A stretch of 51,725 nt of DNA. Source: a virus. How positions within the stretch are numbered: position 1 is the stretch's first letter; each line of letters opens with the position of its first letter. The stretch is from IMG/VR virus record IMGVR_UViG_2744054425_000001, positions 1-51,725 of that record. One strand, written 5' to 3'. The notes below the pieces were generated by a model that saw only the letters and a list, made by a program, of their open reading frames with translations, searched no databases and was not told where the DNA came from. The translations under genes and the position numbers were made by a program. Positions 1 to 51,725 of the stretch are shown in pieces.

Positions 1-95
1 AAACCCCATTTAAAAAACTCTTTAAAGCCTAATAAATAGGGGGTTTTCGTTGTAGCGAGAGGGGGGCACGATCCCCCGACCTCCGGGTTATGAAT
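1..95. repeat. Left copy of a perfect 95-bp direct terminal repeat; candidate att core or circular-assembly overlap. The minus strand of 53..95 is the 3' half of a tRNA with anticodon CAT
   Basis: Bases 1..95 match 51631..51725 at every position. The reverse complement of 95->53 reads ATTCATAA-CCCGG-AGGTC-GGGGG-ATCGTGC-CCCCC-TCTCGCT-A. That parses as anticodon loop with CAT, anticodon stem 3' arm, variable loop, T-arm, acceptor 3' arm and discriminator. The T-loop ATCGTGC is non-canonical. Confidence 0.85.
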
Positions 96-175
96 TTAAC
101 GACAACAAAAAATACTCCCTATTTACAAGGGTTGCGGGATGGTAAAACCCGCGGTTAGTGGTACGTTTAGTGGTA

Positions 176-496
176 TTATTTTAATTTTTTCACATGATCC
201 ATGGCGGACGTTTTCCCAAAATCCGCAAACAAAACGGTTTGTGTGGATTTGTCCGCAACCATAGAAACGTTGGCCGTGGGCAAGTATATAACCCAATATT
301 GGTTGTTGGTACCGTCCAGGGTTTCAGGGCGCCCCCATTCCGCCCATTTTTCAAACGGGGTAGGATTGCCCACCATGGACTCTAAATTGGCGGACGTAAT
401 GTTTAACGGATCCATGTTTGGTTGTTTTTCACCTTTGCAAGATAGGCACATTAATAAAACGATAAAAAAAGACAGTTGCAAAAATTTAGTGCACAT
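176..496 (-). CDS. Small lipoprotein (106 aa), att-proximal moron; function unknown
   Basis: The N-terminus MCTKFLQLSFFIVLLMCLSCKGEK has a hydrophobic core followed by lipobox-like LSC. It is one of only three convincingly coding minus-strand genes (a fourth, low-confidence plus-strand ORF at 618..788 lies beside it). It sits between att and the repressor. An AT-rich upstream region lies at 497..580. Confidence 0.7.
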   Translation of the reverse strand: MCTKFLQLSFFIVLLMCLSCKGEKQPNMDPLNITSANLESMVGNPTPFEKWAEWGRPETLDGTNNQYWVIYLPTANVSMVADKSTQTVLFADFGKTSAMDHVKKLK

Positions 497-617
497 GATG
501 AGTGTTTAAAAAAAATGAATATTCGTTGAAATTGATTGTATATTCGATAAAAAAATGCGCATATCATTATTGATTTAATTATTTTTGAGAAACCAAAACA
601 AACCAAATCATATATTA

Positions 618-788
618 ATGCATAGATTGACCCAGGTAATTGACAGGCATAAAACCGCCAATGCCACCGACCCCCAAGAATTGGAATTTATTAAAAAGAT
701 GAATAAATACAACAAAAAAAAGGATCAAGAAATTACAGAAATTTTATTGAAATACGAATTGTTGAAAATGGATTTTAACCATTCGTAA
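618..788 (+). CDS. Hypothetical small protein (56 aa)
   Basis: First ATG within track ORF 585..788 (the track start is TTG). It converges on and overlaps the repressor 3' end by 14 nt. No recognisable motif. Confidence 0.3.
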   Translation: MHRLTQVIDRHKTANATDPQELEFIKKMNKYNKKKDQEITEILLKYELLKMDFNHS

Positions 789-1209
789 TACGATCAACTT
801 TATTTTTAAGTTGTTCAAGTTCCTTTTTAATATCTTCCAAGGCAATATCTTTGGCAAAACTTTTTAATAGTTCCTTAAAAGATTCTTTTTGCAAAACCAT
901 TTCCCGGTTTTCGTGCAAATAATCCATTACGTCCAACAACGTTAAATCCGTTGGTTTTCCCGCCGGTTGTTCCCGTGCGTGGGTTTCCATAATGTGCGCG
1001 AACAATTTTTGTTTGGATTCCGGTATGGCGTGGCCGCCTTCATAATTCTGAATGGTCCTAAACGATACACCTACTTTTTCGGCCAATGTAGGTTGGGACC
1101 AACCCAATTTTTCCCTAAAAATTTTAATGTCGTAACCGCTGATTTTCAAAACTTTAAATTTTTTAACACAAAAAATGTGCTTTTTAATGCACAAAAATTG
1201 TGTGTACAT
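775..1209 (-). CDS. XRE/CI-like helix-turn-helix repressor
   Basis: The motif IKIFREKLGWSQPTLAEKVGVSFRTIQNYEGG is a classic HTH_3/XRE signature. It is transcribed divergently from the early operon. The first 20 codons overlap the operator repeats, so an alternative TTG start at 1149 is plausible. Confidence 0.85.
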   Translation of the reverse strand: MYTQFLCIKKHIFCVKKFKVLKISGYDIKIFREKLGWSQPTLAEKVGVSFRTIQNYEGGHAIPESKQKLFAHIMETHAREQPAGKPTDLTLLDVMDYLHENREMVLQKESFKELLKSFAKDIALEDIKKELEQLKNKVDRITNG

Positions 1210-1221
1210 GAAAAATTTGTG
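1167..1221. promoter_or_regulatory. Three operator-like palindromes in the divergent repressor/early-gene region
   Basis: CACAAAAAATGTG (1167..1179), CACAAAAATTGTG (1190..1202) and CATGAAAAATTTGTG (1207..1221). All are CAYR-A/T run-TGTG inverted repeats. Confidence 0.6.
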
Positions 1222-1317
1222 TTATTATTGTCGTGTGATAATAATATACTATTAAATATAGGGATTATTTCACAATTGTTATTGAAAAGTTAAAATAATT
1301 CGTTGAAATACATTTTT

Positions 1318-1497
1318 ATGAGTTCAAAACCCACAAAAACAGGGCTTTATATTGAGCCAATTAAAACCAAGCACGGCACAATTTTTATACAAGTGCAAAC
1401 AGAACGCGAAAAAATGCGCGCCAAAACGTCGGTTTTTAACGACGACTTTCAACAAAGATTTAACGCATTTATTAATAAAATATTGCAGAATGTTTAA
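1318..1497 (+). CDS. Hypothetical early protein (59 aa), first gene of the rightward early operon
   Basis: First ATG within track ORF 1303..1497. It occupies the Cro-equivalent position, but no clear HTH is visible. Confidence 0.45.
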   Translation: MSSKPTKTGLYIEPIKTKHGTIFIQVQTEREKMRAKTSVFNDDFQQRFNAFINKILQNV

Positions 1498-1765
1498 AGA
1501 ACAGCACATGGGGCAATTGTTGGACGAAAAAATTTCGTCCTACTTAAAAGAGTACGTAACAACAAAAGACATTGTAAAAACGTGCAAGGAATTAAAAGCA
1601 TCATACCATACCATCCGGTTTGTGGTGAACCGCACCAATCCGTTAAGCGAAAAGACCGCCCCCATAATTGAAAAATTAATGTTTGTGGCCGTGGACAATT
1701 GCGGGAACATCATTAAAAAGGCCAACGAGCAAAAACGCAAATTTTCTAAAATGATAAACGTATGA
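1490..1765 (+). CDS. Hypothetical early protein (91 aa), possible HTH
   Basis: ATG at 1490 inside track ORF 1352..1765, overlapping the previous stop. The segment DIVKTCKELKASYHTIRFVVNR looks HTH-like. Confidence 0.5.
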   Translation: MFKEQHMGQLLDEKISSYLKEYVTTKDIVKTCKELKASYHTIRFVVNRTNPLSEKTAPIIEKLMFVAVDNCGNIIKKANEQKRKFSKMINV

Positions 1766-1992
1766 GTTTTTTAAACAAAATTTTTCCGGTACAGAGCCGC
1801 GAAGCGGAAATGGAAGAAACCGCGCAAAAGTGTGTTAACGCAATTATTGATAGTGTTAACGAATACACCCCCAAGGAACAAAAAATGATCGTGGACGAAG
1901 TAAACGAAAGGTTTACCAAGATTATGGAGAAAAAAGCCAGCGCGGTGGAAGATGAATTGTACGAATACAAAGAAGTGTTGGGACTTGTTTAA
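1762..1992 (+). CDS. Hypothetical protein (76 aa)
   Basis: ATGA start/stop overlap with the upstream gene, consistent with translational coupling. Acidic and helical. Confidence 0.55.
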   Translation: MSFLNKIFPVQSREAEMEETAQKCVNAIIDSVNEYTPKEQKMIVDEVNERFTKIMEKKASAVEDELYEYKEVLGLV

Positions 1993-1995
1993 ACC

Positions 1996-2175
1996 ATGGA
2001 CGCAAACACCGCATTAGCAATATTAAAGCCGTTGAATTTATCCCAAAAGGATAAACGGGAATTGTGCGCGTTGTTGGCGGGTAACAGGATAAAAGAAACC
2101 AAAAATAAAAAAGTATTGACCGTGGCCCAGGCAAAGGCAGATTTTAAGGCTAGGTTAAAAAACATGGTTGGTTGA
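1996..2175 (+). CDS. Hypothetical protein (59 aa, below the track cutoff)
   Basis: Hand translation gives MDANTALAILKPLNLSQKDKRELCALLAGNRIKETKNKKVLTVAQAKADFKARLKNMVG. It starts 4 nt after the previous stop and ends just before a strong terminator. Confidence 0.45.
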   Translation: MDANTALAILKPLNLSQKDKRELCALLAGNRIKETKNKKVLTVAQAKADFKARLKNMVG

Positions 2176-2182
2176 TTGTTTC

Positions 2183-2228
2183 GGGGGCGGTAGGTTGTGA
2201 GGTATTAATACCGCCCCCGTTTTTTTTA
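2183..2228 (+). terminator. Rho-independent terminator
   Basis: GGGGGCGGTA (2183..2192) pairs with TACCGCCCCC (2209..2218) and is followed by a T8 run. Confidence 0.8.
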
Positions 2229-2349
2229 AGCATTGGAAACACTAAAATTTTTGAAATATGGAATTAATGAACATTTACCAATTAAACATTGCTATCCAGG
2301 AATGTAACGCCGTAATGGTGTTTAATAACCATTTAATATTTATGAACTA

Positions 2350-2505
2350 ATGAGAACGCGCAAAAAGTTTTTGGAGCGCGCAAAAAATGTGTTGATCAAA
2401 TACATTTTAACGCCATTGGTAATTGCTGCCATTATATTGGAGTTTGGCGCATTGGTGTACGTGGTATTGTTTCCCCATGCCACGGACAGGTTAACGAATT
2501 TTTAA
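2350..2505 (+). CDS. Small membrane protein (51 aa, below the track cutoff)
   Basis: Hand translation gives MRTRKKFLERAKNVLIKYILTPLVIAAIILEFGALVYVVLFPHATDRLTNF, with one clear TM helix. Confidence 0.35.
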   Translation: MRTRKKFLERAKNVLIKYILTPLVIAAIILEFGALVYVVLFPHATDRLTNF

Positions 2506-2534
2506 AAACAAGTATTAATTAAATTTTTATTGAA

Positions 2535-2723
2535 ATGGAAAAACCAAAAGTGGGATTAACAACGGAATACGGCGTAAACATAGACCGGAACGTGGAAAAT
2601 GGATCCACCAAATTGTTTAACAATGAAATGCAAGCGTTAACACATGCCGTACAAAACCGGCGGTACCATTACCCGGTATTTTGTAACGGTAAAACCACGG
2701 GGCAATATGCCGTACCTAATTAA
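2535..2723 (+). CDS. Hypothetical protein (62 aa)
   Basis: Track ORF with an ATG start preceded by an A/T-rich leader. No motif recognised. Confidence 0.4.
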   Translation: MEKPKVGLTTEYGVNIDRNVENGSTKLFNNEMQALTHAVQNRRYHYPVFCNGKTTGQYAVPN

Positions 2724-2856
2724 CGCCATGGCAGGGGTGGCCATACTATGTTTTTTAATAGCGGTTTACATCATTGCCAAAGGTGAAATTATCAACAAAA
2801 AAGCCAAAAACATTAATGATAAATGGAAAAAAACCCACCAGGGCGGCGGGTTTTAA
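2707..2856 (+). CDS. Small membrane protein (49 aa)
   Basis: Internal ATG of track ORF 2644..2856. The sequence MPYLINAMAGVAILCFLIAVYIIAKGE contains one TM helix. Confidence 0.35.
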   Translation: MPYLINAMAGVAILCFLIAVYIIAKGEIINKKAKNINDKWKKTHQGGGF

Positions 2857-2902
2857 AGTCTAATTAGTGTTGAATTAATAAAACTTTTAGAGGATCAAAT
2901 AT

Positions 2903-4912
2903 ATGAAAAATAACGTTTGCATTTTAAAAATGTCCCTTAAAAACTTCAAAGGGATAAAGGATTTAGAAATAGATTTTAACCAAAACACCAACATTTACGG
3001 GGACAACGGCACCGGGAAAACTTCAATTTTCGACGCGTTCACCTGGTTATTGTTCGGCAAGGATTCCACCGGACGTTCCAATTTTGAGGTAAAGACATTG
3101 GACGCCAACAACGTGGTAATACCAAAAATAGAACATGAAGTGTGCGCGGTGTTATCCATGGGTGCCAATGATGGTACCACCCCGGAAGAATGGGAATTTA
3201 AACGCGTATTGCGGGAAAAATGGGTAAAAAAGAAGGGCAGCGAAACCGCGGAATTTACAGGCAACGAAACCCAATTTTTTTGGAACAAAGTTCCGTTGAC
3301 GTCCGCGGAATACGATAAAAAAGTTAACATGGTAATGGACGAAACCGTGTTTAAACTATTAACCAACCCGTTGGCGTTTAATGATCTTAATTGGAAGGAA
3401 CGCCGCAACATTTTGGTGTTGTTGGCCGGGGCGGTAGATAACGACGACGTTTTAAAAGCGTTGGACCATTCCCAGGAATTGACCAAACCACAGGTGGACG
3501 ACCTAATACATTTAATCAATGGCAAATTGTCGTTGGAAGAACAGCGCAAACAGACCGCCGCGCAAAAAAAACAGTACCGGGACGAATTAAAGGCCATACC
3601 CACCCGCATAGACGAAGCCAAACGCAACGTGCCACAAACATTGGATTTTGAAGCTATACAAAAGGATTTGGAAGTATGGGAAAAGGGTTTGGAAAAGTTG
3701 GACGGCCAAATTAACGACAAATCCAAGGCCATGGAAGCGGTATTGGAGCAACGCGCCGAACTGCAAAAAGAGATGTACGCCATACAATCCAAAATTGATT
3801 TGCGCGGCGATATAATAACCAAAAGAATTAAGAACGACAACCGCGTGGACACGTCCGAGGTGGACGCGTTAAAACAGGATTTGGCCAAAACGGAAAATTT
3901 GGCCGGCCAATATGCTGCAAACATTAGGGACGCCAAGGAACAAAAAGACCAATTGGAAAACCAAATGGCCGAATTGCGCACAAAATTTGAGGAATTGAAC
4001 GCGTCCCAAATTGCGTTTGATCCCAACGCGGAAAAATGCCCAACGTGCCACCGCGGGTACGATCCGCAAAAGATACAGGAAGAACGCGCCGCCGCGGAAA
4101 AAAGGTTTAACGACAACAAAAAAGCGGAATTACAAAGAATTAGGACCGCCGGACAGATCAAAAAAGCGGATTGCGAAAAGTTGACCGCCCAAATATTGGA
4201 ATGGGGACCAAAACACGATGAATTAAAAGAAAATGCCGCGGAACTACAAAAACAGATTACGGCATTAGGGAAAACCGACGCGGCGCCGGTGGACGTTCCA
4301 AAACTAATTGCGGAAACATTGGCAGCGGATCCGGAGTTGATCAAATTAAAAAAGGAAAAACAGGAATTGGAAGCCCAATTGGAGTTCGTACCCACCGTGG
4401 ACAATTCCGAGTTGGTAAACCTTAAAAAACAGACCATTGGCAATATTGATATATGCAAAACCAAATTGGCGGTAAAAACCCAAATAGACAAGGCCAACGC
4501 AAGGGTGGACGAACTATTGGCCCAGGAAAAACAATTGGCCCAGGATCTTAGCAATTTGGAACGGTCGGAATTTGCATTGGAAAAATTCATTAAGACCAAA
4601 ATCACCATGTTGGAAAACCGCATTAACCAAAAGTTTACCCATGTTAATTTCCGGTTGTTTCAAACCCAAATAAACGGTGGGGAGGTGGAAACGTGCGACA
4701 CCTTAATTAATGGCGTGCCATTTTCGGACGCCAACAACGCCGCCAAGATTAACGCCGGTTTGGACATCATAAACACATTGTGCGACCATTACGGGACCAC
4801 CGCGCCCATTTTTGTGGACAATAAAGAATCCATTACAAAATTAATTCCGGTACAATCCCAGGTGGTGGCATTGATCGTAAGCGAAAACGATAAAACATTG
4901 AGAATCCAATAA
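2903..4912 (+). CDS. SbcC/Rad50-like SMC-family ATPase with long coiled coil and CxxC hook
   Basis: Walker A motif GDNGTGKTS follows an LKNFKG strand. A ~450-aa coiled coil rich in E/K/Q/L is interrupted by CPTCHRGY. The C-terminal APIFVDNKES resembles a Walker B/D-loop. Confidence 0.8.
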   Translation: MKNNVCILKMSLKNFKGIKDLEIDFNQNTNIYGDNGTGKTSIFDAFTWLLFGKDSTGRSNFEVKTLDANNVVIPKIEHEVCAVLSMGANDGTTPEEWEFKRVLREKWVKKKGSETAEFTGNETQFFWNKVPLTSAEYDKKVNMVMDETVFKLLTNPLAFNDLNWKERRNILVLLAGAVDNDDVLKALDHSQELTKPQVDDLIHLINGKLSLEEQRKQTAAQKKQYRDELKAIPTRIDEAKRNVPQTLDFEAIQKDLEVWEKGLEKLDGQINDKSKAMEAVLEQRAELQKEMYAIQSKIDLRGDIITKRIKNDNRVDTSEVDALKQDLAKTENLAGQYAANIRDAKEQKDQLENQMAELRTKFEELNASQIAFDPNAEKCPTCHRGYDPQKIQEERAAAEKRFNDNKKAELQRIRTAGQIKKADCEKLTAQILEWGPKHDELKENAAELQKQITALGKTDAAPVDVPKLIAETLAADPELIKLKKEKQELEAQLEFVPTVDNSELVNLKKQTIGNIDICKTKLAVKTQIDKANARVDELLAQEKQLAQDLSNLERSEFALEKFIKTKITMLENRINQKFTHVNFRLFQTQINGGEVETCDTLINGVPFSDANNAAKINAGLDIINTLCDHYGTTAPIFVDNKESITKLIPVQSQVVALIVSENDKTLRIQ

Positions 4913-4925
4913 CACTATAAAAACA

Positions 4926-5831
4926 ATGAGCACAGAGAGCACAACGGCCGTAACGGCCAAACAATTTACAGACAACACCGTGGAATATGTGTTGTCCAGG
5001 ATTTCCAAACAAAGCAAGGACAATTTAATGTTGCCCACAAATTACAGTCCGGAAAACGCGGTGCGCGCCGCATTGTTGATTTTACAGGACGTAACCAACG
5101 ACAGCGGCCAACCCGCGTTGGAGGTGTGCACCAAAGAAAGTGTGGGCATTGCATTATATGATATGGTTTTGCAAGGGTTAAACCCCTCCAAAAAACAATG
5201 TTATTTTAAGATTGAGGGCAACCGGTTGGTTGTTGCCAAAAGTTATTTTGGCAACATAATGTCCGCCAAACGGGACGCCGGGTTGTTGAACGTCCGCGCC
5301 GTAACGGTGTATGAAAAAGATGTTTTTGAATACGGCATAAACACAGAAACCGGCCAAAAATTCATTGTAAAGCACGAACAAAAATTGGCAAATATAGACA
5401 TGGCCAAAATTGTGGGGGCGTATGCCGTGGCCCAATACAAAGACCGTGTGGAAGTGGACATAATGTCGAAGCCGGAAATATTAACGTCCTGGTTTGAAGG
5501 CCCCAACAAGGGCGACACCGTGGCACATAGAAAATTTCCGCACCAAATGGGGGAAAGGACCGTAATAAACAGGTTGTTGAAAATAGAGAACAACAGCAGC
5601 AACGACGCGGACATGTTCGACAATGACAATGTGTTTATCCACGAAGAAGGCCAACCACAGGTGGACGAAAAGGTTAACCAGGAAATAAAGGAAAACGCCA
5701 ATAAACAGGTGTTGACCATGGACGTGGAACACGAAGAAATTAAACCGGAGCCATTGCCCGCCCAGGACCAGGAGCAACCCCAGGAAACGACGGGCAAAAA
5801 AGAGAACGACCCAAACGACCCAGGATTTTAA
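4926..5831 (+). CDS. recT: RecT-family single-strand annealing protein
   Basis: KSYFGNIMSAKRDAG, VRAVTVYEKDVFEY, VGAYAVAQYKD and HQMGERTVINRLLK fit the RecT core pattern. The C-terminal tail is acidic and Pro/Gln-rich. Confidence 0.7.
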   Translation: MSTESTTAVTAKQFTDNTVEYVLSRISKQSKDNLMLPTNYSPENAVRAALLILQDVTNDSGQPALEVCTKESVGIALYDMVLQGLNPSKKQCYFKIEGNRLVVAKSYFGNIMSAKRDAGLLNVRAVTVYEKDVFEYGINTETGQKFIVKHEQKLANIDMAKIVGAYAVAQYKDRVEVDIMSKPEILTSWFEGPNKGDTVAHRKFPHQMGERTVINRLLKIENNSSNDADMFDNDNVFIHEEGQPQVDEKVNQEIKENANKQVLTMDVEHEEIKPEPLPAQDQEQPQETTGKKENDPNDPGF

Positions 5832-5834
5832 GCC

Positions 5835-6560
5835 ATGAAATTAAAAGTTTTTGGAACGGGCAGTAAAGGGAACGGGTACGCATTAAAGGCGGACAACGGG
5901 GACACGTTGTTGTTGGAATGTGGTATGCCGTTTAGATTGGCACAAAGTTATTTGGACTTTAAATTGGAGGGGATCCAGGGTTGTTTAATTACGCATAGCC
6001 ACGGGGACCACGCCAAGCACGCACAACAGTATTTGGACATGGGGGTGCGGTTGTACATGGGGGACAAAACCATGGCGGAATTAAAATTGGACATGCACAA
6101 CGCCGAAATATTGCCCACCATGATTACCAAGCAAATAGGAAGTTTTAAAATAATGGCATTTCCTGTTAAACATGATGTGGATTGCATGGGGTTTTTGATC
6201 CAACACCCGGAATGTGGTTTAACATTGTTTATGACGGATACATTTTATTGTCCGTTCCAATTTCCTGGTTTGAATAACATAATTGTGGAGGCCAATTACT
6301 CCAAACATCTGATCGATGAAAGAAGCGGAAACAAATTTGTACGGGACCGCGTGGTGCAAAGCCATTTTAGTTTGGAAAACTGCAAAGAATTTTTGGCCAT
6401 AAACGATTTGTCCCAGGTAAACAACATTGTATTGATCCATTTAAGCGACACCAACAGCGACGAAATAATGTTTATGGACGAAGTGTACCAACAGACCCAT
6501 AAAAATGTAATGTGCGCGTACAATGGTTTGGACATGGAGTTGAACAAAGATCCGTTTTGA
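5835..6560 (+). CDS. Metallo-beta-lactamase-fold hydrolase, putative recombination exonuclease
   Basis: Contains the HSHGDH (HxHxDH) motif. It lies immediately downstream of recT. Confidence 0.75.
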   Translation: MKLKVFGTGSKGNGYALKADNGDTLLLECGMPFRLAQSYLDFKLEGIQGCLITHSHGDHAKHAQQYLDMGVRLYMGDKTMAELKLDMHNAEILPTMITKQIGSFKIMAFPVKHDVDCMGFLIQHPECGLTLFMTDTFYCPFQFPGLNNIIVEANYSKHLIDERSGNKFVRDRVVQSHFSLENCKEFLAINDLSQVNNIVLIHLSDTNSDEIMFMDEVYQQTHKNVMCAYNGLDMELNKDPF

Positions 6561-6562
6561 CC

Positions 6563-6679
6563 ATGCACGAATTTTTAAAATATGTGGACGCGTTTGTGGT
6601 GGAACACCCCATAATTACAATAATAATTTTTGTGGTGGTGTGGTTGGCCGGCAAGATCGGGAAAAACATAAAAGAATGA
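6563..6679 (+). CDS. Very small membrane protein (38 aa)
   Basis: Hand translation gives MHEFLKYVDAFVVEHPIITIIIFVVVWLAGKIGKNIKE. ATGA overlap with the next gene. Confidence 0.3.
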   Translation: MHEFLKYVDAFVVEHPIITIIIFVVVWLAGKIGKNIKE

Positions 6680-7113
6680 TTTACGACAGCAAAGTGGAAT
6701 TGGACGTGGCCATGGCAACCCAACGGTTTAAATGGTTGATAAAGTCCGGAAAACGTTTTGAATTGACCGAAAAAAAGGCCAAACGATCATTGAGCCAAAA
6801 CAGCTATTTGCATTTGTTGTTCGGGTGGTTCGGCCTTCAATTCGGGTACACCAGGGAAGAAACCAAACAACGCATTTTTAAAGAGGTGGTAAACCCGGAA
6901 ATATTTTACGAAGGGGACAAAGACGGGATTGTAAAAATAGAACGTTGGCGGAGTACTGCAGATTTAAAAACGGACGAAATGGCGTTGGCCATTGATAGGT
7001 TTAGAAATTTTAGTGCGGAACACGGGGTGTATTTGCCGGAACCCAAAGACCTGGTAATTATTCAACAGATTGAAAACGAATTAAGCAAAAACGCAAGTAA
7101 AGAACATTTGTAA
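6676..7113 (+). CDS. ninB: NinB/Orf-like recombination mediator
   Basis: RSLSQNSYLHLLFGWFG resembles the lambda NinB RSLDQNRKLWACLGDV motif. Size is 145 aa. The start is refined to the ATG at 6676. Confidence 0.55.
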   Translation: MIYDSKVELDVAMATQRFKWLIKSGKRFELTEKKAKRSLSQNSYLHLLFGWFGLQFGYTREETKQRIFKEVVNPEIFYEGDKDGIVKIERWRSTADLKTDEMALAIDRFRNFSAEHGVYLPEPKDLVIIQQIENELSKNASKEHL

Positions 7114-7114
7114 A

Positions 7115-7528
7115 ATGGAAAAAATAAGCAAAAATACAGGGGTGCAAACCACATTGGATTTGTTGTTTGCAGATTTTGAACCAAGTAAAAACCAACAATT
7201 TTTAAAACATCACAAGGCCAACCCGGAAGTGTACGAAGTTTTTAAACAATTGGCATTGGACACCATTAAAAAAGGGTTTAAAAAGTTTTCCGCCCGCGCA
7301 TTGTTCCAGGTAATGCGGTGGATGAACGGCCCCAATTTGGACAAAATGCAAGCGTCCAACATATCGCAAAAGATCCGCAGACAATTAAACAAGGCGGCCG
7401 CATTGCGCCCGTACGGGGTTTACAAGTTCAACAACAACCACACCCCGTATTACGTGCGCATGTTCGAGAGGGAATACCCGCAACACAAAGATTTTTTTGA
7501 AAAACGAAATACAAAATACAAAATTTAA
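7115..7528 (+). CDS. Conserved phage hypothetical protein (137 aa)
   Basis: Contains ANPEVYEVFKQLALDTIKKGFKKFSARALFQVMRW...NNHTPYYVRMF. This pattern is familiar from phage early regions, but its function is unknown. Confidence 0.6.
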   Translation: MEKISKNTGVQTTLDLLFADFEPSKNQQFLKHHKANPEVYEVFKQLALDTIKKGFKKFSARALFQVMRWMNGPNLDKMQASNISQKIRRQLNKAAALRPYGVYKFNNNHTPYYVRMFEREYPQHKDFFEKRNTKYKI

Positions 7529-7532
7529 AATT

Positions 7533-7784
7533 ATGCATTTAGAATTGGGGACCATTAAGAGAATGGACGACGTTTCCGAGGGGGAACACAAAAAAACGGT
7601 GGTAGAGATAACCAACGATTTGGAACGATCATTTATTGAGTTTAGAGGGCCGTTAATGGTTAAAAAATTGGATCGTTTCAAGATCGGGGACCATGTGGAA
7701 ATTACCGTGTTTAACGATGGCCAATATTCCAAAAAAGGAAACCGGTTTAACAACAAAGTGGCGCGGCAGATCATAAAAGTATGA
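7533..7784 (+). CDS. DUF3127-like OB-fold protein (possible ssDNA binding)
   Basis: The pattern LGTIKRMDDVSEGEHKKTVVEIT...FIEFRG...FKIGDHVEITVF resembles Bacteroidota DUF3127. Assignment is by eye only. Confidence 0.4.
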   Translation: MHLELGTIKRMDDVSEGEHKKTVVEITNDLERSFIEFRGPLMVKKLDRFKIGDHVEITVFNDGQYSKKGNRFNNKVARQIIKV

Positions 7785-7957
7785 TTTTTAAGAGAAACGA
7801 AATATTGATTGTGGCCGGGATAAGCGACCCAACAAAATATTTTGTTTTGCGCGAGTTCGGGAACCAACCATGGTTCCGGATCCAAAACAACCAAATTATT
7901 ACAAATTTCATTTTAACGCACGAAGAAATACAATTTATAAAACTGAATTTATTATGA
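7781..7957 (+). CDS. Hypothetical protein (58 aa, below the track cutoff)
   Basis: ATGA overlaps at both ends (7781 and 7954), which fits translational coupling. Confidence 0.35.
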   Translation: MIFKRNEILIVAGISDPTKYFVLREFGNQPWFRIQNNQIITNFILTHEEIQFIKLNLL

Positions 7958-8511
7958 CAAACGAAATTATTTACGGCGAATTGACCGGCATCAATTTAAA
8001 ATATTCCTATGTAGAGCAAAACGGGGATATTACCCGCACCGTAAACGTGCCAAAACAGGACACCCCGGTGCACCCGGATTTAAAAAAGGCATTTAAGGAT
8101 ATAATACCCCATTTTATGTTGTTGTGTGAGCAAGTGAGCGAAAACAAGGCTATAAAAGAAGCAATTAAGGACGGTATGCCGGAAGGGGAATTGGACGGCG
8201 CAAGCGTTTTTTTTCCGTTCGAGGTGGACAGTTTTAAAATATCCGGATCCGGGGACAATGAAGGCATTGTTTTTAAAGGCACCAGGATTTTGAGCCATGG
8301 CGGGGTTTTAAAATTGGAAACGCCCAAACTACAATTTGAGGACCACGAATACAAGTACACGGACGAATTGTTGGACGCCGTTAACGCCCTAAAGGAAGAA
8401 ACATACGAGTACAGCCAGGGAAAACGCGCCCCATTGCCGGACAACCCGCAAACCGGATTGGATTTTGACAATATGGACATTACCGTGGCGGACGCGGACG
8501 TGGATATGTAA
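7954..8511 (+). CDS. Acidic hypothetical protein (185 aa) with an SSB-like acidic C-terminal tail
   Basis: Refined ATG within track ORF 7870..8511. The C-terminus is GLDFDNMDITVADADVDM. Confidence 0.55.
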   Translation: MTNEIIYGELTGINLKYSYVEQNGDITRTVNVPKQDTPVHPDLKKAFKDIIPHFMLLCEQVSENKAIKEAIKDGMPEGELDGASVFFPFEVDSFKISGSGDNEGIVFKGTRILSHGGVLKLETPKLQFEDHEYKYTDELLDAVNALKEETYEYSQGKRAPLPDNPQTGLDFDNMDITVADADVDM

Positions 8512-8512
8512 T

Positions 8513-8698
8513 ATGGCTTATAAAAGAAAAACCAAAAAGGTTTACAAAAAGTATGCCGTCTATACAGAAGCCGACCGGGACAATGTAAAATTATGGGCCG
8601 ATTTATTGGCGGATAATAGTATAAAAAATGTGTGCAAAGTTTCGGGATACTCTAAAAACTTTGTTTACAAAACACTAAGATATTACACACCAATATGA
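8513..8698 (+). CDS. Small basic protein (61 aa), possible HTH
   Basis: Sequence begins MAYKRKTKKVYKKY and contains IKNVCKVSGYSKNFVYKTLR. The start is refined within track ORF 8465..8698. Confidence 0.45.
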   Translation: MAYKRKTKKVYKKYAVYTEADRDNVKLWADLLADNSIKNVCKVSGYSKNFVYKTLRYYTPI

Positions 8699-9477
8699 AT
8701 AAAATAATAACGGGTTCCGATTTTTCGGGGGTGGGAGCGTTCGACCAGGCGTTGGACCGTTTAGGGATCCAACAAAATAAAATTTTTGCGTGCGAAATGG
8801 ACCGGTACGCCCGCCAAAGTTACATTGCCAATTATGGGGATCCGGCATATTTCCCAAAAAATGTAAGGGACCGGAAAGTGCCCAAAAAGCCATTGGATAT
8901 TTACGTTTCAACACCACCGTGCCAAGTATTGAGGGATACGGGAAAACGTGGTGCGTTGTTCTACAATAGCCACAATTTTATTATGGCCAACAAACCGCGG
9001 GCGTTTATTTTAGAGAACGACAAACGGTTGTTGGTCCATGACAAACAGGACAAAACCAATGAATTTGGGCAAACGTTCAACCGTTGGGTGGCGTATTTGG
9101 GCGGCAAAAGTGTAAACGGCAACCCGGTGGTGTTCCCGCATCCGGAAAGCGTCCCATATCACATGTATTACACCATTTTAAATGTAAAGGATTACGGCAC
9201 GCCGTATGATTTGGAACGGGTTTTTATTGTTGGTATTAGGGACGACGCGGACAACCAATTTATGTGGCCAAAACCGGAACCATTACAACAACAATTATTG
9301 AGCGATAAGGAAATTAAATTAACCCCGCGGGATCAATTCCGGGCAATGGGTTTTCCGGACAGCTTTAAAATTGAAGTAAGCGACACCCAAGCATATAAAC
9401 AGGCGGGTAATTCCATTTGCGTGGGGGTGTTGGCCGCCATAATTGGAAAATTACCATTTGTAAATGTTGGATCATAA
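8695..9477 (+). CDS. Compact DNA (cytosine-5) methyltransferase-like protein
   Basis: Motif I DFSGVGAF, motif IV TPPCQ, motif VI-like ILEND (canonical is ENV), motif VIII-like NVKDYGTPYDLERVFIVG, and motif X QAGNSICVGV. At only 260 aa it has a very short target-recognition region. Confidence 0.7.
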   Translation: MNKIITGSDFSGVGAFDQALDRLGIQQNKIFACEMDRYARQSYIANYGDPAYFPKNVRDRKVPKKPLDIYVSTPPCQVLRDTGKRGALFYNSHNFIMANKPRAFILENDKRLLVHDKQDKTNEFGQTFNRWVAYLGGKSVNGNPVVFPHPESVPYHMYYTILNVKDYGTPYDLERVFIVGIRDDADNQFMWPKPEPLQQQLLSDKEIKLTPRDQFRAMGFPDSFKIEVSDTQAYKQAGNSICVGVLAAIIGKLPFVNVGS

Positions 9478-9625
9478 CACGGAAGTGGAATTGGTGGCCA
9501 TTAAGGGCAACCGGTGTATTAAAAAATTAATGCCGTTGGCCCAGGCAATGAAAACCCCACGCGTTAAAGGGTGGGAATATTGGATATATCAAAAAGGATT
9601 TTGCACAATAAAGGAAACCAAATAA
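9464..9625 (+). CDS. Hypothetical protein (53 aa, below the track cutoff)
   Basis: Hand-translated ORF MLDHNTEVELVAIKGNRCIKK... overlaps the MTase 3' end. TAATG junction with the next ORF. Confidence 0.3.
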   Translation: MLDHNTEVELVAIKGNRCIKKLMPLAQAMKTPRVKGWEYWIYQKGFCTIKETK

Positions 9626-9774
9626 TGGAGGAAATTAAACAAAAAGGCCGTACAAAAAAGGCCAAAAAGCGTGAACCGCTGCCACATGAATGGTGGGACC
9701 ACGCACCAAAAAAACACCCCGTCACAGGATTCATTTGTCCTAAATGGGATAAAGCCGTAAAACAATGCAAATAA
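9625..9774 (+). CDS. Hypothetical basic protein (49 aa)
   Basis: Refined ATG within track ORF 9571..9774. It overlaps the SNF2 gene start. Confidence 0.35.
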   Translation: MEEIKQKGRTKKAKKREPLPHEWWDHAPKKHPVTGFICPKWDKAVKQCK

Positions 9775-11441
9775 TACAGAAGCAAAACAATTACCAAATC
9801 CACGTCCCGTACGATCATTGGAGGGATTACAATTTAAAAGGCATTAGGGCATTGAGCCAACGCCGGTGGGACAACAATCTAAAAGCGTGGGTGGCCCCGT
9901 TGAGCATTTCCGCGGAAATTATGGCATTGGCCAAGAAACACAAGGCGGAATTTATGGTAATGGAAAAAAGCACCCCAACACGCATTGGGGAAGTGGATCC
10001 CATGCCGGATTTGGATTTTGAAGTGGATATAAAGCACAAAACGTTGGGGTTTGTCCCCAGGCCGTACCAATTACAGGGAATAGCCCGTGGCCTTCAATTA
10101 AAGAGGTTTACCAATGGGGACGAACAAGGTTTGGGCAAAACCTTACAAAGTTTGGGAACGTTGTATGTAGCGGAAAAATACAAAGGGGAAACCACATTTC
10201 CGGCGTTGATCATTTGCCCGGCATCCACAAAAATTAATTGGAAACGGGAATGGGAAATGTGGACAGATAAAAAGGCCATTGTATTGCGGGACCAGGATAA
10301 AAAAATGTGGTCCAGGTATTACGAAATGGGATTGGCGGACGTGTTCATTGTTAATTACGAAAGTCTTAAAAAGTTCTTTGTTTCGTACATGCCGCCAAAA
10401 TCCAAATTAAAATCTAGTTTGGATATACAATTGGACCCGCGCACGGCCATTTTTAAGTCCGTTATAATAGACGAATCGCACCGGTGCAAGGATAAGAACA
10501 CCCAACAAACCAAAATTGCGTTGCGGTTGGCCATGGGCAAGTATTGGCGCATATTGTTAACAGGTACCCCCATAGTAAACAAACCCATGGATTTATACCC
10601 ACAATTGGCCATTATGGGGCAATTAAAACGGTTTGGTGGGGACAAAGGGTACCGCCAACGGTATTGCGACGGCGGGTACGGTGCCAGCAATTTAAAGGAA
10701 CTACATTATTTATTGAACAAGTATTGTTTTTTTAGGCGCGAAAAAAAAGAGGTCGCAAAGGATCTTCCGGAAAAGCAAAGACAGACCATTTTATGCAATA
10801 TAAGCACGCGCAAAGAGTACAACCACGCCCGCGACAACTTTGTTAAATTTTTAGAGGATGCCGGTTGGAACAACGCCGAAATTGCCAAAAAACTGAATGG
10901 CGAAGTAATGGTGAAAATGATGGAATTAAAACGCATTGCGGCCATGGGCAAATTAAACGAAGCCGTGGAGTTTACCCAGGACATTTTGGAAAGTGGGGAA
11001 AAACTAATATTGTTTTGTTCCCTTCATTCCATAGTGGACGCATTAAAGGAAAAATTCCCAAATGCCGTAACCGTTACCGGACGGGACGACCAGGACGAAA
11101 AACAAAAAAGTATTGACAGTTTCCAAAACGACCCCAAAACCCAATTGATCATTTGCAACATTAAGGCCGCGGGGGTGGGCATAACGTTAACCGCGTCGTC
11201 CCGGGTGGCTTTTTTAGAATTTCCTTGGTCTTATGCCGATTGCGTGCAATGTGAGGACAGGGCGCACCGTATAGGCCAAAAAAACAATGTTATGTGCACA
11301 TACTTTTTAGGCCAAAACACCGTGGACGAACAAATGTACGAAATGATCCAGGCCAAAGCATCCGTGGCCAACACCATTACCGGCGCCACGGACGAAATGC
11401 AGACCAATTTTGTGGAAAGTGTACGCAAAATGTTTTTGTAA
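9765..11441 (+). CDS. SNF2-family DEAD/H helicase
   Basis: Contains GDEQGLGKT (motif I), IIDESHRCKD (motif II), LLTGTP (motif III) and QCEDRAHRIGQ (motif VI). Confidence 0.9.
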   Translation: MQIIQKQNNYQIHVPYDHWRDYNLKGIRALSQRRWDNNLKAWVAPLSISAEIMALAKKHKAEFMVMEKSTPTRIGEVDPMPDLDFEVDIKHKTLGFVPRPYQLQGIARGLQLKRFTNGDEQGLGKTLQSLGTLYVAEKYKGETTFPALIICPASTKINWKREWEMWTDKKAIVLRDQDKKMWSRYYEMGLADVFIVNYESLKKFFVSYMPPKSKLKSSLDIQLDPRTAIFKSVIIDESHRCKDKNTQQTKIALRLAMGKYWRILLTGTPIVNKPMDLYPQLAIMGQLKRFGGDKGYRQRYCDGGYGASNLKELHYLLNKYCFFRREKKEVAKDLPEKQRQTILCNISTRKEYNHARDNFVKFLEDAGWNNAEIAKKLNGEVMVKMMELKRIAAMGKLNEAVEFTQDILESGEKLILFCSLHSIVDALKEKFPNAVTVTGRDDQDEKQKSIDSFQNDPKTQLIICNIKAAGVGITLTASSRVAFLEFPWSYADCVQCEDRAHRIGQKNNVMCTYFLGQNTVDEQMYEMIQAKASVANTITGATDEMQTNFVESVRKMFL

Positions 11442-11746
11442 TGGCAAATAGTTACAGAATGAGCAACGGCGAAAGGGTTTTAAAATCCGTTGTGGACCGT
11501 AGGGTTAGACAGGCAAAGGAACAAAAGGTGCAAAACATGTTGGACGAACACGGATATATTTTTTGTGAAGAACCGGGATGCGGTAAGAACACCAACGCCG
11601 GGGAACCAATAGATTGCAGCCACGATATAAGCGTAAACGATTTGCAAAAAATGGGCAAAACGGAATTGGCGTACGATGTGGAAATGATAACCATGCGTTG
11701 CCGAACGTGCCACCGAATCCACGACAAAACATTGATTGGAAGTTAA
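11441..11746 (+). CDS. HNH endonuclease
   Basis: Cys/His pattern FCEEPGCG...DCSHDIS...RCRTCHRIHD. TAATG junction with the SNF2 stop. Confidence 0.7.
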   Translation: MANSYRMSNGERVLKSVVDRRVRQAKEQKVQNMLDEHGYIFCEEPGCGKNTNAGEPIDCSHDISVNDLQKMGKTELAYDVEMITMRCRTCHRIHDKTLIGS

Positions 11747-11781
11747 AAAAAATAGTGTTGAATTTTTAAATATAGTTAGTT

Positions 11782-12306
11782 ATGAATTTAGGATTTATGC
11801 AAAAATGGCCAAAGAAAATGGGCCAGGAGTTAGAAGGGAAACCCACCTATTTTGTGGACAAAATATGGTGTCGGTTGCTGCCCATGTTCGGGGCGGACGA
11901 ATTGGCTAAATCTAGGAGGGAATACAGCCAAATTTTTGGTAAAGATTGGGACGGCGAAAAGTTAATAATTTATTCAAAACCCCACACCATAAGAGCCAAT
12001 AAAAGTGGCCGTATAAAAGCCGGTGTGGAGTTGCAACCGTTCGTTTGGAGTGGTAAACCATACCATAGTAAACCGTTCTATTTTTCCCCAAAAATACATT
12101 GTGTAAGTACCCAGGTAATACAGATCAAAAAAAGCGGTGAAAAATGGCGCATGCCATGGGTAACGGTGGACGGGGTTTTGTTGACCGCCCCGGAAATACA
12201 AACATTGGCCATAAATGACGGGTTTAAGAGTACGGACGATTTTTTTAAATGGTTTGATCAGGATTTTACCGGAACCATTATCCATTGGACAGACTTAAAA
12301 TATTAG
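11782..12306 (+). CDS. ASCH/PUA-like domain protein (tentative)
   Basis: The pattern KPHTIRANKSGRIKAGVEL...INDGFKSTDDFFKWF...GTIIHWTDL resembles ASCH-domain proteins. Confidence 0.4.
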   Translation: MNLGFMQKWPKKMGQELEGKPTYFVDKIWCRLLPMFGADELAKSRREYSQIFGKDWDGEKLIIYSKPHTIRANKSGRIKAGVELQPFVWSGKPYHSKPFYFSPKIHCVSTQVIQIKKSGEKWRMPWVTVDGVLLTAPEIQTLAINDGFKSTDDFFKWFDQDFTGTIIHWTDLKY

Positions 12307-12309
12307 GGC

Positions 12310-13044
12310 ATGGCAAGACCAAAGAAAAATAACGCGGATTATTTCCCGCACGACGCCGACATGCGGAACGATCCCAAAGTGCGCGCAATACGCCGCAAAT
12401 TTGGTTTAAAAGGTTATGCGGTGTGGTCCATGTTGTTGGAAACGTTGACAGATAAGGACTATTTTAAATTGAAGTGGTCCCCGTTGGATGTGGAGTTGAT
12501 CGCGGCCGACATGGAAGTGTCCCCGGACGAATTAAAAGACATGGTGGAATACATGGTAAATGTGTTGGAATTGTTGAAAATGGACAATGGTTTTATTTTT
12601 TCACCAAAATTAATATCGAGGTTTGAAACCCTGTTAAATAAGCGTAAACGCGACAGAAACAAAGCAAATAAGGAGTTATCGACGGCGAAAACCCCCAACA
12701 AAGAACAAACCGGCGCGGAAAACCCCCAAAGTAAAGTAAAGGAAAGTAAAGTAAAAGAAAGTAAAGTAAAAACCTTAGAAGAAAGAAAGGCGGATTTTAA
12801 AAAATCCTTATCTCCTTTTTTAGCCAATTACAGCAAAGATCTTTTAAATGAATTTTACGCGTATTGGGTAGAAAAAAACCCGCGCGGTGTAAAATTTAGA
12901 TTTGAAAAGGAAAAAACTTTTGATTTGTCCAGGCGGTTGGCCACGTGGGAACAGAACAACAAAAAATGGGCGGCCCCAGGAAAACAGATTGTGCAACACG
13001 AAGCCAACGAACAGGTGGCGGAAAAATTAAAACAATTCGACTAA
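12310..13044 (+). CDS. DUF4373 (Lin1244/Lin1753-like) replication organiser/initiator
   Basis: N-terminus KKNNADYFPHDADMRNDPKVRAIRRKFGLKGYAVWSMLLE is the typical DUF4373 opening. The central linker contains the (SKVKE)x3 repeat. Confidence 0.7.
   Translation: MARPKKNNADYFPHDADMRNDPKVRAIRRKFGLKGYAVWSMLLETLTDKDYFKLKWSPLDVELIAADMEVSPDELKDMVEYMVNVLELLKMDNGFIFSPKLISRFETLLNKRKRDRNKANKELSTAKTPNKEQTGAENPQSKVKESKVKESKVKTLEERKADFKKSLSPFLANYSKDLLNEFYAYWVEKNPRGVKFRFEKEKTFDLSRRLATWEQNNKKWAAPGKQIVQHEANEQVAEKLKQFD
12728..12772. repeat. Three tandem 15-bp repeats (AAAGTAAAGTAAARR) inside the replication organiser gene
   Basis: aaagtaaagtaaagg / aaagtaaagtaaaag / aaagtaaagtaaaaa, read directly from the sequence. 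Confidence 0.9.
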
Positions 13045-13808
13045 TGAAAAATGCAAAAAAAGAACCCATTACGGCCGGGGAAGCGTTGCGGAAATTAAAA
13101 ACCATGATGGACGACCGTTCCGCAGTAAACACGCAATTGGTGTTTAATAACCCAGGAGCCGCAAAAGAACAAAAACCCGCATACGTGTTGTCCAAAAAGG
13201 ATTTGTGGCGGTTGTTCGATTATTACGCGGCCAAAGCCGTTAAAGAATCCAACAGCACGTTGGAAGCGTACGAAATTAACAACGTTGTGTTGACGGTCTT
13301 AAAATACATGATCCAGGATCCGGAATTTAATGTGTTGAACATGGTAAAGAACACGCCGAGTTTGCAAAAAGGGTTGTTGATCCACGGACCGTACGGTGTG
13401 GGCAAATCCATGTTGTTTTCCATATTGCAGAATGTTGGCCGGGAGTTGGCCACCAAAAGAAATTGCACGGATATTTGGTTTACCTACATAACCGCCAATG
13501 ACCTGGTGCAACGGTATATGGACGCCGCCAAAAATGAAAAGGGCGCGGACAATGTGTTTTCCATAGAAAATTACTACAAAGGGGTTTTGTTTATAGACGA
13601 TTTGGGCCACGAAGAAAAGGCATTTAATAAAACCGAATTGATAGGCCAATTATTGTTCGAGCGCCACAGGAGGGGGGCAAAAACACACGTAACAACCAAT
13701 TTTCCGCCGTCCGAAATATCCCAAAGGTACGGGGCGTTTATTGGGGACCGGTTGCCGCAAATGTTCAACTTTATCAAATGGAACGGAAACACAAAAAGAG
13801 GGGTTTAA
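13044..13808 (+). CDS. DnaC/IstB-like AAA+ helicase loader
   Basis: Walker A HGPYGVGKSMLF and Walker B VLFIDDLGHEE. TAATG junction with the upstream gene. Confidence 0.8.
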   Translation: MKNAKKEPITAGEALRKLKTMMDDRSAVNTQLVFNNPGAAKEQKPAYVLSKKDLWRLFDYYAAKAVKESNSTLEAYEINNVVLTVLKYMIQDPEFNVLNMVKNTPSLQKGLLIHGPYGVGKSMLFSILQNVGRELATKRNCTDIWFTYITANDLVQRYMDAAKNEKGADNVFSIENYYKGVLFIDDLGHEEKAFNKTELIGQLLFERHRRGAKTHVTTNFPPSEISQRYGAFIGDRLPQMFNFIKWNGNTKRGV

Positions 13809-13810
13809 TT

Positions 13811-14485
13811 ATGGAAAATTTAAAATTAACATGTGAATCCAATATAGATTTAATGGCAAGGTATCCGGACAATTATTTTGATTTGGCCATAGTGGACCCG
13901 CCATACGGTATTGGGGAAACCAAAAGAAAAAACGAAAGCCGGTCCAATTTGGCAAAATCTATTAAATACAACCCTTCCAATTGGGATAATAAACCACACG
14001 ACATTGTATTTTTTAATGAATTAAAAAGGGTTTCAAAACACCAAATTATTTTTGGGGCCAATCATTTTATTGAAAATATACCTAATGCCAATAGTAGTTG
14101 TTGGATTGTATGGGATAAAGACAACGGAAAAACGGATTTTGCAGATTGTGAATTGGCATACTGCAGTTTTAATAGTGCGGTGCGTAGGGTTAAAATTAGA
14201 TGGTCCGGAATGTTACAACACGATATGAAAAACAAAGAAATAAGGATACACCCCACCCAAAAACCGGTTAGATTGTACGAATGGATAATTTTAAAATACG
14301 CGGAGCCAGGGCAAAAAATTTTAGATACCAATTTGGGTTCCGGAAGTATTGCCGTTGCAATAGATAAGATTAACAAGGTTGAAAAATGGAATTTACATTT
14401 AACCGCGTGCGAATTGGATAAAAAGCATTTTAACGACGCAATAACCAGGATACAACAGGAAACAACACAAATTGCAATTTTTTAA
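13811..14485 (+). CDS. DNA methyltransferase, N6A/N4C beta-class (DPPY)
   Basis: LAIVDPPYGIG (motif IV) precedes HPTQKP and ILDTNLGSGS (motif I). This is the PF01555-type order. Confidence 0.85.
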   Translation: MENLKLTCESNIDLMARYPDNYFDLAIVDPPYGIGETKRKNESRSNLAKSIKYNPSNWDNKPHDIVFFNELKRVSKHQIIFGANHFIENIPNANSSCWIVWDKDNGKTDFADCELAYCSFNSAVRRVKIRWSGMLQHDMKNKEIRIHPTQKPVRLYEWIILKYAEPGQKILDTNLGSGSIAVAIDKINKVEKWNLHLTACELDKKHFNDAITRIQQETTQIAIF

Positions 14486-14502
14486 TAAATAGTATTTACA
14501 GA

Positions 14503-14997
14503 ATGGAAAAAAGAAAAGGCATAGGATCCCACCAATCTGCAAAAATGAAAAAGGACGAATGGTTGACGCCGCCCGAAATAATAAAAGCGTTGGGGGATTT
14601 TGATTTGGACCCATGCGCACCAATTACACGCCCATGGGAAATGGCGGTTAAACATTACACAATAAACGACAATGGATTGTCCAAAGAGTGGACCGGCCGT
14701 GTATGGTGCAATCCGCCGTACGGTTTAGAAGCTAATAAATGGTTAAAAAAATTAAATGAGCACGGAAACGGTATTGCGTTAATTTTTGCGAGAACAGAAA
14801 CTAAAATGTTTTTTGATTGGGTTTGGCACAAGGCCACCGCGGTAAAATTCATTGAAGGGCGTTTACATTTCCACCACGTGGACGGCACCAGGGCAAAAGC
14901 CAAAGCGGGCGCGCCGTCGGTATTAATTGCATACGGAAAGGAAAACGCCGAAATATTGGAAAAATGCGGAATTAAAGGTAAATTTTTAAGGTTATGA
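14503..14997 (+). CDS. Phage Dam-type DNA N6-adenine methyltransferase (NPPY)
   Basis: Contains EWLTPPEIIKALGDFDLDPCA and VWCNPPYG. Size is ~160 aa, typical of the PF05869 family. Confidence 0.8.
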   Translation: MEKRKGIGSHQSAKMKKDEWLTPPEIIKALGDFDLDPCAPITRPWEMAVKHYTINDNGLSKEWTGRVWCNPPYGLEANKWLKKLNEHGNGIALIFARTETKMFFDWVWHKATAVKFIEGRLHFHHVDGTRAKAKAGAPSVLIAYGKENAEILEKCGIKGKFLRL

Positions 14998-15017
14998 TCT
15001 AAAATAAAAACCGCATC

Positions 15018-15120
15018 AAATGTTAAAATTTCGTGTTATATGAAAAAAATGTGGGTTTGGGTATTGTTTTATCGAAATATACAACGTATATTTACGGTGT
15101 TGAATTAATAAAGCGTTACA
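15018..15120 (+). promoter_or_regulatory. R1: copy 1 of a ~100-bp conserved promoter/5'-UTR cassette
   Basis: Near-identical to 15904..16006 and 38650..38745. It has TTG (15064..15066), a 20-nt spacer and TATATTTA (15087..15094), matching the Bacteroidota -33/-7 consensus TTG/TAnnTTTG. A 7-bp inverted repeat AAATATA-N5-TATATTT overlaps the -7 box. Confidence 0.7.
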
Positions 15121-15122
15121 AA

Positions 15123-15314
15123 ATGACATCATCAGAAATTAACACCGAGATTAAAAAGACCAAAGCCATAATGGATGCACTTTTGGTTTGTGTAAAAGAC
15201 AAATCAATTTCCGTTCAAGATAGAAACCAATATTATGGCGAATATTTACAGGCATCAACTTATTATTTAAAGTTGAACCAGGTAAAGCCACAACACAATT
15301 TAACAATTGCATAA
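15123..15314 (+). CDS. Hypothetical small protein (63 aa) driven by R1
   Basis: First ATG after the repeat. The upstream part of track ORF 15033..15314 lies in the non-coding repeat. Confidence 0.55.
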   Translation: MTSSEINTEIKKTKAIMDALLVCVKDKSISVQDRNQYYGEYLQASTYYLKLNQVKPQHNLTIA

Positions 15315-15360
15315 ACCAACAACCGGGGGCGGGATCACCGCCACATAAAATATTTGAAAC

Positions 15361-15618
15361 ATGGAAAATTTAAGCACACCAAAAAAAGAAATGATTTACC
15401 AGGAAATGGGACAGACCACCAACGCACAAATTGAGGTCCGCACATCTTACAACGGCGGGTTGTATTTAACCACCGCGTTGGATCTTAAAGGCCGCGGAAT
15501 TAAGCAAAGCGGGGACGGATCAACCCACAAAAGAGGGTTAAAGACCTACCACGCCACCCAAAAGGCCATGGAAAAATTGGAATTGCAGTACACCACATGT
15601 TTTATGGCATCATTGTAA
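15361..15618 (+). CDS. Hypothetical protein (85 aa)
   Basis: Track ORF bounded by conserved hairpin elements on both sides. Confidence 0.55.
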   Translation: MENLSTPKKEMIYQEMGQTTNAQIEVRTSYNGGLYLTTALDLKGRGIKQSGDGSTHKRGLKTYHATQKAMEKLELQYTTCFMASL

Positions 15619-15663
15619 AAACATAATCCGGGGGCGGGCAACCGTCCCCATTAAATATAAATT

Positions 15664-15894
15664 ATGCAAAGGGAAAATGTAATAATAATCCATAAGGGCG
15701 ACACGTACGAAACGTGGGGATCGTTGACGGAAATTTGCGGAGTTGTCAAAGTAGGCAATAAAATGGTTAGTACCGGACAGGGCCACCAGGAGTTTAAATA
15801 CTCTACATTGCGCGAAAAAAAATACCCGTTTACGTACAAAGGATGGAAATTTATAAAAGTTCCCCACCGTACATTGGCCAAGGATCAACAGTAA
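15664..15894 (+). CDS. Hypothetical protein (76 aa)
   Basis: Track ORF lying between hairpin H2 and repeat R2. Confidence 0.55.
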   Translation: MQRENVIIIHKGDTYETWGSLTEICGVVKVGNKMVSTGQGHQEFKYSTLREKKYPFTYKGWKFIKVPHRTLAKDQQ

Positions 15895-15903
15895 AACGGC
15901 CAA

Positions 15904-16006
15904 AAATGTTAAAATTTCGTGGTAGGCGAAAAAAATGTGGCAATGTGTTTGTTTTATCGAAACATACAACGTATATTTACGGTGTTGAATTAATAAAGCG
16001 TTACAC
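15904..16006 (+). promoter_or_regulatory. R2: copy 2 of the conserved promoter cassette
   Basis: Aligns with R1 along its whole length, with a few substitutions. It ends directly at the ATG at 16007. Confidence 0.7.
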
Positions 16007-16351
16007 ATGAAAACTACATTAAAAGAGTACAACGAAAAATCCCAGGAAAAAAGCGAATTAAGAAGATCAGCGGACAACGCCCGTTATTCCCAGGATTACA
16101 CCACCTACCACGAATTAACCGAAAAGGTAAAGGAATTGGACCAGGCGTATTTTGACAAATTGGACACCGTTTCCGTTTCCTATTGGATAGGCGGACGATC
16201 TTATTACCAAGACGTTGTTAAGATCGGTAAAGCGTATTTTTGCCACGGCCGCAAAATGACCAAGGGCAACGGGTACAGGTTTATTGAAGAAATACCCGAA
16301 ATTACCGATAAAATGGCCGCGGATATGATGGCAGATTCTTACTACTATTAA
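16007..16351 (+). CDS. Hypothetical protein (114 aa) driven by R2
   Basis: Track ORF whose ATG directly follows the repeat. Confidence 0.6.
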   Translation: MKTTLKEYNEKSQEKSELRRSADNARYSQDYTTYHELTEKVKELDQAYFDKLDTVSVSYWIGGRSYYQDVVKIGKAYFCHGRKMTKGNGYRFIEEIPEITDKMAADMMADSYYY

Positions 16352-16403
16352 AAAACACTAACAACGGGGGCGGGCAACCGTCCCCAATTAAAGATTTGAA
16401 ACC

Positions 16404-16529
16404 ATGAAAGCAATAATAATACTACTATTGGCCACCATTATTTCCGAGTATTACGAAGCAATTAAGGAAGAAACCGACCAACAACCCACATTTGACGGGT
16501 TTTATAGATGGTTGGTAATAAAAGATTAA
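16404..16529 (+). CDS. Very small hydrophobic protein (41 aa)
   Basis: Hand translation gives MKAIIILLLATIISEYYEAIKEETDQQPTFDGFYRWLVIKD. It is preceded by hairpin H3 and a TTTGAAACC leader. Confidence 0.3.
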   Translation: MKAIIILLLATIISEYYEAIKEETDQQPTFDGFYRWLVIKD

Positions 16530-16609
16530 TTTTACAGTACTTCAAAGTTTTGAAAAGTCCACAGGAAAACCCCGTGGCGCATTGTTCCAATTAAAATTAC
16601 AACCAAACA

Positions 16610-17068
16610 ATGGTTTATATTGGAATAGACCCAGGCGTGGAAACCGGCGTGGGATACAGATTACCCAAAAACGCAAACGTAGGCGTTAAAACTCTAAAAA
16701 TTCATAATGCAATGGCGTTGGTCAATTACCTGGTAAGGGAAAACGACCGCGTGCATGTGCGTATTGAGGACGCCCGCAAACGTAAATGGTTCGGCGGCAA
16801 AGGTAAGAACGACCAAAAGCAGATCGACGCCAAAAAACAGGGCGCCGGATCAGTTAAACGGGATTGTTCAATATGGGAAGCGTATTTGGACGATCTGCAA
16901 AAAGAACACCCGCAAAAACTCACATTTGAAATGTTGCACCCAGTTAAGGACGGGACAAAGTACACAAGCCGTCTATTTGTGTCAATTACGGGCATACAGG
17001 GCCGCACATCAAGCCACGCACGCGACGCATATATGTTAATACACGAATACACCTATAAATCTATTTAA
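16610..17068 (+). CDS. RuvC-like Holliday junction resolvase
   Basis: MVYIGIDPGVETG carries the first catalytic Asp and SSHARDAYMLIHEY the C-terminal catalytic Asp. Confidence 0.7.
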   Translation: MVYIGIDPGVETGVGYRLPKNANVGVKTLKIHNAMALVNYLVRENDRVHVRIEDARKRKWFGGKGKNDQKQIDAKKQGAGSVKRDCSIWEAYLDDLQKEHPQKLTFEMLHPVKDGTKYTSRLFVSITGIQGRTSSHARDAYMLIHEYTYKSI

Positions 17069-17362
17069 ATGGCGGGGGGTATAATCAAATTACGTTTGGT
17101 ACGATCAATTATTTTAAATGACGTGCACAGATTGGAACAGGGGAAACCGCCTATAAAGTCCATTCATAGATTGGCCCTATTGATCGACACCAGGTACGGC
17201 GACGAGTACGAATACGAGCGTATAAAAGATGTAATGTATAAAGCACAAAAAACAGGCTATCAACAGCACGAAAAGGTCGAATGGATGGAAGGTTTAATAA
17301 ATAAGATTTGCGCGGTGTTGGACACAAAGCGCGAAGATCTTGTACAAGACATAGAGCAATGA
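17069..17362 (+). CDS. Hypothetical protein (97 aa)
   Basis: Track ORF that starts directly after the resolvase stop codon. Confidence 0.55.
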   Translation: MAGGIIKLRLVRSIILNDVHRLEQGKPPIKSIHRLALLIDTRYGDEYEYERIKDVMYKAQKTGYQQHEKVEWMEGLINKICAVLDTKREDLVQDIEQ

Positions 17363-17538
17363 AGGCGACGACAAAACAATTAAGGTACTGTAAACGATCC
17401 CGCGACACCCCGCCGTATGTTGCGCACGCCGATTTTTTTACACATTACACATTTTTTAACGGTGTCACACGTGGTGTCACACCTAATAATAAAAATAGTG
17501 TGACAGAAGCAATAAAAACCCCATTAAATAAGGTGTGA
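17359..17538 (+). CDS. Doubtful ORF (59 aa) overlapping the candidate cos/terminase-binding region
   Basis: ATGA overlap with the upstream gene. Its 3' half is occupied by four GTGTCAC repeats, which argues for a non-coding role. Confidence 0.25.
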   Translation: MKATTKQLRYCKRSRDTPPYVAHADFFTHYTFFNGVTRGVTPNNKNSVTEAIKTPLNKV

Positions 17539-17541
17539 CAA
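17461..17541. promoter_or_regulatory. Four copies of GGTGTCACA(C), two direct and two inverted, immediately upstream of TerS
   Basis: ggtgtcacac at 17461..17470 and 17473..17482. The inverted form gtgtgaca lies within 17498..17507 and 17532..17541. Confidence 0.75.
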
Positions 17542-17542
17542 T

Positions 17543-18214
17543 ATGTTTTTAAAGCCAAAAGAATTTGCAATGTCCGTTGGGGTGTCTTATGCCACTTTGC
17601 GTAAACACATAAGCCGGGAAAAGGTTTTAAAATCCGGTGACTATATCGACACCGAAAACGCGCACAACAAAATTTACATTTCGGAACAAACCAACGGCAA
17701 AGGGATTGACCTGGCAAAAGTGGGAAAAATGGAAACGGCCGCGCCAAAACCAAAAGCAAAGCCAAAACCAAAGGCCAAAGCCACCGAACCGCCGCCAAAA
17801 GCAAAAGTGGCCCAGGAACCGGAACCACCACCGCCGGCAACGGAAAACCAGGTGGACACCGTAACCAGGCGCAAACGGTTGGCAGACGTTCAAAAGGTTG
17901 AAAAGGAAATTGAATTAAAAAATTTGCAGATTTCCAAATTAATGGGGGAGTTAATGCCTATTGAAATGGTGCAAAAAATATTAACGATCAATATACAAAG
18001 CGTGTTCCGGGAATTGGAAAGCGCGTCCGAAAATATCGCGTCCGTGTATTGTGAAATTTTAGGAGGGGACCGGGACCACTTGGCGCGCATGGTGGAAGAA
18101 ATGCGGCAAGCGTTGCAGGATAGCATTAAAAATGCCAAAGACAAATCAAAAGAGGAAATACAATCCGTAATTAAAGATTATTCCGCGACCAGGAGCCGCG
18201 GCCAACGTAAATAA
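17543..18214 (+). CDS. terS: Putative terminase small subunit (N-terminal HTH, Pro/Lys/Ala linker, coiled coil)
   Basis: PKEFAMSVGVSYATLRKHISREKV is an HTH. A low-complexity stretch follows: APKPKAKPKPKAKATEPPPKAKVAQEPEPPPPA. It lies upstream of terL. Confidence 0.5.
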   Translation: MFLKPKEFAMSVGVSYATLRKHISREKVLKSGDYIDTENAHNKIYISEQTNGKGIDLAKVGKMETAAPKPKAKPKPKAKATEPPPKAKVAQEPEPPPPATENQVDTVTRRKRLADVQKVEKEIELKNLQISKLMGELMPIEMVQKILTINIQSVFRELESASENIASVYCEILGGDRDHLARMVEEMRQALQDSIKNAKDKSKEEIQSVIKDYSATRSRGQRK

Positions 18215-18221
18215 TAAATCC

Positions 18222-18611
18222 ATGAAGAAAAAAGGCAAAAAATTAATTTTCATTAGTAAGATTTCCAACGACGGTTTGGCGTTGTCCCTGGTGACAAAAG
18301 ACCATGCAAAAGAAATTAAAAACGACATTTTTAAATTAACACCATTGTCGTTATCGGAACAAACATTTATTGCAAAAGATTTTCATTCATTCGTGGTAAA
18401 AATAAAGCCTTCCAAGGATAAGAAAAAACCAAAGCGGCCAAAATTCCCAAATTATGAACGGCGCGAAATATCCATGTTTTTATTTTTCCCAATAAAAGTA
18501 AAGGGTAAATGGCATTGGTTCAAAGACGCCATTTTAAAACAACGCCGATTGGGCGTTGGTGGATTATTAACCAAATGGGAAACATATAAAATTATTGATC
18601 TAATTGAATAA
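18222..18611 (+). CDS. Hypothetical protein (129 aa)
   Basis: Track ORF located between TerS and TerL. Confidence 0.5.
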   Translation: MKKKGKKLIFISKISNDGLALSLVTKDHAKEIKNDIFKLTPLSLSEQTFIAKDFHSFVVKIKPSKDKKKPKRPKFPNYERREISMFLFFPIKVKGKWHWFKDAILKQRRLGVGGLLTKWETYKIIDLIE

Positions 18612-18614
18612 CCC

Positions 18615-18890
18615 ATGAAAAAAGTAATTGTATTAGGCAGCGTTTCAATAGGAAAGGCCGCCGCCGAAAAATTGCACGCGCAAGGAATAGAAATTGTTGA
18701 GGTTTGCAAAGGACTTTCCCAAGCTGCCAAAGCCGTTAAGGATTTTAATGTGGCGTGTTCGGAAATGGTAGAAATGGCAAAAAATATTCCGGACCCGTTC
18801 GTGCCCGAACCATTGTTGATCCAGGGCCGCAAATTTGTGGACCCGGAACCACCCCGCCATTTTAACCACAAATCCAAATACCATAAATAA
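18615..18890 (+). CDS. Hypothetical protein (91 aa)
   Basis: Track ORF that ends 5 nt before the TerL ATG. Confidence 0.5.
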   Translation: MKKVIVLGSVSIGKAAAEKLHAQGIEIVEVCKGLSQAAKAVKDFNVACSEMVEMAKNIPDPFVPEPLLIQGRKFVDPEPPRHFNHKSKYHK

Positions 18891-18894
18891 CCCC

Positions 18895-20940
18895 ATGCAA
18901 ACGTCCAACGACATAATGTTGTCCAAGTATTTGGACATACACGAAAAAATTTACGACTTTAAAACGGTCAAAATTTTACCGTCCGTATGGACAGAAGAAA
19001 ACGTGCGGTTGGGTTCGGACATATCCAGGTACACCGGCCCGTTTAGGTATGACAAATCCCCGTACACCCGCGAGATTATAAACAATTTGTCACCCACGGA
19101 CCCAACGGAAACCACGGCCGTTATTAAGTGCGCACAAAGCGGATTGACCCAGGGCGTAATAATTCCCGGTATTTGCTACATAATAAGCGAAAACCCCGGC
19201 CCCATTCTGTTTATGGCAGGGGACAAAGAATTGGCGCGTAATAGCGTGCGCACGCGTTTAGATCCGGTTATTGAAAGTAGCGGCATTGGCCATTTGATCC
19301 GGCCAAACGTTATACGTAAAAAAAACCAACGTACAGGGGACACGGATTTTTCCAAAGAATTTGCCGGCGGCCAATTAATTGTGGAGGGCACAAAGAACGC
19401 GGACAAAATGCGGCAATTTTCCGTCCGGTACATTTTCGCGGACGATTGGGAAGCCGCCCCCAGGGACGACAAAAAAGAAGGATCCGTGCGTAAATTGGTG
19501 GAAGGCCGTTCCACATCCTTTGGCAACATGCGTAAATTGTTTTATATCAGTACCCCGGCAGTAAAACAAACATCCAATATCGAACCGGTTTACGAAATGG
19601 GCGACCAACGCAAATGGCATTGGAAATGTCCCCATTGTAAAAAGTACATCCCAATGGAATGGCGGGTAAAAAAGGAGGACGGAACGTACGCCGGCATAAA
19701 ATATGAATTGGACCAAAACGGATTGTTAAACGAAAAGTCCGTCCATTATGAGTGTCAATATTGTGGGGGTAAAATTTTGGAACGTGACAAATTTAATTTG
19801 AATTTGGCAGGAAAATGGATTGCCACCGCCAAACCCGTACGCCCAAACATTAGGAGTTACTATTTAAACGCGTTGATCATTCCGCCGGGGTTTACGTCGT
19901 GGGTGGACCTGGTGTACGAATGGATCGAAGCCAACCCCAAAGACGGGGTGGTGGACATTGGAAAGTTAAAAACTTTTTTAAATATCCGGTTGGGCCAAAC
20001 ATGGACAGAGCACGGCGAAACCCCCCGCGTTAATGAGTTAATGAAAAATATATGTAGTTATAACCCCGGAACCGTTCCGGATATAACGGCCGCGGAACAC
20101 GGAAACGGCGACATTATTATGTTGACATTGGCATGCGATTTAAACGGGATCATGGAAAAAAACAACCAGGACGTGCGTTTAGATTGGGAATTGGTGGCCC
20201 ATACCACCACCGGCGCGTGGTATAGCGTGGACCATGGCAGCATAGGAACGTTTAAACGGGAACGGGACAAAACCAAGTTTGAACGCGAAACCGACGGCGA
20301 CCGGGAAAAATGGACGTACAACCACGGCCACAAAAACAGCGTTTGGCCGGTGTTCGAAGAACTAATGCGGAAAAAATGGCCGTGCGAAACCCCGGACCGC
20401 CACATGGAAGTTATGTTAACCACCGTGGATACCGGGTATTTTACCAGGTTGGCCAACCAATTTATTGAAAAATTCGACGACCTAATTATTTTAGGGATCA
20501 AAGGAGCCGTGGAAACAGATTACCGCCGCGTGCAAAAGGACACCGCGCCCGTGCGGCAATCCAGGGAAAACAAAGGATTGTATATTTTGGAGGTGAACCA
20601 AATAAAGGACGAATTAAGCAGTTATATAAAATTGGTCGAAGGTTCGGACGGGTACCAACCCCCCGGTTTTATGAATTTTCCACAGCCCCAGGACGGCAAA
20701 TACAACATGGTGTCGTATTTCCAACATTACGAAGGGGAACGCCGCGTGGAAGAAACCAAAGACGGTGTGGTGGTCGGTTTCAAATGGGAAAAGAAAAACA
20801 GCCAATCGTTAAACCACTTTTGGGATGTTCGCGTGTACAACATTGCGGCCCGGTACATTTATTTGGACCTAATAGCAAGGTCCGAAAAGAACATAAACAA
20901 ATTGTCGTGGGCGGAATTGGTGGCCATGATAAGTAATTAA
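18895..20940 (+). CDS. terL: Terminase large subunit, lambda GpA family
   Basis: WTEENVRLGSDISRYTGPFRYDKSPYTREI and VIKCAQSGLTQG match the GpA N-terminal ATPase pattern. A CPHCKKY...CQYCGG zinc-finger-like element is present. The protein is 681 aa. Confidence 0.8.
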   Translation: MQTSNDIMLSKYLDIHEKIYDFKTVKILPSVWTEENVRLGSDISRYTGPFRYDKSPYTREIINNLSPTDPTETTAVIKCAQSGLTQGVIIPGICYIISENPGPILFMAGDKELARNSVRTRLDPVIESSGIGHLIRPNVIRKKNQRTGDTDFSKEFAGGQLIVEGTKNADKMRQFSVRYIFADDWEAAPRDDKKEGSVRKLVEGRSTSFGNMRKLFYISTPAVKQTSNIEPVYEMGDQRKWHWKCPHCKKYIPMEWRVKKEDGTYAGIKYELDQNGLLNEKSVHYECQYCGGKILERDKFNLNLAGKWIATAKPVRPNIRSYYLNALIIPPGFTSWVDLVYEWIEANPKDGVVDIGKLKTFLNIRLGQTWTEHGETPRVNELMKNICSYNPGTVPDITAAEHGNGDIIMLTLACDLNGIMEKNNQDVRLDWELVAHTTTGAWYSVDHGSIGTFKRERDKTKFERETDGDREKWTYNHGHKNSVWPVFEELMRKKWPCETPDRHMEVMLTTVDTGYFTRLANQFIEKFDDLIILGIKGAVETDYRRVQKDTAPVRQSRENKGLYILEVNQIKDELSSYIKLVEGSDGYQPPGFMNFPQPQDGKYNMVSYFQHYEGERRVEETKDGVVVGFKWEKKNSQSLNHFWDVRVYNIAARYIYLDLIARSEKNINKLSWAELVAMISN

Positions 20941-20951
20941 AAAACAAAAAA

Positions 20952-21293
20952 ATGTCAAAAAAAGCGGAATTAATAAAAAAAGACGTTGTACTAATAATTT
21001 TTAAGGACGATAAAATTAAAATCAGACATTTTAACGAATGTCGTTTTTTTAGAGGAACACACAGTATAATTATAGACAATTGGACTTATTATTGCAAAAA
21101 CGAAAGTTATTACGCTGCATTAAACTATTGTTTTATTATAGATAAAAACAAAAAGAAACAAGCGTTAGACGAAACATTTAATTTGCGCAAAAATAAATTC
21201 GAATCAGATTTATTAGTACTAAAAAAAAATATCGAAAGCATTAACCAAAAAATTGAATTGGAAAATAAATTAAAACATAATTTGTTTTTGTAA
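20952..21293 (+). CDS. AT-rich moron gene (113 aa), unknown function
   Basis: GC content is visibly far lower than its neighbours (about 20-25% by hand count of two lines). It is followed by a terminator. The protein is rich in K/N/I/F. Confidence 0.6.
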   Translation: MSKKAELIKKDVVLIIFKDDKIKIRHFNECRFFRGTHSIIIDNWTYYCKNESYYAALNYCFIIDKNKKKQALDETFNLRKNKFESDLLVLKKNIESINQKIELENKLKHNLFL

Positions 21294-21330
21294 GGCACAA
21301 AACAAACCCAAACCCCCCAGGATCAACAAG

Positions 21331-21392
21331 CCACCCAACCGGGTGGTTTTTTTGTACTTCAAATTTTTGGAGTTTACAATACTTAGTTTTGG
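21331..21392 (+). promoter_or_regulatory. DR-A copy 1: 62-bp terminator plus putative late promoter, identical to 39071..39132
   Basis: Hairpin CCACCC-AACC-GGGTGG plus a T7 run, followed by TTG...TAGTTTTG, which matches the TAnnTTTG -7 consensus. All 62 bases are identical between the two copies. Confidence 0.75.
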
Positions 21393-21433
21393 CCTAACGA
21401 TTTACATAAACACATCATAAAAATGAAAAATTA

Positions 21434-22750
21434 ATGATCAATTGGGGACTATTGCGCGAGGTTGTAGGCGCAACGCCATGGTGCGTGGATTTCCACACAT
21501 TGCCGGCGTTGCTTAGTGTTATGGATAACATCCAAAACGGCGTACAATTTACCGTGGCGGACAACGGCGAAAAGTACAACACCCCATTATTAATGCGGGT
21601 GGGTAACGATACCCGCATAATAAACAGGCCATACGGCAACGGTTGGGAACCCGGACAGCTAGAGAACAACGAAAAATTTAAAGCCGTTGGTATTATCAAC
21701 ATAAACGGACCCATTACCACGTCCGGCGGCGCGTCAAGTAGGGGAATGGACCACGTTTCCAGCATAATGCGAAAAATGGCCGCGGACGAACGCGTGGTGT
21801 CTTTTATAGTGTTGGCAGATTCCGGCGGGGGCGCATCCGCAGCCGTGGAAATTATGACCAATACCATTAACCAGGTCAAAGAAACAAAACCCGTGTATGG
21901 CCTGGTAAAAAAAGGAGGTATGGCGGCATCCGCCATGTACGGCATTTTGTCCGCGTGCAATGAAATTTACGCGGAAGATGAAATGGCCATTGTGGGATCG
22001 TGCGGAACCATGATCCAATTTAATGGCCGCGAAGCCAACACCACGGATCCGGACGGCGTAAAGCACATCAGAATGTATGCCACAAAATCCACCATGAAAA
22101 ACAAGGGTTTTGAAGATGCTTTAAATAAGGACAATTACACGGTTATTTTAAACGAATTGTTGAACCCTATTAACGAACGGTTTTTGGATCATTTATTGGC
22201 CAACCGGCCACAATTAAAGGGTACGGATTTTGACAACGGCAACACCAAGTTTGCCAAAGATTCCGTGGGAACATACGTTGACGGTATAAAATCGTTTTCG
22301 GAAGTGTTCCAAATGGCCGCAAAAGCGGGTAAGGATAAACCAGGATTTAAGGCCGGAGGGCCAACATCAAATAATAATTTAATAAAAGGTAACATGGACA
22401 TTAACGAATTAAAACAAAACCATCCGGCCACGTACAACAGCATTTTTAACGCGGGCGTATCGGCCGAGCGTGACCGCGCAGGATCTTGGTTGGCACATGC
22501 CAACACGGATATGGAAACCGTTATTAACGGAATTAAAAGTGGCAACGAAATTTCCGCCACCGTACGGGAAGAATTGTTGGTAAAAGCCAACGCCAACGCA
22601 CAATTGGGAAAATTGGAAAGCGACAGCGCGGGAGCCATTGCCACCAAGGAAGAAAAAACAAAAGTTGATCAATTGGACAACGACGACGAAGTGGAAGCAT
22701 TTTACAAAGATGTGGACAGTAAGTTGGGGTTGAACGCAAAAACAGTTTAA
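21434..22750 (+). CDS. S49 (SppA/ClpP-like) prohead protease, lambda gpC-like
   Basis: SGGGASAAVEIMTNTI and KKGGMAASAMYGILSACNEIYAEDEMAIVGSCGTM match the S49 serine-protease core. Confidence 0.75.
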   Translation: MINWGLLREVVGATPWCVDFHTLPALLSVMDNIQNGVQFTVADNGEKYNTPLLMRVGNDTRIINRPYGNGWEPGQLENNEKFKAVGIININGPITTSGGASSRGMDHVSSIMRKMAADERVVSFIVLADSGGGASAAVEIMTNTINQVKETKPVYGLVKKGGMAASAMYGILSACNEIYAEDEMAIVGSCGTMIQFNGREANTTDPDGVKHIRMYATKSTMKNKGFEDALNKDNYTVILNELLNPINERFLDHLLANRPQLKGTDFDNGNTKFAKDSVGTYVDGIKSFSEVFQMAAKAGKDKPGFKAGGPTSNNNLIKGNMDINELKQNHPATYNSIFNAGVSAERDRAGSWLAHANTDMETVINGIKSGNEISATVREELLVKANANAQLGKLESDSAGAIATKEEKTKVDQLDNDDEVEAFYKDVDSKLGLNAKTV

Positions 22751-22753
22751 GCC

Positions 22754-23197
22754 ATGGGAGTAGAGCAAACAGGCGCAACGCGCAACCAAAGTAATTTAAA
22801 GATTTCGCACAAACATATTTTTTTGTTCGACAATAAATATGCGGAATCCATTTTTAACAACAACACCGGCGACACGTACACGTTAAAACCCGGTTTGGTT
22901 GTAATTAGAAACACGGCCGCCACCACAAAGGTAATTCCGGCGGTATCGGGGGCAACATTGATTAACATTGTTGGGGTGGTAAGCACAAACGACGACATTG
23001 AAATGTCCGACGGATCGGACGCAAACATTACCATTTGCGACGGTGGGGTAATTAACAAAGATTTGTTGATACTGCCATCCGGCGTAACATTGGACACCTT
23101 AATTGCCACGCACGGCATTACGGTTGGGGACAAATTGCGGTCCCTAGGTTTCGACCTAGAAGGCGCGGTGGAAAACACAAAATTTGATAACGAATAA
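22754..23197 (+). CDS. Putative head decoration protein (lambda gpD-like position)
   Basis: 147 aa, located between the protease and the E-type capsid gene. Assignment rests mainly on synteny. Confidence 0.45.
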   Translation: MGVEQTGATRNQSNLKISHKHIFLFDNKYAESIFNNNTGDTYTLKPGLVVIRNTAATTKVIPAVSGATLINIVGVVSTNDDIEMSDGSDANITICDGGVINKDLLILPSGVTLDTLIATHGITVGDKLRSLGFDLEGAVENTKFDNE

Positions 23198-23202
23198 TAG
23201 CC

Positions 23203-24276
23203 ATGATAACATTAAATCAGCACAAAGCGCATTTAACAAAAAGGATCATTGCCAGCTTTTCAGACGATAGCGCGCCAAAACTTGGTTTGTCGTCCTGGTT
23301 TCCTTCATTGACCACATCCGCAAAAATGGTAAGTATCGAGGTAGAGCGCAACCGCCAATTGGTAGCGTCCCAGGTACAAAGGAACACCGGCGGAAACATT
23401 AACACGTTCAGCAATAGCAACGAAAAAATGTACACCCCGCCGTATTACGAGGAAATTTTTGATTTCACCGCGGCGCAGTCTTATGACGTAACTTTTGGTG
23501 CGGGCAACAACCCCAACAAAAACCAGGTTATGGATATGATAGGGGAAACGTCCAGGAGGTTAAAGACCCTAAAGGAAAAAATACAACGCGCCATAGAGTT
23601 GCAACGCGCCCAGGCATTGCAAACGGGTATTGTAATAATGAAGAACGGCGACCATATCGACTTTAAAAGAAAGGCCGCATCCATTGTGGCCAAGACAGGG
23701 ACCGCCGTTTGGGCTAACGCCGCCGGTAAACCTTTGGACGATGTGGCCGCGGCCATAAAATTTATCCGTCAAGAGGGTAAAAGCGCGTTAAGGCAATTCG
23801 ATCTTATTTTGGGCGAAGCTGCATTTTCGGATTTTATGAACAATGCCCAGGTAAAGGCCACCGCAGAATTTAGGCGCATTTCCATTTTGGAAATTGGCAC
23901 CACCCGTTTTGATAATACCACCGGGTTAAATTTCCACGGGCAGTTTTCCACCAAAAACGGATTGGTGAACATTTGGACGTACGACGATTTTTACGAAAAC
24001 GCCAACGGTACGTTTTCGGAATACATAGAAACCAAAAACGCATTGGTTTTGCCACGCGATTTTGTGGGCCGTTCATCATTTGCCGGCGTTCCTGCCATTA
24101 AAAGGGATAAGAGCAACGCGGAATATCCGGAGTTTATCCAACAAATGGAAGCGGAATTTTACATTAACAACTATGTGGACCCAAGAAAAAAGGCCCATTG
24201 GTTCGAAATTTGTTCCGCCCCATTGGCGTTGCCGGTCAGCGTTGACAGGGTAGTGACAATAAAAACAGCGGAATAA
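23203..24276 (+). CDS. Major capsid protein, lambda gpE family
   Basis: 357 aa with gpE-like synteny and a strong terminator directly downstream. The N-terminal region SWFPSLTTSAKMVSIEVERNRQLVA resembles the Phage_cap_E family. Confidence 0.7.
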   Translation: MITLNQHKAHLTKRIIASFSDDSAPKLGLSSWFPSLTTSAKMVSIEVERNRQLVASQVQRNTGGNINTFSNSNEKMYTPPYYEEIFDFTAAQSYDVTFGAGNNPNKNQVMDMIGETSRRLKTLKEKIQRAIELQRAQALQTGIVIMKNGDHIDFKRKAASIVAKTGTAVWANAAGKPLDDVAAAIKFIRQEGKSALRQFDLILGEAAFSDFMNNAQVKATAEFRRISILEIGTTRFDNTTGLNFHGQFSTKNGLVNIWTYDDFYENANGTFSEYIETKNALVLPRDFVGRSSFAGVPAIKRDKSNAEYPEFIQQMEAEFYINNYVDPRKKAHWFEICSAPLALPVSVDRVVTIKTAE

Positions 24277-24298
24277 GGCCGCAATTATAAAAATCAAA

Positions 24299-24325
24299 GC
24301 CACCCATTACGGTGGGTGGCTTTTT
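24299..24325 (+). terminator. Rho-independent terminator after the capsid gene
   Basis: GCCACCCA (24299..24306) pairs with TGGGTGGC (24313..24320), followed by TTTTT. Confidence 0.85.
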
Positions 24326-24330
24326 AAAAC

Positions 24331-24403
24331 CGTGGGGTAGGGCAGTTGGTAGCCCGCCAGGCTCATAACCTAGAGGTCGCCGGTTCGAATCCGGCCCCCG
24401 CAA
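24331..24403 (+). tRNA. Phage-encoded tRNA-Met (anticodon CAT), no encoded CCA
   Basis: Hand-folded cloverleaf. Acceptor CGTGGGG/CCCCGCA has a C1-A72 mismatch. D-stem GGGC/GCCC. Anticodon arm CCAGG-CTCATAA-CCTAG has one mismatch. Variable loop AGGTC. T-arm GCCGG-TTCGAAT-CCGGC. Confidence 0.85.
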
Positions 24404-24430
24404 CAAATATTAATCACAAATAATTTTATT

Positions 24431-24766
24431 ATGGCAAAGTTTAAAATTTTAGTTATCGCACATTTATTGGCCAACAACGAAGTGGCCAACCACGGGGAAA
24501 TTGTGGACGGATCCAAATTAGTGGGCAACCCGGACGACCTGGTTAAAAAAGGTTTTGTGGAATTGGTAAAGGGATCCGATAAGGAGGACGACAAAGGGGA
24601 AACCGTAAAATTGGACAGGTTGACCAAAGAAAAATTGGTGGAATATGCCGCCGAAAACTTACAATTAACGTTGACCGTAGAGGGCAACACCAAAGCGGAG
24701 TTGATCAAAGCAATTGAGGACGCGCAAAAAGCCAAGGACCAGGAAACCGAAGGCGGAAACGAATAA
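24431..24766 (+). CDS. Hypothetical protein (111 aa), acidic, with a SAP/HeH-like C-terminal helix pair
   Basis: Track ORF containing LTKEKLVEYAAENLQL...TKAELIKAIEDAQKA. Confidence 0.55.
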   Translation: MAKFKILVIAHLLANNEVANHGEIVDGSKLVGNPDDLVKKGFVELVKGSDKEDDKGETVKLDRLTKEKLVEYAAENLQLTLTVEGNTKAELIKAIEDAQKAKDQETEGGNE

Positions 24767-24776
24767 AAGGTAAAGC

Positions 24777-25163
24777 ATGTCCGGAAACATTTTACAGGCC
24801 GCAAAGGCAGACGCAAAAAAGTACATTACCGCGGGTGGTTTCCAGGAAGATTTAACCATAAAGACGCCGGACGAAAACACGGTGTTGCAAATAACCGGGT
24901 TTGCCACAAAGCACCACATTAATTTTGATAGTGACGGCAACCCGGTAAACTCAAAAAACGTTCATATCTGTATAAGCGAATCGGATTTGGTGGCCAACAG
25001 TTACCAGGTAAGGAACGCCAAAGGCGAAGTGGCTTTAATAAACCACCGCGTTACGTTCAAAGATAGTTCCGGTTTGGATCGGGATTATATCATAAAAGAA
25101 ACATTACCGGACGAAACGTTGGGGTTGATCACATGTATTTTAGGAGATTTTAAGAGCAATTAA
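24777..25163 (+). CDS. Putative head-tail connector protein
   Basis: Lies between the capsid and sheath genes. No motif recognised. Confidence 0.4.
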   Translation: MSGNILQAAKADAKKYITAGGFQEDLTIKTPDENTVLQITGFATKHHINFDSDGNPVNSKNVHICISESDLVANSYQVRNAKGEVALINHRVTFKDSSGLDRDYIIKETLPDETLGLITCILGDFKSN

Positions 25164-25166
25164 ACA

Positions 25167-25769
25167 ATGGCGGCAATAATAACGGAAATAATACCACAAC
25201 AGGGTTTCGAGTTGGTCGGGGAGCGTATCGGCGCGGTTTTGGCGTTAGAATTGGCCAACCAAAAGGCGTTGCAATCATTGCCGGACGGTTTGGAGGTGTT
25301 CCGCGAAAGAATTACACCGTACGACAAAAGCGAAGATGTAATGGTAAATGTGTTGTTGAACAACATAACGTTTTCCAATTTTACGGAAAGCAACGCGGAA
25401 GGCGGCACCGTTTATTACGTGGACATTTACACCACGGGCATTGCGTCACCTGGTAAAACGGGCGGGCAAACGGCGGCCGCATTGCTGCAAAGATATTTGG
25501 GCATGGCGCGTTACATTTTGCAATCTACCAAATACAAAACATTGGATTTTGCACCCGGAACAATTGCCGGAACATACGTTGAAAACATACAGATTTATGA
25601 CATAGAGGACAATCAGGACGCCGCCAACGTAAAAATGGGCCGTTTAACGTTCCGTGTCAGGATTTACGAAGGGCAAAACCTTTGGGAAGGTGTGGACATG
25701 GGGCCATTGGCAACCATGGTAAAATTACAGGAAACTGAAAAAGGATATAAATACGAATTAAACAATTAA
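25167..25769 (+). CDS. Putative head-tail connector / tail completion protein
   Basis: Lies immediately upstream of the sheath gene. Confidence 0.4.
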   Translation: MAAIITEIIPQQGFELVGERIGAVLALELANQKALQSLPDGLEVFRERITPYDKSEDVMVNVLLNNITFSNFTESNAEGGTVYYVDIYTTGIASPGKTGGQTAAALLQRYLGMARYILQSTKYKTLDFAPGTIAGTYVENIQIYDIEDNQDAANVKMGRLTFRVRIYEGQNLWEGVDMGPLATMVKLQETEKGYKYELNN

Positions 25770-25773
25770 CAAA

Positions 25774-27294
25774 ATGACAGCAATAAGCACCGCCGTGGGA
25801 ACGGAACGCAAGTCCAGGACGTCAGGGTATAAGATCAAAAAAGGTTTTTTTGATAACGACCCGGCAAATTTACCGCAAATAATTGCAGTTTTTGGAGAAG
25901 CCAACACGGCAAACCAAAGCGGTTTAAGTACCGTTAAAAAGGAAATTACGTCCGCAAAGGAAGCCGCGGAATTGTACGGGTACGGATCACCTTTGCACCA
26001 AATGTTTAGGATTTTGCGCCCGGTGTCCGGTGACGGTGTGGGCGGTATCCCCACAATTGCATTTCCCCAGGCAGAAGCGGGCGGGGCAACCGCCACCGCA
26101 CACGAATGGACGGTAACAGGAACGGCCACCGCCAACGCAACGCATACAATTGTAATTGCCGGCCGTGGTTCCTTAGATTTTCTTAAATATTCGTTTGCCA
26201 TAGTAAAAGGGGACACGGCCACGGTAATTGCGGGAAAGATAAAAGACGCCATAAACGGGGTGTTGGGCAGTCCGGTAACGGCGGCCAATGTTGCCGGGGT
26301 GTTGACCATTACCACAAAATGGAAAGGAGTTACAAGTGCCAATTTAAAATCCACTATTGATTTGGGTACCAACGCCGCAGGCGTATCGTATAGCAAAACA
26401 GCGACCACGGACGGCGCCGGGGCCGCGGATTTGTCCGGAGCATTGGCGCAAATGGGCGACGTGTGGTACACCGTTGTGGTTAATCCTTATGGCGCGGCAG
26501 CGTTCGACGATTTGGAAGCCTTTAACGGCAGACCGGACGCGGACAACCCCACCGGAAGGTACGAAGGATCCGTTTTTAAACCGTTCATGGCCTTTTTTGG
26601 CAGCGTGTTGGACGATAAGGACGACATTGTGGCCATCACCAACGATTCCGCCAGGATCGAGGAAGTAACCAACGTATTGTGTCCCGCGCCAAAATCGGAG
26701 GGGTTCCCATGGGAAGCCGCCGCAAACGCCGCGCGTTTATTTGCCCGCACCATGCAGGACACCCCGCATTTGGACATTAACAACATGGCATATCCGGACA
26801 TGCCGGTGCCATCCAACGGAATAATTGGTGACATGGCAGATTATAACAACCGCGATTTGCTGGTAAAAAACGGCGCGTCCACGGTAGTGTTGGAAAATGA
26901 CAGTTATAAGGTTCAAGATTTTGTAACAACATACCATCCGGAAGGGGAAAACCCGTTGCAATACGCATACGCGCGCAACCTCAATTTGGATTGGAACGTG
27001 TCAGACAATTACAGGACATTGGAAAAACTTTTTGTAAAAGACCATGTTTTGATCCGTGACGGCCAAGTTACAGACGTTGCCAAGGCCATAAAACCAATAG
27101 AATGGAAAGGAATTGTGCAGGATTTATTTGTGGATTTGGCGGTAAAAGCGTTGATAAACGACCCGGATTTTTCCAAAGAAAGTTTGCGCGTGGAAATAGA
27201 CGGCACCAACCCGGACCGTTTCAATACATTTTTCCGGTATAAAAGAACAGGAATTGCACGCATAGAATCCACGGACGTGGAAGCGGGTTTTTAA
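25774..27294 (+). CDS. Contractile tail sheath protein
   Basis: 506 aa, followed by a tube-sized gene, a frameshifted chaperone and a tape measure gene. Confidence 0.7.
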   Translation: MTAISTAVGTERKSRTSGYKIKKGFFDNDPANLPQIIAVFGEANTANQSGLSTVKKEITSAKEAAELYGYGSPLHQMFRILRPVSGDGVGGIPTIAFPQAEAGGATATAHEWTVTGTATANATHTIVIAGRGSLDFLKYSFAIVKGDTATVIAGKIKDAINGVLGSPVTAANVAGVLTITTKWKGVTSANLKSTIDLGTNAAGVSYSKTATTDGAGAADLSGALAQMGDVWYTVVVNPYGAAAFDDLEAFNGRPDADNPTGRYEGSVFKPFMAFFGSVLDDKDDIVAITNDSARIEEVTNVLCPAPKSEGFPWEAAANAARLFARTMQDTPHLDINNMAYPDMPVPSNGIIGDMADYNNRDLLVKNGASTVVLENDSYKVQDFVTTYHPEGENPLQYAYARNLNLDWNVSDNYRTLEKLFVKDHVLIRDGQVTDVAKAIKPIEWKGIVQDLFVDLAVKALINDPDFSKESLRVEIDGTNPDRFNTFFRYKRTGIARIESTDVEAGF

Positions 27295-27323
27295 TAAATC
27301 ATTAATCTAAAAAAAAAGAAATT

Positions 27324-27731
27324 ATGCCACAGTACATAGGCGGCGACATTACGGAAATTGTGTGCAAACATTCATTGGGCACATTCCGTTTTCAGGCCAA
27401 GAGCAACGAAGATTTTACCATTAACACCGGCGGGTTTAGATCCAACGACGACGCCAACGGAATTACCGGTGGGGGTGAAATGATAGACCAGGTCAACAAC
27501 ACCCGTTGGTCCATGGAGGGACCAATTGCCGTGGACATGAAAAGCGGCAACGAATCGGTTAATTTGCAAAAATTGGCAGAATCGGCCGAATTGGGCATTT
27601 GGACCATTACCCATGTTTCCGGGGTGGTACAAAAAGGAAAGGGAAAACCCGTTGGGGACCTTAATTATTCAACAAATAACGCCCAAATGACCTTAAAAGT
27701 GGCGGGATCCGGTAAACTTGAAAACCTATAG
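27324..27731 (+). CDS. Tail tube protein
   Basis: 135 aa, located directly after the sheath gene. Confidence 0.6.
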   Translation: MPQYIGGDITEIVCKHSLGTFRFQAKSNEDFTINTGGFRSNDDANGITGGGEMIDQVNNTRWSMEGPIAVDMKSGNESVNLQKLAESAELGIWTITHVSGVVQKGKGKPVGDLNYSTNNAQMTLKVAGSGKLENL

Positions 27732-27735
27732 TGAT

Positions 27736-28173
27736 ATGACAAAAAAAAGTAAAATTAGTGAGGACGTAGCATTGGCCGACCTTAAAAAATTTTTAGAGAA
27801 ATACAAGGCCAAGGAAATGCGGCGCGGGCAATTAAAGGACGATAAGATAAAAGACGACTATGTGGACGTGTTGGAAGCGATCCAGGACGGTTTTATGGTG
27901 TTCGATGATAAGCACAACCCAAAATATACATTGCGGGTTCCTTTGGAAACGGACGGCGGCAACCCGGAATTGGCCACAAGGGAAATTTTATTTAAAACCC
28001 GTGTCCGTCCATCCGTTAAGGCGGATCTAATGGACGGGTTAAAGATAGAAACGCAATTGGGCAAATTTTCCATTAGGTACATGGGATATATTGCGGATTT
28101 ATCGGCCGGCGACATAGACAAATTGGACCCGGAGGATTACGACGTTATAAACCAAATTTGTTCAGTTTTTTAG
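27736..28173 (+). CDS. Tail assembly chaperone (G-like)
   Basis: Lies upstream of the tape measure gene and ends in a T6 slippery run. The start is refined to the ATG at 27736. Confidence 0.65.
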   Translation: MTKKSKISEDVALADLKKFLEKYKAKEMRRGQLKDDKIKDDYVDVLEAIQDGFMVFDDKHNPKYTLRVPLETDGGNPELATREILFKTRVRPSVKADLMDGLKIETQLGKFSIRYMGYIADLSAGDIDKLDPEDYDVINQICSVF

Positions 28174-28352
28174 ACGGGTGGACATTGGGCGGCACGGACG
28201 CCATGATTAAATCCGTGGTCCGGTATTTCAAATGGACACCCGAAACAATAGACCAACTTTTTTTGGATGATTACGATCATCACGGGTTGGTCTATTGGTA
28301 TAAAGACGTAGAAGAACAGGAAAAGGCAATGAAAAACCACAAAAAAAAGTAA
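28158..28352 (+). CDS. -1 frame extension of the tail chaperone (GT-like product)
   Basis: This ORF is open in the -1 frame from the slippery site to 1 nt before the tape measure ATG. It has no ATG of its own. Confidence 0.55.
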   Translation: MFSFLDGWTLGGTDAMIKSVVRYFKWTPETIDQLFLDDYDHHGLVYWYKDVEEQEKAMKNHKKK

Positions 28353-30215
28353 ATGGGGGCAACGATCAAAATTCCCGCGGAGTTTAGGGCAATAGACAAA
28401 TTTAGTGGCGTAATTAAGGCAATGACACGGGGCGTTCGTAATTTTTCCAACAACGGAATTGCGGCCGTCCGCCGTTTTGATATGCGCGTACAACGTACAT
28501 TTTCCAAGTTAAACCGCATGGTGGGCAATTTTGGTGTGTTAATGGGCGGTGCGGCCATTGTGGGGGCCATTGGCGGGGCCATAAGCATTACCGCAGATTA
28601 TGAACAGGCCAACGCCAATTTGGCGGCGGTAATGGGCAAGACCGTGGAACAGACCCAGGCATTACAGGCAGATTCCAAATTGTTGGGATCAATTACCAAA
28701 TTTACGTCCGCAGAAGTTACCGGGCTGCAAACGGAATACGCCAAATTGGGGTTTGTAGAGGACGAAATTTTAAAAGTTACCAAAGGCACATTGGCGTTGG
28801 CCGCGGCCACCGGCACGGATTTGGACCAGGCCGCCGCCCAGGTCGGCGCCACCATACGTGCGTTTGGTTATGACGCCAAAGAAGCGGCCAGGGTTTCGGA
28901 CGCGTTCGCGGCGTCCACGTCAAAATCCGCATTGAATATGGAATTTTTAAACACCGCCATGTCTATTGTGGCCCCGGTGGCGTCTAAATTTGGGTTTGAG
29001 GTGGAAGGCGTTTTGGCATTGTTGGGCAATTTGGCGGATAGTGGTTTTGATGCAAGTTCCGCGGCCACGGCAACCCGTAACATACTTTTAAATTTAGCGG
29101 ACGCCAACGGAAAATTGGCCAAATCATTGGGAAAACCGGTCAAGGATCTACCTAGTTTAGTGGCCGGCCTTAAAAAATTGGACGCCCAGGGGGTTAATTT
29201 GGCCAAAATGTTAGAATTAACGGACGTTAGGAGCGTTGCGGCATTTTCTACATTCGTAAAGGGTACGGATAAGATTTTGGATTTAAACGACGCGTTAAAC
29301 GTGGCGGGCGGATCGGCCCAGGCTATGGCGGACAAACAATTGGCCACCTTAACAGGTAAGACCACCATTTTACGGTCCGCGTACGAAGGTTTTATATTAT
29401 CGCTAGACAACGGAAAAGGGCCATACTCACAGACCATAAAAAACGTGGTGGATACCGCCACGGAAATGTTGTCCATGGCGTCCGGGACTGCCAAGGCGGC
29501 CACGGAAATGTCGGAAGGGGAATTAAAAATAAGGGCATACGCGGAAGCGGGCATAAAAGCGGTAAAAGTTATTGGAGGTTTAACCGCCGCGTATTTGGCG
29601 TTTAAAGTGGGGCTAATGGCGTACAACGTAGCCATGGGCGTGTACACGGTGTCCACACAGATTGCCACAGCGGCCACCACCGCTTTTGGGGTGGCTTTAA
29701 ATTTAGGGTTATGGCCAATTTTGGCCATCATTGCCGGTATTGCTGCCATTATAGCCATATTTTACTATTGGGACGAAATAACCGCGTGGTTTGGTAAGCA
29801 ATGGACAACGTTTACCGGTATGTTGGGCGCGGTATGGGATAACCTGGTGAAATGGTTTAAAAATTTCAGCTTTAAAGACTTTTTTAAGAGCATAGGCCAA
29901 AGCCTAATGAAGTATTTGTTATGGCCAATGAAACAATTATTGACACTATTGTCCAAGCTGCCCGGAAAAGTGGGCAAAATGGCGTCCATGGGGTTGGATA
30001 AGATCGGCGAAATGTCCGGCGAATTGGATGTGAACGACAGCCGCAAACCATTGGATGGTCCGGAGGTGAACAACGCCAATATTACCAAAGAAACGGTAAC
30101 GCGCAATAGTTTGGCCATAGACATTAACGACCCAGGAAACAACGTAAAAAACACAAGATCGGAAGGGCCGTTGGCCATACCGGTTAAAGTGTCCAACACA
30201 CAAGGAAATAATTAA
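28353..30215 (+). CDS. Tail tape measure protein
   Basis: 620 aa, Ala/Gly/Leu-rich and helical. A TM-like segment GLWPILAIIAGIAAIIAIFYYW is present. AAVMGKTVEQTQALQADSKLLGSITKFTSAEV resembles the TP901-type TMP core. Confidence 0.85.
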   Translation: MGATIKIPAEFRAIDKFSGVIKAMTRGVRNFSNNGIAAVRRFDMRVQRTFSKLNRMVGNFGVLMGGAAIVGAIGGAISITADYEQANANLAAVMGKTVEQTQALQADSKLLGSITKFTSAEVTGLQTEYAKLGFVEDEILKVTKGTLALAAATGTDLDQAAAQVGATIRAFGYDAKEAARVSDAFAASTSKSALNMEFLNTAMSIVAPVASKFGFEVEGVLALLGNLADSGFDASSAATATRNILLNLADANGKLAKSLGKPVKDLPSLVAGLKKLDAQGVNLAKMLELTDVRSVAAFSTFVKGTDKILDLNDALNVAGGSAQAMADKQLATLTGKTTILRSAYEGFILSLDNGKGPYSQTIKNVVDTATEMLSMASGTAKAATEMSEGELKIRAYAEAGIKAVKVIGGLTAAYLAFKVGLMAYNVAMGVYTVSTQIATAATTAFGVALNLGLWPILAIIAGIAAIIAIFYYWDEITAWFGKQWTTFTGMLGAVWDNLVKWFKNFSFKDFFKSIGQSLMKYLLWPMKQLLTLLSKLPGKVGKMASMGLDKIGEMSGELDVNDSRKPLDGPEVNNANITKETVTRNSLAIDINDPGNNVKNTRSEGPLAIPVKVSNTQGNN

Positions 30216-30217
30216 TT

Positions 30218-30694
30218 ATGACAAAGGACATTGCAATTTCGGAGTTTGGAAGCGGCGGCGACGTGGCCATTATTGGCAACGATTTGGCATTGTCGGAAAA
30301 GTTGTTGCAAGCCATTTATATTGCGTTGTTCGGCGGCAATTTGGAAGCCGTTACCCAGGGCAACGAATTGGAAGGCCAGGAAAGGAACGACTATTGGGCC
30401 AACGGGTTGTTGTGGTCGGACGAAAACAACAAACAGTTTAACAGCGTAACGGAAAACACATTGTGTAACGTGGTGTTGAACAGTTCCGGAAGGTTGCAGA
30501 TTTTAAGCGCCGTTGAAAAGGATTTGGAATTTTTGTCCGGCATTGCCAACGTTGACGTGGACGTGTCCATTTTAACGTACAACCGCGTGGAAATTAGCGT
30601 AAAAATATCCAGGTTGGACAATTTACAGGAAAAGCAATTGCAAATGGTATTTGATAATGCCAAAAATGAATTGATAACATTTACAGAAATATGA
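30218..30694 (+). CDS. Small baseplate protein (gp25/W- or XkdS-like, tentative)
   Basis: Lies immediately upstream of the J-like gene. Contains GDVAIIGNDLALSEKLLQAIYIALFG. Confidence 0.4.
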   Translation: MTKDIAISEFGSGGDVAIIGNDLALSEKLLQAIYIALFGGNLEAVTQGNELEGQERNDYWANGLLWSDENNKQFNSVTENTLCNVVLNSSGRLQILSAVEKDLEFLSGIANVDVDVSILTYNRVEISVKISRLDNLQEKQLQMVFDNAKNELITFTEI

Positions 30695-31866
30695 AACAGA
30701 TTCCAACCACAAAAGCCATTTACGAATCCATAGAAAAGGATTTGCGCGCCAAATTGGATTTGTCGGACGACAATTTGCGACGGGTTTTAAACGCGTTGGC
30801 GGCGTCCGTTGCAGCGCAAATAAAACTATTGTATTTGTACACATTGGACGTGCAAAAAAACATATTCCCGGACACGGCGGACACGGCAGAAAACGGCGGC
30901 GAATTGGAAAGATTGGGACGCATATATTTAAACCGCGACCCCAACCCGGCCACCGCGGGCGTGTACAAAATACAGTTGACCGGGGAATCCGGATCCGTAA
31001 TACGTCCGGACCTTACATTTAAAAGCAATGAGGACAGCAAAAGCCCCGGAAATTTATATGTTACGGACGCCGAATACATTTTAACGGGCGCAAACGATTT
31101 TATAGAAATACGCGCGTTGGACGGCGGAACGGAATTTGGTTTGGACGTTTCCAACGAATTGACCATAACCGAACCGGTTTTGGGCGTGGATCAATTGGTG
31201 CAAGTAACCGAAGTGGTAGAACAACCAAAGGCAGCGGAAACAACCGCGGCATATAGACAGGCCATTTTAAATGCCATTCAGTTGGAGCCACAGGGCGGAA
31301 GCAAAACAGATTACCGGTTGTGGGCAGCGGACGCCCAGGGCGTGCGGCAGGTGTACCCCTACATTAAGGACAGCAACGCGGGTGTGGTACAAATATTTGT
31401 GGAAGCCAACCCGGACGACAGCACGGACGGCAAAGGCACCCCAGGAGCGCCAATATTAACAGAAGTGGAAGAAGTGTTGGAAATGGACCCGGACGAAACC
31501 AAACCCACCAACGAACGCGGGCGGCGCCCTATACAATCCACATTGGAAGTGGCGGCCATTTCTTTGGTTCCGGTAGATGTGGACATTACGGCATTGGATA
31601 CGGACACCACCGCCATACGGTCCGCCATAGAAACCAATTTGGTGGCATACCTGTTTAATGTTAGGCCATACATTGCCGGGGCGGATCTTAGCAGGAACAA
31701 AAACGACATTTTATATTCCGCCCGTTTACAATCCGTGGTAACGGACGTGTTGGAAAGTAGCAATTTTTTTACGGATTTTGTCATGTCGGTAAACGGGGTG
31801 GCCGTGTCGTCGTATGAGTTTTCAGGGGCAAACATTCCATATTTAAGAAACTTAAATTTTGTTTAA
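30691..31866 (+). CDS. Baseplate J-like protein
   Basis: The pattern ENGGELERLGRIYLNRDPNPATAGVYKIQLTGESGSVIRPDLTF fits the gpJ/gp47 family. Confidence 0.65.
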   Translation: MKQIPTTKAIYESIEKDLRAKLDLSDDNLRRVLNALAASVAAQIKLLYLYTLDVQKNIFPDTADTAENGGELERLGRIYLNRDPNPATAGVYKIQLTGESGSVIRPDLTFKSNEDSKSPGNLYVTDAEYILTGANDFIEIRALDGGTEFGLDVSNELTITEPVLGVDQLVQVTEVVEQPKAAETTAAYRQAILNAIQLEPQGGSKTDYRLWAADAQGVRQVYPYIKDSNAGVVQIFVEANPDDSTDGKGTPGAPILTEVEEVLEMDPDETKPTNERGRRPIQSTLEVAAISLVPVDVDITALDTDTTAIRSAIETNLVAYLFNVRPYIAGADLSRNKNDILYSARLQSVVTDVLESSNFFTDFVMSVNGVAVSSYEFSGANIPYLRNLNFV

Positions 31867-32667
31867 ATGGGGTACGAAGTAACAGCCAAGAGCACGCAAT
31901 TTGGATATGGTACGCCGTTTGGTTTTAAAACGCCGCACAAATACCCCCAGGATTTGGAACAAAGTTTGTCCGAAACGTTTTTGGGATTAACAAAACAACT
32001 TTATCCAACGGGGCGCGCGTTCAACATACCGGAAAAAAGCACATACGAAAAATTGCACAAAGGTATTAATACGTCAATGATCCGGTTAACCCAGGATGTA
32101 AAGAGCGTGGTTAACAAATCCATACCGGACAACGACGATTTTGTGGAAGCGGACGCAACGTTGTGGGAAAATAAATTGGGGTTGTTTATAAACCCCGCCA
32201 CTACTTTGGAAAACAGAAAGTCCGCCATTATGCGCAAAATGGCATACCCCACCAACATTAAAGCGCGCCAAAATCCAAATTTTTTGGAAGCACAATTGCG
32301 GTTGTCAGGGTTTAACGTTCGGGTGTATGAAAACAAGTTTTTGGAGGGTGGCGAATGGGTACACAAGACCCCGGACGAAGTGGCCGCCACAAGTGCAACA
32401 CAGACCCAACACGGCGGAACGTTGCAACATGGGGGCGGCACCCAACATGGAAGTGGCGGTTTTTCGGTAATTGCCAATAGTTTGGACAGTTCGGAAAATT
32501 ACAATGTGGGCGGGGGTTCCAATTTGTGGGCGTCGTTCTACATTTCCGGGGACACCGTAAACGAAATGGCCACCGTGGACAAAGCACGCGAAAAGGAGTT
32601 TAGAGAATTAGTATTAAAATTAAAACCGGCCCATTTGGTGGCGTTTTTATTTATAAATTTTATATAA
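31867..32667 (+). CDS. Baseplate/tail protein, P2 gpI-like (DUF2313-like, tentative)
   Basis: Follows the J-like gene. Contains a LYPTGRAFN motif. Confidence 0.45.
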   Translation: MGYEVTAKSTQFGYGTPFGFKTPHKYPQDLEQSLSETFLGLTKQLYPTGRAFNIPEKSTYEKLHKGINTSMIRLTQDVKSVVNKSIPDNDDFVEADATLWENKLGLFINPATTLENRKSAIMRKMAYPTNIKARQNPNFLEAQLRLSGFNVRVYENKFLEGGEWVHKTPDEVAATSATQTQHGGTLQHGGGTQHGSGGFSVIANSLDSSENYNVGGGSNLWASFYISGDTVNEMATVDKAREKEFRELVLKLKPAHLVAFLFINFI

Positions 32668-32668
32668 A

Positions 32669-33727
32669 ATGGCAAGGGACAAAGCAACATTAACGAACAT
32701 TGATAAATCCAATTTAACGGATTTTCCAAACGGGCGTATTAAGGACAACAGCGGGGCCGGGGACGGGACACCGGTAAACGAAAGGGTGTACGGGGATTTG
32801 CACGAAGTTTTCGCAAAATTAATGCGGTTGTACGGCATTAGTTACAACGGGTTGCCGGACAATGAAACAAACGGGTACCAATTATTGGACGCGTTGGTGG
32901 CGTTGGCATCCAAAAACGATTACATTTTGGACATTGGCAGCGTGGGCGGAAAATTAACGGTCCCGGTAAAATTGGGATCATTAAAAACCGGGGAATCCAT
33001 AGTGTGCAAAGCCACAGTAAACAAAGGATCCGAAACCGTCATAAAAGGTACATTGGACAACACGGACAAAACGGTGTCGTTTGTCGGAAGTTTTTTAAAT
33101 GGTGAATACGTGCGGTTGATCAACACCGGCGCAAATATAACATTGGTCCGTTTGGTGGACATTTCCAACATTGATTCGGTAGTTACTGCCAATAGTTTTT
33201 TAAAGGCGGCCACAACGGCCCAGGAAAAGGCCGGCACATTAAACACCGTGGCCACCACCCCGTTGGGCAACATATTGGCATTTGCGGAATGGGTAAACGG
33301 TACGCCGTCCGCGGCTAGTTTGGCCACCGCATTGCGCAACGGGTTGTACCCAAAGGAACATTTTTCCATTGTGGAGAACATAGGCAACGACCGCGTGCGC
33401 AACATTGGTTTTTTTAGTGGTATCCAGGTGGACGGCGACCCAATGAATACGTTTTACACCGTGGGCGGGGACGTAACGGTGGCCAAGAAAACAGGCAACG
33501 ACGGCGACACGGATTTAATAACAATAACCATGGCCAACGCAATGGACAATACCAATTATTTTGTGCGCACGTTTATACAATCCCAGGGCAACCAAAAAAA
33601 CGATTCGGAAATGGAATGTCCCAATTTTAGGCCCATAAGCACCACCCAATTTATATTGGCATTGCGTGAAAGTGGCAGCGTGGTACAAAATTTAAAAATA
33701 CACATGGAAGTTGTACAAATATCATAA
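32669..33727 (+). CDS. Tail fibre protein 1
   Basis: Follows the baseplate wedge genes. Its N-terminal ~85 aa are paralogous to the next gene. Confidence 0.6.
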   Translation: MARDKATLTNIDKSNLTDFPNGRIKDNSGAGDGTPVNERVYGDLHEVFAKLMRLYGISYNGLPDNETNGYQLLDALVALASKNDYILDIGSVGGKLTVPVKLGSLKTGESIVCKATVNKGSETVIKGTLDNTDKTVSFVGSFLNGEYVRLINTGANITLVRLVDISNIDSVVTANSFLKAATTAQEKAGTLNTVATTPLGNILAFAEWVNGTPSAASLATALRNGLYPKEHFSIVENIGNDRVRNIGFFSGIQVDGDPMNTFYTVGGDVTVAKKTGNDGDTDLITITMANAMDNTNYFVRTFIQSQGNQKNDSEMECPNFRPISTTQFILALRESGSVVQNLKIHMEVVQIS

Positions 33728-33729
33728 GC

Positions 33730-34893
33730 ATGAGAACAATAAAACATTTAGCGGTACCACAGGACACGGATTTGTCCAAATGGCCCAATGGCCAATTAAA
33801 AAACGAAACGGACAGCGAAGCGGGAACGCCCGTTGTGCGCGAAATTTTGGGCGATCCATTAACAAATATTTACGCCATTTTAACCGCTGCAGGAATTACG
33901 CCCAATGGCCAGGAGGACAGCGAAACAAACGGGTACCAATTTTTGGAAGCGTTGCAGAAATTGGCCAACGTTTTAAACGACGTGGAACAAATATTGACAT
34001 TGACCGGCACCGTGTGGTCCGTAAACATGGATTTGGACAATTTACCGGACAAATATGTATTTATTGCCAGGGTAACGGAAGATTACAACGACGCGGTGGG
34101 GTACACCATAGAGGGTACCGGATCCAATAGTTACGCGTTAACGTCCGCCACAGGATTTAAAGCCGCGGAAACCGTGTTGGTGGTATTGGATCATTCCGGC
34201 GTAAGGGTGTTGAGTTTAACAGCGTCCGCCACCACGTCGGAAGATGTGTTTACGGTATTTGGCACCCCGGTGTCCTTCAATAGTTCGTCTAAAATGTATT
34301 ATGAGGAAAACGGCAGTTTGTTAACGGACACCCCCACCATAAACCATTTGCAAAACATAATCAGGGTGGCAGAAAGCAACGGCACGTTGTTGGTTTACAA
34401 CATGTTTATTATGCAGGGCCACGCGTTGTGTTTTTGTTATTTACCGGACGTACAGACATACAAATTTTACCAATTTGATTTAAATGATTTGGACACCGCG
34501 GAATTGGTAACGGTGGAAGAAATTGTAATACCGACGGGATCCAACAACGAGCCATACGCATATACGGACGGCACCATGGTATATTTAACCAATTTGGCCG
34601 GGACCACCACAAACGATTACGAGTTGGCCGGGCTAACGTACGACCCCAACGCCAAAACATTAAACAATGATATTACCAGGATATTGGACACCGGGTTTAC
34701 CAAGACCACAAACGCCGTAATACAGCCAAATGAATTGGTAACATTTGTGGCGGGTGCTTTAAAAAAGTACAATTTAAGCACGGGCGCGGAAACGTATTTG
34801 GCAGATTATAACACCTTTATGGGGGCAATATTCAGGTTTAACGGAAACACCTATTATTCCAACGGCGAAGTGGCCAAAAAATGGACGGTATAA
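33730..34893 (+). CDS. Tail fibre protein 2 (paralogous N-terminus, divergent C-terminus)
   Basis: Shares PNG..K...GTPV...GD...L...GI..NG..D.ETNGYQ.L.AL..LA with fibre 1. Confidence 0.6.
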   Translation: MRTIKHLAVPQDTDLSKWPNGQLKNETDSEAGTPVVREILGDPLTNIYAILTAAGITPNGQEDSETNGYQFLEALQKLANVLNDVEQILTLTGTVWSVNMDLDNLPDKYVFIARVTEDYNDAVGYTIEGTGSNSYALTSATGFKAAETVLVVLDHSGVRVLSLTASATTSEDVFTVFGTPVSFNSSSKMYYEENGSLLTDTPTINHLQNIIRVAESNGTLLVYNMFIMQGHALCFCYLPDVQTYKFYQFDLNDLDTAELVTVEEIVIPTGSNNEPYAYTDGTMVYLTNLAGTTTNDYELAGLTYDPNAKTLNNDITRILDTGFTKTTNAVIQPNELVTFVAGALKKYNLSTGAETYLADYNTFMGAIFRFNGNTYYSNGEVAKKWTV

Positions 34894-34948
34894 ACCCGTT
34901 ATATAATTCAAAAAAAAAGTTGTAATAATTTTAAAATAAAAATGTTTT

Positions 34949-35266
34949 ATGAAAAATCAAAATTTTGGCGATGCAGTAAAATTGTTAAAAGATGGCCAAC
35001 CGTTAAGGCGTTCAATTTGGCCTAAAGGTTTTTTTGTGTTTAGGCAAGTTCCTGCAGAAATAAAAAAAGATATTGTACCAAAAATGCAAAGTTTACCCAA
35101 TGCAGTAAAAGATGTATTTATAAAGCGTTTCAATGATCCAAAAAACCAAATAGACGCTATTTATTACAATAACCAATTAGCCCACGTGGGTTTAAGTAAT
35201 TTAATAACAGGTTGGCAACCATCAATCGAAGATGTTATGGCGGTTGATTGGGAAATTTTAAATTAA
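34949..35266 (+). CDS. DUF2829-family protein (Tad2-like candidate)
   Basis: NFGDAVKLLKDGQPLRRSIWPKG at the N-terminus and GWQPSIEDVMAVDWEIL at the C-terminus match the DUF2829 pattern. Size is 105 aa. The gene has its own AT-rich upstream region. Confidence 0.65.
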   Translation: MKNQNFGDAVKLLKDGQPLRRSIWPKGFFVFRQVPAEIKKDIVPKMQSLPNAVKDVFIKRFNDPKNQIDAIYYNNQLAHVGLSNLITGWQPSIEDVMAVDWEILN

Positions 35267-35269
35267 CAA

Positions 35270-35932
35270 ATGGCGGCCTTTAACGTAAACATGGACGGGA
35301 TCATTAAATTAACTTCCAAGTTGGAGAGGTTAAACCGGTCCGCGTTTCCGGTAGCCGTCCGTCAAACGTTGAACAACGCCGCGTTTACCACAAAGGAGTT
35401 GGTGCCAAAAGTGGCCGCGCAAAAGTTCACCACCCGCCAAAATAATTTTTTCCGTGCGTTTTCCGTAGTGGACAAGGCCACCGGGTTTAACGTTAACAAC
35501 ATGCGCGCCGTTGCTGGTATAAATGCCGCAAAAGGGGATAAAGTGGCGGACGGTTTGGAACAACAGGAAACCGGCGGAGTGGTAGAGGGTAGAAAGTTGA
35601 TACCGCACAACATGGGGCGTATTTCCGGGGCGTACGGCAAAAAGTTAAAAGCCAAAAACAGGTTTAGAAATATAAAGGTAGCCACCAAAGGTAAAAGGGT
35701 ACCGGGTGCCAAACATGTATTGATCAAAAAGGGCGGGCGCGGAACCGTGTTTGAAATTAAGCGTTTAAAGACAAAAACCAAGTTAACGCCAATTTACAGT
35801 TATAGGAACACCAATAAATCCAGGGTGGCCAAAACACCATTTATGGCGCCGTCGGCAATGTTGGCCGCGGCAAGGTTGCCGCAATACTACCAAAAGAACG
35901 CAGAAAACCAATTTAAAAGAATGTTGCAATAA
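35270..35932 (+). CDS. Putative neck/tail-completion protein (HK97 gp10-like, tentative)
   Basis: LERLNRSAFPVAVRQTLNNAAFTTKE resembles the gp10-family N-terminus. The protein is very basic. Confidence 0.35.
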   Translation: MAAFNVNMDGIIKLTSKLERLNRSAFPVAVRQTLNNAAFTTKELVPKVAAQKFTTRQNNFFRAFSVVDKATGFNVNNMRAVAGINAAKGDKVADGLEQQETGGVVEGRKLIPHNMGRISGAYGKKLKAKNRFRNIKVATKGKRVPGAKHVLIKKGGRGTVFEIKRLKTKTKLTPIYSYRNTNKSRVAKTPFMAPSAMLAAARLPQYYQKNAENQFKRMLQ

Positions 35933-37149
35933 TGAGTTGGAAAGACAGTTTAAAAAATAACCCGTTTAGGATCAAGACCGGGGACGGCAAAGAATACCGC
36001 CCGTTGTGGATCAGCGGGGAAAGGACGTTGGAATTTAACGCGGCCGTTTATGATTTTATAGACGTGTCCGGATCGTTGGTTGATCGTAAAAAACCAAAAT
36101 CCACAAAATACCCGTTGGTGTTTTATTTCCAGGGGGACGACAACGTGGCGCAATCAAAATTATTTGAAACGTCCGCAAAGGACAACCGCGCATGGGAGGT
36201 TAACCACCCATTTTATGGAACCATTACCGGCCAACCATTGGCAATTGCTTTTGACGATAGCGCGTTTAATATTACCAAAATAACGGTGGACTTTTGGGAA
36301 ACCATAACCCAGGATTACCCCAACACCAAAACGTCCGCCCGTGACACCATAATTAAAAAAGTAGGGGTTTTAAATGCGTTGGGCGTGTCCAATTACACAT
36401 CCGGGGCAAAACCGGAAAGTGCGGACATTTTCAAGATAAAGGAAAATAACACGGACGTGGCCGCCAAGTTTAATTTTATGCAGACCAAAGACACATTGGT
36501 GTCCTATAAAAACGCCGTGTCCAAAGCGGCCAAAAGTGTGGACAATTTAATTGCGTCACCTGGTGACGTTATACAGAACAACCAACAATTGTTGTTGTTG
36601 CCTTCCACGTACGACCGCCCCGTTAAGGATAGGTTAAACGCATTAAAATTGGCGTATATGGAAATTAAATCCATAATTACGGGCAAAAATGATAAATATT
36701 ATTTTGAAAGCCAGGCCGCCACAACATTGTCCGGCATTTCCCAGGCCGCAACGGATCCACAGGAAACGGACTATATAACACGGGACCAGGTAAGCGAAAG
36801 CACGGAACTAATTTTGGAAGTGTACAACGATTATTTGGAAACCGTGGACAACGCGCAAGTGGATCAATACGACGTGGACAATTCATGGTCCCCAAACGGA
36901 CAGTTGCAAACGGCGTTATATGATTTGGTAACGGAAACAATAGCGGGGTTGTATGGTTTGGCATTTGGGGCAAAACAGGAACGAATAGTGGAAACCGCCA
37001 CCGAAACCAATTTATTTTTGTTAACCCATAAGTATATGGGATTGGATCCGGACGACGAAAATTTGGAAACGTTCCGGACGATCAACAACATTCAAATGGA
37101 CGAATTGTTTAAAATAGCCAAGGGCCGAAAGATAAAATACTTTGTATAG
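35932..37149 (+). CDS. Baseplate/tail protein (Mu DNA-circulation-like position, tentative)
   Basis: 405 aa, located directly upstream of the hub (gpD-like) and spike genes. Confidence 0.35.
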   Translation: MSWKDSLKNNPFRIKTGDGKEYRPLWISGERTLEFNAAVYDFIDVSGSLVDRKKPKSTKYPLVFYFQGDDNVAQSKLFETSAKDNRAWEVNHPFYGTITGQPLAIAFDDSAFNITKITVDFWETITQDYPNTKTSARDTIIKKVGVLNALGVSNYTSGAKPESADIFKIKENNTDVAAKFNFMQTKDTLVSYKNAVSKAAKSVDNLIASPGDVIQNNQQLLLLPSTYDRPVKDRLNALKLAYMEIKSIITGKNDKYYFESQAATTLSGISQAATDPQETDYITRDQVSESTELILEVYNDYLETVDNAQVDQYDVDNSWSPNGQLQTALYDLVTETIAGLYGLAFGAKQERIVETATETNLFLLTHKYMGLDPDDENLETFRTINNIQMDELFKIAKGRKIKYFV

Positions 37150-38166
37150 ATGAAAATTAAAATTAACGGATCTTATCTTTATCATTTTTCGGACGTGGTG
37201 GTGTCGTTGGCATTGGACCAGGTGGCCAGTACATTTAGTTTTTTTGCGCGTTTTAATCCGGACAACGAACAGCACAAAGAAATTTTTAAACCGTTGAGTT
37301 TTCCAAAGGTGGAAATTTACGACGACAACAACACGTTAATGTTAACGGGCGTTATTGCCGTACATGCGTTTAAATCCCAGGCGGAACCATCATTGGTTCA
37401 ATTGTCCGGTTATTCGTTGCCGGGGGTGTTGGAAGATTGCACCATACCGGTTTCCGCGTACCCATTGGAAAGTATAAACCGGTCATTAAAGGACATTGCG
37501 GAAAAGTTGACCAAAATTTTTAACGTGTCGTTGTTTATAGATCCAGGGGTGCAACGGGAAGCGGCGGCCATTTACGCCAAAACCGTGGCAGAACCAACGG
37601 ACACCATAAAAACATATTTGGCCAAATTGGCCGCGCAACGCAATATTGTATTGAGCCACAACCCCAAAGGGCAATTGGTATTGTTCCGTCCGGACGTGTC
37701 CGCACAACCCGTGTATTTTTTCAATAAGGACAACACATTAAATATGGGGTTTTCCGTAAATGGCCAGGGGTTGCACAATGAGGTTTCTATAATACGGCAA
37801 CCGTCGGAAAAAAGCGGCAACGCGTCGTTGGTGGATACCGCTAAAAATTTATTGGTGGGCGCGTTCCGTCCCACGGTCGGCGTGTTGTCGTCCGGGATTA
37901 CCGCGGACACCAAAAAAGCAGCGGACAACAAAATGGCCGCGGAATTAAAAAACATTTCGTTGTCCGTGGTAAGGGAAGGATATTTGGCCATTGTTCCAGG
38001 TCAGACCGTGGAAGCACAGAACAAAGAAATTTATTTGTACCAACGCACCCGTTTTGTGGCGGACAATGTAACCATTACCAAAAAGGAAACCGGGTACACC
38101 ACGGAAATTAATTTGGTGTTGCCGGAAACGTTCACAGGGGCCACCCCTAAAAATATTTTTGCATGA
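37150..38166 (+). CDS. Baseplate hub protein (P2 gpD / Mu gpP-like)
   Basis: 338 aa, immediately upstream of the spike gene. The pattern SLALDQVASTFSF...VEIYDDNNTLMLTGVI is typical of gpD-like proteins. Confidence 0.5.
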   Translation: MKIKINGSYLYHFSDVVVSLALDQVASTFSFFARFNPDNEQHKEIFKPLSFPKVEIYDDNNTLMLTGVIAVHAFKSQAEPSLVQLSGYSLPGVLEDCTIPVSAYPLESINRSLKDIAEKLTKIFNVSLFIDPGVQREAAAIYAKTVAEPTDTIKTYLAKLAAQRNIVLSHNPKGQLVLFRPDVSAQPVYFFNKDNTLNMGFSVNGQGLHNEVSIIRQPSEKSGNASLVDTAKNLLVGAFRPTVGVLSSGITADTKKAADNKMAAELKNISLSVVREGYLAIVPGQTVEAQNKEIYLYQRTRFVADNVTITKKETGYTTEINLVLPETFTGATPKNIFA

Positions 38167-38651
38167 TCACTTTTAGTATTGTTAAAGATTCCATTTTGGA
38201 CGCCGGCAAGCGCATTTTAAAAATTGTAGAGTTTGGGCCTAAGACCACCAAGGAGTGCGCGCCGTTCGGGGAAGATTCCGCCCCGTTAAAAGATATGGTG
38301 GCCATACATGCCAGGACCACGGAAAGCGGGGAAAGCGTCGTAATTGGGTACATAAACAAAGACCAATTGGCCAACCCAGGGGAAAAACGCATGTACAGTT
38401 TAAAACCGGACGGATCATTGAGTTTTGATATTTATTTGAAGAACGACGGCACCGTGGAAATTGGCGGAAACGGGCACCACCTGGTTAAGTACGCCCCATT
38501 AAATACGGCGTTGACAGACCAGGACACCGCCATTAACACGGAATTGGGCAAAATTGCATTGGCCATTGGTTCGTTGGGCGGTACGTACACCCCGGCAACC
38601 GTGGCCACGGACATTTCAGCAAGCCGGGCGGAAAACGTAAAAACGGGTTAA
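38163..38651 (+). CDS. Baseplate spike/assembly protein V (Mu gp45-like)
   Basis: Contains FGEDSAPLKDMVAIHARTTESGESVVIGYINKDQLANPGEKRMYS...DGTVEIGGNG. Confidence 0.55.
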   Translation: MITFSIVKDSILDAGKRILKIVEFGPKTTKECAPFGEDSAPLKDMVAIHARTTESGESVVIGYINKDQLANPGEKRMYSLKPDGSLSFDIYLKNDGTVEIGGNGHHLVKYAPLNTALTDQDTAINTELGKIALAIGSLGGTYTPATVATDISASRAENVKTG

Positions 38652-38745
38652 ATGTTAAAATTTCATGTTTAGCGAAAAAAATGTGCATTGGGTGTTGTTT
38701 TACTGAAATATACAACGTATATTTACGGTGTTGAATTAATAAAAA
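38650..38745 (+). promoter_or_regulatory. R3: copy 3 of the conserved promoter cassette, inside the structural region
   Basis: Aligns with R1 and R2, including the TTG, the AAATATA-CAACG-TATATTT palindrome and GTGTTGAATTAATAAA. Confidence 0.7.
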
Positions 38746-38753
38746 CAATCACC

Positions 38754-39026
38754 ATGAAAACATTATCTAAAAGAATCGAAGAATTTGTAAAAAAAGCCGG
38801 GTTAGTTGATCTAGTAAAAGAGGAAGCCACAAAATTAAATGGTTTGTACGAAGCCATGGACCAGGCATACGACGCGGACGACATGGAAAAATGGGAAACC
38901 CTATCCAATGAAATGGACGCTTTAAACAAGGTTATTAAAAACAAAATAATTAAGGCGTGCCCAATTAAATTGGAAGATGTAGTTTTAAAAAATTTGGTTG
39001 CTTATTCCATAGACGGCAACATTTAA
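38754..39026 (+). CDS. Hypothetical acidic helical protein (90 aa) driven by R3
   Basis: First ATG after the repeat. It is followed by two hairpins, the second with a T-run. Confidence 0.55.
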   Translation: MKTLSKRIEEFVKKAGLVDLVKEEATKLNGLYEAMDQAYDADDMEKWETLSNEMDALNKVIKNKIIKACPIKLEDVVLKNLVAYSIDGNI

Positions 39027-39070
39027 AAAACCCGCCGATTTTTTATAAGTCGGCAAAGTTTCCCCACCAA

Positions 39071-39132
39071 CCACCCAACCGGGTGGTTTTTTTGTACTTC
39101 AAATTTTTGGAGTTTACAATACTTAGTTTTGG
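39071..39132 (+). promoter_or_regulatory. DR-A copy 2: 62-bp terminator plus putative late promoter
   Basis: Identical to 21331..21392. Confidence 0.75.
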
Positions 39133-39152
39133 GACGTTATAACACCTTTAAA

Positions 39153-39449
39153 ATGTCCGTATCCATTACCATTTACATTGAGAGCAAACCCACGTTATTG
39201 GCCAAAATACAGGCCATAGAAGCGTTGATCGATTCCATGTTTTTAAGAATGGCAGAGGTTGCCGGGGGTTTGGGTTCCACCGTGGACGAATATTCCATGG
39301 ACGATGGACAAATGAAGGTACGCACAAGTTACAGAAACGTGGACGACGTTTCCCAGGGCATTAAAGCGTTGGAAGCCTTAAAACAACAGTATATAAACCG
39401 GTACAACGGGCGCGTGGTCAATTTGCGCGACGCCCGCGGATTAAGATAA
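39153..39449 (+). CDS. gpW-like head-tail joining protein
   Basis: DGQMKVRTSYRNVDDVSQGIKALEALKQQ parallels lambda gpW [25 protein letters not shown]. It lies directly upstream of a lambda-type portal gene. Confidence 0.5.
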   Translation: MSVSITIYIESKPTLLAKIQAIEALIDSMFLRMAEVAGGLGSTVDEYSMDDGQMKVRTSYRNVDDVSQGIKALEALKQQYINRYNGRVVNLRDARGLR

Positions 39450-39451
39450 GC

Positions 39452-41059
39452 ATGAAGATATTAGGATTTAACATTGGCGGTAAAAAAACGAACGTAAACG
39501 CGGAAAGTTCCACATACGACCATTACAAGGGCGGTAATTGGGTGCCTATAAAAAATGGCAAATTTGATGGCGAAAAAACCCCCGGCGAATTGGGCGACGT
39601 GTACCGGTTGGAAACCGACACCGAGCGTTTAAGGTTGCGCGCGTACGAAGCCAATTTAACCAACGACGTGGTGCGCATGATCACCGGTAAATTTTTTAAA
39701 TGGATCATTGGCAGCGGTCTAAAATTACAGGCGGAACCAAGCGAAAAAGCATTGGCCACGGAGGGCATAAAAGCAGATTTTGAAACGTTCCGCGAACATG
39801 TGGAAGCAAGATATGATATATACGCCAATAGTAACGTGGCGGATTATTCCGGAATGGCAAACCTACATAAAAAAGCGGCGGAAGCGTTCGCGGGTTCCTT
39901 TTTTGGGGACATGTTGGTGGTTTTGCGAGTAGAAAACGGAATACCAAATGTCCAGGTTATAGACGGGGAACACGTGCGTCAACCGTGGATGGATGAAAAA
40001 TGGGAGAAAGAAGCCAAGGCCCGCGGCAACATTATACGTAACGGTATAGAAATGGACCCCCGCGGAAAACACGTTGCGTTTTATGTTTTAAAGGAAAGCA
40101 CGGACAGCATATTGGGAGAATTTACAAGGGTTCCGGCATACGGTAAGAACAGCAACCGCAAAATGGCGTGGATGTTGTACACGGCAAAACACCGGGCCGG
40201 ATCGGATAGGGGCATGCCCGTAATTGCCCCGGTGTTGGAAAAGGTGGCCAAATTGGACAGGTACACGGAAGCCACCGTGGGCACCGCGGAAGAACGCGCC
40301 AAAATTGTGTTTGCCATAGAACATTCCAAGGACAGCACCGGCGAAAACCCGTTGTTGGGCAAAATGAAGGCCGCCGCCGGTATGGGCAAACCGGAAGCCA
40401 CGGAAACGGAAGGGTACGCATTAGGGGAAAAGACCGCCCAAAACATTGCCGTTTCCACGGGCAAAGAAACGTATAACATGCCCATTGGGGCCAAATTGTC
40501 CGCCCTATATTCCCAGGGTGAAATACAATACGAGCCGTTTTGGCGCGCCGTGTTCAATTCCATTTGTGCGGCCGTGGACATACCCCCGGAAGTTGCGTTG
40601 CAAATGTACAACAGCAATTACAGCGCGTCCAGGGCGGCAATTAACGGTTGGCAATATATAATTAATGTGTACCGTAAAAACTTTTGCACGGACTTTTATT
40701 TGCCCATTTACCAATTGTGGTTGGAAACCGAAATATTACGCGGAAGCATTAAGGCACCCGGATATTTAAAACCTGGTGCAAGTTACTTAATAATGGAATC
40801 TTACGGCAAAGCGCGTTTTATGGGCCAAAACTTGCCACATATAGACCCGTTAAAAGAGGTAAAAGCATTTGTGGAAATGTTGGACGCCGGATTGATTACG
40901 CATGAAATGGCCACAGAATTGTTGAATATGGGCGATTGGGGCGAAAACTTCAACAAATTGGTTAAGGAATTGGAATTGAGAAAGGCCAAGGAGCCAAAAC
41001 AGGATCCGGCAAAGGAAGAACAACCAAAAGACAATAATAATGGCGCAAATAAGAATTAA
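39452..41059 (+). CDS. Portal protein, lambda gpB family
   Basis: 535 aa. NGIEMDPRGKHVAFYV and the overall pattern are typical of Phage_portal_2. It partners the GpA-type terminase. Confidence 0.75.
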   Translation: MKILGFNIGGKKTNVNAESSTYDHYKGGNWVPIKNGKFDGEKTPGELGDVYRLETDTERLRLRAYEANLTNDVVRMITGKFFKWIIGSGLKLQAEPSEKALATEGIKADFETFREHVEARYDIYANSNVADYSGMANLHKKAAEAFAGSFFGDMLVVLRVENGIPNVQVIDGEHVRQPWMDEKWEKEAKARGNIIRNGIEMDPRGKHVAFYVLKESTDSILGEFTRVPAYGKNSNRKMAWMLYTAKHRAGSDRGMPVIAPVLEKVAKLDRYTEATVGTAEERAKIVFAIEHSKDSTGENPLLGKMKAAAGMGKPEATETEGYALGEKTAQNIAVSTGKETYNMPIGAKLSALYSQGEIQYEPFWRAVFNSICAAVDIPPEVALQMYNSNYSASRAAINGWQYIINVYRKNFCTDFYLPIYQLWLETEILRGSIKAPGYLKPGASYLIMESYGKARFMGQNLPHIDPLKEVKAFVEMLDAGLITHEMATELLNMGDWGENFNKLVKELELRKAKEPKQDPAKEEQPKDNNNGANKN

Positions 41060-41429
41060 AAGCGAAATAAAGACCGTCAATTGGTCCGCAAATTTACGCC
41101 CGCGCGTTGGGGCCATGATCCAACACAACGGTTATTATTGGATCAATAATACCGGTATAAATTCGGAACCGGCCGTGGGCGAGGATTGGAGCAAAGCCGG
41201 GGCAACGGACGCCGGCAGTAATTCCGGGTTGATCACCTTAGAGGATTACCCCGGATATGTAATAGACAAACAAGGAAAGGCCAACACGTCCATGGCGCAA
41301 TCGGGCGACATTTTCATGGGGGCAAATCCTAGTTATTTTGACGGGGACTATATAATAGCCAAAGTAAAGAACGACAACCCCGCGTCGGAATCAGATTTTA
41401 ATGAACCAGGAATAAGGACAGTATTATGA
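41040..41429 (+). CDS. Hypothetical protein (129 aa), possible CBM5/12-like motif
   Basis: GAMIQHNGYYWINNTGINSEPAVGEDWS resembles small carbohydrate-binding modules. It overlaps the portal stop by 20 nt. Confidence 0.5.
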   Translation: MAQIRIKSEIKTVNWSANLRPRVGAMIQHNGYYWINNTGINSEPAVGEDWSKAGATDAGSNSGLITLEDYPGYVIDKQGKANTSMAQSGDIFMGANPSYFDGDYIIAKVKNDNPASESDFNEPGIRTVL

Positions 41430-41683
41430 AAGCAGCAATAATATTATTGGCAATATTGGTGGTTTTGTTGTCTTTGTGCGTGGTGTTGCTATACAATAAA
41501 ATAAATCAATTGGAAGCGGCCACGGGACAGGAAAACGACGATTTGCGGGCAGATTTCAACAACGCCATACAAGGGTTAAAAAACACCACCCCCAGGATTT
41601 TTATTGATCCGGAAATGGAAGCCATTTTAAACACGCCCGGAGGGGCAGAATTAACACGATTTAAATTAAAAAAGGACGAATGA
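41426..41683 (+). CDS. Single-pass membrane protein (85 aa)
   Basis: N-terminal TM helix MKAAIILLAILVVLLSLCVVLLY. ATGA overlaps at both ends. Confidence 0.55.
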   Translation: MKAAIILLAILVVLLSLCVVLLYNKINQLEAATGQENDDLRADFNNAIQGLKNTTPRIFIDPEMEAILNTPGGAELTRFKLKKDE

Positions 41684-43602
41684 AAAAATTAATTGTTTTA
41701 CTGTTTTTGTTGTTGGGCGTGGCCATGAACGCGCAAATTTATACAGGGTACCAACGCCACGGAAAAAAGACCACCGCGGAAATTGGGGACATTGACGTGT
41801 CCAATACCAACGTTATTTACACCGCGTACGATACCACATTGGGCATTGAAGTAATAAATACAGGTTCCGGGTGGGTGCCTAGGATTACCGCGGGCGGAAC
41901 TATTGACGCCATACCAACGGACGGAAGTAACAACGCCGTTTCTAGTAATGGGGTGTTTGATCAGTTGGCTTTAAAAGCGGGTTTGTCGGGTAATAATTCA
42001 TTTACAGGCACAAACAGTTTTAATAAAATTTATATTGATGGAAATTTAGGTGCGGGGGCTTATTCGATGTTAACCATGCGCAAAGTTTCTTCTAATTCAT
42101 TAAATATTATACCCCATGATTCCGATTTTGCCAACATTTATGTGGAGCCTTTAGGATCCTTTACAGTTGCGTACAACAACGGATCGGACGACATTAATTA
42201 CACATTTTATACTCAATATTTAACTAATTCCAGGACATACACTTTACCGGATGCAACAGGGACATTGGCGTTAACTTCTGATTTAGGAAGTTACTTACCA
42301 TTGGGAGGTGGCCAAATGGCGGGCAATATTACGTATAGTTCAAACGCATACGCCATTGGCAATACCACAAATGCGTTGGGTGCGTTATATGCGCGTTGGA
42401 TTTATCACGAGCCGGTTAATCCGGCCACAAGATCTTGGAAAACCACCTCTAACAGTTCAAACAATCAGTTGGCTTTTGAAGCGGAAACGGCAGCCGGTAG
42501 CGATACACATGCGTTAATGTATTCGTTGAATGTTTCGGGAACGCCAATAATAGCGACGGATTTAACCGATAAAGCATATGTGGACAGCGTTGTTAATGGC
42601 GACGCCACAACATTGGGCGGCCGTAGTTCCGTACAATATATGTGGGACAATGGCGGCGTGGGCGGCGCATATAATTGGAACACGGGACCAACGGCCAATG
42701 GTACATATTATTCAAGCAACCCCAGCGACGACATAAACGCGCCTTTTAGCACGTCTAGCAATAGCACGTTGTTGAATTTAAAGGGCGGAACACAAATTGC
42801 ACAATTGGCCGTGGACGGTACACCAGGGAACAATCGTTGGTGGGTTAGGTCGTCCGGCAATTCTGGTTCTACATTTTCCGCATGGAAAGAATTAGGTACA
42901 GACGATCAAACAGCATCTGAAGTACCTATAACGGATGCAGGGGATTATTTTACGGGTACAACACTTGAAACTGTCACTCAAGAAATAGGTGCTTCTATTG
43001 AATCAACAATACAAATGGACCCAAACAGCCCTGAACCAATTACAGGTTTTGCAAAAGGTACAACGGAAGCACTTAACGCAGCGGGCTTGGACCCTAATAC
43101 AATAGGTTTCCCAACAGATGCCACTAATAACCTAGTGGATATAGATGATGTGGGAACAGCTACCCCAACAGATAAACACGCTTTAATGGGCGATGGAGAT
43201 AGTTGGGAAAGCAGGGCTTTGGTTAAAGCGGATATAAGTGATTTTAATAGGGATGCTTCTTTTGGGGTTTCTTTATCCAATACCACCACGGCAATAACCA
43301 CAGGAACAGCCAAGGAAACCATTAAACTACCTTATGCAATGACCGTAACGGGTGTTTATGCAAGTGTGGCAACGGTTTCAAGTTCTGGCGTGGTAACAGT
43401 AGATATAAACGAAGGTGGTACTTCCATACTTTCTACAAAATTAACGATAGATGCGAGCGAAAAAGGAAGTGACACAGCAGCAACTCCAGCAGTAATAAGT
43501 GATAGTTCCATTGCCCAATATGGAGAATTGACGTTTGATATTGATACAGCAGGAACAGGTGCGGTAAATTTAAAGGTTTGGGTAATAGGTACTAAAAATT
43601 AA
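41680..43602 (+). CDS. Signal-peptide protein with tail-fibre-like region (640 aa)
   Basis: MKKLIVLLFLLLGVAMNAQ is a Sec-type signal. DGSNNAVSSNGVFDQLALKA is a fibre-like motif. The remainder is Thr/Ser/Gly/Asn-rich. Confidence 0.6.
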   Translation: MKKLIVLLFLLLGVAMNAQIYTGYQRHGKKTTAEIGDIDVSNTNVIYTAYDTTLGIEVINTGSGWVPRITAGGTIDAIPTDGSNNAVSSNGVFDQLALKAGLSGNNSFTGTNSFNKIYIDGNLGAGAYSMLTMRKVSSNSLNIIPHDSDFANIYVEPLGSFTVAYNNGSDDINYTFYTQYLTNSRTYTLPDATGTLALTSDLGSYLPLGGGQMAGNITYSSNAYAIGNTTNALGALYARWIYHEPVNPATRSWKTTSNSSNNQLAFEAETAAGSDTHALMYSLNVSGTPIIATDLTDKAYVDSVVNGDATTLGGRSSVQYMWDNGGVGGAYNWNTGPTANGTYYSSNPSDDINAPFSTSSNSTLLNLKGGTQIAQLAVDGTPGNNRWWVRSSGNSGSTFSAWKELGTDDQTASEVPITDAGDYFTGTTLETVTQEIGASIESTIQMDPNSPEPITGFAKGTTEALNAAGLDPNTIGFPTDATNNLVDIDDVGTATPTDKHALMGDGDSWESRALVKADISDFNRDASFGVSLSNTTTAITTGTAKETIKLPYAMTVTGVYASVATVSSSGVVTVDINEGGTSILSTKLTIDASEKGSDTAATPAVISDSSIAQYGELTFDIDTAGTGAVNLKVWVIGTKN

Positions 43603-43606
43603 GAAA

Positions 43607-44173
43607 ATGAAAAGGGTTTTAATTTTATTATTAATATTTACTATCTATTCAGGCCATGGCCAGGGTATCTTATTTGATAGTTATAAATTTGTTTCTTGTG
43701 CCCCAGATCCTAATGAAAAGGCCACGGATTTAAATGCAGCTAACGACCCCAACTGTACAGAAGCGGACAGTACAGCCGGGTGGGCAGTTTATTCTGGTGA
43801 TGCTGTTATTACTTCAGCAGGAACAGATGTATATTGTGGTGCTTCTAAAATAGTAATAACAACCCCAACAGGCACTTCTTCTTCTGTAACCTATTCAATT
43901 GCAGACCCAACAAATGGATCTACATATACAGTTACATTTTGGGCAAGAACTAATGGCGGTTGTGATGCTACTATGTCAGCATGGATAAACTGCACTGGTG
44001 GCCCTGCTGGGGTAGATGTAACTACCACATGGACACAATACACATATAATATTACAACTACAAACACATGGGCCAGATTAAGATTTTATCCAGATGGTGG
44101 TGGTGAAAGTGGTTGTGGTGCCCCCGGTGATACAATAGAAATTGATTGTTTATCAATAATTAAGACAAGCTAA
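43607..44173 (+). CDS. Signal-peptide protein, CBM4/9-like jelly-roll (188 aa)
   Basis: Signal peptide MKRVLILLLIFTIYSGHGQ, followed by the pattern W..YSGDA...TYTVTFWAR...WTQYTY...ARLRFY...IEIDCLSI. Confidence 0.55.
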   Translation: MKRVLILLLIFTIYSGHGQGILFDSYKFVSCAPDPNEKATDLNAANDPNCTEADSTAGWAVYSGDAVITSAGTDVYCGASKIVITTPTGTSSSVTYSIADPTNGSTYTVTFWARTNGGCDATMSAWINCTGGPAGVDVTTTWTQYTYNITTTNTWARLRFYPDGGGESGCGAPGDTIEIDCLSIIKTS

Positions 44174-46431
44174 TGAAAAGGTTTTTGTGTATAATTTTAT
44201 TATTGGTGTCCTTATTTGGATATTCTCAAAAATGGGTAACTGTTACAGGTGGTGGTGCAAATAATGGCAGTAGTGAAGCAAATGCATGGACCTTTTCACA
44301 AATGATCAGTAATTTATCCCAGTGTAAGCCATGTTATGTTAAAGCAGGCAATTATGGCACAGGAAATTATACTTCTTCCGCTTCTGGTACTATTGGCAGC
44401 CCTATAGAAATTATTGGTTATAAAAATACCCCCGGTGATATTGTTGCCACTAATGGGTCAACATTTATTTATGGCGTAAGTAGTTATTCTACTAATGATT
44501 ATCCAACCTTACAAGGCACTAGAACTTCTTATAGTGGAAGCGGTGCCAGTGTTTCTGGAGGTTCAGTTAGTGGTGTGGCTTTGAATTTATCTGGTGCTTA
44601 TGTAAATATTTCCAATTTCCAGTTTAAAGATAAATCTTCCGCCATGTATTTTAACGGTACTGGAAGTATTGCCAACAACTTAATTATCCATGATATGGGA
44701 AGTTATACTGGATACAGTGGAAACGGTATAATAATGAACGGTACAGGCGCAACATTTAAAAACTCTTACATAAATAATGGTGGTGCTCAAGCATTTACAA
44801 ATACCAGTGGGGATAATCAACTTATTGAAAATAATTGGATTAGTTGTGACCAATCCATTGGTCAGGAATGGTCAACAGATTATTATTTACTGTTAACTGG
44901 TTACGGTGGAAATGGTGCCAACTATAACATTATTAGAAATAACACAATATGGAGGAAGCCAGGGCAATATCATCAAGGGCATGGCCTAATTTTAAAAGGA
45001 CATGCACAAAATAATAGTATAGAGAATAATCTTATACAAAATTGCCCATTAGAACTTTCTTTTGATGAAGTTTCAAATAACACAGTTACAGGTGGAACTA
45101 TACAGGGCACCGGCACAGAAAGTGGCAATGTGGATTATGCCTTTATTCTAATTGCAAACGGCGCTCACCATAATACCTTTCAAAATATGACGGTGACAGG
45201 AGATGTAGGTGTTCGGTTTTCTGATTGGAACGATGGTTGGACGCCTAGTCCAGATACAGATGCCACAGATGCAGGACATGACAATTATTTTAAAAATATC
45301 ATATTCAAAAACCTGCATAAAGGGATTCAATTTGCTTGGCACTGGTACGGAACTGGAACGGCAAGGGATAATATTTTTGATAGTTGTTTATTCTATGGTA
45401 TAGAGGATGAACTGTTCACGGTAGAGCGTGGAAATTCTGGAACCATACTTAGGAACTGTATTATTGCCAACAATTCCGCTACCACTTACGAAGGAGGAAA
45501 TAATTCATTGGCTAGACCAGCAGGAACAAATTACCCTTTAAACGTAACATTTATAAACAGTACATTTTACAGTAATGGATTTTCTACCCCTTCTGGCACA
45601 AATAACCTGACATCAAATCCTTTATTTACCAATGCAGGGGCAGGGGATTTCACGCCGCAGGCAGGAAGTCCTTCAATAGATTCTGGAAGTGCCGCAACGA
45701 TAGCCACTTTGGATTTTAACGGGGACACAAGGGATGGGAGTCCAGACCGTGGGCCTTATGAATATAATGGGGGCGGTGCTGATGAAACTCCACCTTATAT
45801 TTTAACCCATGATGTTTTGGAAAATACAGCTACTACCCATAGGGTAGATTGGACATTGAATGAGGGCAGCAAGGGGCAGATTATATACGACACCAATACA
45901 GGTGTGGTAGAAGGGGATTATCCTTATGCAACTACCTTAGAAAATTCTTTTTTGACCCATCATATACAGGCAATGGGCAACAATCCAAGTGGTGTAAATC
46001 CTTATTTAACCCCAAGCACTACGTATTATTATAGGATAAAAATGGAGGATGCTTCTGGCAACGATGCTTTAAGTTCAGAGTATAGCTTCACTACGCTGTC
46101 AAATGGGGATGTCCCTGTTATAGCTTTAATAGGAAGTTCAGAAGTATTTTTAAATGTAGGGGAAACATACACGGAATTAGGGGCTACTTGGACGGATACG
46201 GAAGATGGTACGGGTTCGGCTACAGTTGGAGGTGATACCGTTTTGGATGTTGTAGGCACTTATGTTGTGACTTATAACCATACAGACACAGACAGTAATC
46301 AAGCTGTAGAGGTAACAAGGACGGTTTATGTATCTGCCCCTAGTGTAGAATATTTTATTCCCATCAGAATGAGGTCGGACATAAGTAGTTCCCGATTCTT
46401 TTACATCAACAACTTAAAAAAATCATTTTAA
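44173..46431 (+). CDS. Signal-peptide right-handed beta-helix protein (polysaccharide lyase/depolymerase-like) with FN3-like and Ig-like C-terminal domains
   Basis: Signal peptide MKRFLCIILLLVSLFGYSQ. Repeated PbH1-like turns: NNLIIHD, FKNSYINNGG, IENNWIS, IRNNTIW, IENNLIQN, FQNMTVTG, FKNIIFKN, LRNCIIANN, FINSTFYSNG. C-terminal region: YYYRIKMEDASGN and VIALIGSSEVFLNVGETYTELGATWTD. Confidence 0.7.
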   Translation: MKRFLCIILLLVSLFGYSQKWVTVTGGGANNGSSEANAWTFSQMISNLSQCKPCYVKAGNYGTGNYTSSASGTIGSPIEIIGYKNTPGDIVATNGSTFIYGVSSYSTNDYPTLQGTRTSYSGSGASVSGGSVSGVALNLSGAYVNISNFQFKDKSSAMYFNGTGSIANNLIIHDMGSYTGYSGNGIIMNGTGATFKNSYINNGGAQAFTNTSGDNQLIENNWISCDQSIGQEWSTDYYLLLTGYGGNGANYNIIRNNTIWRKPGQYHQGHGLILKGHAQNNSIENNLIQNCPLELSFDEVSNNTVTGGTIQGTGTESGNVDYAFILIANGAHHNTFQNMTVTGDVGVRFSDWNDGWTPSPDTDATDAGHDNYFKNIIFKNLHKGIQFAWHWYGTGTARDNIFDSCLFYGIEDELFTVERGNSGTILRNCIIANNSATTYEGGNNSLARPAGTNYPLNVTFINSTFYSNGFSTPSGTNNLTSNPLFTNAGAGDFTPQAGSPSIDSGSAATIATLDFNGDTRDGSPDRGPYEYNGGGADETPPYILTHDVLENTATTHRVDWTLNEGSKGQIIYDTNTGVVEGDYPYATTLENSFLTHHIQAMGNNPSGVNPYLTPSTTYYYRIKMEDASGNDALSSEYSFTTLSNGDVPVIALIGSSEVFLNVGETYTELGATWTDTEDGTGSATVGGDTVLDVVGTYVVTYNHTDTDSNQAVEVTRTVYVSAPSVEYFIPIRMRSDISSSRFFYINNLKKSF

Positions 46432-46445
46432 CCATGGAACCCCAC

Positions 46446-46480
46446 ACCACCATAGCAGTCATTTATATCCTAATGGTGGT
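46446..46480 (+). terminator. Hairpin downstream of the beta-helix gene (possible terminator, no clear T-run)
   Basis: ACCACCAT (46446..46453) pairs with ATGGTGGT (46473..46480), with a 19-nt loop. Confidence 0.35.
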
Positions 46481-46523
46481 AGTAAAAAGTATTTAATGTT
46501 AATAGCAAATTAATAATAGAGAT

Positions 46524-46784
46524 ATGGAGAATTTAAAGAACATCGAAAACCTATATAAAAAGATATTCCTATTGTTTTTAGGGAGCTTTTTAATGGTAGT
46601 GCCGTTTTACGCAAGCAGCAGGAGTATGTTGTTGTTGAGCGACAAAGAAGCTGATTGGGGAACTGTACATTGGATATTTCTATTCATGGGAATAGTGTTT
46701 TTTGTTGGTGGATGGGCCTTTAACAGTATCGCTAAAATAGTGGTCAAGATAGCAGAGAATTACAGTAATAAGTTTACGAAATAA
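46524..46784 (+). CDS. Two-TM small membrane protein (86 aa), holin candidate
   Basis: Two hydrophobic segments, IFLLFLGSFLMVVPFY and WIFLFMGIVFFVGGWAF, followed by a charged C-terminus. Confidence 0.5.
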   Translation: MENLKNIENLYKKIFLLFLGSFLMVVPFYASSRSMLLLSDKEADWGTVHWIFLFMGIVFFVGGWAFNSIAKIVVKIAENYSNKFTK

Positions 46785-46792
46785 ATAGAATC

Positions 46793-47065
46793 ATGCCTCA
46801 TAGAATATTAGTCTACCTCACATTTTTAAAATCCGTAACTGTTGATTGGAAAATCCTTTTAGGGTCTATAACCTTTGCTATTGCATGGCCTCACTTTGAA
46901 CTCATAGCACGGTTCTTTACTCCTATAGTCGGGGGTATTATATGGGTATTCCTAAAACCTAAAGTTATAGAGTTAAAGGAGAAATATAAAGGAATGAGCA
47001 AGATGCAAATTATAATGGACGTATTGGTATCGATTAAGAATTTCATTTTTAAAATATTCAAATAA
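46793..47065 (+). CDS. Two-TM small membrane protein (90 aa)
   Basis: Two hydrophobic segments, ILLGSITFAIAW and FFTPIVGGIIWVFL, followed by a Lys-rich C-terminus. Confidence 0.5.
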   Translation: MPHRILVYLTFLKSVTVDWKILLGSITFAIAWPHFELIARFFTPIVGGIIWVFLKPKVIELKEKYKGMSKMQIIMDVLVSIKNFIFKIFK

Positions 47066-47616
47066 TGCACGGATACAGACTTGTAATAAAGATTTTGGTT
47101 TACCTAACACTGGCTTTATCTAGTGTAATGGTAGGCTTGAATTTTATAACGGGTAGCCCTTATGTTTCTTGGAGCCTGTACATGGGCTCAGATACCCTTT
47201 ATCCGTTGTTATTGGCTACGTTGTTATCCATTTCAATAGCGTTGGTTACACGAGGCTATACACATCCTGAAAGACACAGTGTTCTATTCAGCAAATGGGG
47301 GATAGATGTGAGTTTAGAGGGACTAAACAAATACGCAGGGGTGGTTTTTGCCTTGGTACTTGTATTTGCGGTTTCGCACCCTTCATGGTACGTACAAAAT
47401 ATGCACAACATATTGACGGGGATAGGAATGTTCCTTGTTCATTTAGAATTATGGACATACTACCAAGGAGAAAAAAAGAGGTCTTGGAGGATATATTCGG
47501 TTTTGGGAATAGTCGGGTTTTTACTCGCTTACATATTCAATCTTTATACAATAGGATTAGGGGAAATATTGGTAACGCTTCCCGTAATAGGTCACATTTT
47601 AAAAACAAATAAATAA
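47065..47616 (+). CDS. Polytopic membrane protein (183 aa, about 5-6 TM)
   Basis: Multiple hydrophobic helices. TAATG junction with the previous ORF. Confidence 0.55.
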   Translation: MHGYRLVIKILVYLTLALSSVMVGLNFITGSPYVSWSLYMGSDTLYPLLLATLLSISIALVTRGYTHPERHSVLFSKWGIDVSLEGLNKYAGVVFALVLVFAVSHPSWYVQNMHNILTGIGMFLVHLELWTYYQGEKKRSWRIYSVLGIVGFLLAYIFNLYTIGLGEILVTLPVIGHILKTNK

Positions 47617-47634
47617 CAATTAAATAAATAAATC

Positions 47635-49194
47635 ATGGCGTATAGAATAAGTACAAAAGGAGAATCAAAAAGATTCTACATGGAAGATTTGGATTCAAGT
47701 AGAAAACCAGAACCATATCCAAATCAATATATTATCGCTAAAGAACATTCTAATGGAAACATCTTGGTTTTATCGGTAATGGGAGCTAGTGACGGTAGAC
47801 CTTTCCCTTTCTCCACATCTGTAGGTTTTCCTTATACTGATTTTAGGGACGGAAATAACTCTGATGCTACATTTGCAAGCGTTCAAGAGGTTTTGGATTG
47901 GTTCGACGATAACACGGGTTTTAAGAGGGCAGGACGGTCTGCCTTAACAACCGATATATTCAACCCCAATTTAATAGAGTTGGCAGGGCAAAGCAATGCT
48001 TTAGGTTTTGAATTATTGACAAATAAACCAACAGGATTAACATTTACAAGGGGCGGGGCGTACATTTCAAAAGGAGGTAAAAATTTTTCAGGTGTCCCGG
48101 TCACAATAGAAACATTGAGCAATTCAACAGCATGGGGCTGGTATGACAGTAACGTAAACAGTACTTACGGCATTGAAATGGCTTTAATGAAGCTATTAAC
48201 AGAGCATTACGACGAAGATTTTTATTTGATAAAAACCGCAATGGGCGGTACCGGTTTAGAATCTATACTAGGCAATGACCCAACAAACGCAACATGTGAT
48301 TGGAATATAGATTCTATTAATGATTTATATGATCAATCAAATCAACACCATGATGATGCAGTTGCTTTAATTCCCGGTGAAGATGCCCCCGCTTATTATA
48401 TATGGATTCAAGGCGAAACCGATATTGCAAGAAATGACCTTGCCACTTATCAGGAAAACCTAGAAGCGTTCATTGATGTAAAAAGAACTTATTACAATAG
48501 GCCAAAAATGCCATTTATAATAGTTCGTATAGGTGACCAAATGTCATATTTCACAGAAACCCAAAGAAACAATCTTAGGGCAATTCAAGAAACGGTGGCA
48601 GCGCAGCCCTATAATGTTTTAATTGATGCGGATGGCGCAACTATGAAGGATGATAATTTACATTATAATGCCGCGGGTTTAGATTTAATAGCCAAAAGGA
48701 TTGCCGATTATATGGGGGTGGATGTAGTATTTAATAATGTTGAGCCACATGATCCATTAGATAAATTTCCTTTAGGGTTTCCTGTATCTTCAGATGATAC
48801 CAACGACATAAGCGGTCTTTCTTATATTTTAGGGAGTGTTTCGGTTGAAAGTTGGATAATGGACGGCGAAGATGTAAACAGTATTATGACCAAATCAGAA
48901 GGGGGTATGTCAGTAGCTCAAATAACAATTACAGGTTTAACACCAAATGTCCCAATAACAATACAAGTGAGAGGTTATGAGGCTATGCCTTCCGCATTTG
49001 GTAGGGTATCAATACCCAATGCGGGTATTACTTCCGGTACGGATGTATTCCAAACTATTGATGGCGCTACATTTGCTAATTATTCTATCAATGTAACACC
49101 GATAGGTTCCACAATGAATATGGAATTAAGGTCTAATTCAAATACACCAGGGGATTTTTGTTTGTGGTCCAAGGTTAAAATTTTTGAGCAATGA
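47635..49194 (+). CDS. SASA/SGNH-type carbohydrate O-acetylesterase-like protein (519 aa)
   Basis: LAGQSNALGF (GQSN block), YIWIQGETD (QGE.D block) and DNLHYNAAG (His block) match the sialate O-acetylesterase (DUF303) pattern. No signal peptide. A beta-rich C-terminal domain is present. Confidence 0.6.
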   Translation: MAYRISTKGESKRFYMEDLDSSRKPEPYPNQYIIAKEHSNGNILVLSVMGASDGRPFPFSTSVGFPYTDFRDGNNSDATFASVQEVLDWFDDNTGFKRAGRSALTTDIFNPNLIELAGQSNALGFELLTNKPTGLTFTRGGAYISKGGKNFSGVPVTIETLSNSTAWGWYDSNVNSTYGIEMALMKLLTEHYDEDFYLIKTAMGGTGLESILGNDPTNATCDWNIDSINDLYDQSNQHHDDAVALIPGEDAPAYYIWIQGETDIARNDLATYQENLEAFIDVKRTYYNRPKMPFIIVRIGDQMSYFTETQRNNLRAIQETVAAQPYNVLIDADGATMKDDNLHYNAAGLDLIAKRIADYMGVDVVFNNVEPHDPLDKFPLGFPVSSDDTNDISGLSYILGSVSVESWIMDGEDVNSIMTKSEGGMSVAQITITGLTPNVPITIQVRGYEAMPSAFGRVSIPNAGITSGTDVFQTIDGATFANYSINVTPIGSTMNMELRSNSNTPGDFCLWSKVKIFEQ

Positions 49195-49284
49195 CAACAC
49201 TATATATACTAATAGTTTTAATAGCCTTTAATGTGCTATTGCTTAAATGCTCCAATAAGGAGTATAAAGGAAAGGATTTTTAAA

Positions 49285-49932
49285 ATGATCAAAATACTAC
49301 AATTCCAAAAAAATAATGGTTTGGACCCGGACGGCGTTGTGGGGCCAAACACATTAAACGCGTTCCGGGAGTTGTACGGGTTGTCCATTAGACAGGTGGC
49401 CAATTTATTTGGGCAATTGCACCATGAAACCAACGGGTTTAAACAGGATGTGGAAAGTTTAAATTATTCCGTGGAGCGTTTGCCGGTCGTTTTTAAGTAT
49501 TACAGGGACCATCCGGACGAAGCCATTTTGGACGGCAAGTTTTCCGGAAAACAAGCGGACCAACAGACCATTGCCAACAAAGTGTATTGGGACAAAAACA
49601 GGTCCCCAAAATTTAAGTTGGGGAACACGCAATGGGGCGACGGTTGGAAGCACCGCGGACGTGGCGCAATAATGGTAACAGGAAAGAACAACCACCGGTT
49701 ATTGGGCGAATATGTAAAAGACGATTTGGTACAATGTCCGGAATTGATTTCCAATGTTTATTATTGGGATTCCGCGTTGTGGTACATGTCCGCAAACCAA
49801 TTGTGGCCATTGGCGGACCAATTAACGGACGGAAGCATTAAACAATTGTGTAAGGCCATAAACGCCGGGTACCACGGATTGGACAAACGCCGCAAATGGA
49901 CGTATTGGTACCACAGAATTTTAACAAGATGA
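49285..49932 (+). CDS. Endolysin: PG_binding_1 domain plus GH19-like muramidase/chitinase domain
   Basis: LQFQKNNGLDPDGVVGPNTLNAF is a peptidoglycan-binding repeat. HHETNGF and GRGAIMVTGKNN match the GH19 catalytic region. Confidence 0.75.
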   Translation: MIKILQFQKNNGLDPDGVVGPNTLNAFRELYGLSIRQVANLFGQLHHETNGFKQDVESLNYSVERLPVVFKYYRDHPDEAILDGKFSGKQADQQTIANKVYWDKNRSPKFKLGNTQWGDGWKHRGRGAIMVTGKNNHRLLGEYVKDDLVQCPELISNVYYWDSALWYMSANQLWPLADQLTDGSIKQLCKAINAGYHGLDKRRKWTYWYHRILTR

Positions 49933-50372
49933 AAAAATACATTGTTTTATTGTTGATCCTGGTAATGTTTGGATGTGGCACCAAAAAAAAGGTGGTACAG
50001 GTGGCCACCGTTAAAAAGGACGTTACCATTACCCAGCACAATGACATAACCACCAACGCCGTGGAAATTAAGACCACGACCAAAACCACGTACACCCCAA
50101 AAGACCCCACAAAACCAATGGTATTACCGGACGGGACCACCACCACCAACGCCGTGGTGGAAAAGACCCAGGAAACCCAGGAAACCACCACCGCGGCCCA
50201 GGACAAAACCATTACAGAAACAAAGGACGAAACCAAGACCAAAGACCGCGCCATGGATTTGGACGTTAAAAAATCCAACCCTTATTTGTGGTTGTATATA
50301 GCCATTGCCACGGTGGTATTGTTCGTCCTGGTGTATTGGTACATTACCAAACCCAAAAAACCTACAATTTAA
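49929..50372 (+). CDS. Candidate unimolecular spanin: N-terminal lipoprotein signal plus C-terminal TM anchor
   Basis: MKKYIVLLLILVMFGCG has a lipobox Cys. The middle is Thr/Lys/Glu-rich. The C-terminal TM helix is YLWLYIAIATVVLFVLVYWYI. ATGA overlap with the endolysin stop. Confidence 0.55.
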   Translation: MKKYIVLLLILVMFGCGTKKKVVQVATVKKDVTITQHNDITTNAVEIKTTTKTTYTPKDPTKPMVLPDGTTTTNAVVEKTQETQETTTAAQDKTITETKDETKTKDRAMDLDVKKSNPYLWLYIAIATVVLFVLVYWYITKPKKPTI

Positions 50373-51639
50373 AATCCAACAAATTGGACCAGTCCGCCGG
50401 GCGGTCCGCGTCGTTTTCATGGATGTATTTTTTTATTCCGGATTCCGAGGTGTGGCCGGTAATGCGCATTAAATATTGGATGGCCTCAATATGTGTAAGG
50501 CCGTTACTTTTTAAGACCAAATACGTGTTGGTAATATAGGTGTGGCGGAAGGAATACAACCCGTATTCCGGACCCAGGCCCAACAGATCTTTTAATTTTT
50601 TAAATCGTTTTGTAAAATAGTTCCGTTTGTCCCGGTCGTCCGTGGTCCAAAGTGCGGGCGCGTTGTCCGGGGTGAACAAATGGAAATTGGCCGGTGGATC
50701 ATTGGCCAACAATTTTTTAAAGTCGTCAATATATAGGTTGGGAATGTGTTTTGTTTTCCCTGTTTTGGTTTTTTGGTCAAAATACATGGTTTGCGTTTCC
50801 AGGTCAATGGACGAAACCGTTAACCGGTTAACCTCAATGGGGCGCAAAAAGTTGTACGCCACAATTTTAATGTACAACAATAAATGGGGATCGTGTTTTT
50901 TTAGGTGGTCGGAAATGGTGCGCATTTGGTCAAGGGTAAACCGCCGGTCCGTTTTGGATCTTGTTTTTAGTTTTTTAATGTCCGTGTCTATAAAATTACG
51001 ATCAATAATAAATTTGTCCCGCAATTCTGAAAAGATGGACGACAGGGACGCCCGCACGTTGTTACGGTTGCGCGGTGAGGTTTTGCGCAAAACGGTGTCC
51101 AGGAACATGGAAACGTCCACACGATCAATTAATTTAATGTCGTGTGTGTTCTTTTTATTTTGTTTTAAAAATCGAATAAAGGCGTTTGCGTGGCTTTTAT
51201 AGTCGGTATAGGTACTAATGCCGACAACGTGTTGTTTTGCTGCCAAAGCGTCCAAAATGGCGTTTTCCGCGGACAAAACCGTGTCGGGTTCCACGGGTTC
51301 GGTTTCCTGGTATGTAAACGGGTTGAAACCTTCCAAAAACGTTTCCACCATACCTTTTTTGTAAACCCGCATAAATTCCAACCGGTCCGTTTTGGTCTTT
51401 AACCTATTAATCCCCGCTTTAATATTGGATTGCCGTACCATTTTTCCGGTGTCCGGGTGGCGGTACCACCATTTAATGTACCAATCTTTGGACATGGCCG
51501 CGCGTTGTTCTTTGGGTGTAAGATCGGCCCAATTGTCCGGATCAATGCCGCCGGTATAAAATGAAATGGTGTAATTTTTTTTTCCCACAGGTGGTACGGT
51601 TAGTGGTACTTTTTGATTGAAAACTTTTGAAAACCCCAT
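50362..51639 (-). CDS. int: Tyrosine recombinase / phage integrase
   Basis: LYSFRHTYITN (the box with His and Arg) and ITGHTSESGIKKYI (His...Tyr) form the catalytic C-terminus. It is adjacent to the tRNA-containing repeat, and its first 9 nt lie inside that repeat. Confidence 0.9.
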   Translation of the reverse strand: MGFSKVFNQKVPLTVPPVGKKNYTISFYTGGIDPDNWADLTPKEQRAAMSKDWYIKWWYRHPDTGKMVRQSNIKAGINRLKTKTDRLEFMRVYKKGMVETFLEGFNPFTYQETEPVEPDTVLSAENAILDALAAKQHVVGISTYTDYKSHANAFIRFLKQNKKNTHDIKLIDRVDVSMFLDTVLRKTSPRNRNNVRASLSSIFSELRDKFIIDRNFIDTDIKKLKTRSKTDRRFTLDQMRTISDHLKKHDPHLLLYIKIVAYNFLRPIEVNRLTVSSIDLETQTMYFDQKTKTGKTKHIPNLYIDDFKKLLANDPPANFHLFTPDNAPALWTTDDRDKRNYFTKRFKKLKDLLGLGPEYGLYSFRHTYITNTYLVLKSNGLTHIEAIQYLMRITGHTSESGIKKYIHENDADRPADWSNLLDFKL

Positions 51640-51725
51640 TTAAAAAACTCTTTAAAGCCTAATAAATAGGGGGTTTTCGTTGTAGCGAGAGGGGGGCACG
51701 ATCCCCCGACCTCCGGGTTATGAAT
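51631..51725. repeat. Right copy of the 95-bp direct terminal repeat (att core or circular overlap)
   Basis: Identical to 1..95. The tRNA(CAT) 3'-half reads on the minus strand, so the 5' half would lie beyond the window end if this is an integrated prophage. Confidence 0.85.

Follow-up and report, generated by a model that had tools for sequence, protein, structure and literature searches.

A repeated promoter-like cassette of about 105 nt precedes unrelated small accessory genes in a temperate phage of Flavobacteriaceae

The window analyzed here, the whole stretch of 51,725 nt, represents a complete temperate myovirus genome of 51.6 kb. It has a GC content of 43.1% and encodes an integrase, an XRE-type repressor (775–1209, − strand), RecT-, Orf- and RusA-like recombination genes, a terminase and a tail sheath. 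The relatives of the phage are prophages of Flavobacteriaceae (Muricauda, Flagellimonas and Christiangramia). Pfam identified the XRE protein as the sole recognizable regulator, and no sigma factor, when small early and middle ORFs and the products of the genes downstream of the repeats described below were scanned. Among the scanned proteins, neither a phage RNA polymerase nor a transposase was recognized, and the tyrosine integrase was the only recombinase.

A sequence-only reading of this genome had pointed out a repeat of about 100 bp in front of three unrelated small genes. All three copies are present where that reading had placed them:

15018–15122, + strand: R1, full cassette
15904–16006, + strand: R2, full cassette
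38650–38753, + strand: R3, full cassette, its first bases overlapping the stop codon of a tail or baseplate gene (38163–38651)

Pairwise blastn alignment gave identities of 90.3% over 103 nt (R1/R2), 87.2% over 109 nt (R1/R3) and 88.4% over 95 nt (R2/R3). The genome contains three exact occurrences of an invariant 34-mer (ATACAACGTATATTTACGGTGTTGAATTAATAAA), where 0.00 are expected, and an nhmmer profile of the cassette retrieved these three copies only (E 1e-32 to 1e-34; next match E = 0.05), with no fourth full-length copy in the genome. R1 and R2 lie 886 bp apart. Each copy spans the interval from the stop codon of the upstream gene to about 10 nt short of the ATG, and the likeness extends to the ATG, with 8 extra bases common to R1 and R2 (GCGTTACA).

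The differences between the copies are not evenly distributed. Variable columns concentrate in two spacers (permutation test, p = 0.001 for the adjacency of such columns and p = 0.01 for the uninterrupted 34 identical nt), both of which are nearly saturated with changes, 1-nt indels among them, whereas the blocks between them are identical. This confinement of the substitutions suggests that the blocks are under selection, and the permutation test bears out the earlier claim that conservation exceeds what a promoter needs, since it reaches block by block past the minimal −33/−7 promoter. The pattern also makes it very unlikely that the copies carry no constraint beyond a minimal promoter and simply reflect recent duplication or gene conversion by the phage RecT, Orf and RusA proteins, or an assembly artefact. 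The phage does encode an efficient recombination system, and a second reused module, consisting of a terminator and a late promoter, is present in two copies (21326–21392 and 39066–39132) that are 97% identical, indicating that this genome does copy regulatory modules. Recent copying would, however, yield uniformly high identity, whereas here two spacers are nearly saturated with substitutions between identical blocks. The Logan assembly of run SRR7051009 contains the same sequences, and its contigs stop within the invariant core, as a true repeat predicts; it may share reads with the window and therefore argues only weakly against an artefact. Two further candidates were rejected. A hidden small ORF is at odds with + strand frames that differ among the copies and with 1-nt indels that shift the − strand ORF of R1 relative to R2 and R3. 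A DGR-like pair of template and variable repeats does not fit the alignment, as the substitutions are not adenine-specific and no reverse transcriptase was found among the scanned proteins.

The internal parts of the cassette, all on the + strand, are arranged as follows:

15018–15035: R1, Block A
15042–15053: R1, Block B
15064–15066: R1, −33 TTG
15075–15093: R1, palindrome
15087–15094: R1, −7 box TATATTTA
near 15099: R1, predicted transcription start (+1)
15097–15112: R1, leader motif
15949–15951: R2, TTG
15972–15979: R2, −7 box
15982–15997: R2, leader motif
38695–38697: R3, TTG
38718–38725: R3, −7 box
38728–38743: R3, leader motif

A Bacteroidota-type promoter, TTG-N20-TATATTTA, is found in all three copies, as had been proposed, and R1, R2 and R3 are the only matches in the genome to TTG-N17-22-TAnnTTT in intergenic DNA on the + strand. 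In flavobacterial promoters the −7 box occupies −12 to −5, transcription starts 4–5 nt beyond it and AT-rich motifs lie at −18 and −28; the median leader is 24 nt long (mean 33 nt), and adenines at −3, −6, −12 and −13 favor translation (PMC6847099, PMC9723704). The geometry of the cassette agrees with these published promoters, and its predicted leader is about 24 nt long, A-rich and devoid of a conserved fold. One position departs from the consensus: G at −5 is nearly invariant in flavobacterial promoters (PMC6847099), whereas the −7 box of the cassette has A, so the promoter may have low activity or depend on an activator. The upstream blocks AAATGTTAAAATTTCRTG and GAAAAAAATGTG, also recovered in three of three copies, are A/T-rich and invariant. 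They are kept base for base, G and C positions included, which exceeds the need of a generic A/T-rich UP-like element, and Block A includes a 12-of-14 palindrome (AAATgTTAAaATTT).

An inverted repeat of 7 bp overlapping the −7 box had been read as an operator. The repeat is present and longer than claimed, with 8-bp arms and a 3-nt loop (AAATATAC-AAC-GTATATTT; one mismatch in the left arm of R2, AAACATAC), but on its own it is not significant, 9.6% of dinucleotide shuffles doing equally well, and the case for an operator is weakened. Its left arm falls on the AT-rich −18 motif that is normal in flavobacterial promoters (PMC6847099), and this palindrome (p ~0.1) is absent from the immunity region.

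The leader motif GTGTTGAATTAATAAA is present in all three copies; as had been noted, it recurs exactly at 2867–2882, and its first 10 nt also occur at 11755–11764. Together with related sites elsewhere, the partial copies are:

536–553, − strand: fourth copy, partial and diverged, covering −33 to −13 (TTTTATCG-AATATACAA)
2855–2882, + strand: relic-like partial copy with a degenerate −7 region and the exact 16-nt leader motif
11755–11770, + strand: leader-like motif GTGTTGAATTTTTAAA, 9 nt past the stop codon of the upstream ORF and 11 nt ahead of the ATG at 11782
1209–1221, + strand: Block B-like sequence TGAAAAATTTGTG in the immunity region, beside the XRE-type repressor gene

The site at 536–553 sits 56 nt 5′ of an ATG at 496, a spacing as in the cassettes, and retains the left part of the palindrome without its right arm. 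The gene that follows (176–496, − strand) adjoins the attachment site and encodes 106 aa with an N-terminus resembling a lipoprotein signal. The relic at 2855–2882 begins 10 nt past the stop codon of the upstream ORF and finishes 20 nt ahead of an SbcC-like gene. The partial copies at 536–553, 2855–2882 and 11755 point to spread of the cassette followed by decay.

The distribution of the leader motif bears on whether the conserved unit acts as RNA, either in its own leader, where a translational repressor or a small RNA would bind, or in transcripts reading through from the upstream gene, where a structure would affect processing or attenuation. The 10-mer GTGTTGAATT occurs five times in the genome, always on the + strand and 20–36 nt 5′ of an ATG, and two of these sites lie 9–10 nt past a stop codon, which leaves no room for a promoter. 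Moreover, no terminator was predicted in 14400–17200, the stretch containing R1 and R2, and none was seen just upstream of R3 when the sequence was inspected by eye, so that read-through into the cassettes is possible. R3 is also changed in both arms of an ATTTCG/CGAAAT repeat in a way that keeps them complementary (chance ~0.005, estimated after the fact). The promoter reading proposed below does not account for this compensatory-looking double change. It lies outside the RNAalifold consensus fold, and the pair would form a 6-bp A/U-rich helix around a 39-nt loop that appears in none of the predicted minimum-energy folds. RNAalifold returned a covariation term of +0.45, with 0 compensatory pairs among 30 predicted pairs. 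A search of Rfam with the cassette gave no match; fold z-scores on the + strand were −0.4, −2.2 and −0.8, those on the − strand were not significant, and the three leaders have no common fold (z = −3.2, +1.7 and +0.1). With just ~24 nt predicted to be transcribed and an A-rich leader that matches ordinary Bacteroidota translation-initiation signals (PMC6847099), the RNA-level element raised by the sequence-only reading finds little support, and we consider it unlikely.

Downstream of the cassettes lie small genes and a set of hairpins, all on the + strand:

15123–15314: R1 cargo, 63-aa orphan protein, GC 31.8%
15328–15342: GC-rich inter-cistron hairpin, copy 1, with a weaker stem and no T-run
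15361–15618: further small gene of the R1 unit, 85 aa, without family assignment
15630–15649: GC-rich inter-cistron hairpin, copy 2, GGGGGCGG-GCAA-CCGTCCCC, 8 bp with a GNRA-type loop and no T-run
15664–15894: further small gene of the R1 unit, 76 aa, without family assignment
16007–16351: R2 cargo, 114-aa protein of a small phage protein family (9 homologues, 43–63% identical)
16366–16385: GC-rich inter-cistron hairpin, copy 3, identical to copy 2 in stem and loop
38754–39026: R3 cargo, 90-aa orphan protein with four predicted helices, GC 34.8%
39034–39054 and 39069–39088: two hairpins ending the R3 unit, the second followed by a T7 run

The three proteins directly downstream (63, 114 and 90 aa) show no similarity to one another, in line with the earlier description. 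PHROGs, Pfam, PADLOC and NCBIfam gave no significant match for the function of the cargo, and neither did Foldseek searches of AlphaFold cargo models against PDB and BFVD; this includes the 114-aa protein, whose model is confident (pLDDT 89.5). These searches speak neither for nor against the anti-defence or host-takeover role for which the sequence-only reading had named the genes as candidates. The GC content of the 90-aa gene contrasts with the 47–49% of its neighbor genes, while the 85-, 76- and 114-aa genes, at 42–45%, are at the genome average. The proposal that non-coding regulatory DNA, comprising a predicted promoter and a leader, is reused ahead of unrelated small accessory genes is supported.

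Comparison with relatives placed these units in variable parts of the genome. In the relative L004, a mere 3 nt separates the genes that flank R3, which marks the segment made up of R3, its gene, the terminators and the second late promoter as inserted DNA. The R1–R2 genes are absent from relatives, which do retain the genes beyond, from 17069 on. In other phages, a different terminator and promoter precede each homologue of the 114-aa gene, so the promoter does not travel with its cargo. These comparisons assign the cassette to the phage rather than to the cargo. The cassette itself was not found in 33 related loci by nhmmer and motif searches, nor by blastn against GenBank phages. Exact-pattern scans with the core (a 32-mer, a 21-mer and a degenerate 27-mer) were likewise negative in viral, metagenome and GTDB genome collections, and the two-block upstream pattern had four matches elsewhere, all attributable to chance and without a promoter core downstream. 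Self-blast of the relatives revealed no equivalent repeated accessory promoter.

A dispersed repeat of ~100 bp in intergenic DNA could in principle be the remnant of a miniature mobile element (a MITE, a Correia-like element or an IS end) with an outward-facing promoter, and promoters are known from elements of this type (reviewed in PMC3575422). The copies, however, lack terminal inverted repeats, their first and last 15 nt not being inverted copies of one another, and no direct duplication of a target site flanks them. Internal inverted repeats are limited to the 8-bp palindrome and the 6-bp pair, all copies have one orientation and fit exactly between stop codon and ATG, and none occurs in the bacterial genome, metagenome or phage collections searched. 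Considering also that the tyrosine integrase is the only recombinase and that no transposase was recognized among the scanned proteins, we regard a mobile origin of this kind as extremely improbable; the sequence-only reading had named ends and target duplications as the marks of such an element.

That reading had further taken the extent of conservation to imply a dedicated regulator. The implication is too strong, because long conserved promoter cassettes without one exist in phages (T4 PeSLs, PMC2839356), although the observation beneath it, block-wise conservation beyond a minimal promoter, stands. A phage DNA-binding protein acting on Block A, Block B and/or the −33 to −13 segment would supplement the promoter reading, and we hold this to be possible without favoring it. 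The sub-optimal −7 box, with A at −5 in place of the near-invariant G (PMC6847099), would make the promoter factor-dependent; the conserved blocks are separated by near-random spacers, and Block A contains the near-perfect palindrome mentioned above. The −33 to −13 segment is repeated ahead of a fourth accessory gene. In addition, YRAAAAAWWTGTG occurs four times in the genome against 0.38 expected, confined to the three Block B copies and the site at 1209–1221, although this pattern was written after the sites had been seen. The latter site lies beside the repressor gene and adjoins two CACA-N5-TGTG palindromes (1167–1179 and 1190–1202), the only CACA-N4-7-TGTG palindromes in the genome. On the other hand, Block B lacks the CACA half of this candidate operator, the −7-box palindrome is not significant, and the scans described above recognized the XRE protein alone. 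Finally, T4-type early promoter cassettes are conserved over ~100 bp, including an AT-rich upstream region, with host polymerase only (PMC2839356).

Candidates for such a regulator, plausible but unproven, are the XRE-type repressor (775–1209, − strand), a Cro-like partner or an unrecognized small protein, any of which would tie the accessory genes to the lysis–lysogeny switch. In its most specific and more doubtful form, the immunity repressor or a Cro-like antagonist would bind at Block B (YGAAAAAAATGTG) and perhaps also at Block A, which is nearly palindromic, making the cassette the cis element of a small phage regulon. If so, dispersed accessory genes, namely the 63-, 114- and 90-aa genes and perhaps the 106-aa gene next to the attachment site, would be linked directly to the lysis–lysogeny switch, for example through activation in the lysogen via a −7 box that is weak by design. 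Among temperate phages of Bacteroidota, such a circuit would be the first to be described, and it would illustrate how the copying of a single cassette lets a phage bring added genes under its immunity control. We also considered the early promoter of the immunity region as a homologue of the cassette and rejected it, as the local alignment was not significant and the shared part was the Block B-like 13-mer only.

Taken together, R1, R2 and R3 are probably copies of one portable expression cassette of ~105 nt for moron-like genes, constituting a single co-regulated promoter class. We propose that TTG-N20-TATATTTA would be bound by host RNA polymerase carrying the primary Bacteroidota sigma factor and that transcription would start ~5 nt past the −7 box, near 15099, 15984 and 38730. 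The resulting leader of ~24 nt, predicted to be A/U-rich and without a conserved fold, would bring the adenines of its AAUAAA to about −12 and −13 relative to the start codon, allowing any ORF ~10 nt downstream to be translated without a Shine-Dalgarno sequence. Initiation may be boosted or tuned by the invariant A/T-rich blocks, which span about −82 to −65 (Block A) and −58 to −47 (Block B). Recombination would have copied the cassette to drive small accessory genes in variable genome parts, and the genes so driven would form a class separate from the late promoters. As R1 and R2 lie just upstream of packaging genes, antitermination of the lambda Q/qut or nut-like type was also considered and rejected: the packaging genes have their own late-promoter element at 16537, and the leader carries neither a −7-like pause element nor a hairpin.

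Rather than a novel type of element, the cassette is an instance of promoter reuse, familiar from other phages, in marine Flavobacteriaceae, a host group that has received little study. Its closest parallels are the PeSL cassettes of T4-like phages (Arbiol et al, 2010, PMC2839356; Comeau et al, 2014, PMC4122927), in which a host-type promoter is likewise preceded by an AT-rich region. As with PeSLs, the cassettes precede orphan genes in hyperplastic regions (the R1–R2 genes are absent from relatives, and the R3 unit is inserted relative to L004), GGGG...CCCC hairpins occur among the same small genes, and the phage has recombination genes of its own; direct repeats flank small gene sets (R1/R2) and could recombine, a process that in PeSLs yields indels or mini-circles. 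Unlike PeSLs, the promoter is of the Bacteroidota −33/−7 type rather than sigma-70, the leader has no Shine-Dalgarno sequence, and there are 3 copies here compared with about 50 per T4-like genome, in a temperate phage unrelated to T4. The PeSL stem-loop is stable, usually GC-rich and acts as a terminator or attenuator (PMC2839356, PMC4122927), whereas the R cassette has only its A/T-rich 8-bp palindrome, the GC hairpins being separate inter-cistron modules. The second reused module (21326–21392 and 39066–39132), which joins a terminator to a promoter, is nearer to the PeSL design than the R cassette.

The R3 unit also resembles the morons that Hendrix and colleagues described in lambdoid and other temperate phages (discussed in PMC2839356), being one extra gene with its own promoter and terminators between late genes that are adjacent in L004, with a cargo GC below that of its neighbors; the R3 unit alone has the gene placement of a moron. 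Expression from a repressed prophage is a further hallmark of morons. Unlike classical morons, each with its own unrelated promoter, several units here have one promoter cassette in common. Putative mobile promoters, defined by at least 80% identity over at least 50 nt in a −150 to −50 window upstream of non-paralogous genes (Matus-Garcia, Nijveen and van Passel, 2012, PMC3575422), offer another parallel: the cassette copies, scored over 95–109 nt instead, are 87–90% identical upstream of non-paralogous genes, and are tied to no known mobile element or Rfam family. That survey dealt with cellular genomes, whereas our cassette is found in a phage and includes the −7 box and leader.

As in other phages, several near-identical promoters in one genome would here define a temporal or functional class. 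Long-conserved classes of this type include the T4 early promoters, with their upstream A-tracts, and the 23-bp promoters of T7. The present cassette differs from these in that it precedes small accessory genes only, not a core module, and in that no phage RNA polymerase or sigma factor was recognized among the scanned proteins.

The regulatory DNA of Bacteroidota phages is almost uncharacterized, in a phylum with unusual promoters and translation signals. As a compact expression module combining upstream blocks, a predicted −33/−7 promoter and a leader without a Shine-Dalgarno sequence, the cassette is a potential genetic tool for marine Flavobacteriaceae. It also flags which small orphan genes the phage may treat as one functional set, and extends to a temperate flavobacterial phage the idea, developed for T4-like phages, that reused regulatory cassettes organize the variable parts of phage genomes.

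The phage carries three full copies of a putative promoter-leader cassette of about 105 nt, each directly upstream of a small gene and delimited by reading and aligning the three sites:

R1: 15018-15122, + strand, ahead of the gene for a 63-aa protein
R2: 15904-16006, + strand, ahead of the gene for a 114-aa protein
R3: 38650-38753, + strand, ahead of the gene for a 90-aa protein

The repeat is real, and the cassette description in the sequence-only reading proved accurate. The three downstream proteins are mutually unrelated. Using blastn, we obtained identities of 90.3% for R1/R2 (103 nt), 87.2% for R1/R3 (109 nt) and 88.4% for R2/R3 (95 nt). There are exactly three occurrences of a 34-nt core, against zero expected, and searching the window with a profile built from R1-R3 gave no further match below E = 0.05. 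The three sequences recur identically in the Logan assembly of run SRR7051009, which may share its reads with the window. Two contigs of that assembly (L034 and L035, 17.4 kb and 27.6 kb) are identical in sequence to the window and both break within the invariant core, at R3 and R1, as fits a genuine repeat. When such phages are assembled from short reads, the contigs can be fragmented or permuted at the cassettes.

Bases 1-95 exactly repeat 51631-51725, and this 95-bp terminal overlap indicates a complete genome, circular or terminally redundant, of 51,630 bp (43.1% GC). A GC-rich stretch at ~55-95 (within 40-100) resembles, by reading, a tRNA 3′ end and could be the attachment-site core. The gene content, including an integrase, a repressor and a tail sheath, identifies a temperate myovirus:

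50362-51639, - strand: tyrosine integrase
775-1209, - strand: XRE-type helix-turn-helix repressor
rightward early block: SbcC-like, RecT-like and Orf-like recombination genes, helicase, replication initiator, DnaC-like loader, several DNA methyltransferases
16610 onward: RusA-like resolvase, small and large terminase
after 21434: head protease, major capsid protein, tail sheath, tape measure, baseplate
after 39452: portal, further virion proteins, endolysin

The nearest large-terminase relatives (65-73% amino-acid identity) lie in prophages and viral contigs of Muricauda, Flagellimonas, Christiangramia and other Flavobacteriaceae, which fits the Bacteroidota-type promoter signals. The early region holds at least three DNA methyltransferase genes (8695-9477, 13778-14485 and 14503-14997), one Dam-like, a set that suggests heavy investment in restriction evasion. 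A tRNA-Met (CAT) gene (24331-24404) separates the major capsid gene from the tail genes and lies just past a terminator-like hairpin. In the tail/baseplate region, 32834-32907 and 33892-33965 (74 nt) are 73% identical, suggesting that the adjacent genes containing them (32669-33727 and 33730-34893) are a tandem paralogue pair.

Each cassette begins at, or a few bases from, the stop codon of the upstream gene, which R3 overlaps, and ends ~10 nt short of the ATG. Counted from the predicted start site, its elements are as follows:

Block A: AAATGTTAAAATTTCRTG, about -82 to -65
spacer 1: 6 nt, variable, between Block A and Block B
Block B: GAAAAAAATGTG, about -58 to -47
spacer 2: 9-10 nt, variable with 1-nt indels, between Block B and the -33 element
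-33 element: TTG
-33 to -7 segment: 20 nt, holding the palindrome AAATATAC-AAC-GTATATTT
-7 box: TATATTTA
leader motif: GTGTTGAATTAATAAA, beginning 2 nt upstream of the predicted +1
link to the start codon: 9-10 nt, variable

In flavobacterial promoter maps the -7 box covers -12 to -5 and transcription starts 4-5 nt beyond it; AT-rich motifs lie at -18 and -28, and leaders are typically 24-33 nt long (PMC6847099, PMC9723704). Applying this geometry, we predict +1 near 15099, 15984 and 38730 and leaders 23-24 nt long. Across the genome, the intergenic + strand pattern TTG-N17-22-TAnnTTT occurs only in R1-R3, as TTG-N20-TATATTTA. The -7 box departs from the consensus in carrying A at -5, where G is nearly invariant. 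In Flavobacterium, which lacks Shine-Dalgarno sequences, A at -3, -6, -12 and -13 favours translation (PMC6847099); the AATAAA at the 3′ end of the leader motif sets adenines around -12 and -13, with further adenines at -3 and -6 in R1 and R3.

Of the 95 aligned columns, 15 vary, and they are concentrated in the two spacers (permutation tests: p = 0.001 for adjacency of variable columns, p = 0.01 for a 34-nt invariant run). The spacers are near-random and the blocks vary at only 4 positions, a pattern that points to selection on the blocks, or to copies arriving independently from phages with the same constrained design, and counts against very recent copying. Judged from the alignment, the conservation exceeds that left by recent duplication. 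A remnant of a mobile element, the alternative raised in the sequence-only reading, was rejected, as inverted ends and target duplications are absent and our searches returned no copies elsewhere.

That reading had also proposed an RNA-level element, which is poorly supported: Rfam matched only a tRNA in the window, the cassettes have ordinary fold energies with no structure common to the three leaders, and RNAalifold detected zero covariation. Its operator-like palindrome is equalled by 9.6% of shuffles and has a left arm at the usual position of the AT-rich -18 motif. The only other inverted repeat of at least 6 bp in the cassette has ATTTCG in Block A as one arm and, 39 nt away, CGAAAT in the -33 to -7 segment as the other (15028-15033 / 15073-15078). 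In R3 (38660-38665 / 38705-38710) both arms are altered yet still complementary (ATTTCA, TGAAAT), with a chance of ~0.005 in a simulation estimated after the fact. This change could reflect paired protein half-sites, read-through RNA pairing or a template-switch mutation at a quasi-palindrome.

With its partial sites, the family comprises the three complete cassettes plus several members that are partial or decayed. There are five occurrences of the 10-mer GTGTTGAATT, each on the + strand with an ATG downstream. At 2855-2882 an exact 16-mer of the leader motif follows a degenerate -7-like stretch. The 10-mers at 2867 and 11755 start 9-10 nt past a stop codon, so these two could act only at the mRNA level or are relics. 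On the - strand, 536-553 (TTTTATCG-AATATACAA) matches the -33 to -13 segment and lies 56 nt from the ATG of a further gene, the same distance as in the cassettes; this fourth copy is missing the right palindrome arm, which weakens the operator reading of the palindrome.

176-496, - strand: 106-aa gene, adjoining the integrase end of the genome

By reading, the N-terminus of its product (MCTKFLQLSFFIVLLMCLSC...) looks like a lipoprotein signal.

A dedicated regulator, also proposed earlier, is possible. The immunity region contains the genome's only two CACA-N4-7-TGTG palindromes, 23 bp apart, beside a site related to Block B:

1167-1179 and 1190-1202: candidate operators CACAAAAAATGTG and CACAAAAATTGTG
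1209-1221: Block B-like half-site TGAAAAATTTGTG

The pattern YRAAAAAWWTGTG matches only TGAAAAATTTGTG and the three Block B copies (4 found, 0.38 expected), although it was written after the sites had been seen. Block A is a 12-of-14 palindrome, and a promoter that depends on an activator would be consistent with the weak -5 position. Such a regulator is nonetheless not required, because the promoter-early stem-loop (PeSL) cassettes of T4-like phages show ~100-bp conservation, including an AT-rich upstream region, with host polymerase alone (PMC2839356). We consider a repressor-coupled accessory regulon unlikely. The two palindromes and the half-site all map to the 5′ end of the XRE repressor ORF or immediately before it; translation of this ORF may in fact begin at an internal TTG. 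An 11-mer, TTCGTTGAAAT, is present on the + strand at 521-531 and 1297-1307, in both divergent regulatory regions flanking the repressor gene, and may be an additional regulatory motif.

A search of 5.8 billion sequences returned zero homologues of the 63-aa and 90-aa proteins. The 114-aa protein has nine homologues (43-63% identity), each preceded in its own contig by a different terminator and promoter. The 114-aa family was modelled confidently (pLDDT 89.5), with zero structural matches in PDB and BFVD, and protein searches gave no functional assignment for any cargo; an anti-defence role for these proteins is a hypothesis of the sequence-only reading. GC is low in the 63-aa (31.8%) and 90-aa (34.8%) genes. 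In relatives the genes from 17069 onward are kept, and the resolvase, the five small genes in the R1-R2 cluster and the Dam-like methyltransferase are all missing. In one relative (L004), only 3 nt separate the homologues of 38163-38651 and 39153-39449, and the portal gene comes next. By comparison, R3 together with the 90-aa gene, two hairpins and a second putative late promoter is a ~500-nt insertion, by its arrangement a putative moron (an extra phage gene with its own promoter and terminator) of classical layout. By these comparisons, the cassette is a property of the phage rather than of the cargo and marks variable regions. Within the small-gene cluster, a GC-rich hairpin module, GGGGGCGG-GCAA-CCGTCCCC, with a GNRA-type loop and no T-run, recurs between cistrons at 15328-15342, 15630-15649 and 16366-16385, each copy between a stop codon and the following ATG; these hairpins may serve in attenuation, RNA stabilisation or RNA processing.

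In a second reused module, a terminator hairpin that carries a T7 run precedes a promoter-like element with TAGTTTTG at its end:

21326-21392 and 39066-39132: terminator-plus-promoter module, two copies 97% identical
L024 4229-4255 and 10855-10881; L025 10059-10089 and 16740-16769: similar element, kept twice in each of these related prophages

A third occurrence of its core, GTACTTCAAANTTTTGRA, at 16537-16554, precedes the resolvase and terminase genes (three occurrences against 0.05 expected). The module is probably the late-promoter class of this lineage, which would leave the R class for accessory genes only.

The R cassette resembles PeSL in its span, its position ahead of orphan genes and the G-rich hairpins nearby, but lacks the internal stem-loop that defines PeSL, whose design the second module matches better. 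The R3 unit matches morons, and the cassette has the sequence properties of "putative mobile promoters". Most likely, the phage reuses the repeat as a promoter-leader cassette to express moron-like genes, and as such it is a new example of a known phenomenon in a poorly studied group of phages and hosts.

Follow-up and report, generated by a model that had tools for sequence, protein, structure and literature searches.

The two copies and the genes around them

The window, by which we mean the whole stretch of viral DNA analysed here (51,725 nt; GC content 43%), has overlapping ends (positions 1-95 equal 51631-51725) and so closes into a circle of 51,630 bp. A nucleotide search of 25 kb of the window against GenBank phages returned no match. 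An integrase gene and an HTH_3 repressor-like gene are its only convincing minus-strand genes, and the phage is therefore temperate. Two copies of a 62-bp repeat lie among the following features.

775-1209, minus strand: HTH_3 repressor-like gene
18895-20940, plus strand: large terminase TerL, GpA type (phrog_15, 1e-152; PF05876 and PF20454)
20952-21293, plus strand: orphan 113-aa ORF between TerL and copy 1, with no family and no homologue in any of 163 related loci
21331-21392, plus strand: putative late cassette, copy 1 (P site), made up of hairpin, T7 run, element, spacer and -7 box; predicted transcription start site (TSS) ~21396
21434-22750, plus strand: S49 head protease (phrog_53 / PF01343)
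22754-23197, plus strand: decoration protein (phrog_5204)
23203-24276, plus strand: E-type major capsid protein (PF03864)
39071-39132, plus strand: putative late cassette at the W site (copy 2), matching copy 1 at every position; predicted TSS ~39136
39153-39449, plus strand: 98-aa ORF in the gpW position (phrog_5196, unknown function), directly upstream of the portal gene in all relatives
39452-41059, plus strand: portal, lambda family (phrog_21, 3e-66; PF05136, 5e-41)
50362-51639, minus strand: integrase

The first-pass annotation of this DNA had placed copy 1 before protease, decoration protein and E-type capsid genes, and copy 2 before a gpW-like and a lambda-type portal gene. Profile searches agree for all three genes behind copy 1 and back the portal behind copy 2 (PF05136, phrog_21); they likewise identified 18895-20940 as a GpA terminase and 39452-41059 as a lambda-family portal, overturning neither call, and the confirmed gene positions bear out the claim that W and portal lie ~18 kb from TerL. 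The window thus holds a lambda-type head set (GpA terminase, lambda-family portal, S49 protease and E capsid) in the order A-(ORF113)-C-D-E-tail-baseplate-(moron)-W-B, and not in the contiguous order A-W-B-C-D-E. Protease, decoration protein and capsid open a first operon, assigned as late, that runs via the tail and baseplate genes to 38651; the operon behind copy 2 (~11 kb) comprises the W-like ORF, portal, fibre-like and virion proteins, and an endolysin. The W-like 98-aa ORF (39153-39449) found no gpW match in Pfam or PDB profile searches. Its single-sequence AF2 model, a helix-hairpin-helix of low confidence (pLDDT 60), gave no significant Foldseek match. The gpW reading draws on gene position and this model.

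Anatomy of the repeat and other sites in the window

On re-comparison, positions 21331-21392 and 39071-39132 of the plus strand (offset +17740) are the same at 62/62 positions, as had been reported, and the match stretches 5 nt further left to 67 nt with 2 mismatches (21326-21392 / 39066-39132). A 26-mer from the repeat, searched with up to 3 mismatches, matched solely the two copies in the window (0.00 expected), and on the plus strand the box TAGTTTTG occurs in the 51.7 kb at the two copies only, both of them intergenic. The match count against expectation and the uniqueness of TAGTTTTG together exclude a chance origin of the repeat. Its parts are as follows.

21331-21346, plus strand: copy 1 hairpin, CCACCC-AACC-GGGTGG
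21347-21353, plus strand: copy 1 T7 run
21354-21372, plus strand: copy 1 lineage-specific element GTACTTCAAATTTTTGGAG, which includes the near-dyad TTCAAA-TT-TTTGGA
21358-21371, plus strand: copy 1 near-dyad TTCAAATTTTTGGA
21373-21383, plus strand: copy 1 spacer, 11 nt
21384-21391, plus strand: copy 1 -7 box TAGTTTTG, followed by G
39071-39086, plus strand: copy 2 hairpin
39087-39093, plus strand: copy 2 T7 run
39094-39112, plus strand: copy 2 element
39124-39131, plus strand: copy 2 box

The hairpin has a stem of 6-9 bp, a 4-nt loop and the T7 run, as an intrinsic terminator requires. It folds with -14.2 kcal/mol (z = -2.65; 0/200 shuffles fold as well), and a terminator scan calls it at both copies. 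An Rfam search found no known RNA family in the repeat, a tRNA-Met being the only hit, and a sigma-70 scan of the repeat gave nothing at either copy. The box TAGTTTTG fits TAnnTTTG, the -7 consensus of the Bacteroidota sigma-A factor (PMC2483708, PMC7366714, PMC9723704). Terminator scan, folding and a Bacteroidota-type box thus agree with the earlier description of a terminator hairpin and T-run followed by a promoter, both of them predicted elements.

Two details of that description change. Transcription had been expected to start ~7 nt past the box; because the box occupies -12 to -5 in F. psychrophilum (PMC9723704), we expect ~5 nt and predict starts at ~21396 and ~39136. The identical block stops at about -4 relative to these predicted starts, and the repeat is therefore predicted to be non-transcribed DNA. 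A TTG had also been read as a promoter element, but it is off the canonical -33 spacing: counting upstream from the box, a TTTG first ends at 14 nt (its G at ~-27) and next at 29 nt, not at the canonical ~20 nt. A -33 motif is not universal among flavobacteria (PMC7366714). The window's other promoter family, the ~105-nt repeats described below, does show TTG-N20-TATATTTA. The space upstream of the TAGTTTTG box is taken up by the element GTACTTCAAATTTTTGGAG, whose dyad is imperfect (5/6).

Related motifs occur elsewhere in the window.

16537-16554, plus strand: third, partial site GTACTTCAAAGTTTTG, before the resolvase-like gene, ORF97, TerS and TerL
24296-24325, plus strand: third terminator AAAGCCACCC-ATTACGGT-GGGTGGCTTTTT, with a CCACCC/GGGTGG stem, right after the capsid gene and bidirectional-looking
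24331-24404: tRNA-Met (CAT; Rfam), after the third terminator

The dyad of the partial site is perfect (TTCAAA-GT-TTTGAA, 16541-16554) and has no separate TAGTTTTG box. Searches with motifs of the element type gave 3 matches against 0.02 expected and 4 against 0.11 expected, and hairpins of the form CCACCC..GGGTGG number 3 in the window against 0.07 expected. No promoter lies behind the third terminator, and none before the head-tail and tail genes. Read-through is therefore needed there, and the terminators may be leaky or overridden, which suits an antiterminator as much as an activator.

The ~105-nt repeat family (15007-15112, 15893-15997 and 38639-38743; 73-87% identity) has a TTG-N20-TATATTTA promoter overlapped by a palindrome, ATATAC-AAC-GTATAT, of operator-like look. 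A small orphan ORF begins shortly after each copy (15123-15314, 16007-16351 and 38754-39026). A GC-rich hairpin, CGGGGGCGGGCAACCGTCCCC, is repeated at 15324-15350, 15629-15655 and 16365-16391, after three consecutive small ORFs, and together with the ~105-nt promoter repeats it forms a hyperplastic stretch of orphan genes resembling the promoter early stem-loops (PeSLs) of T4-type phages. Between the TerS-like gene and TerL, 18222-18890 holds two small ORFs of unknown function (129 and 91 aa). The named phage FCV-1 likewise has two small ORFs between its TerS-like gene and TerL, with no detectable similarity to those of the window.

Cassettes and gene order in related phages

All seven relatives that could be read at both sites (7/7) carry a repeated promoter-like element before the protease gene (P) and before W. 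Local-alignment scores within genomes were 62, 25.5, 33.5, 45 and 34.5 in five genomes, against a mean of 9.9 and a maximum of 18.5 between genomes; two genomes of a sister subgroup scored 42.5 and 28 within genomes, with a different element. Four relatives of type B or C have a third cassette inside the tail genes (T site), each after a terminator, whose stem in L006 and L095 is CCACCC/GGGTGG, as in the window. Sorted by upstream element, the promoters fall into six types that track phylogeny.

Type A: window only
Type B: contig_4802
Type C: SRR232, L094, L095
Type D: L007/L088, L087
Type E: L028
Type F: L089, L098, L009, L010

Types A, C and E have an element shaped as an imperfect inverted repeat with a T-run at its centre; type B is without a clear dyad. 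Neither the exact 52-mer nor a degenerate element-N14-box pattern found any match (0) in viral, metagenome and genome collections, and no closer relative sharing the type-A promoter came to light. Nine distant AT-rich relatives (L012, L014, L026, L029-L031, L036, L037 and L082) carry TAGTTTTG at scattered coding positions and show no upstream element that is evidently repeated; they stand outside the claim of paired cassettes. Within the claim, two to three cassettes per genome (before the protease, in the tail genes and before W) are shared across a clade of temperate marine Flavobacteriaceae myophages.

How the cassettes vary bears on what maintains them. The upstream element of ~17-23 nt is near-invariant within a lineage and unalignable between lineages, and ~17-45 nt of promoter are near-identical between genomes that are 68-73% identical in a conserved gene. 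Among the seven type-C cassettes from three genomes, 16/17 columns of AACCGAATTTTTT[CT]GAT and the box core TAGTTTT are invariant, and the 11-nt spacer varies; the genomes themselves share 68-72% nucleotide identity in the well-conserved baseplate-J gene. The type-D promoter is identical at 44/45 positions between genomes whose baseplate-J genes share 73% identity. The T-site box of every type-C genome (3/3) has a final A (TAGTTTTA) where the P and W boxes have a G; the copies have thus not just been homogenised, and each site keeps its individuality. Purifying selection on a recognition element predicts such a pattern, which blanket gene conversion would not give. Identity across a whole cassette, spacer included, does occur (62/62 in the window, 45/45 in L007, 36/37 between T and W in L094) and points to occasional conversion or duplication of whole cassettes on top of selection; some of the likeness within genomes could also come from gene conversion by itself. 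The earlier suggestion that perfect identity implies recent duplication or gene conversion thus gains support from the identical terminator and spacer of the window, but the relatives show that selection alone can hold much of the identity.

The W copy of the window has a history that the relatives help to read. Compared with all of them, the window has an insertion just upstream of copy 2.

38639-39026, plus strand: insertion absent from all relatives, made up of a ~105-nt promoter repeat (38639-38743) and an orphan 90-aa ORF (38754-39026), the "moron"

The baseplate gene and W are accordingly 501 nt apart in the window against 50-100 nt in relatives. The W cassettes of 6/6 relatives adjoin the stop codon of the last baseplate gene and have no terminator. 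Four of the six share a GGTCATTG leader at the W site, which the window lacks. At the P site, the leader of the window is similar to that of L095. The W copy of the window thus looks secondary, having apparently arrived alongside the orphan moron gene. On the simplest reading, a terminator-bearing, P-site-like cassette overwrote the W cassette, or served as its template, when the moron was inserted, a direction of copying that we infer from these comparisons. Such overwriting would explain why the identity reaches 62/62 and includes terminator and spacer, and the replacement cassette would restore an insulated late start for W and portal.

The order TerL-protease...baseplate-W-portal is common to the window and at least 10 related phage and prophage genomes, with portal identities to the window of 50-65%. 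They are one MAG contig assigned to Flavobacteriaceae, one Logan contig, contigs from IMG/VR and TARA, and prophages found in Flagellimonas nanhaiensis, in an uncultured Muricauda and in a MAG of Christiangramia. A single-protein portal scan of IMG/VR gave no match, where a baseplate-J alignment succeeded. Portal after baseplate is thus the order of the same clade of temperate marine Flavobacteriaceae myophages. The first-pass annotation had W and B moved, which implied a recent, repeat-linked event; an order held by at least 10 relatives this diverged is therefore an ancient clade trait and was not caused by the repeats. At one distant locus (L079) the portal gene immediately precedes that of the protease, and across the family the two late blocks occur in either order.

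The nearest named relatives are FCV-1 and FL-1 (Ficleduovirus), with amino acid identities of 47% for the portal, 62-66% for the sheath and 46-48% for TerL. The window lies in a separate clade of marine Flavobacteriaceae prophages (Muricauda/Flagellimonas/Christiangramia). FCV-1 and FL-1 carry W and portal between TerL and protease, with accessory genes on both sides, and their head module is already split at the same two joints as that of the window. They resemble the window in being colinear from protease to baseplate and in having TAnnTTTG boxes before both the W-portal and the protease block. They differ in that leader hairpins follow the boxes, whereas the window has no leader terminator, and a short shared promoter core (AATTTATATCTTTGTCA) is seen in FL-1 only. 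We dropped a simple recombination route from an FCV-like to a window-like order via the cassettes, as a block swap needs several events.

Further features of these relatives deserve mention. The box before the protease is followed by a leader hairpin and T-run in FCV-1 (L002, 11950-12075) and FL-1 (L001, 31745-31870), a pR'-tR'-like layout that suggests antitermination control. FCV-1 has a 73-nt promoter-like repeat family (3342-3414, 28819-28891 and 42698-42770; 67-93% identity). Its copies open accessory and early blocks, and their sequence bears no relation to the families of the window. FL-1 has 9-bp tandem repeats (26518-26944, ~45 units) inside or beside a small ORF. In contig_4802 (L005), a gene for an rve-family (IS-type) transposase (18353-19360) lies within the tape-measure region and splits the tape-measure gene into ORFs of 494 and 281 aa; this contig is probably a defective prophage.

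Proposed working, alternatives and known systems

We put at about 0.7 the probability that the 62-bp repeat is a terminator plus late-promoter cassette with a clade-wide layout, read by a lineage-specific late factor. The terminator would close the upstream transcription unit and the late promoter right behind it would restart transcription. Copy 1 would end the resolvase-TerS-TerL-ORF113 unit and start the protease-capsid-tail-baseplate operon; copy 2 would end the protease-to-baseplate operon together with the moron and start the operon for the W-like protein, portal, fibre and lysis. The promoter would combine the host sigma-A -7 box TAGTTTTG with the partly dyad element of ~19 nt, which, centred at ~-31, would occupy the -33 position and replace the spaced -33 TTTG. 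We infer promoter activity, late timing and the existence of the factor from this layout. The element may be the binding or loading site of a phage-encoded factor, either a -33 activator or a Q-like antiterminator, whose specificity would co-evolve with all late promoters of the genome. A bolder version, which we offer tentatively and hold to be clearly less probable, is an undescribed late switch of Bacteroidota phages: a small, fast-evolving phage protein would read the ~17-23-nt element at the sigma-A -33 position in a MotA-like or Q-like manner, and types A-F would co-diversify as immunity or Q/qut specificities do in lambdoid phages.

Candidates for such a factor were sought among the small ORFs. 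A search for Ogr-like zinc fingers (CxxC...CxxxxC) in those of the window, L005 and L006 found none, and Pfam and PHROGs searches with the small ORFs near TerS gave nothing convincing as a late factor. The conserved 97-aa ORF upstream of TerS has a weak HTH_26 match (E = 0.02) and an unusable AF2 model (pLDDT 53). It has two database homologues only, and the one from Arenibacter is without a type-A element nearby. That homologue (74% identity) and a TerS-like one (63%) lie at 5230-11098 of L163 (Arenibacter sp. F26102, JALKBC010000025), with genes for an integrase, an HTH_17 protein and a protein of 518 aa only ~3.4 kb away, and the contig ends soon after; the region may be a small satellite-like element with its own TerS pair.

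Could the repeat be a plain recent duplication or gene conversion of a constitutive sigma-A promoter and its terminator, with no phage factor and with homogenisation behind the similarity in relatives? The spacer-inclusive identities in the window, L007 and L094 fit this view, and the identity in the window spans the terminator, which promoter recognition does not constrain. We nevertheless consider it unlikely, because the spacers of c4802, SRR232 and L095 have diverged between copies and the upstream element has not, the T-site box keeps its site-specific A in three genomes, the element is kept between genomes far beyond coding DNA, and the -33 spacing is non-canonical. About as much doubt attaches to the idea that the element is a loading site for a Q-like antiterminator and not an activator site, with modified RNA polymerase passing internal terminators that stop only unmodified (early or lysogenic) transcription. 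It would account for a strong terminator after the capsid gene that has no promoter behind it and yet 14 kb of tail genes to follow, and for the hairpin and T-run that FCV-1 and FL-1 have downstream of the TAnnTTTG box and ahead of the start codon of the protease. Lineage-specific sites embedded in promoters are typical of the Q/qut pairs of lambdoid phages. However, neither box of the window has a promoter-proximal terminator downstream, the small ORFs scanned included no Q-family match, and processive antitermination would make multiple promoters less necessary.

Slightly less probable again is that the cassettes are chiefly substrates for recombination, like the PeSLs of T4, and at module borders mediate the gain, loss and reshuffling of modules, including a historical swap of the W-portal and protease-tail blocks. 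Both window copies adjoin orphan ORFs absent from all relatives, accessory genes vary among relatives at exactly these joints, both orders of the late blocks are found in the family, and PeSLs act in this way in T4-type phages (PMC2839356, PMC4122927). Against this, a crossover between the direct copies would cut out 17.7 kb containing essential head and tail genes, and a clade whose divergence is saturated has retained the order throughout; a recombination role is in any case compatible with promoter function and no replacement for it. Of the rearrangements foreseen by the first-pass annotation, deletion between the repeats is possible (as is duplication), but inversion is not, the repeats having the wrong orientation for it. 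An assembly artefact in the repeat or the gene order is scarcely credible, even though the window, closed by an end overlap of 95 nt, is a contig of metagenome style. Both junctions are syntenic in independent genomes, among them the isolate prophage of Flagellimonas nanhaiensis SM1704 (L088), and the alternative graph path would yield two circles, one of them without all head and tail genes. Two direct repeats permit only one single-circle order, so assembly ambiguity is no explanation for it.

If the repeat is a terminator plus late-promoter cassette, as we favour, it offers an entry into a field that is to our knowledge essentially uncharted, the control of late genes in Bacteroidota phages, whose host promoter grammar (-7/-33) differs from the E. 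coli paradigm. The cassettes give a concrete cis-element that comes in natural "specificity types" among related prophages (Muricauda, Flagellimonas, Christiangramia and others) and could be of use for finding the late regulator, for testing the co-evolution of promoter and factor, and for deriving phage-inducible parts for marine flavobacteria.

Among known systems, the middle promoters of T4 combine a MotA box at -30 with a sigma-70 -10 box, so that the host -10 is kept and the -35 replaced. By analogy with these and with lambdoid Q, the cassette would keep the host -10/-7 and give the -35/-33 position to the site of a phage factor; it differs in that we found no MotA/AsiA or Q homologue, and the mechanism is put forward from the layout. 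The late promoters PP, PO, PV and PF of P2/186 depend on Ogr/B, with a dyad upstream element bound by the phage activator (PMC3931495). P2 resembles the window in having several late operons, each with the same promoter (2 full and 1 partial in the window, 2-3 in relatives), and in placing the portal in a late operon apart from the scaffold and capsid genes (PMC3931495). The window cassette nevertheless lacks TGT-N12-ACA, no Ogr-like zinc-finger ORF is present in the window, L005 or L006, and the element is centred at ~-31 where that of P2 is at ~-55. The promoter grammar is moreover that of Bacteroidota (-7/-33) and the head genes are lambda-type (GpA, portal_2, S49, E). PeSLs of T4-type phages are multi-copy units of ~50-70 bp that join a terminator stem-loop to a promoter at the borders of variable ORFs, and they have been proposed as drivers of modular shuffling (PMC2839356, PMC4122927). 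The cassette likewise unites a stem-loop terminator and a promoter in a short conserved repeat. PeSLs, however, are early sigma-70-like promoters present in many copies in hyperplastic regions of lytic T4-type phages, whereas the group of the window has 2-3 copies heading core late structural operons in a temperate lambda/P2-like myophage.

With the defining motifs and proteins of both families absent, the cassette would work like P2 late promoters and PeSLs and is a member of neither. We conclude that the window most likely adds a new case of repeated late-promoter cassettes, from a phage group that has received little study, which is a more general and less dramatic outcome than the rearrangement originally proposed. 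The set of promoter types bears an appealing mark of diversification. The displaced portal is an old, stable operon arrangement, comparable to the separate portal operon of P2, and not the product of a recent repeat-mediated rearrangement.
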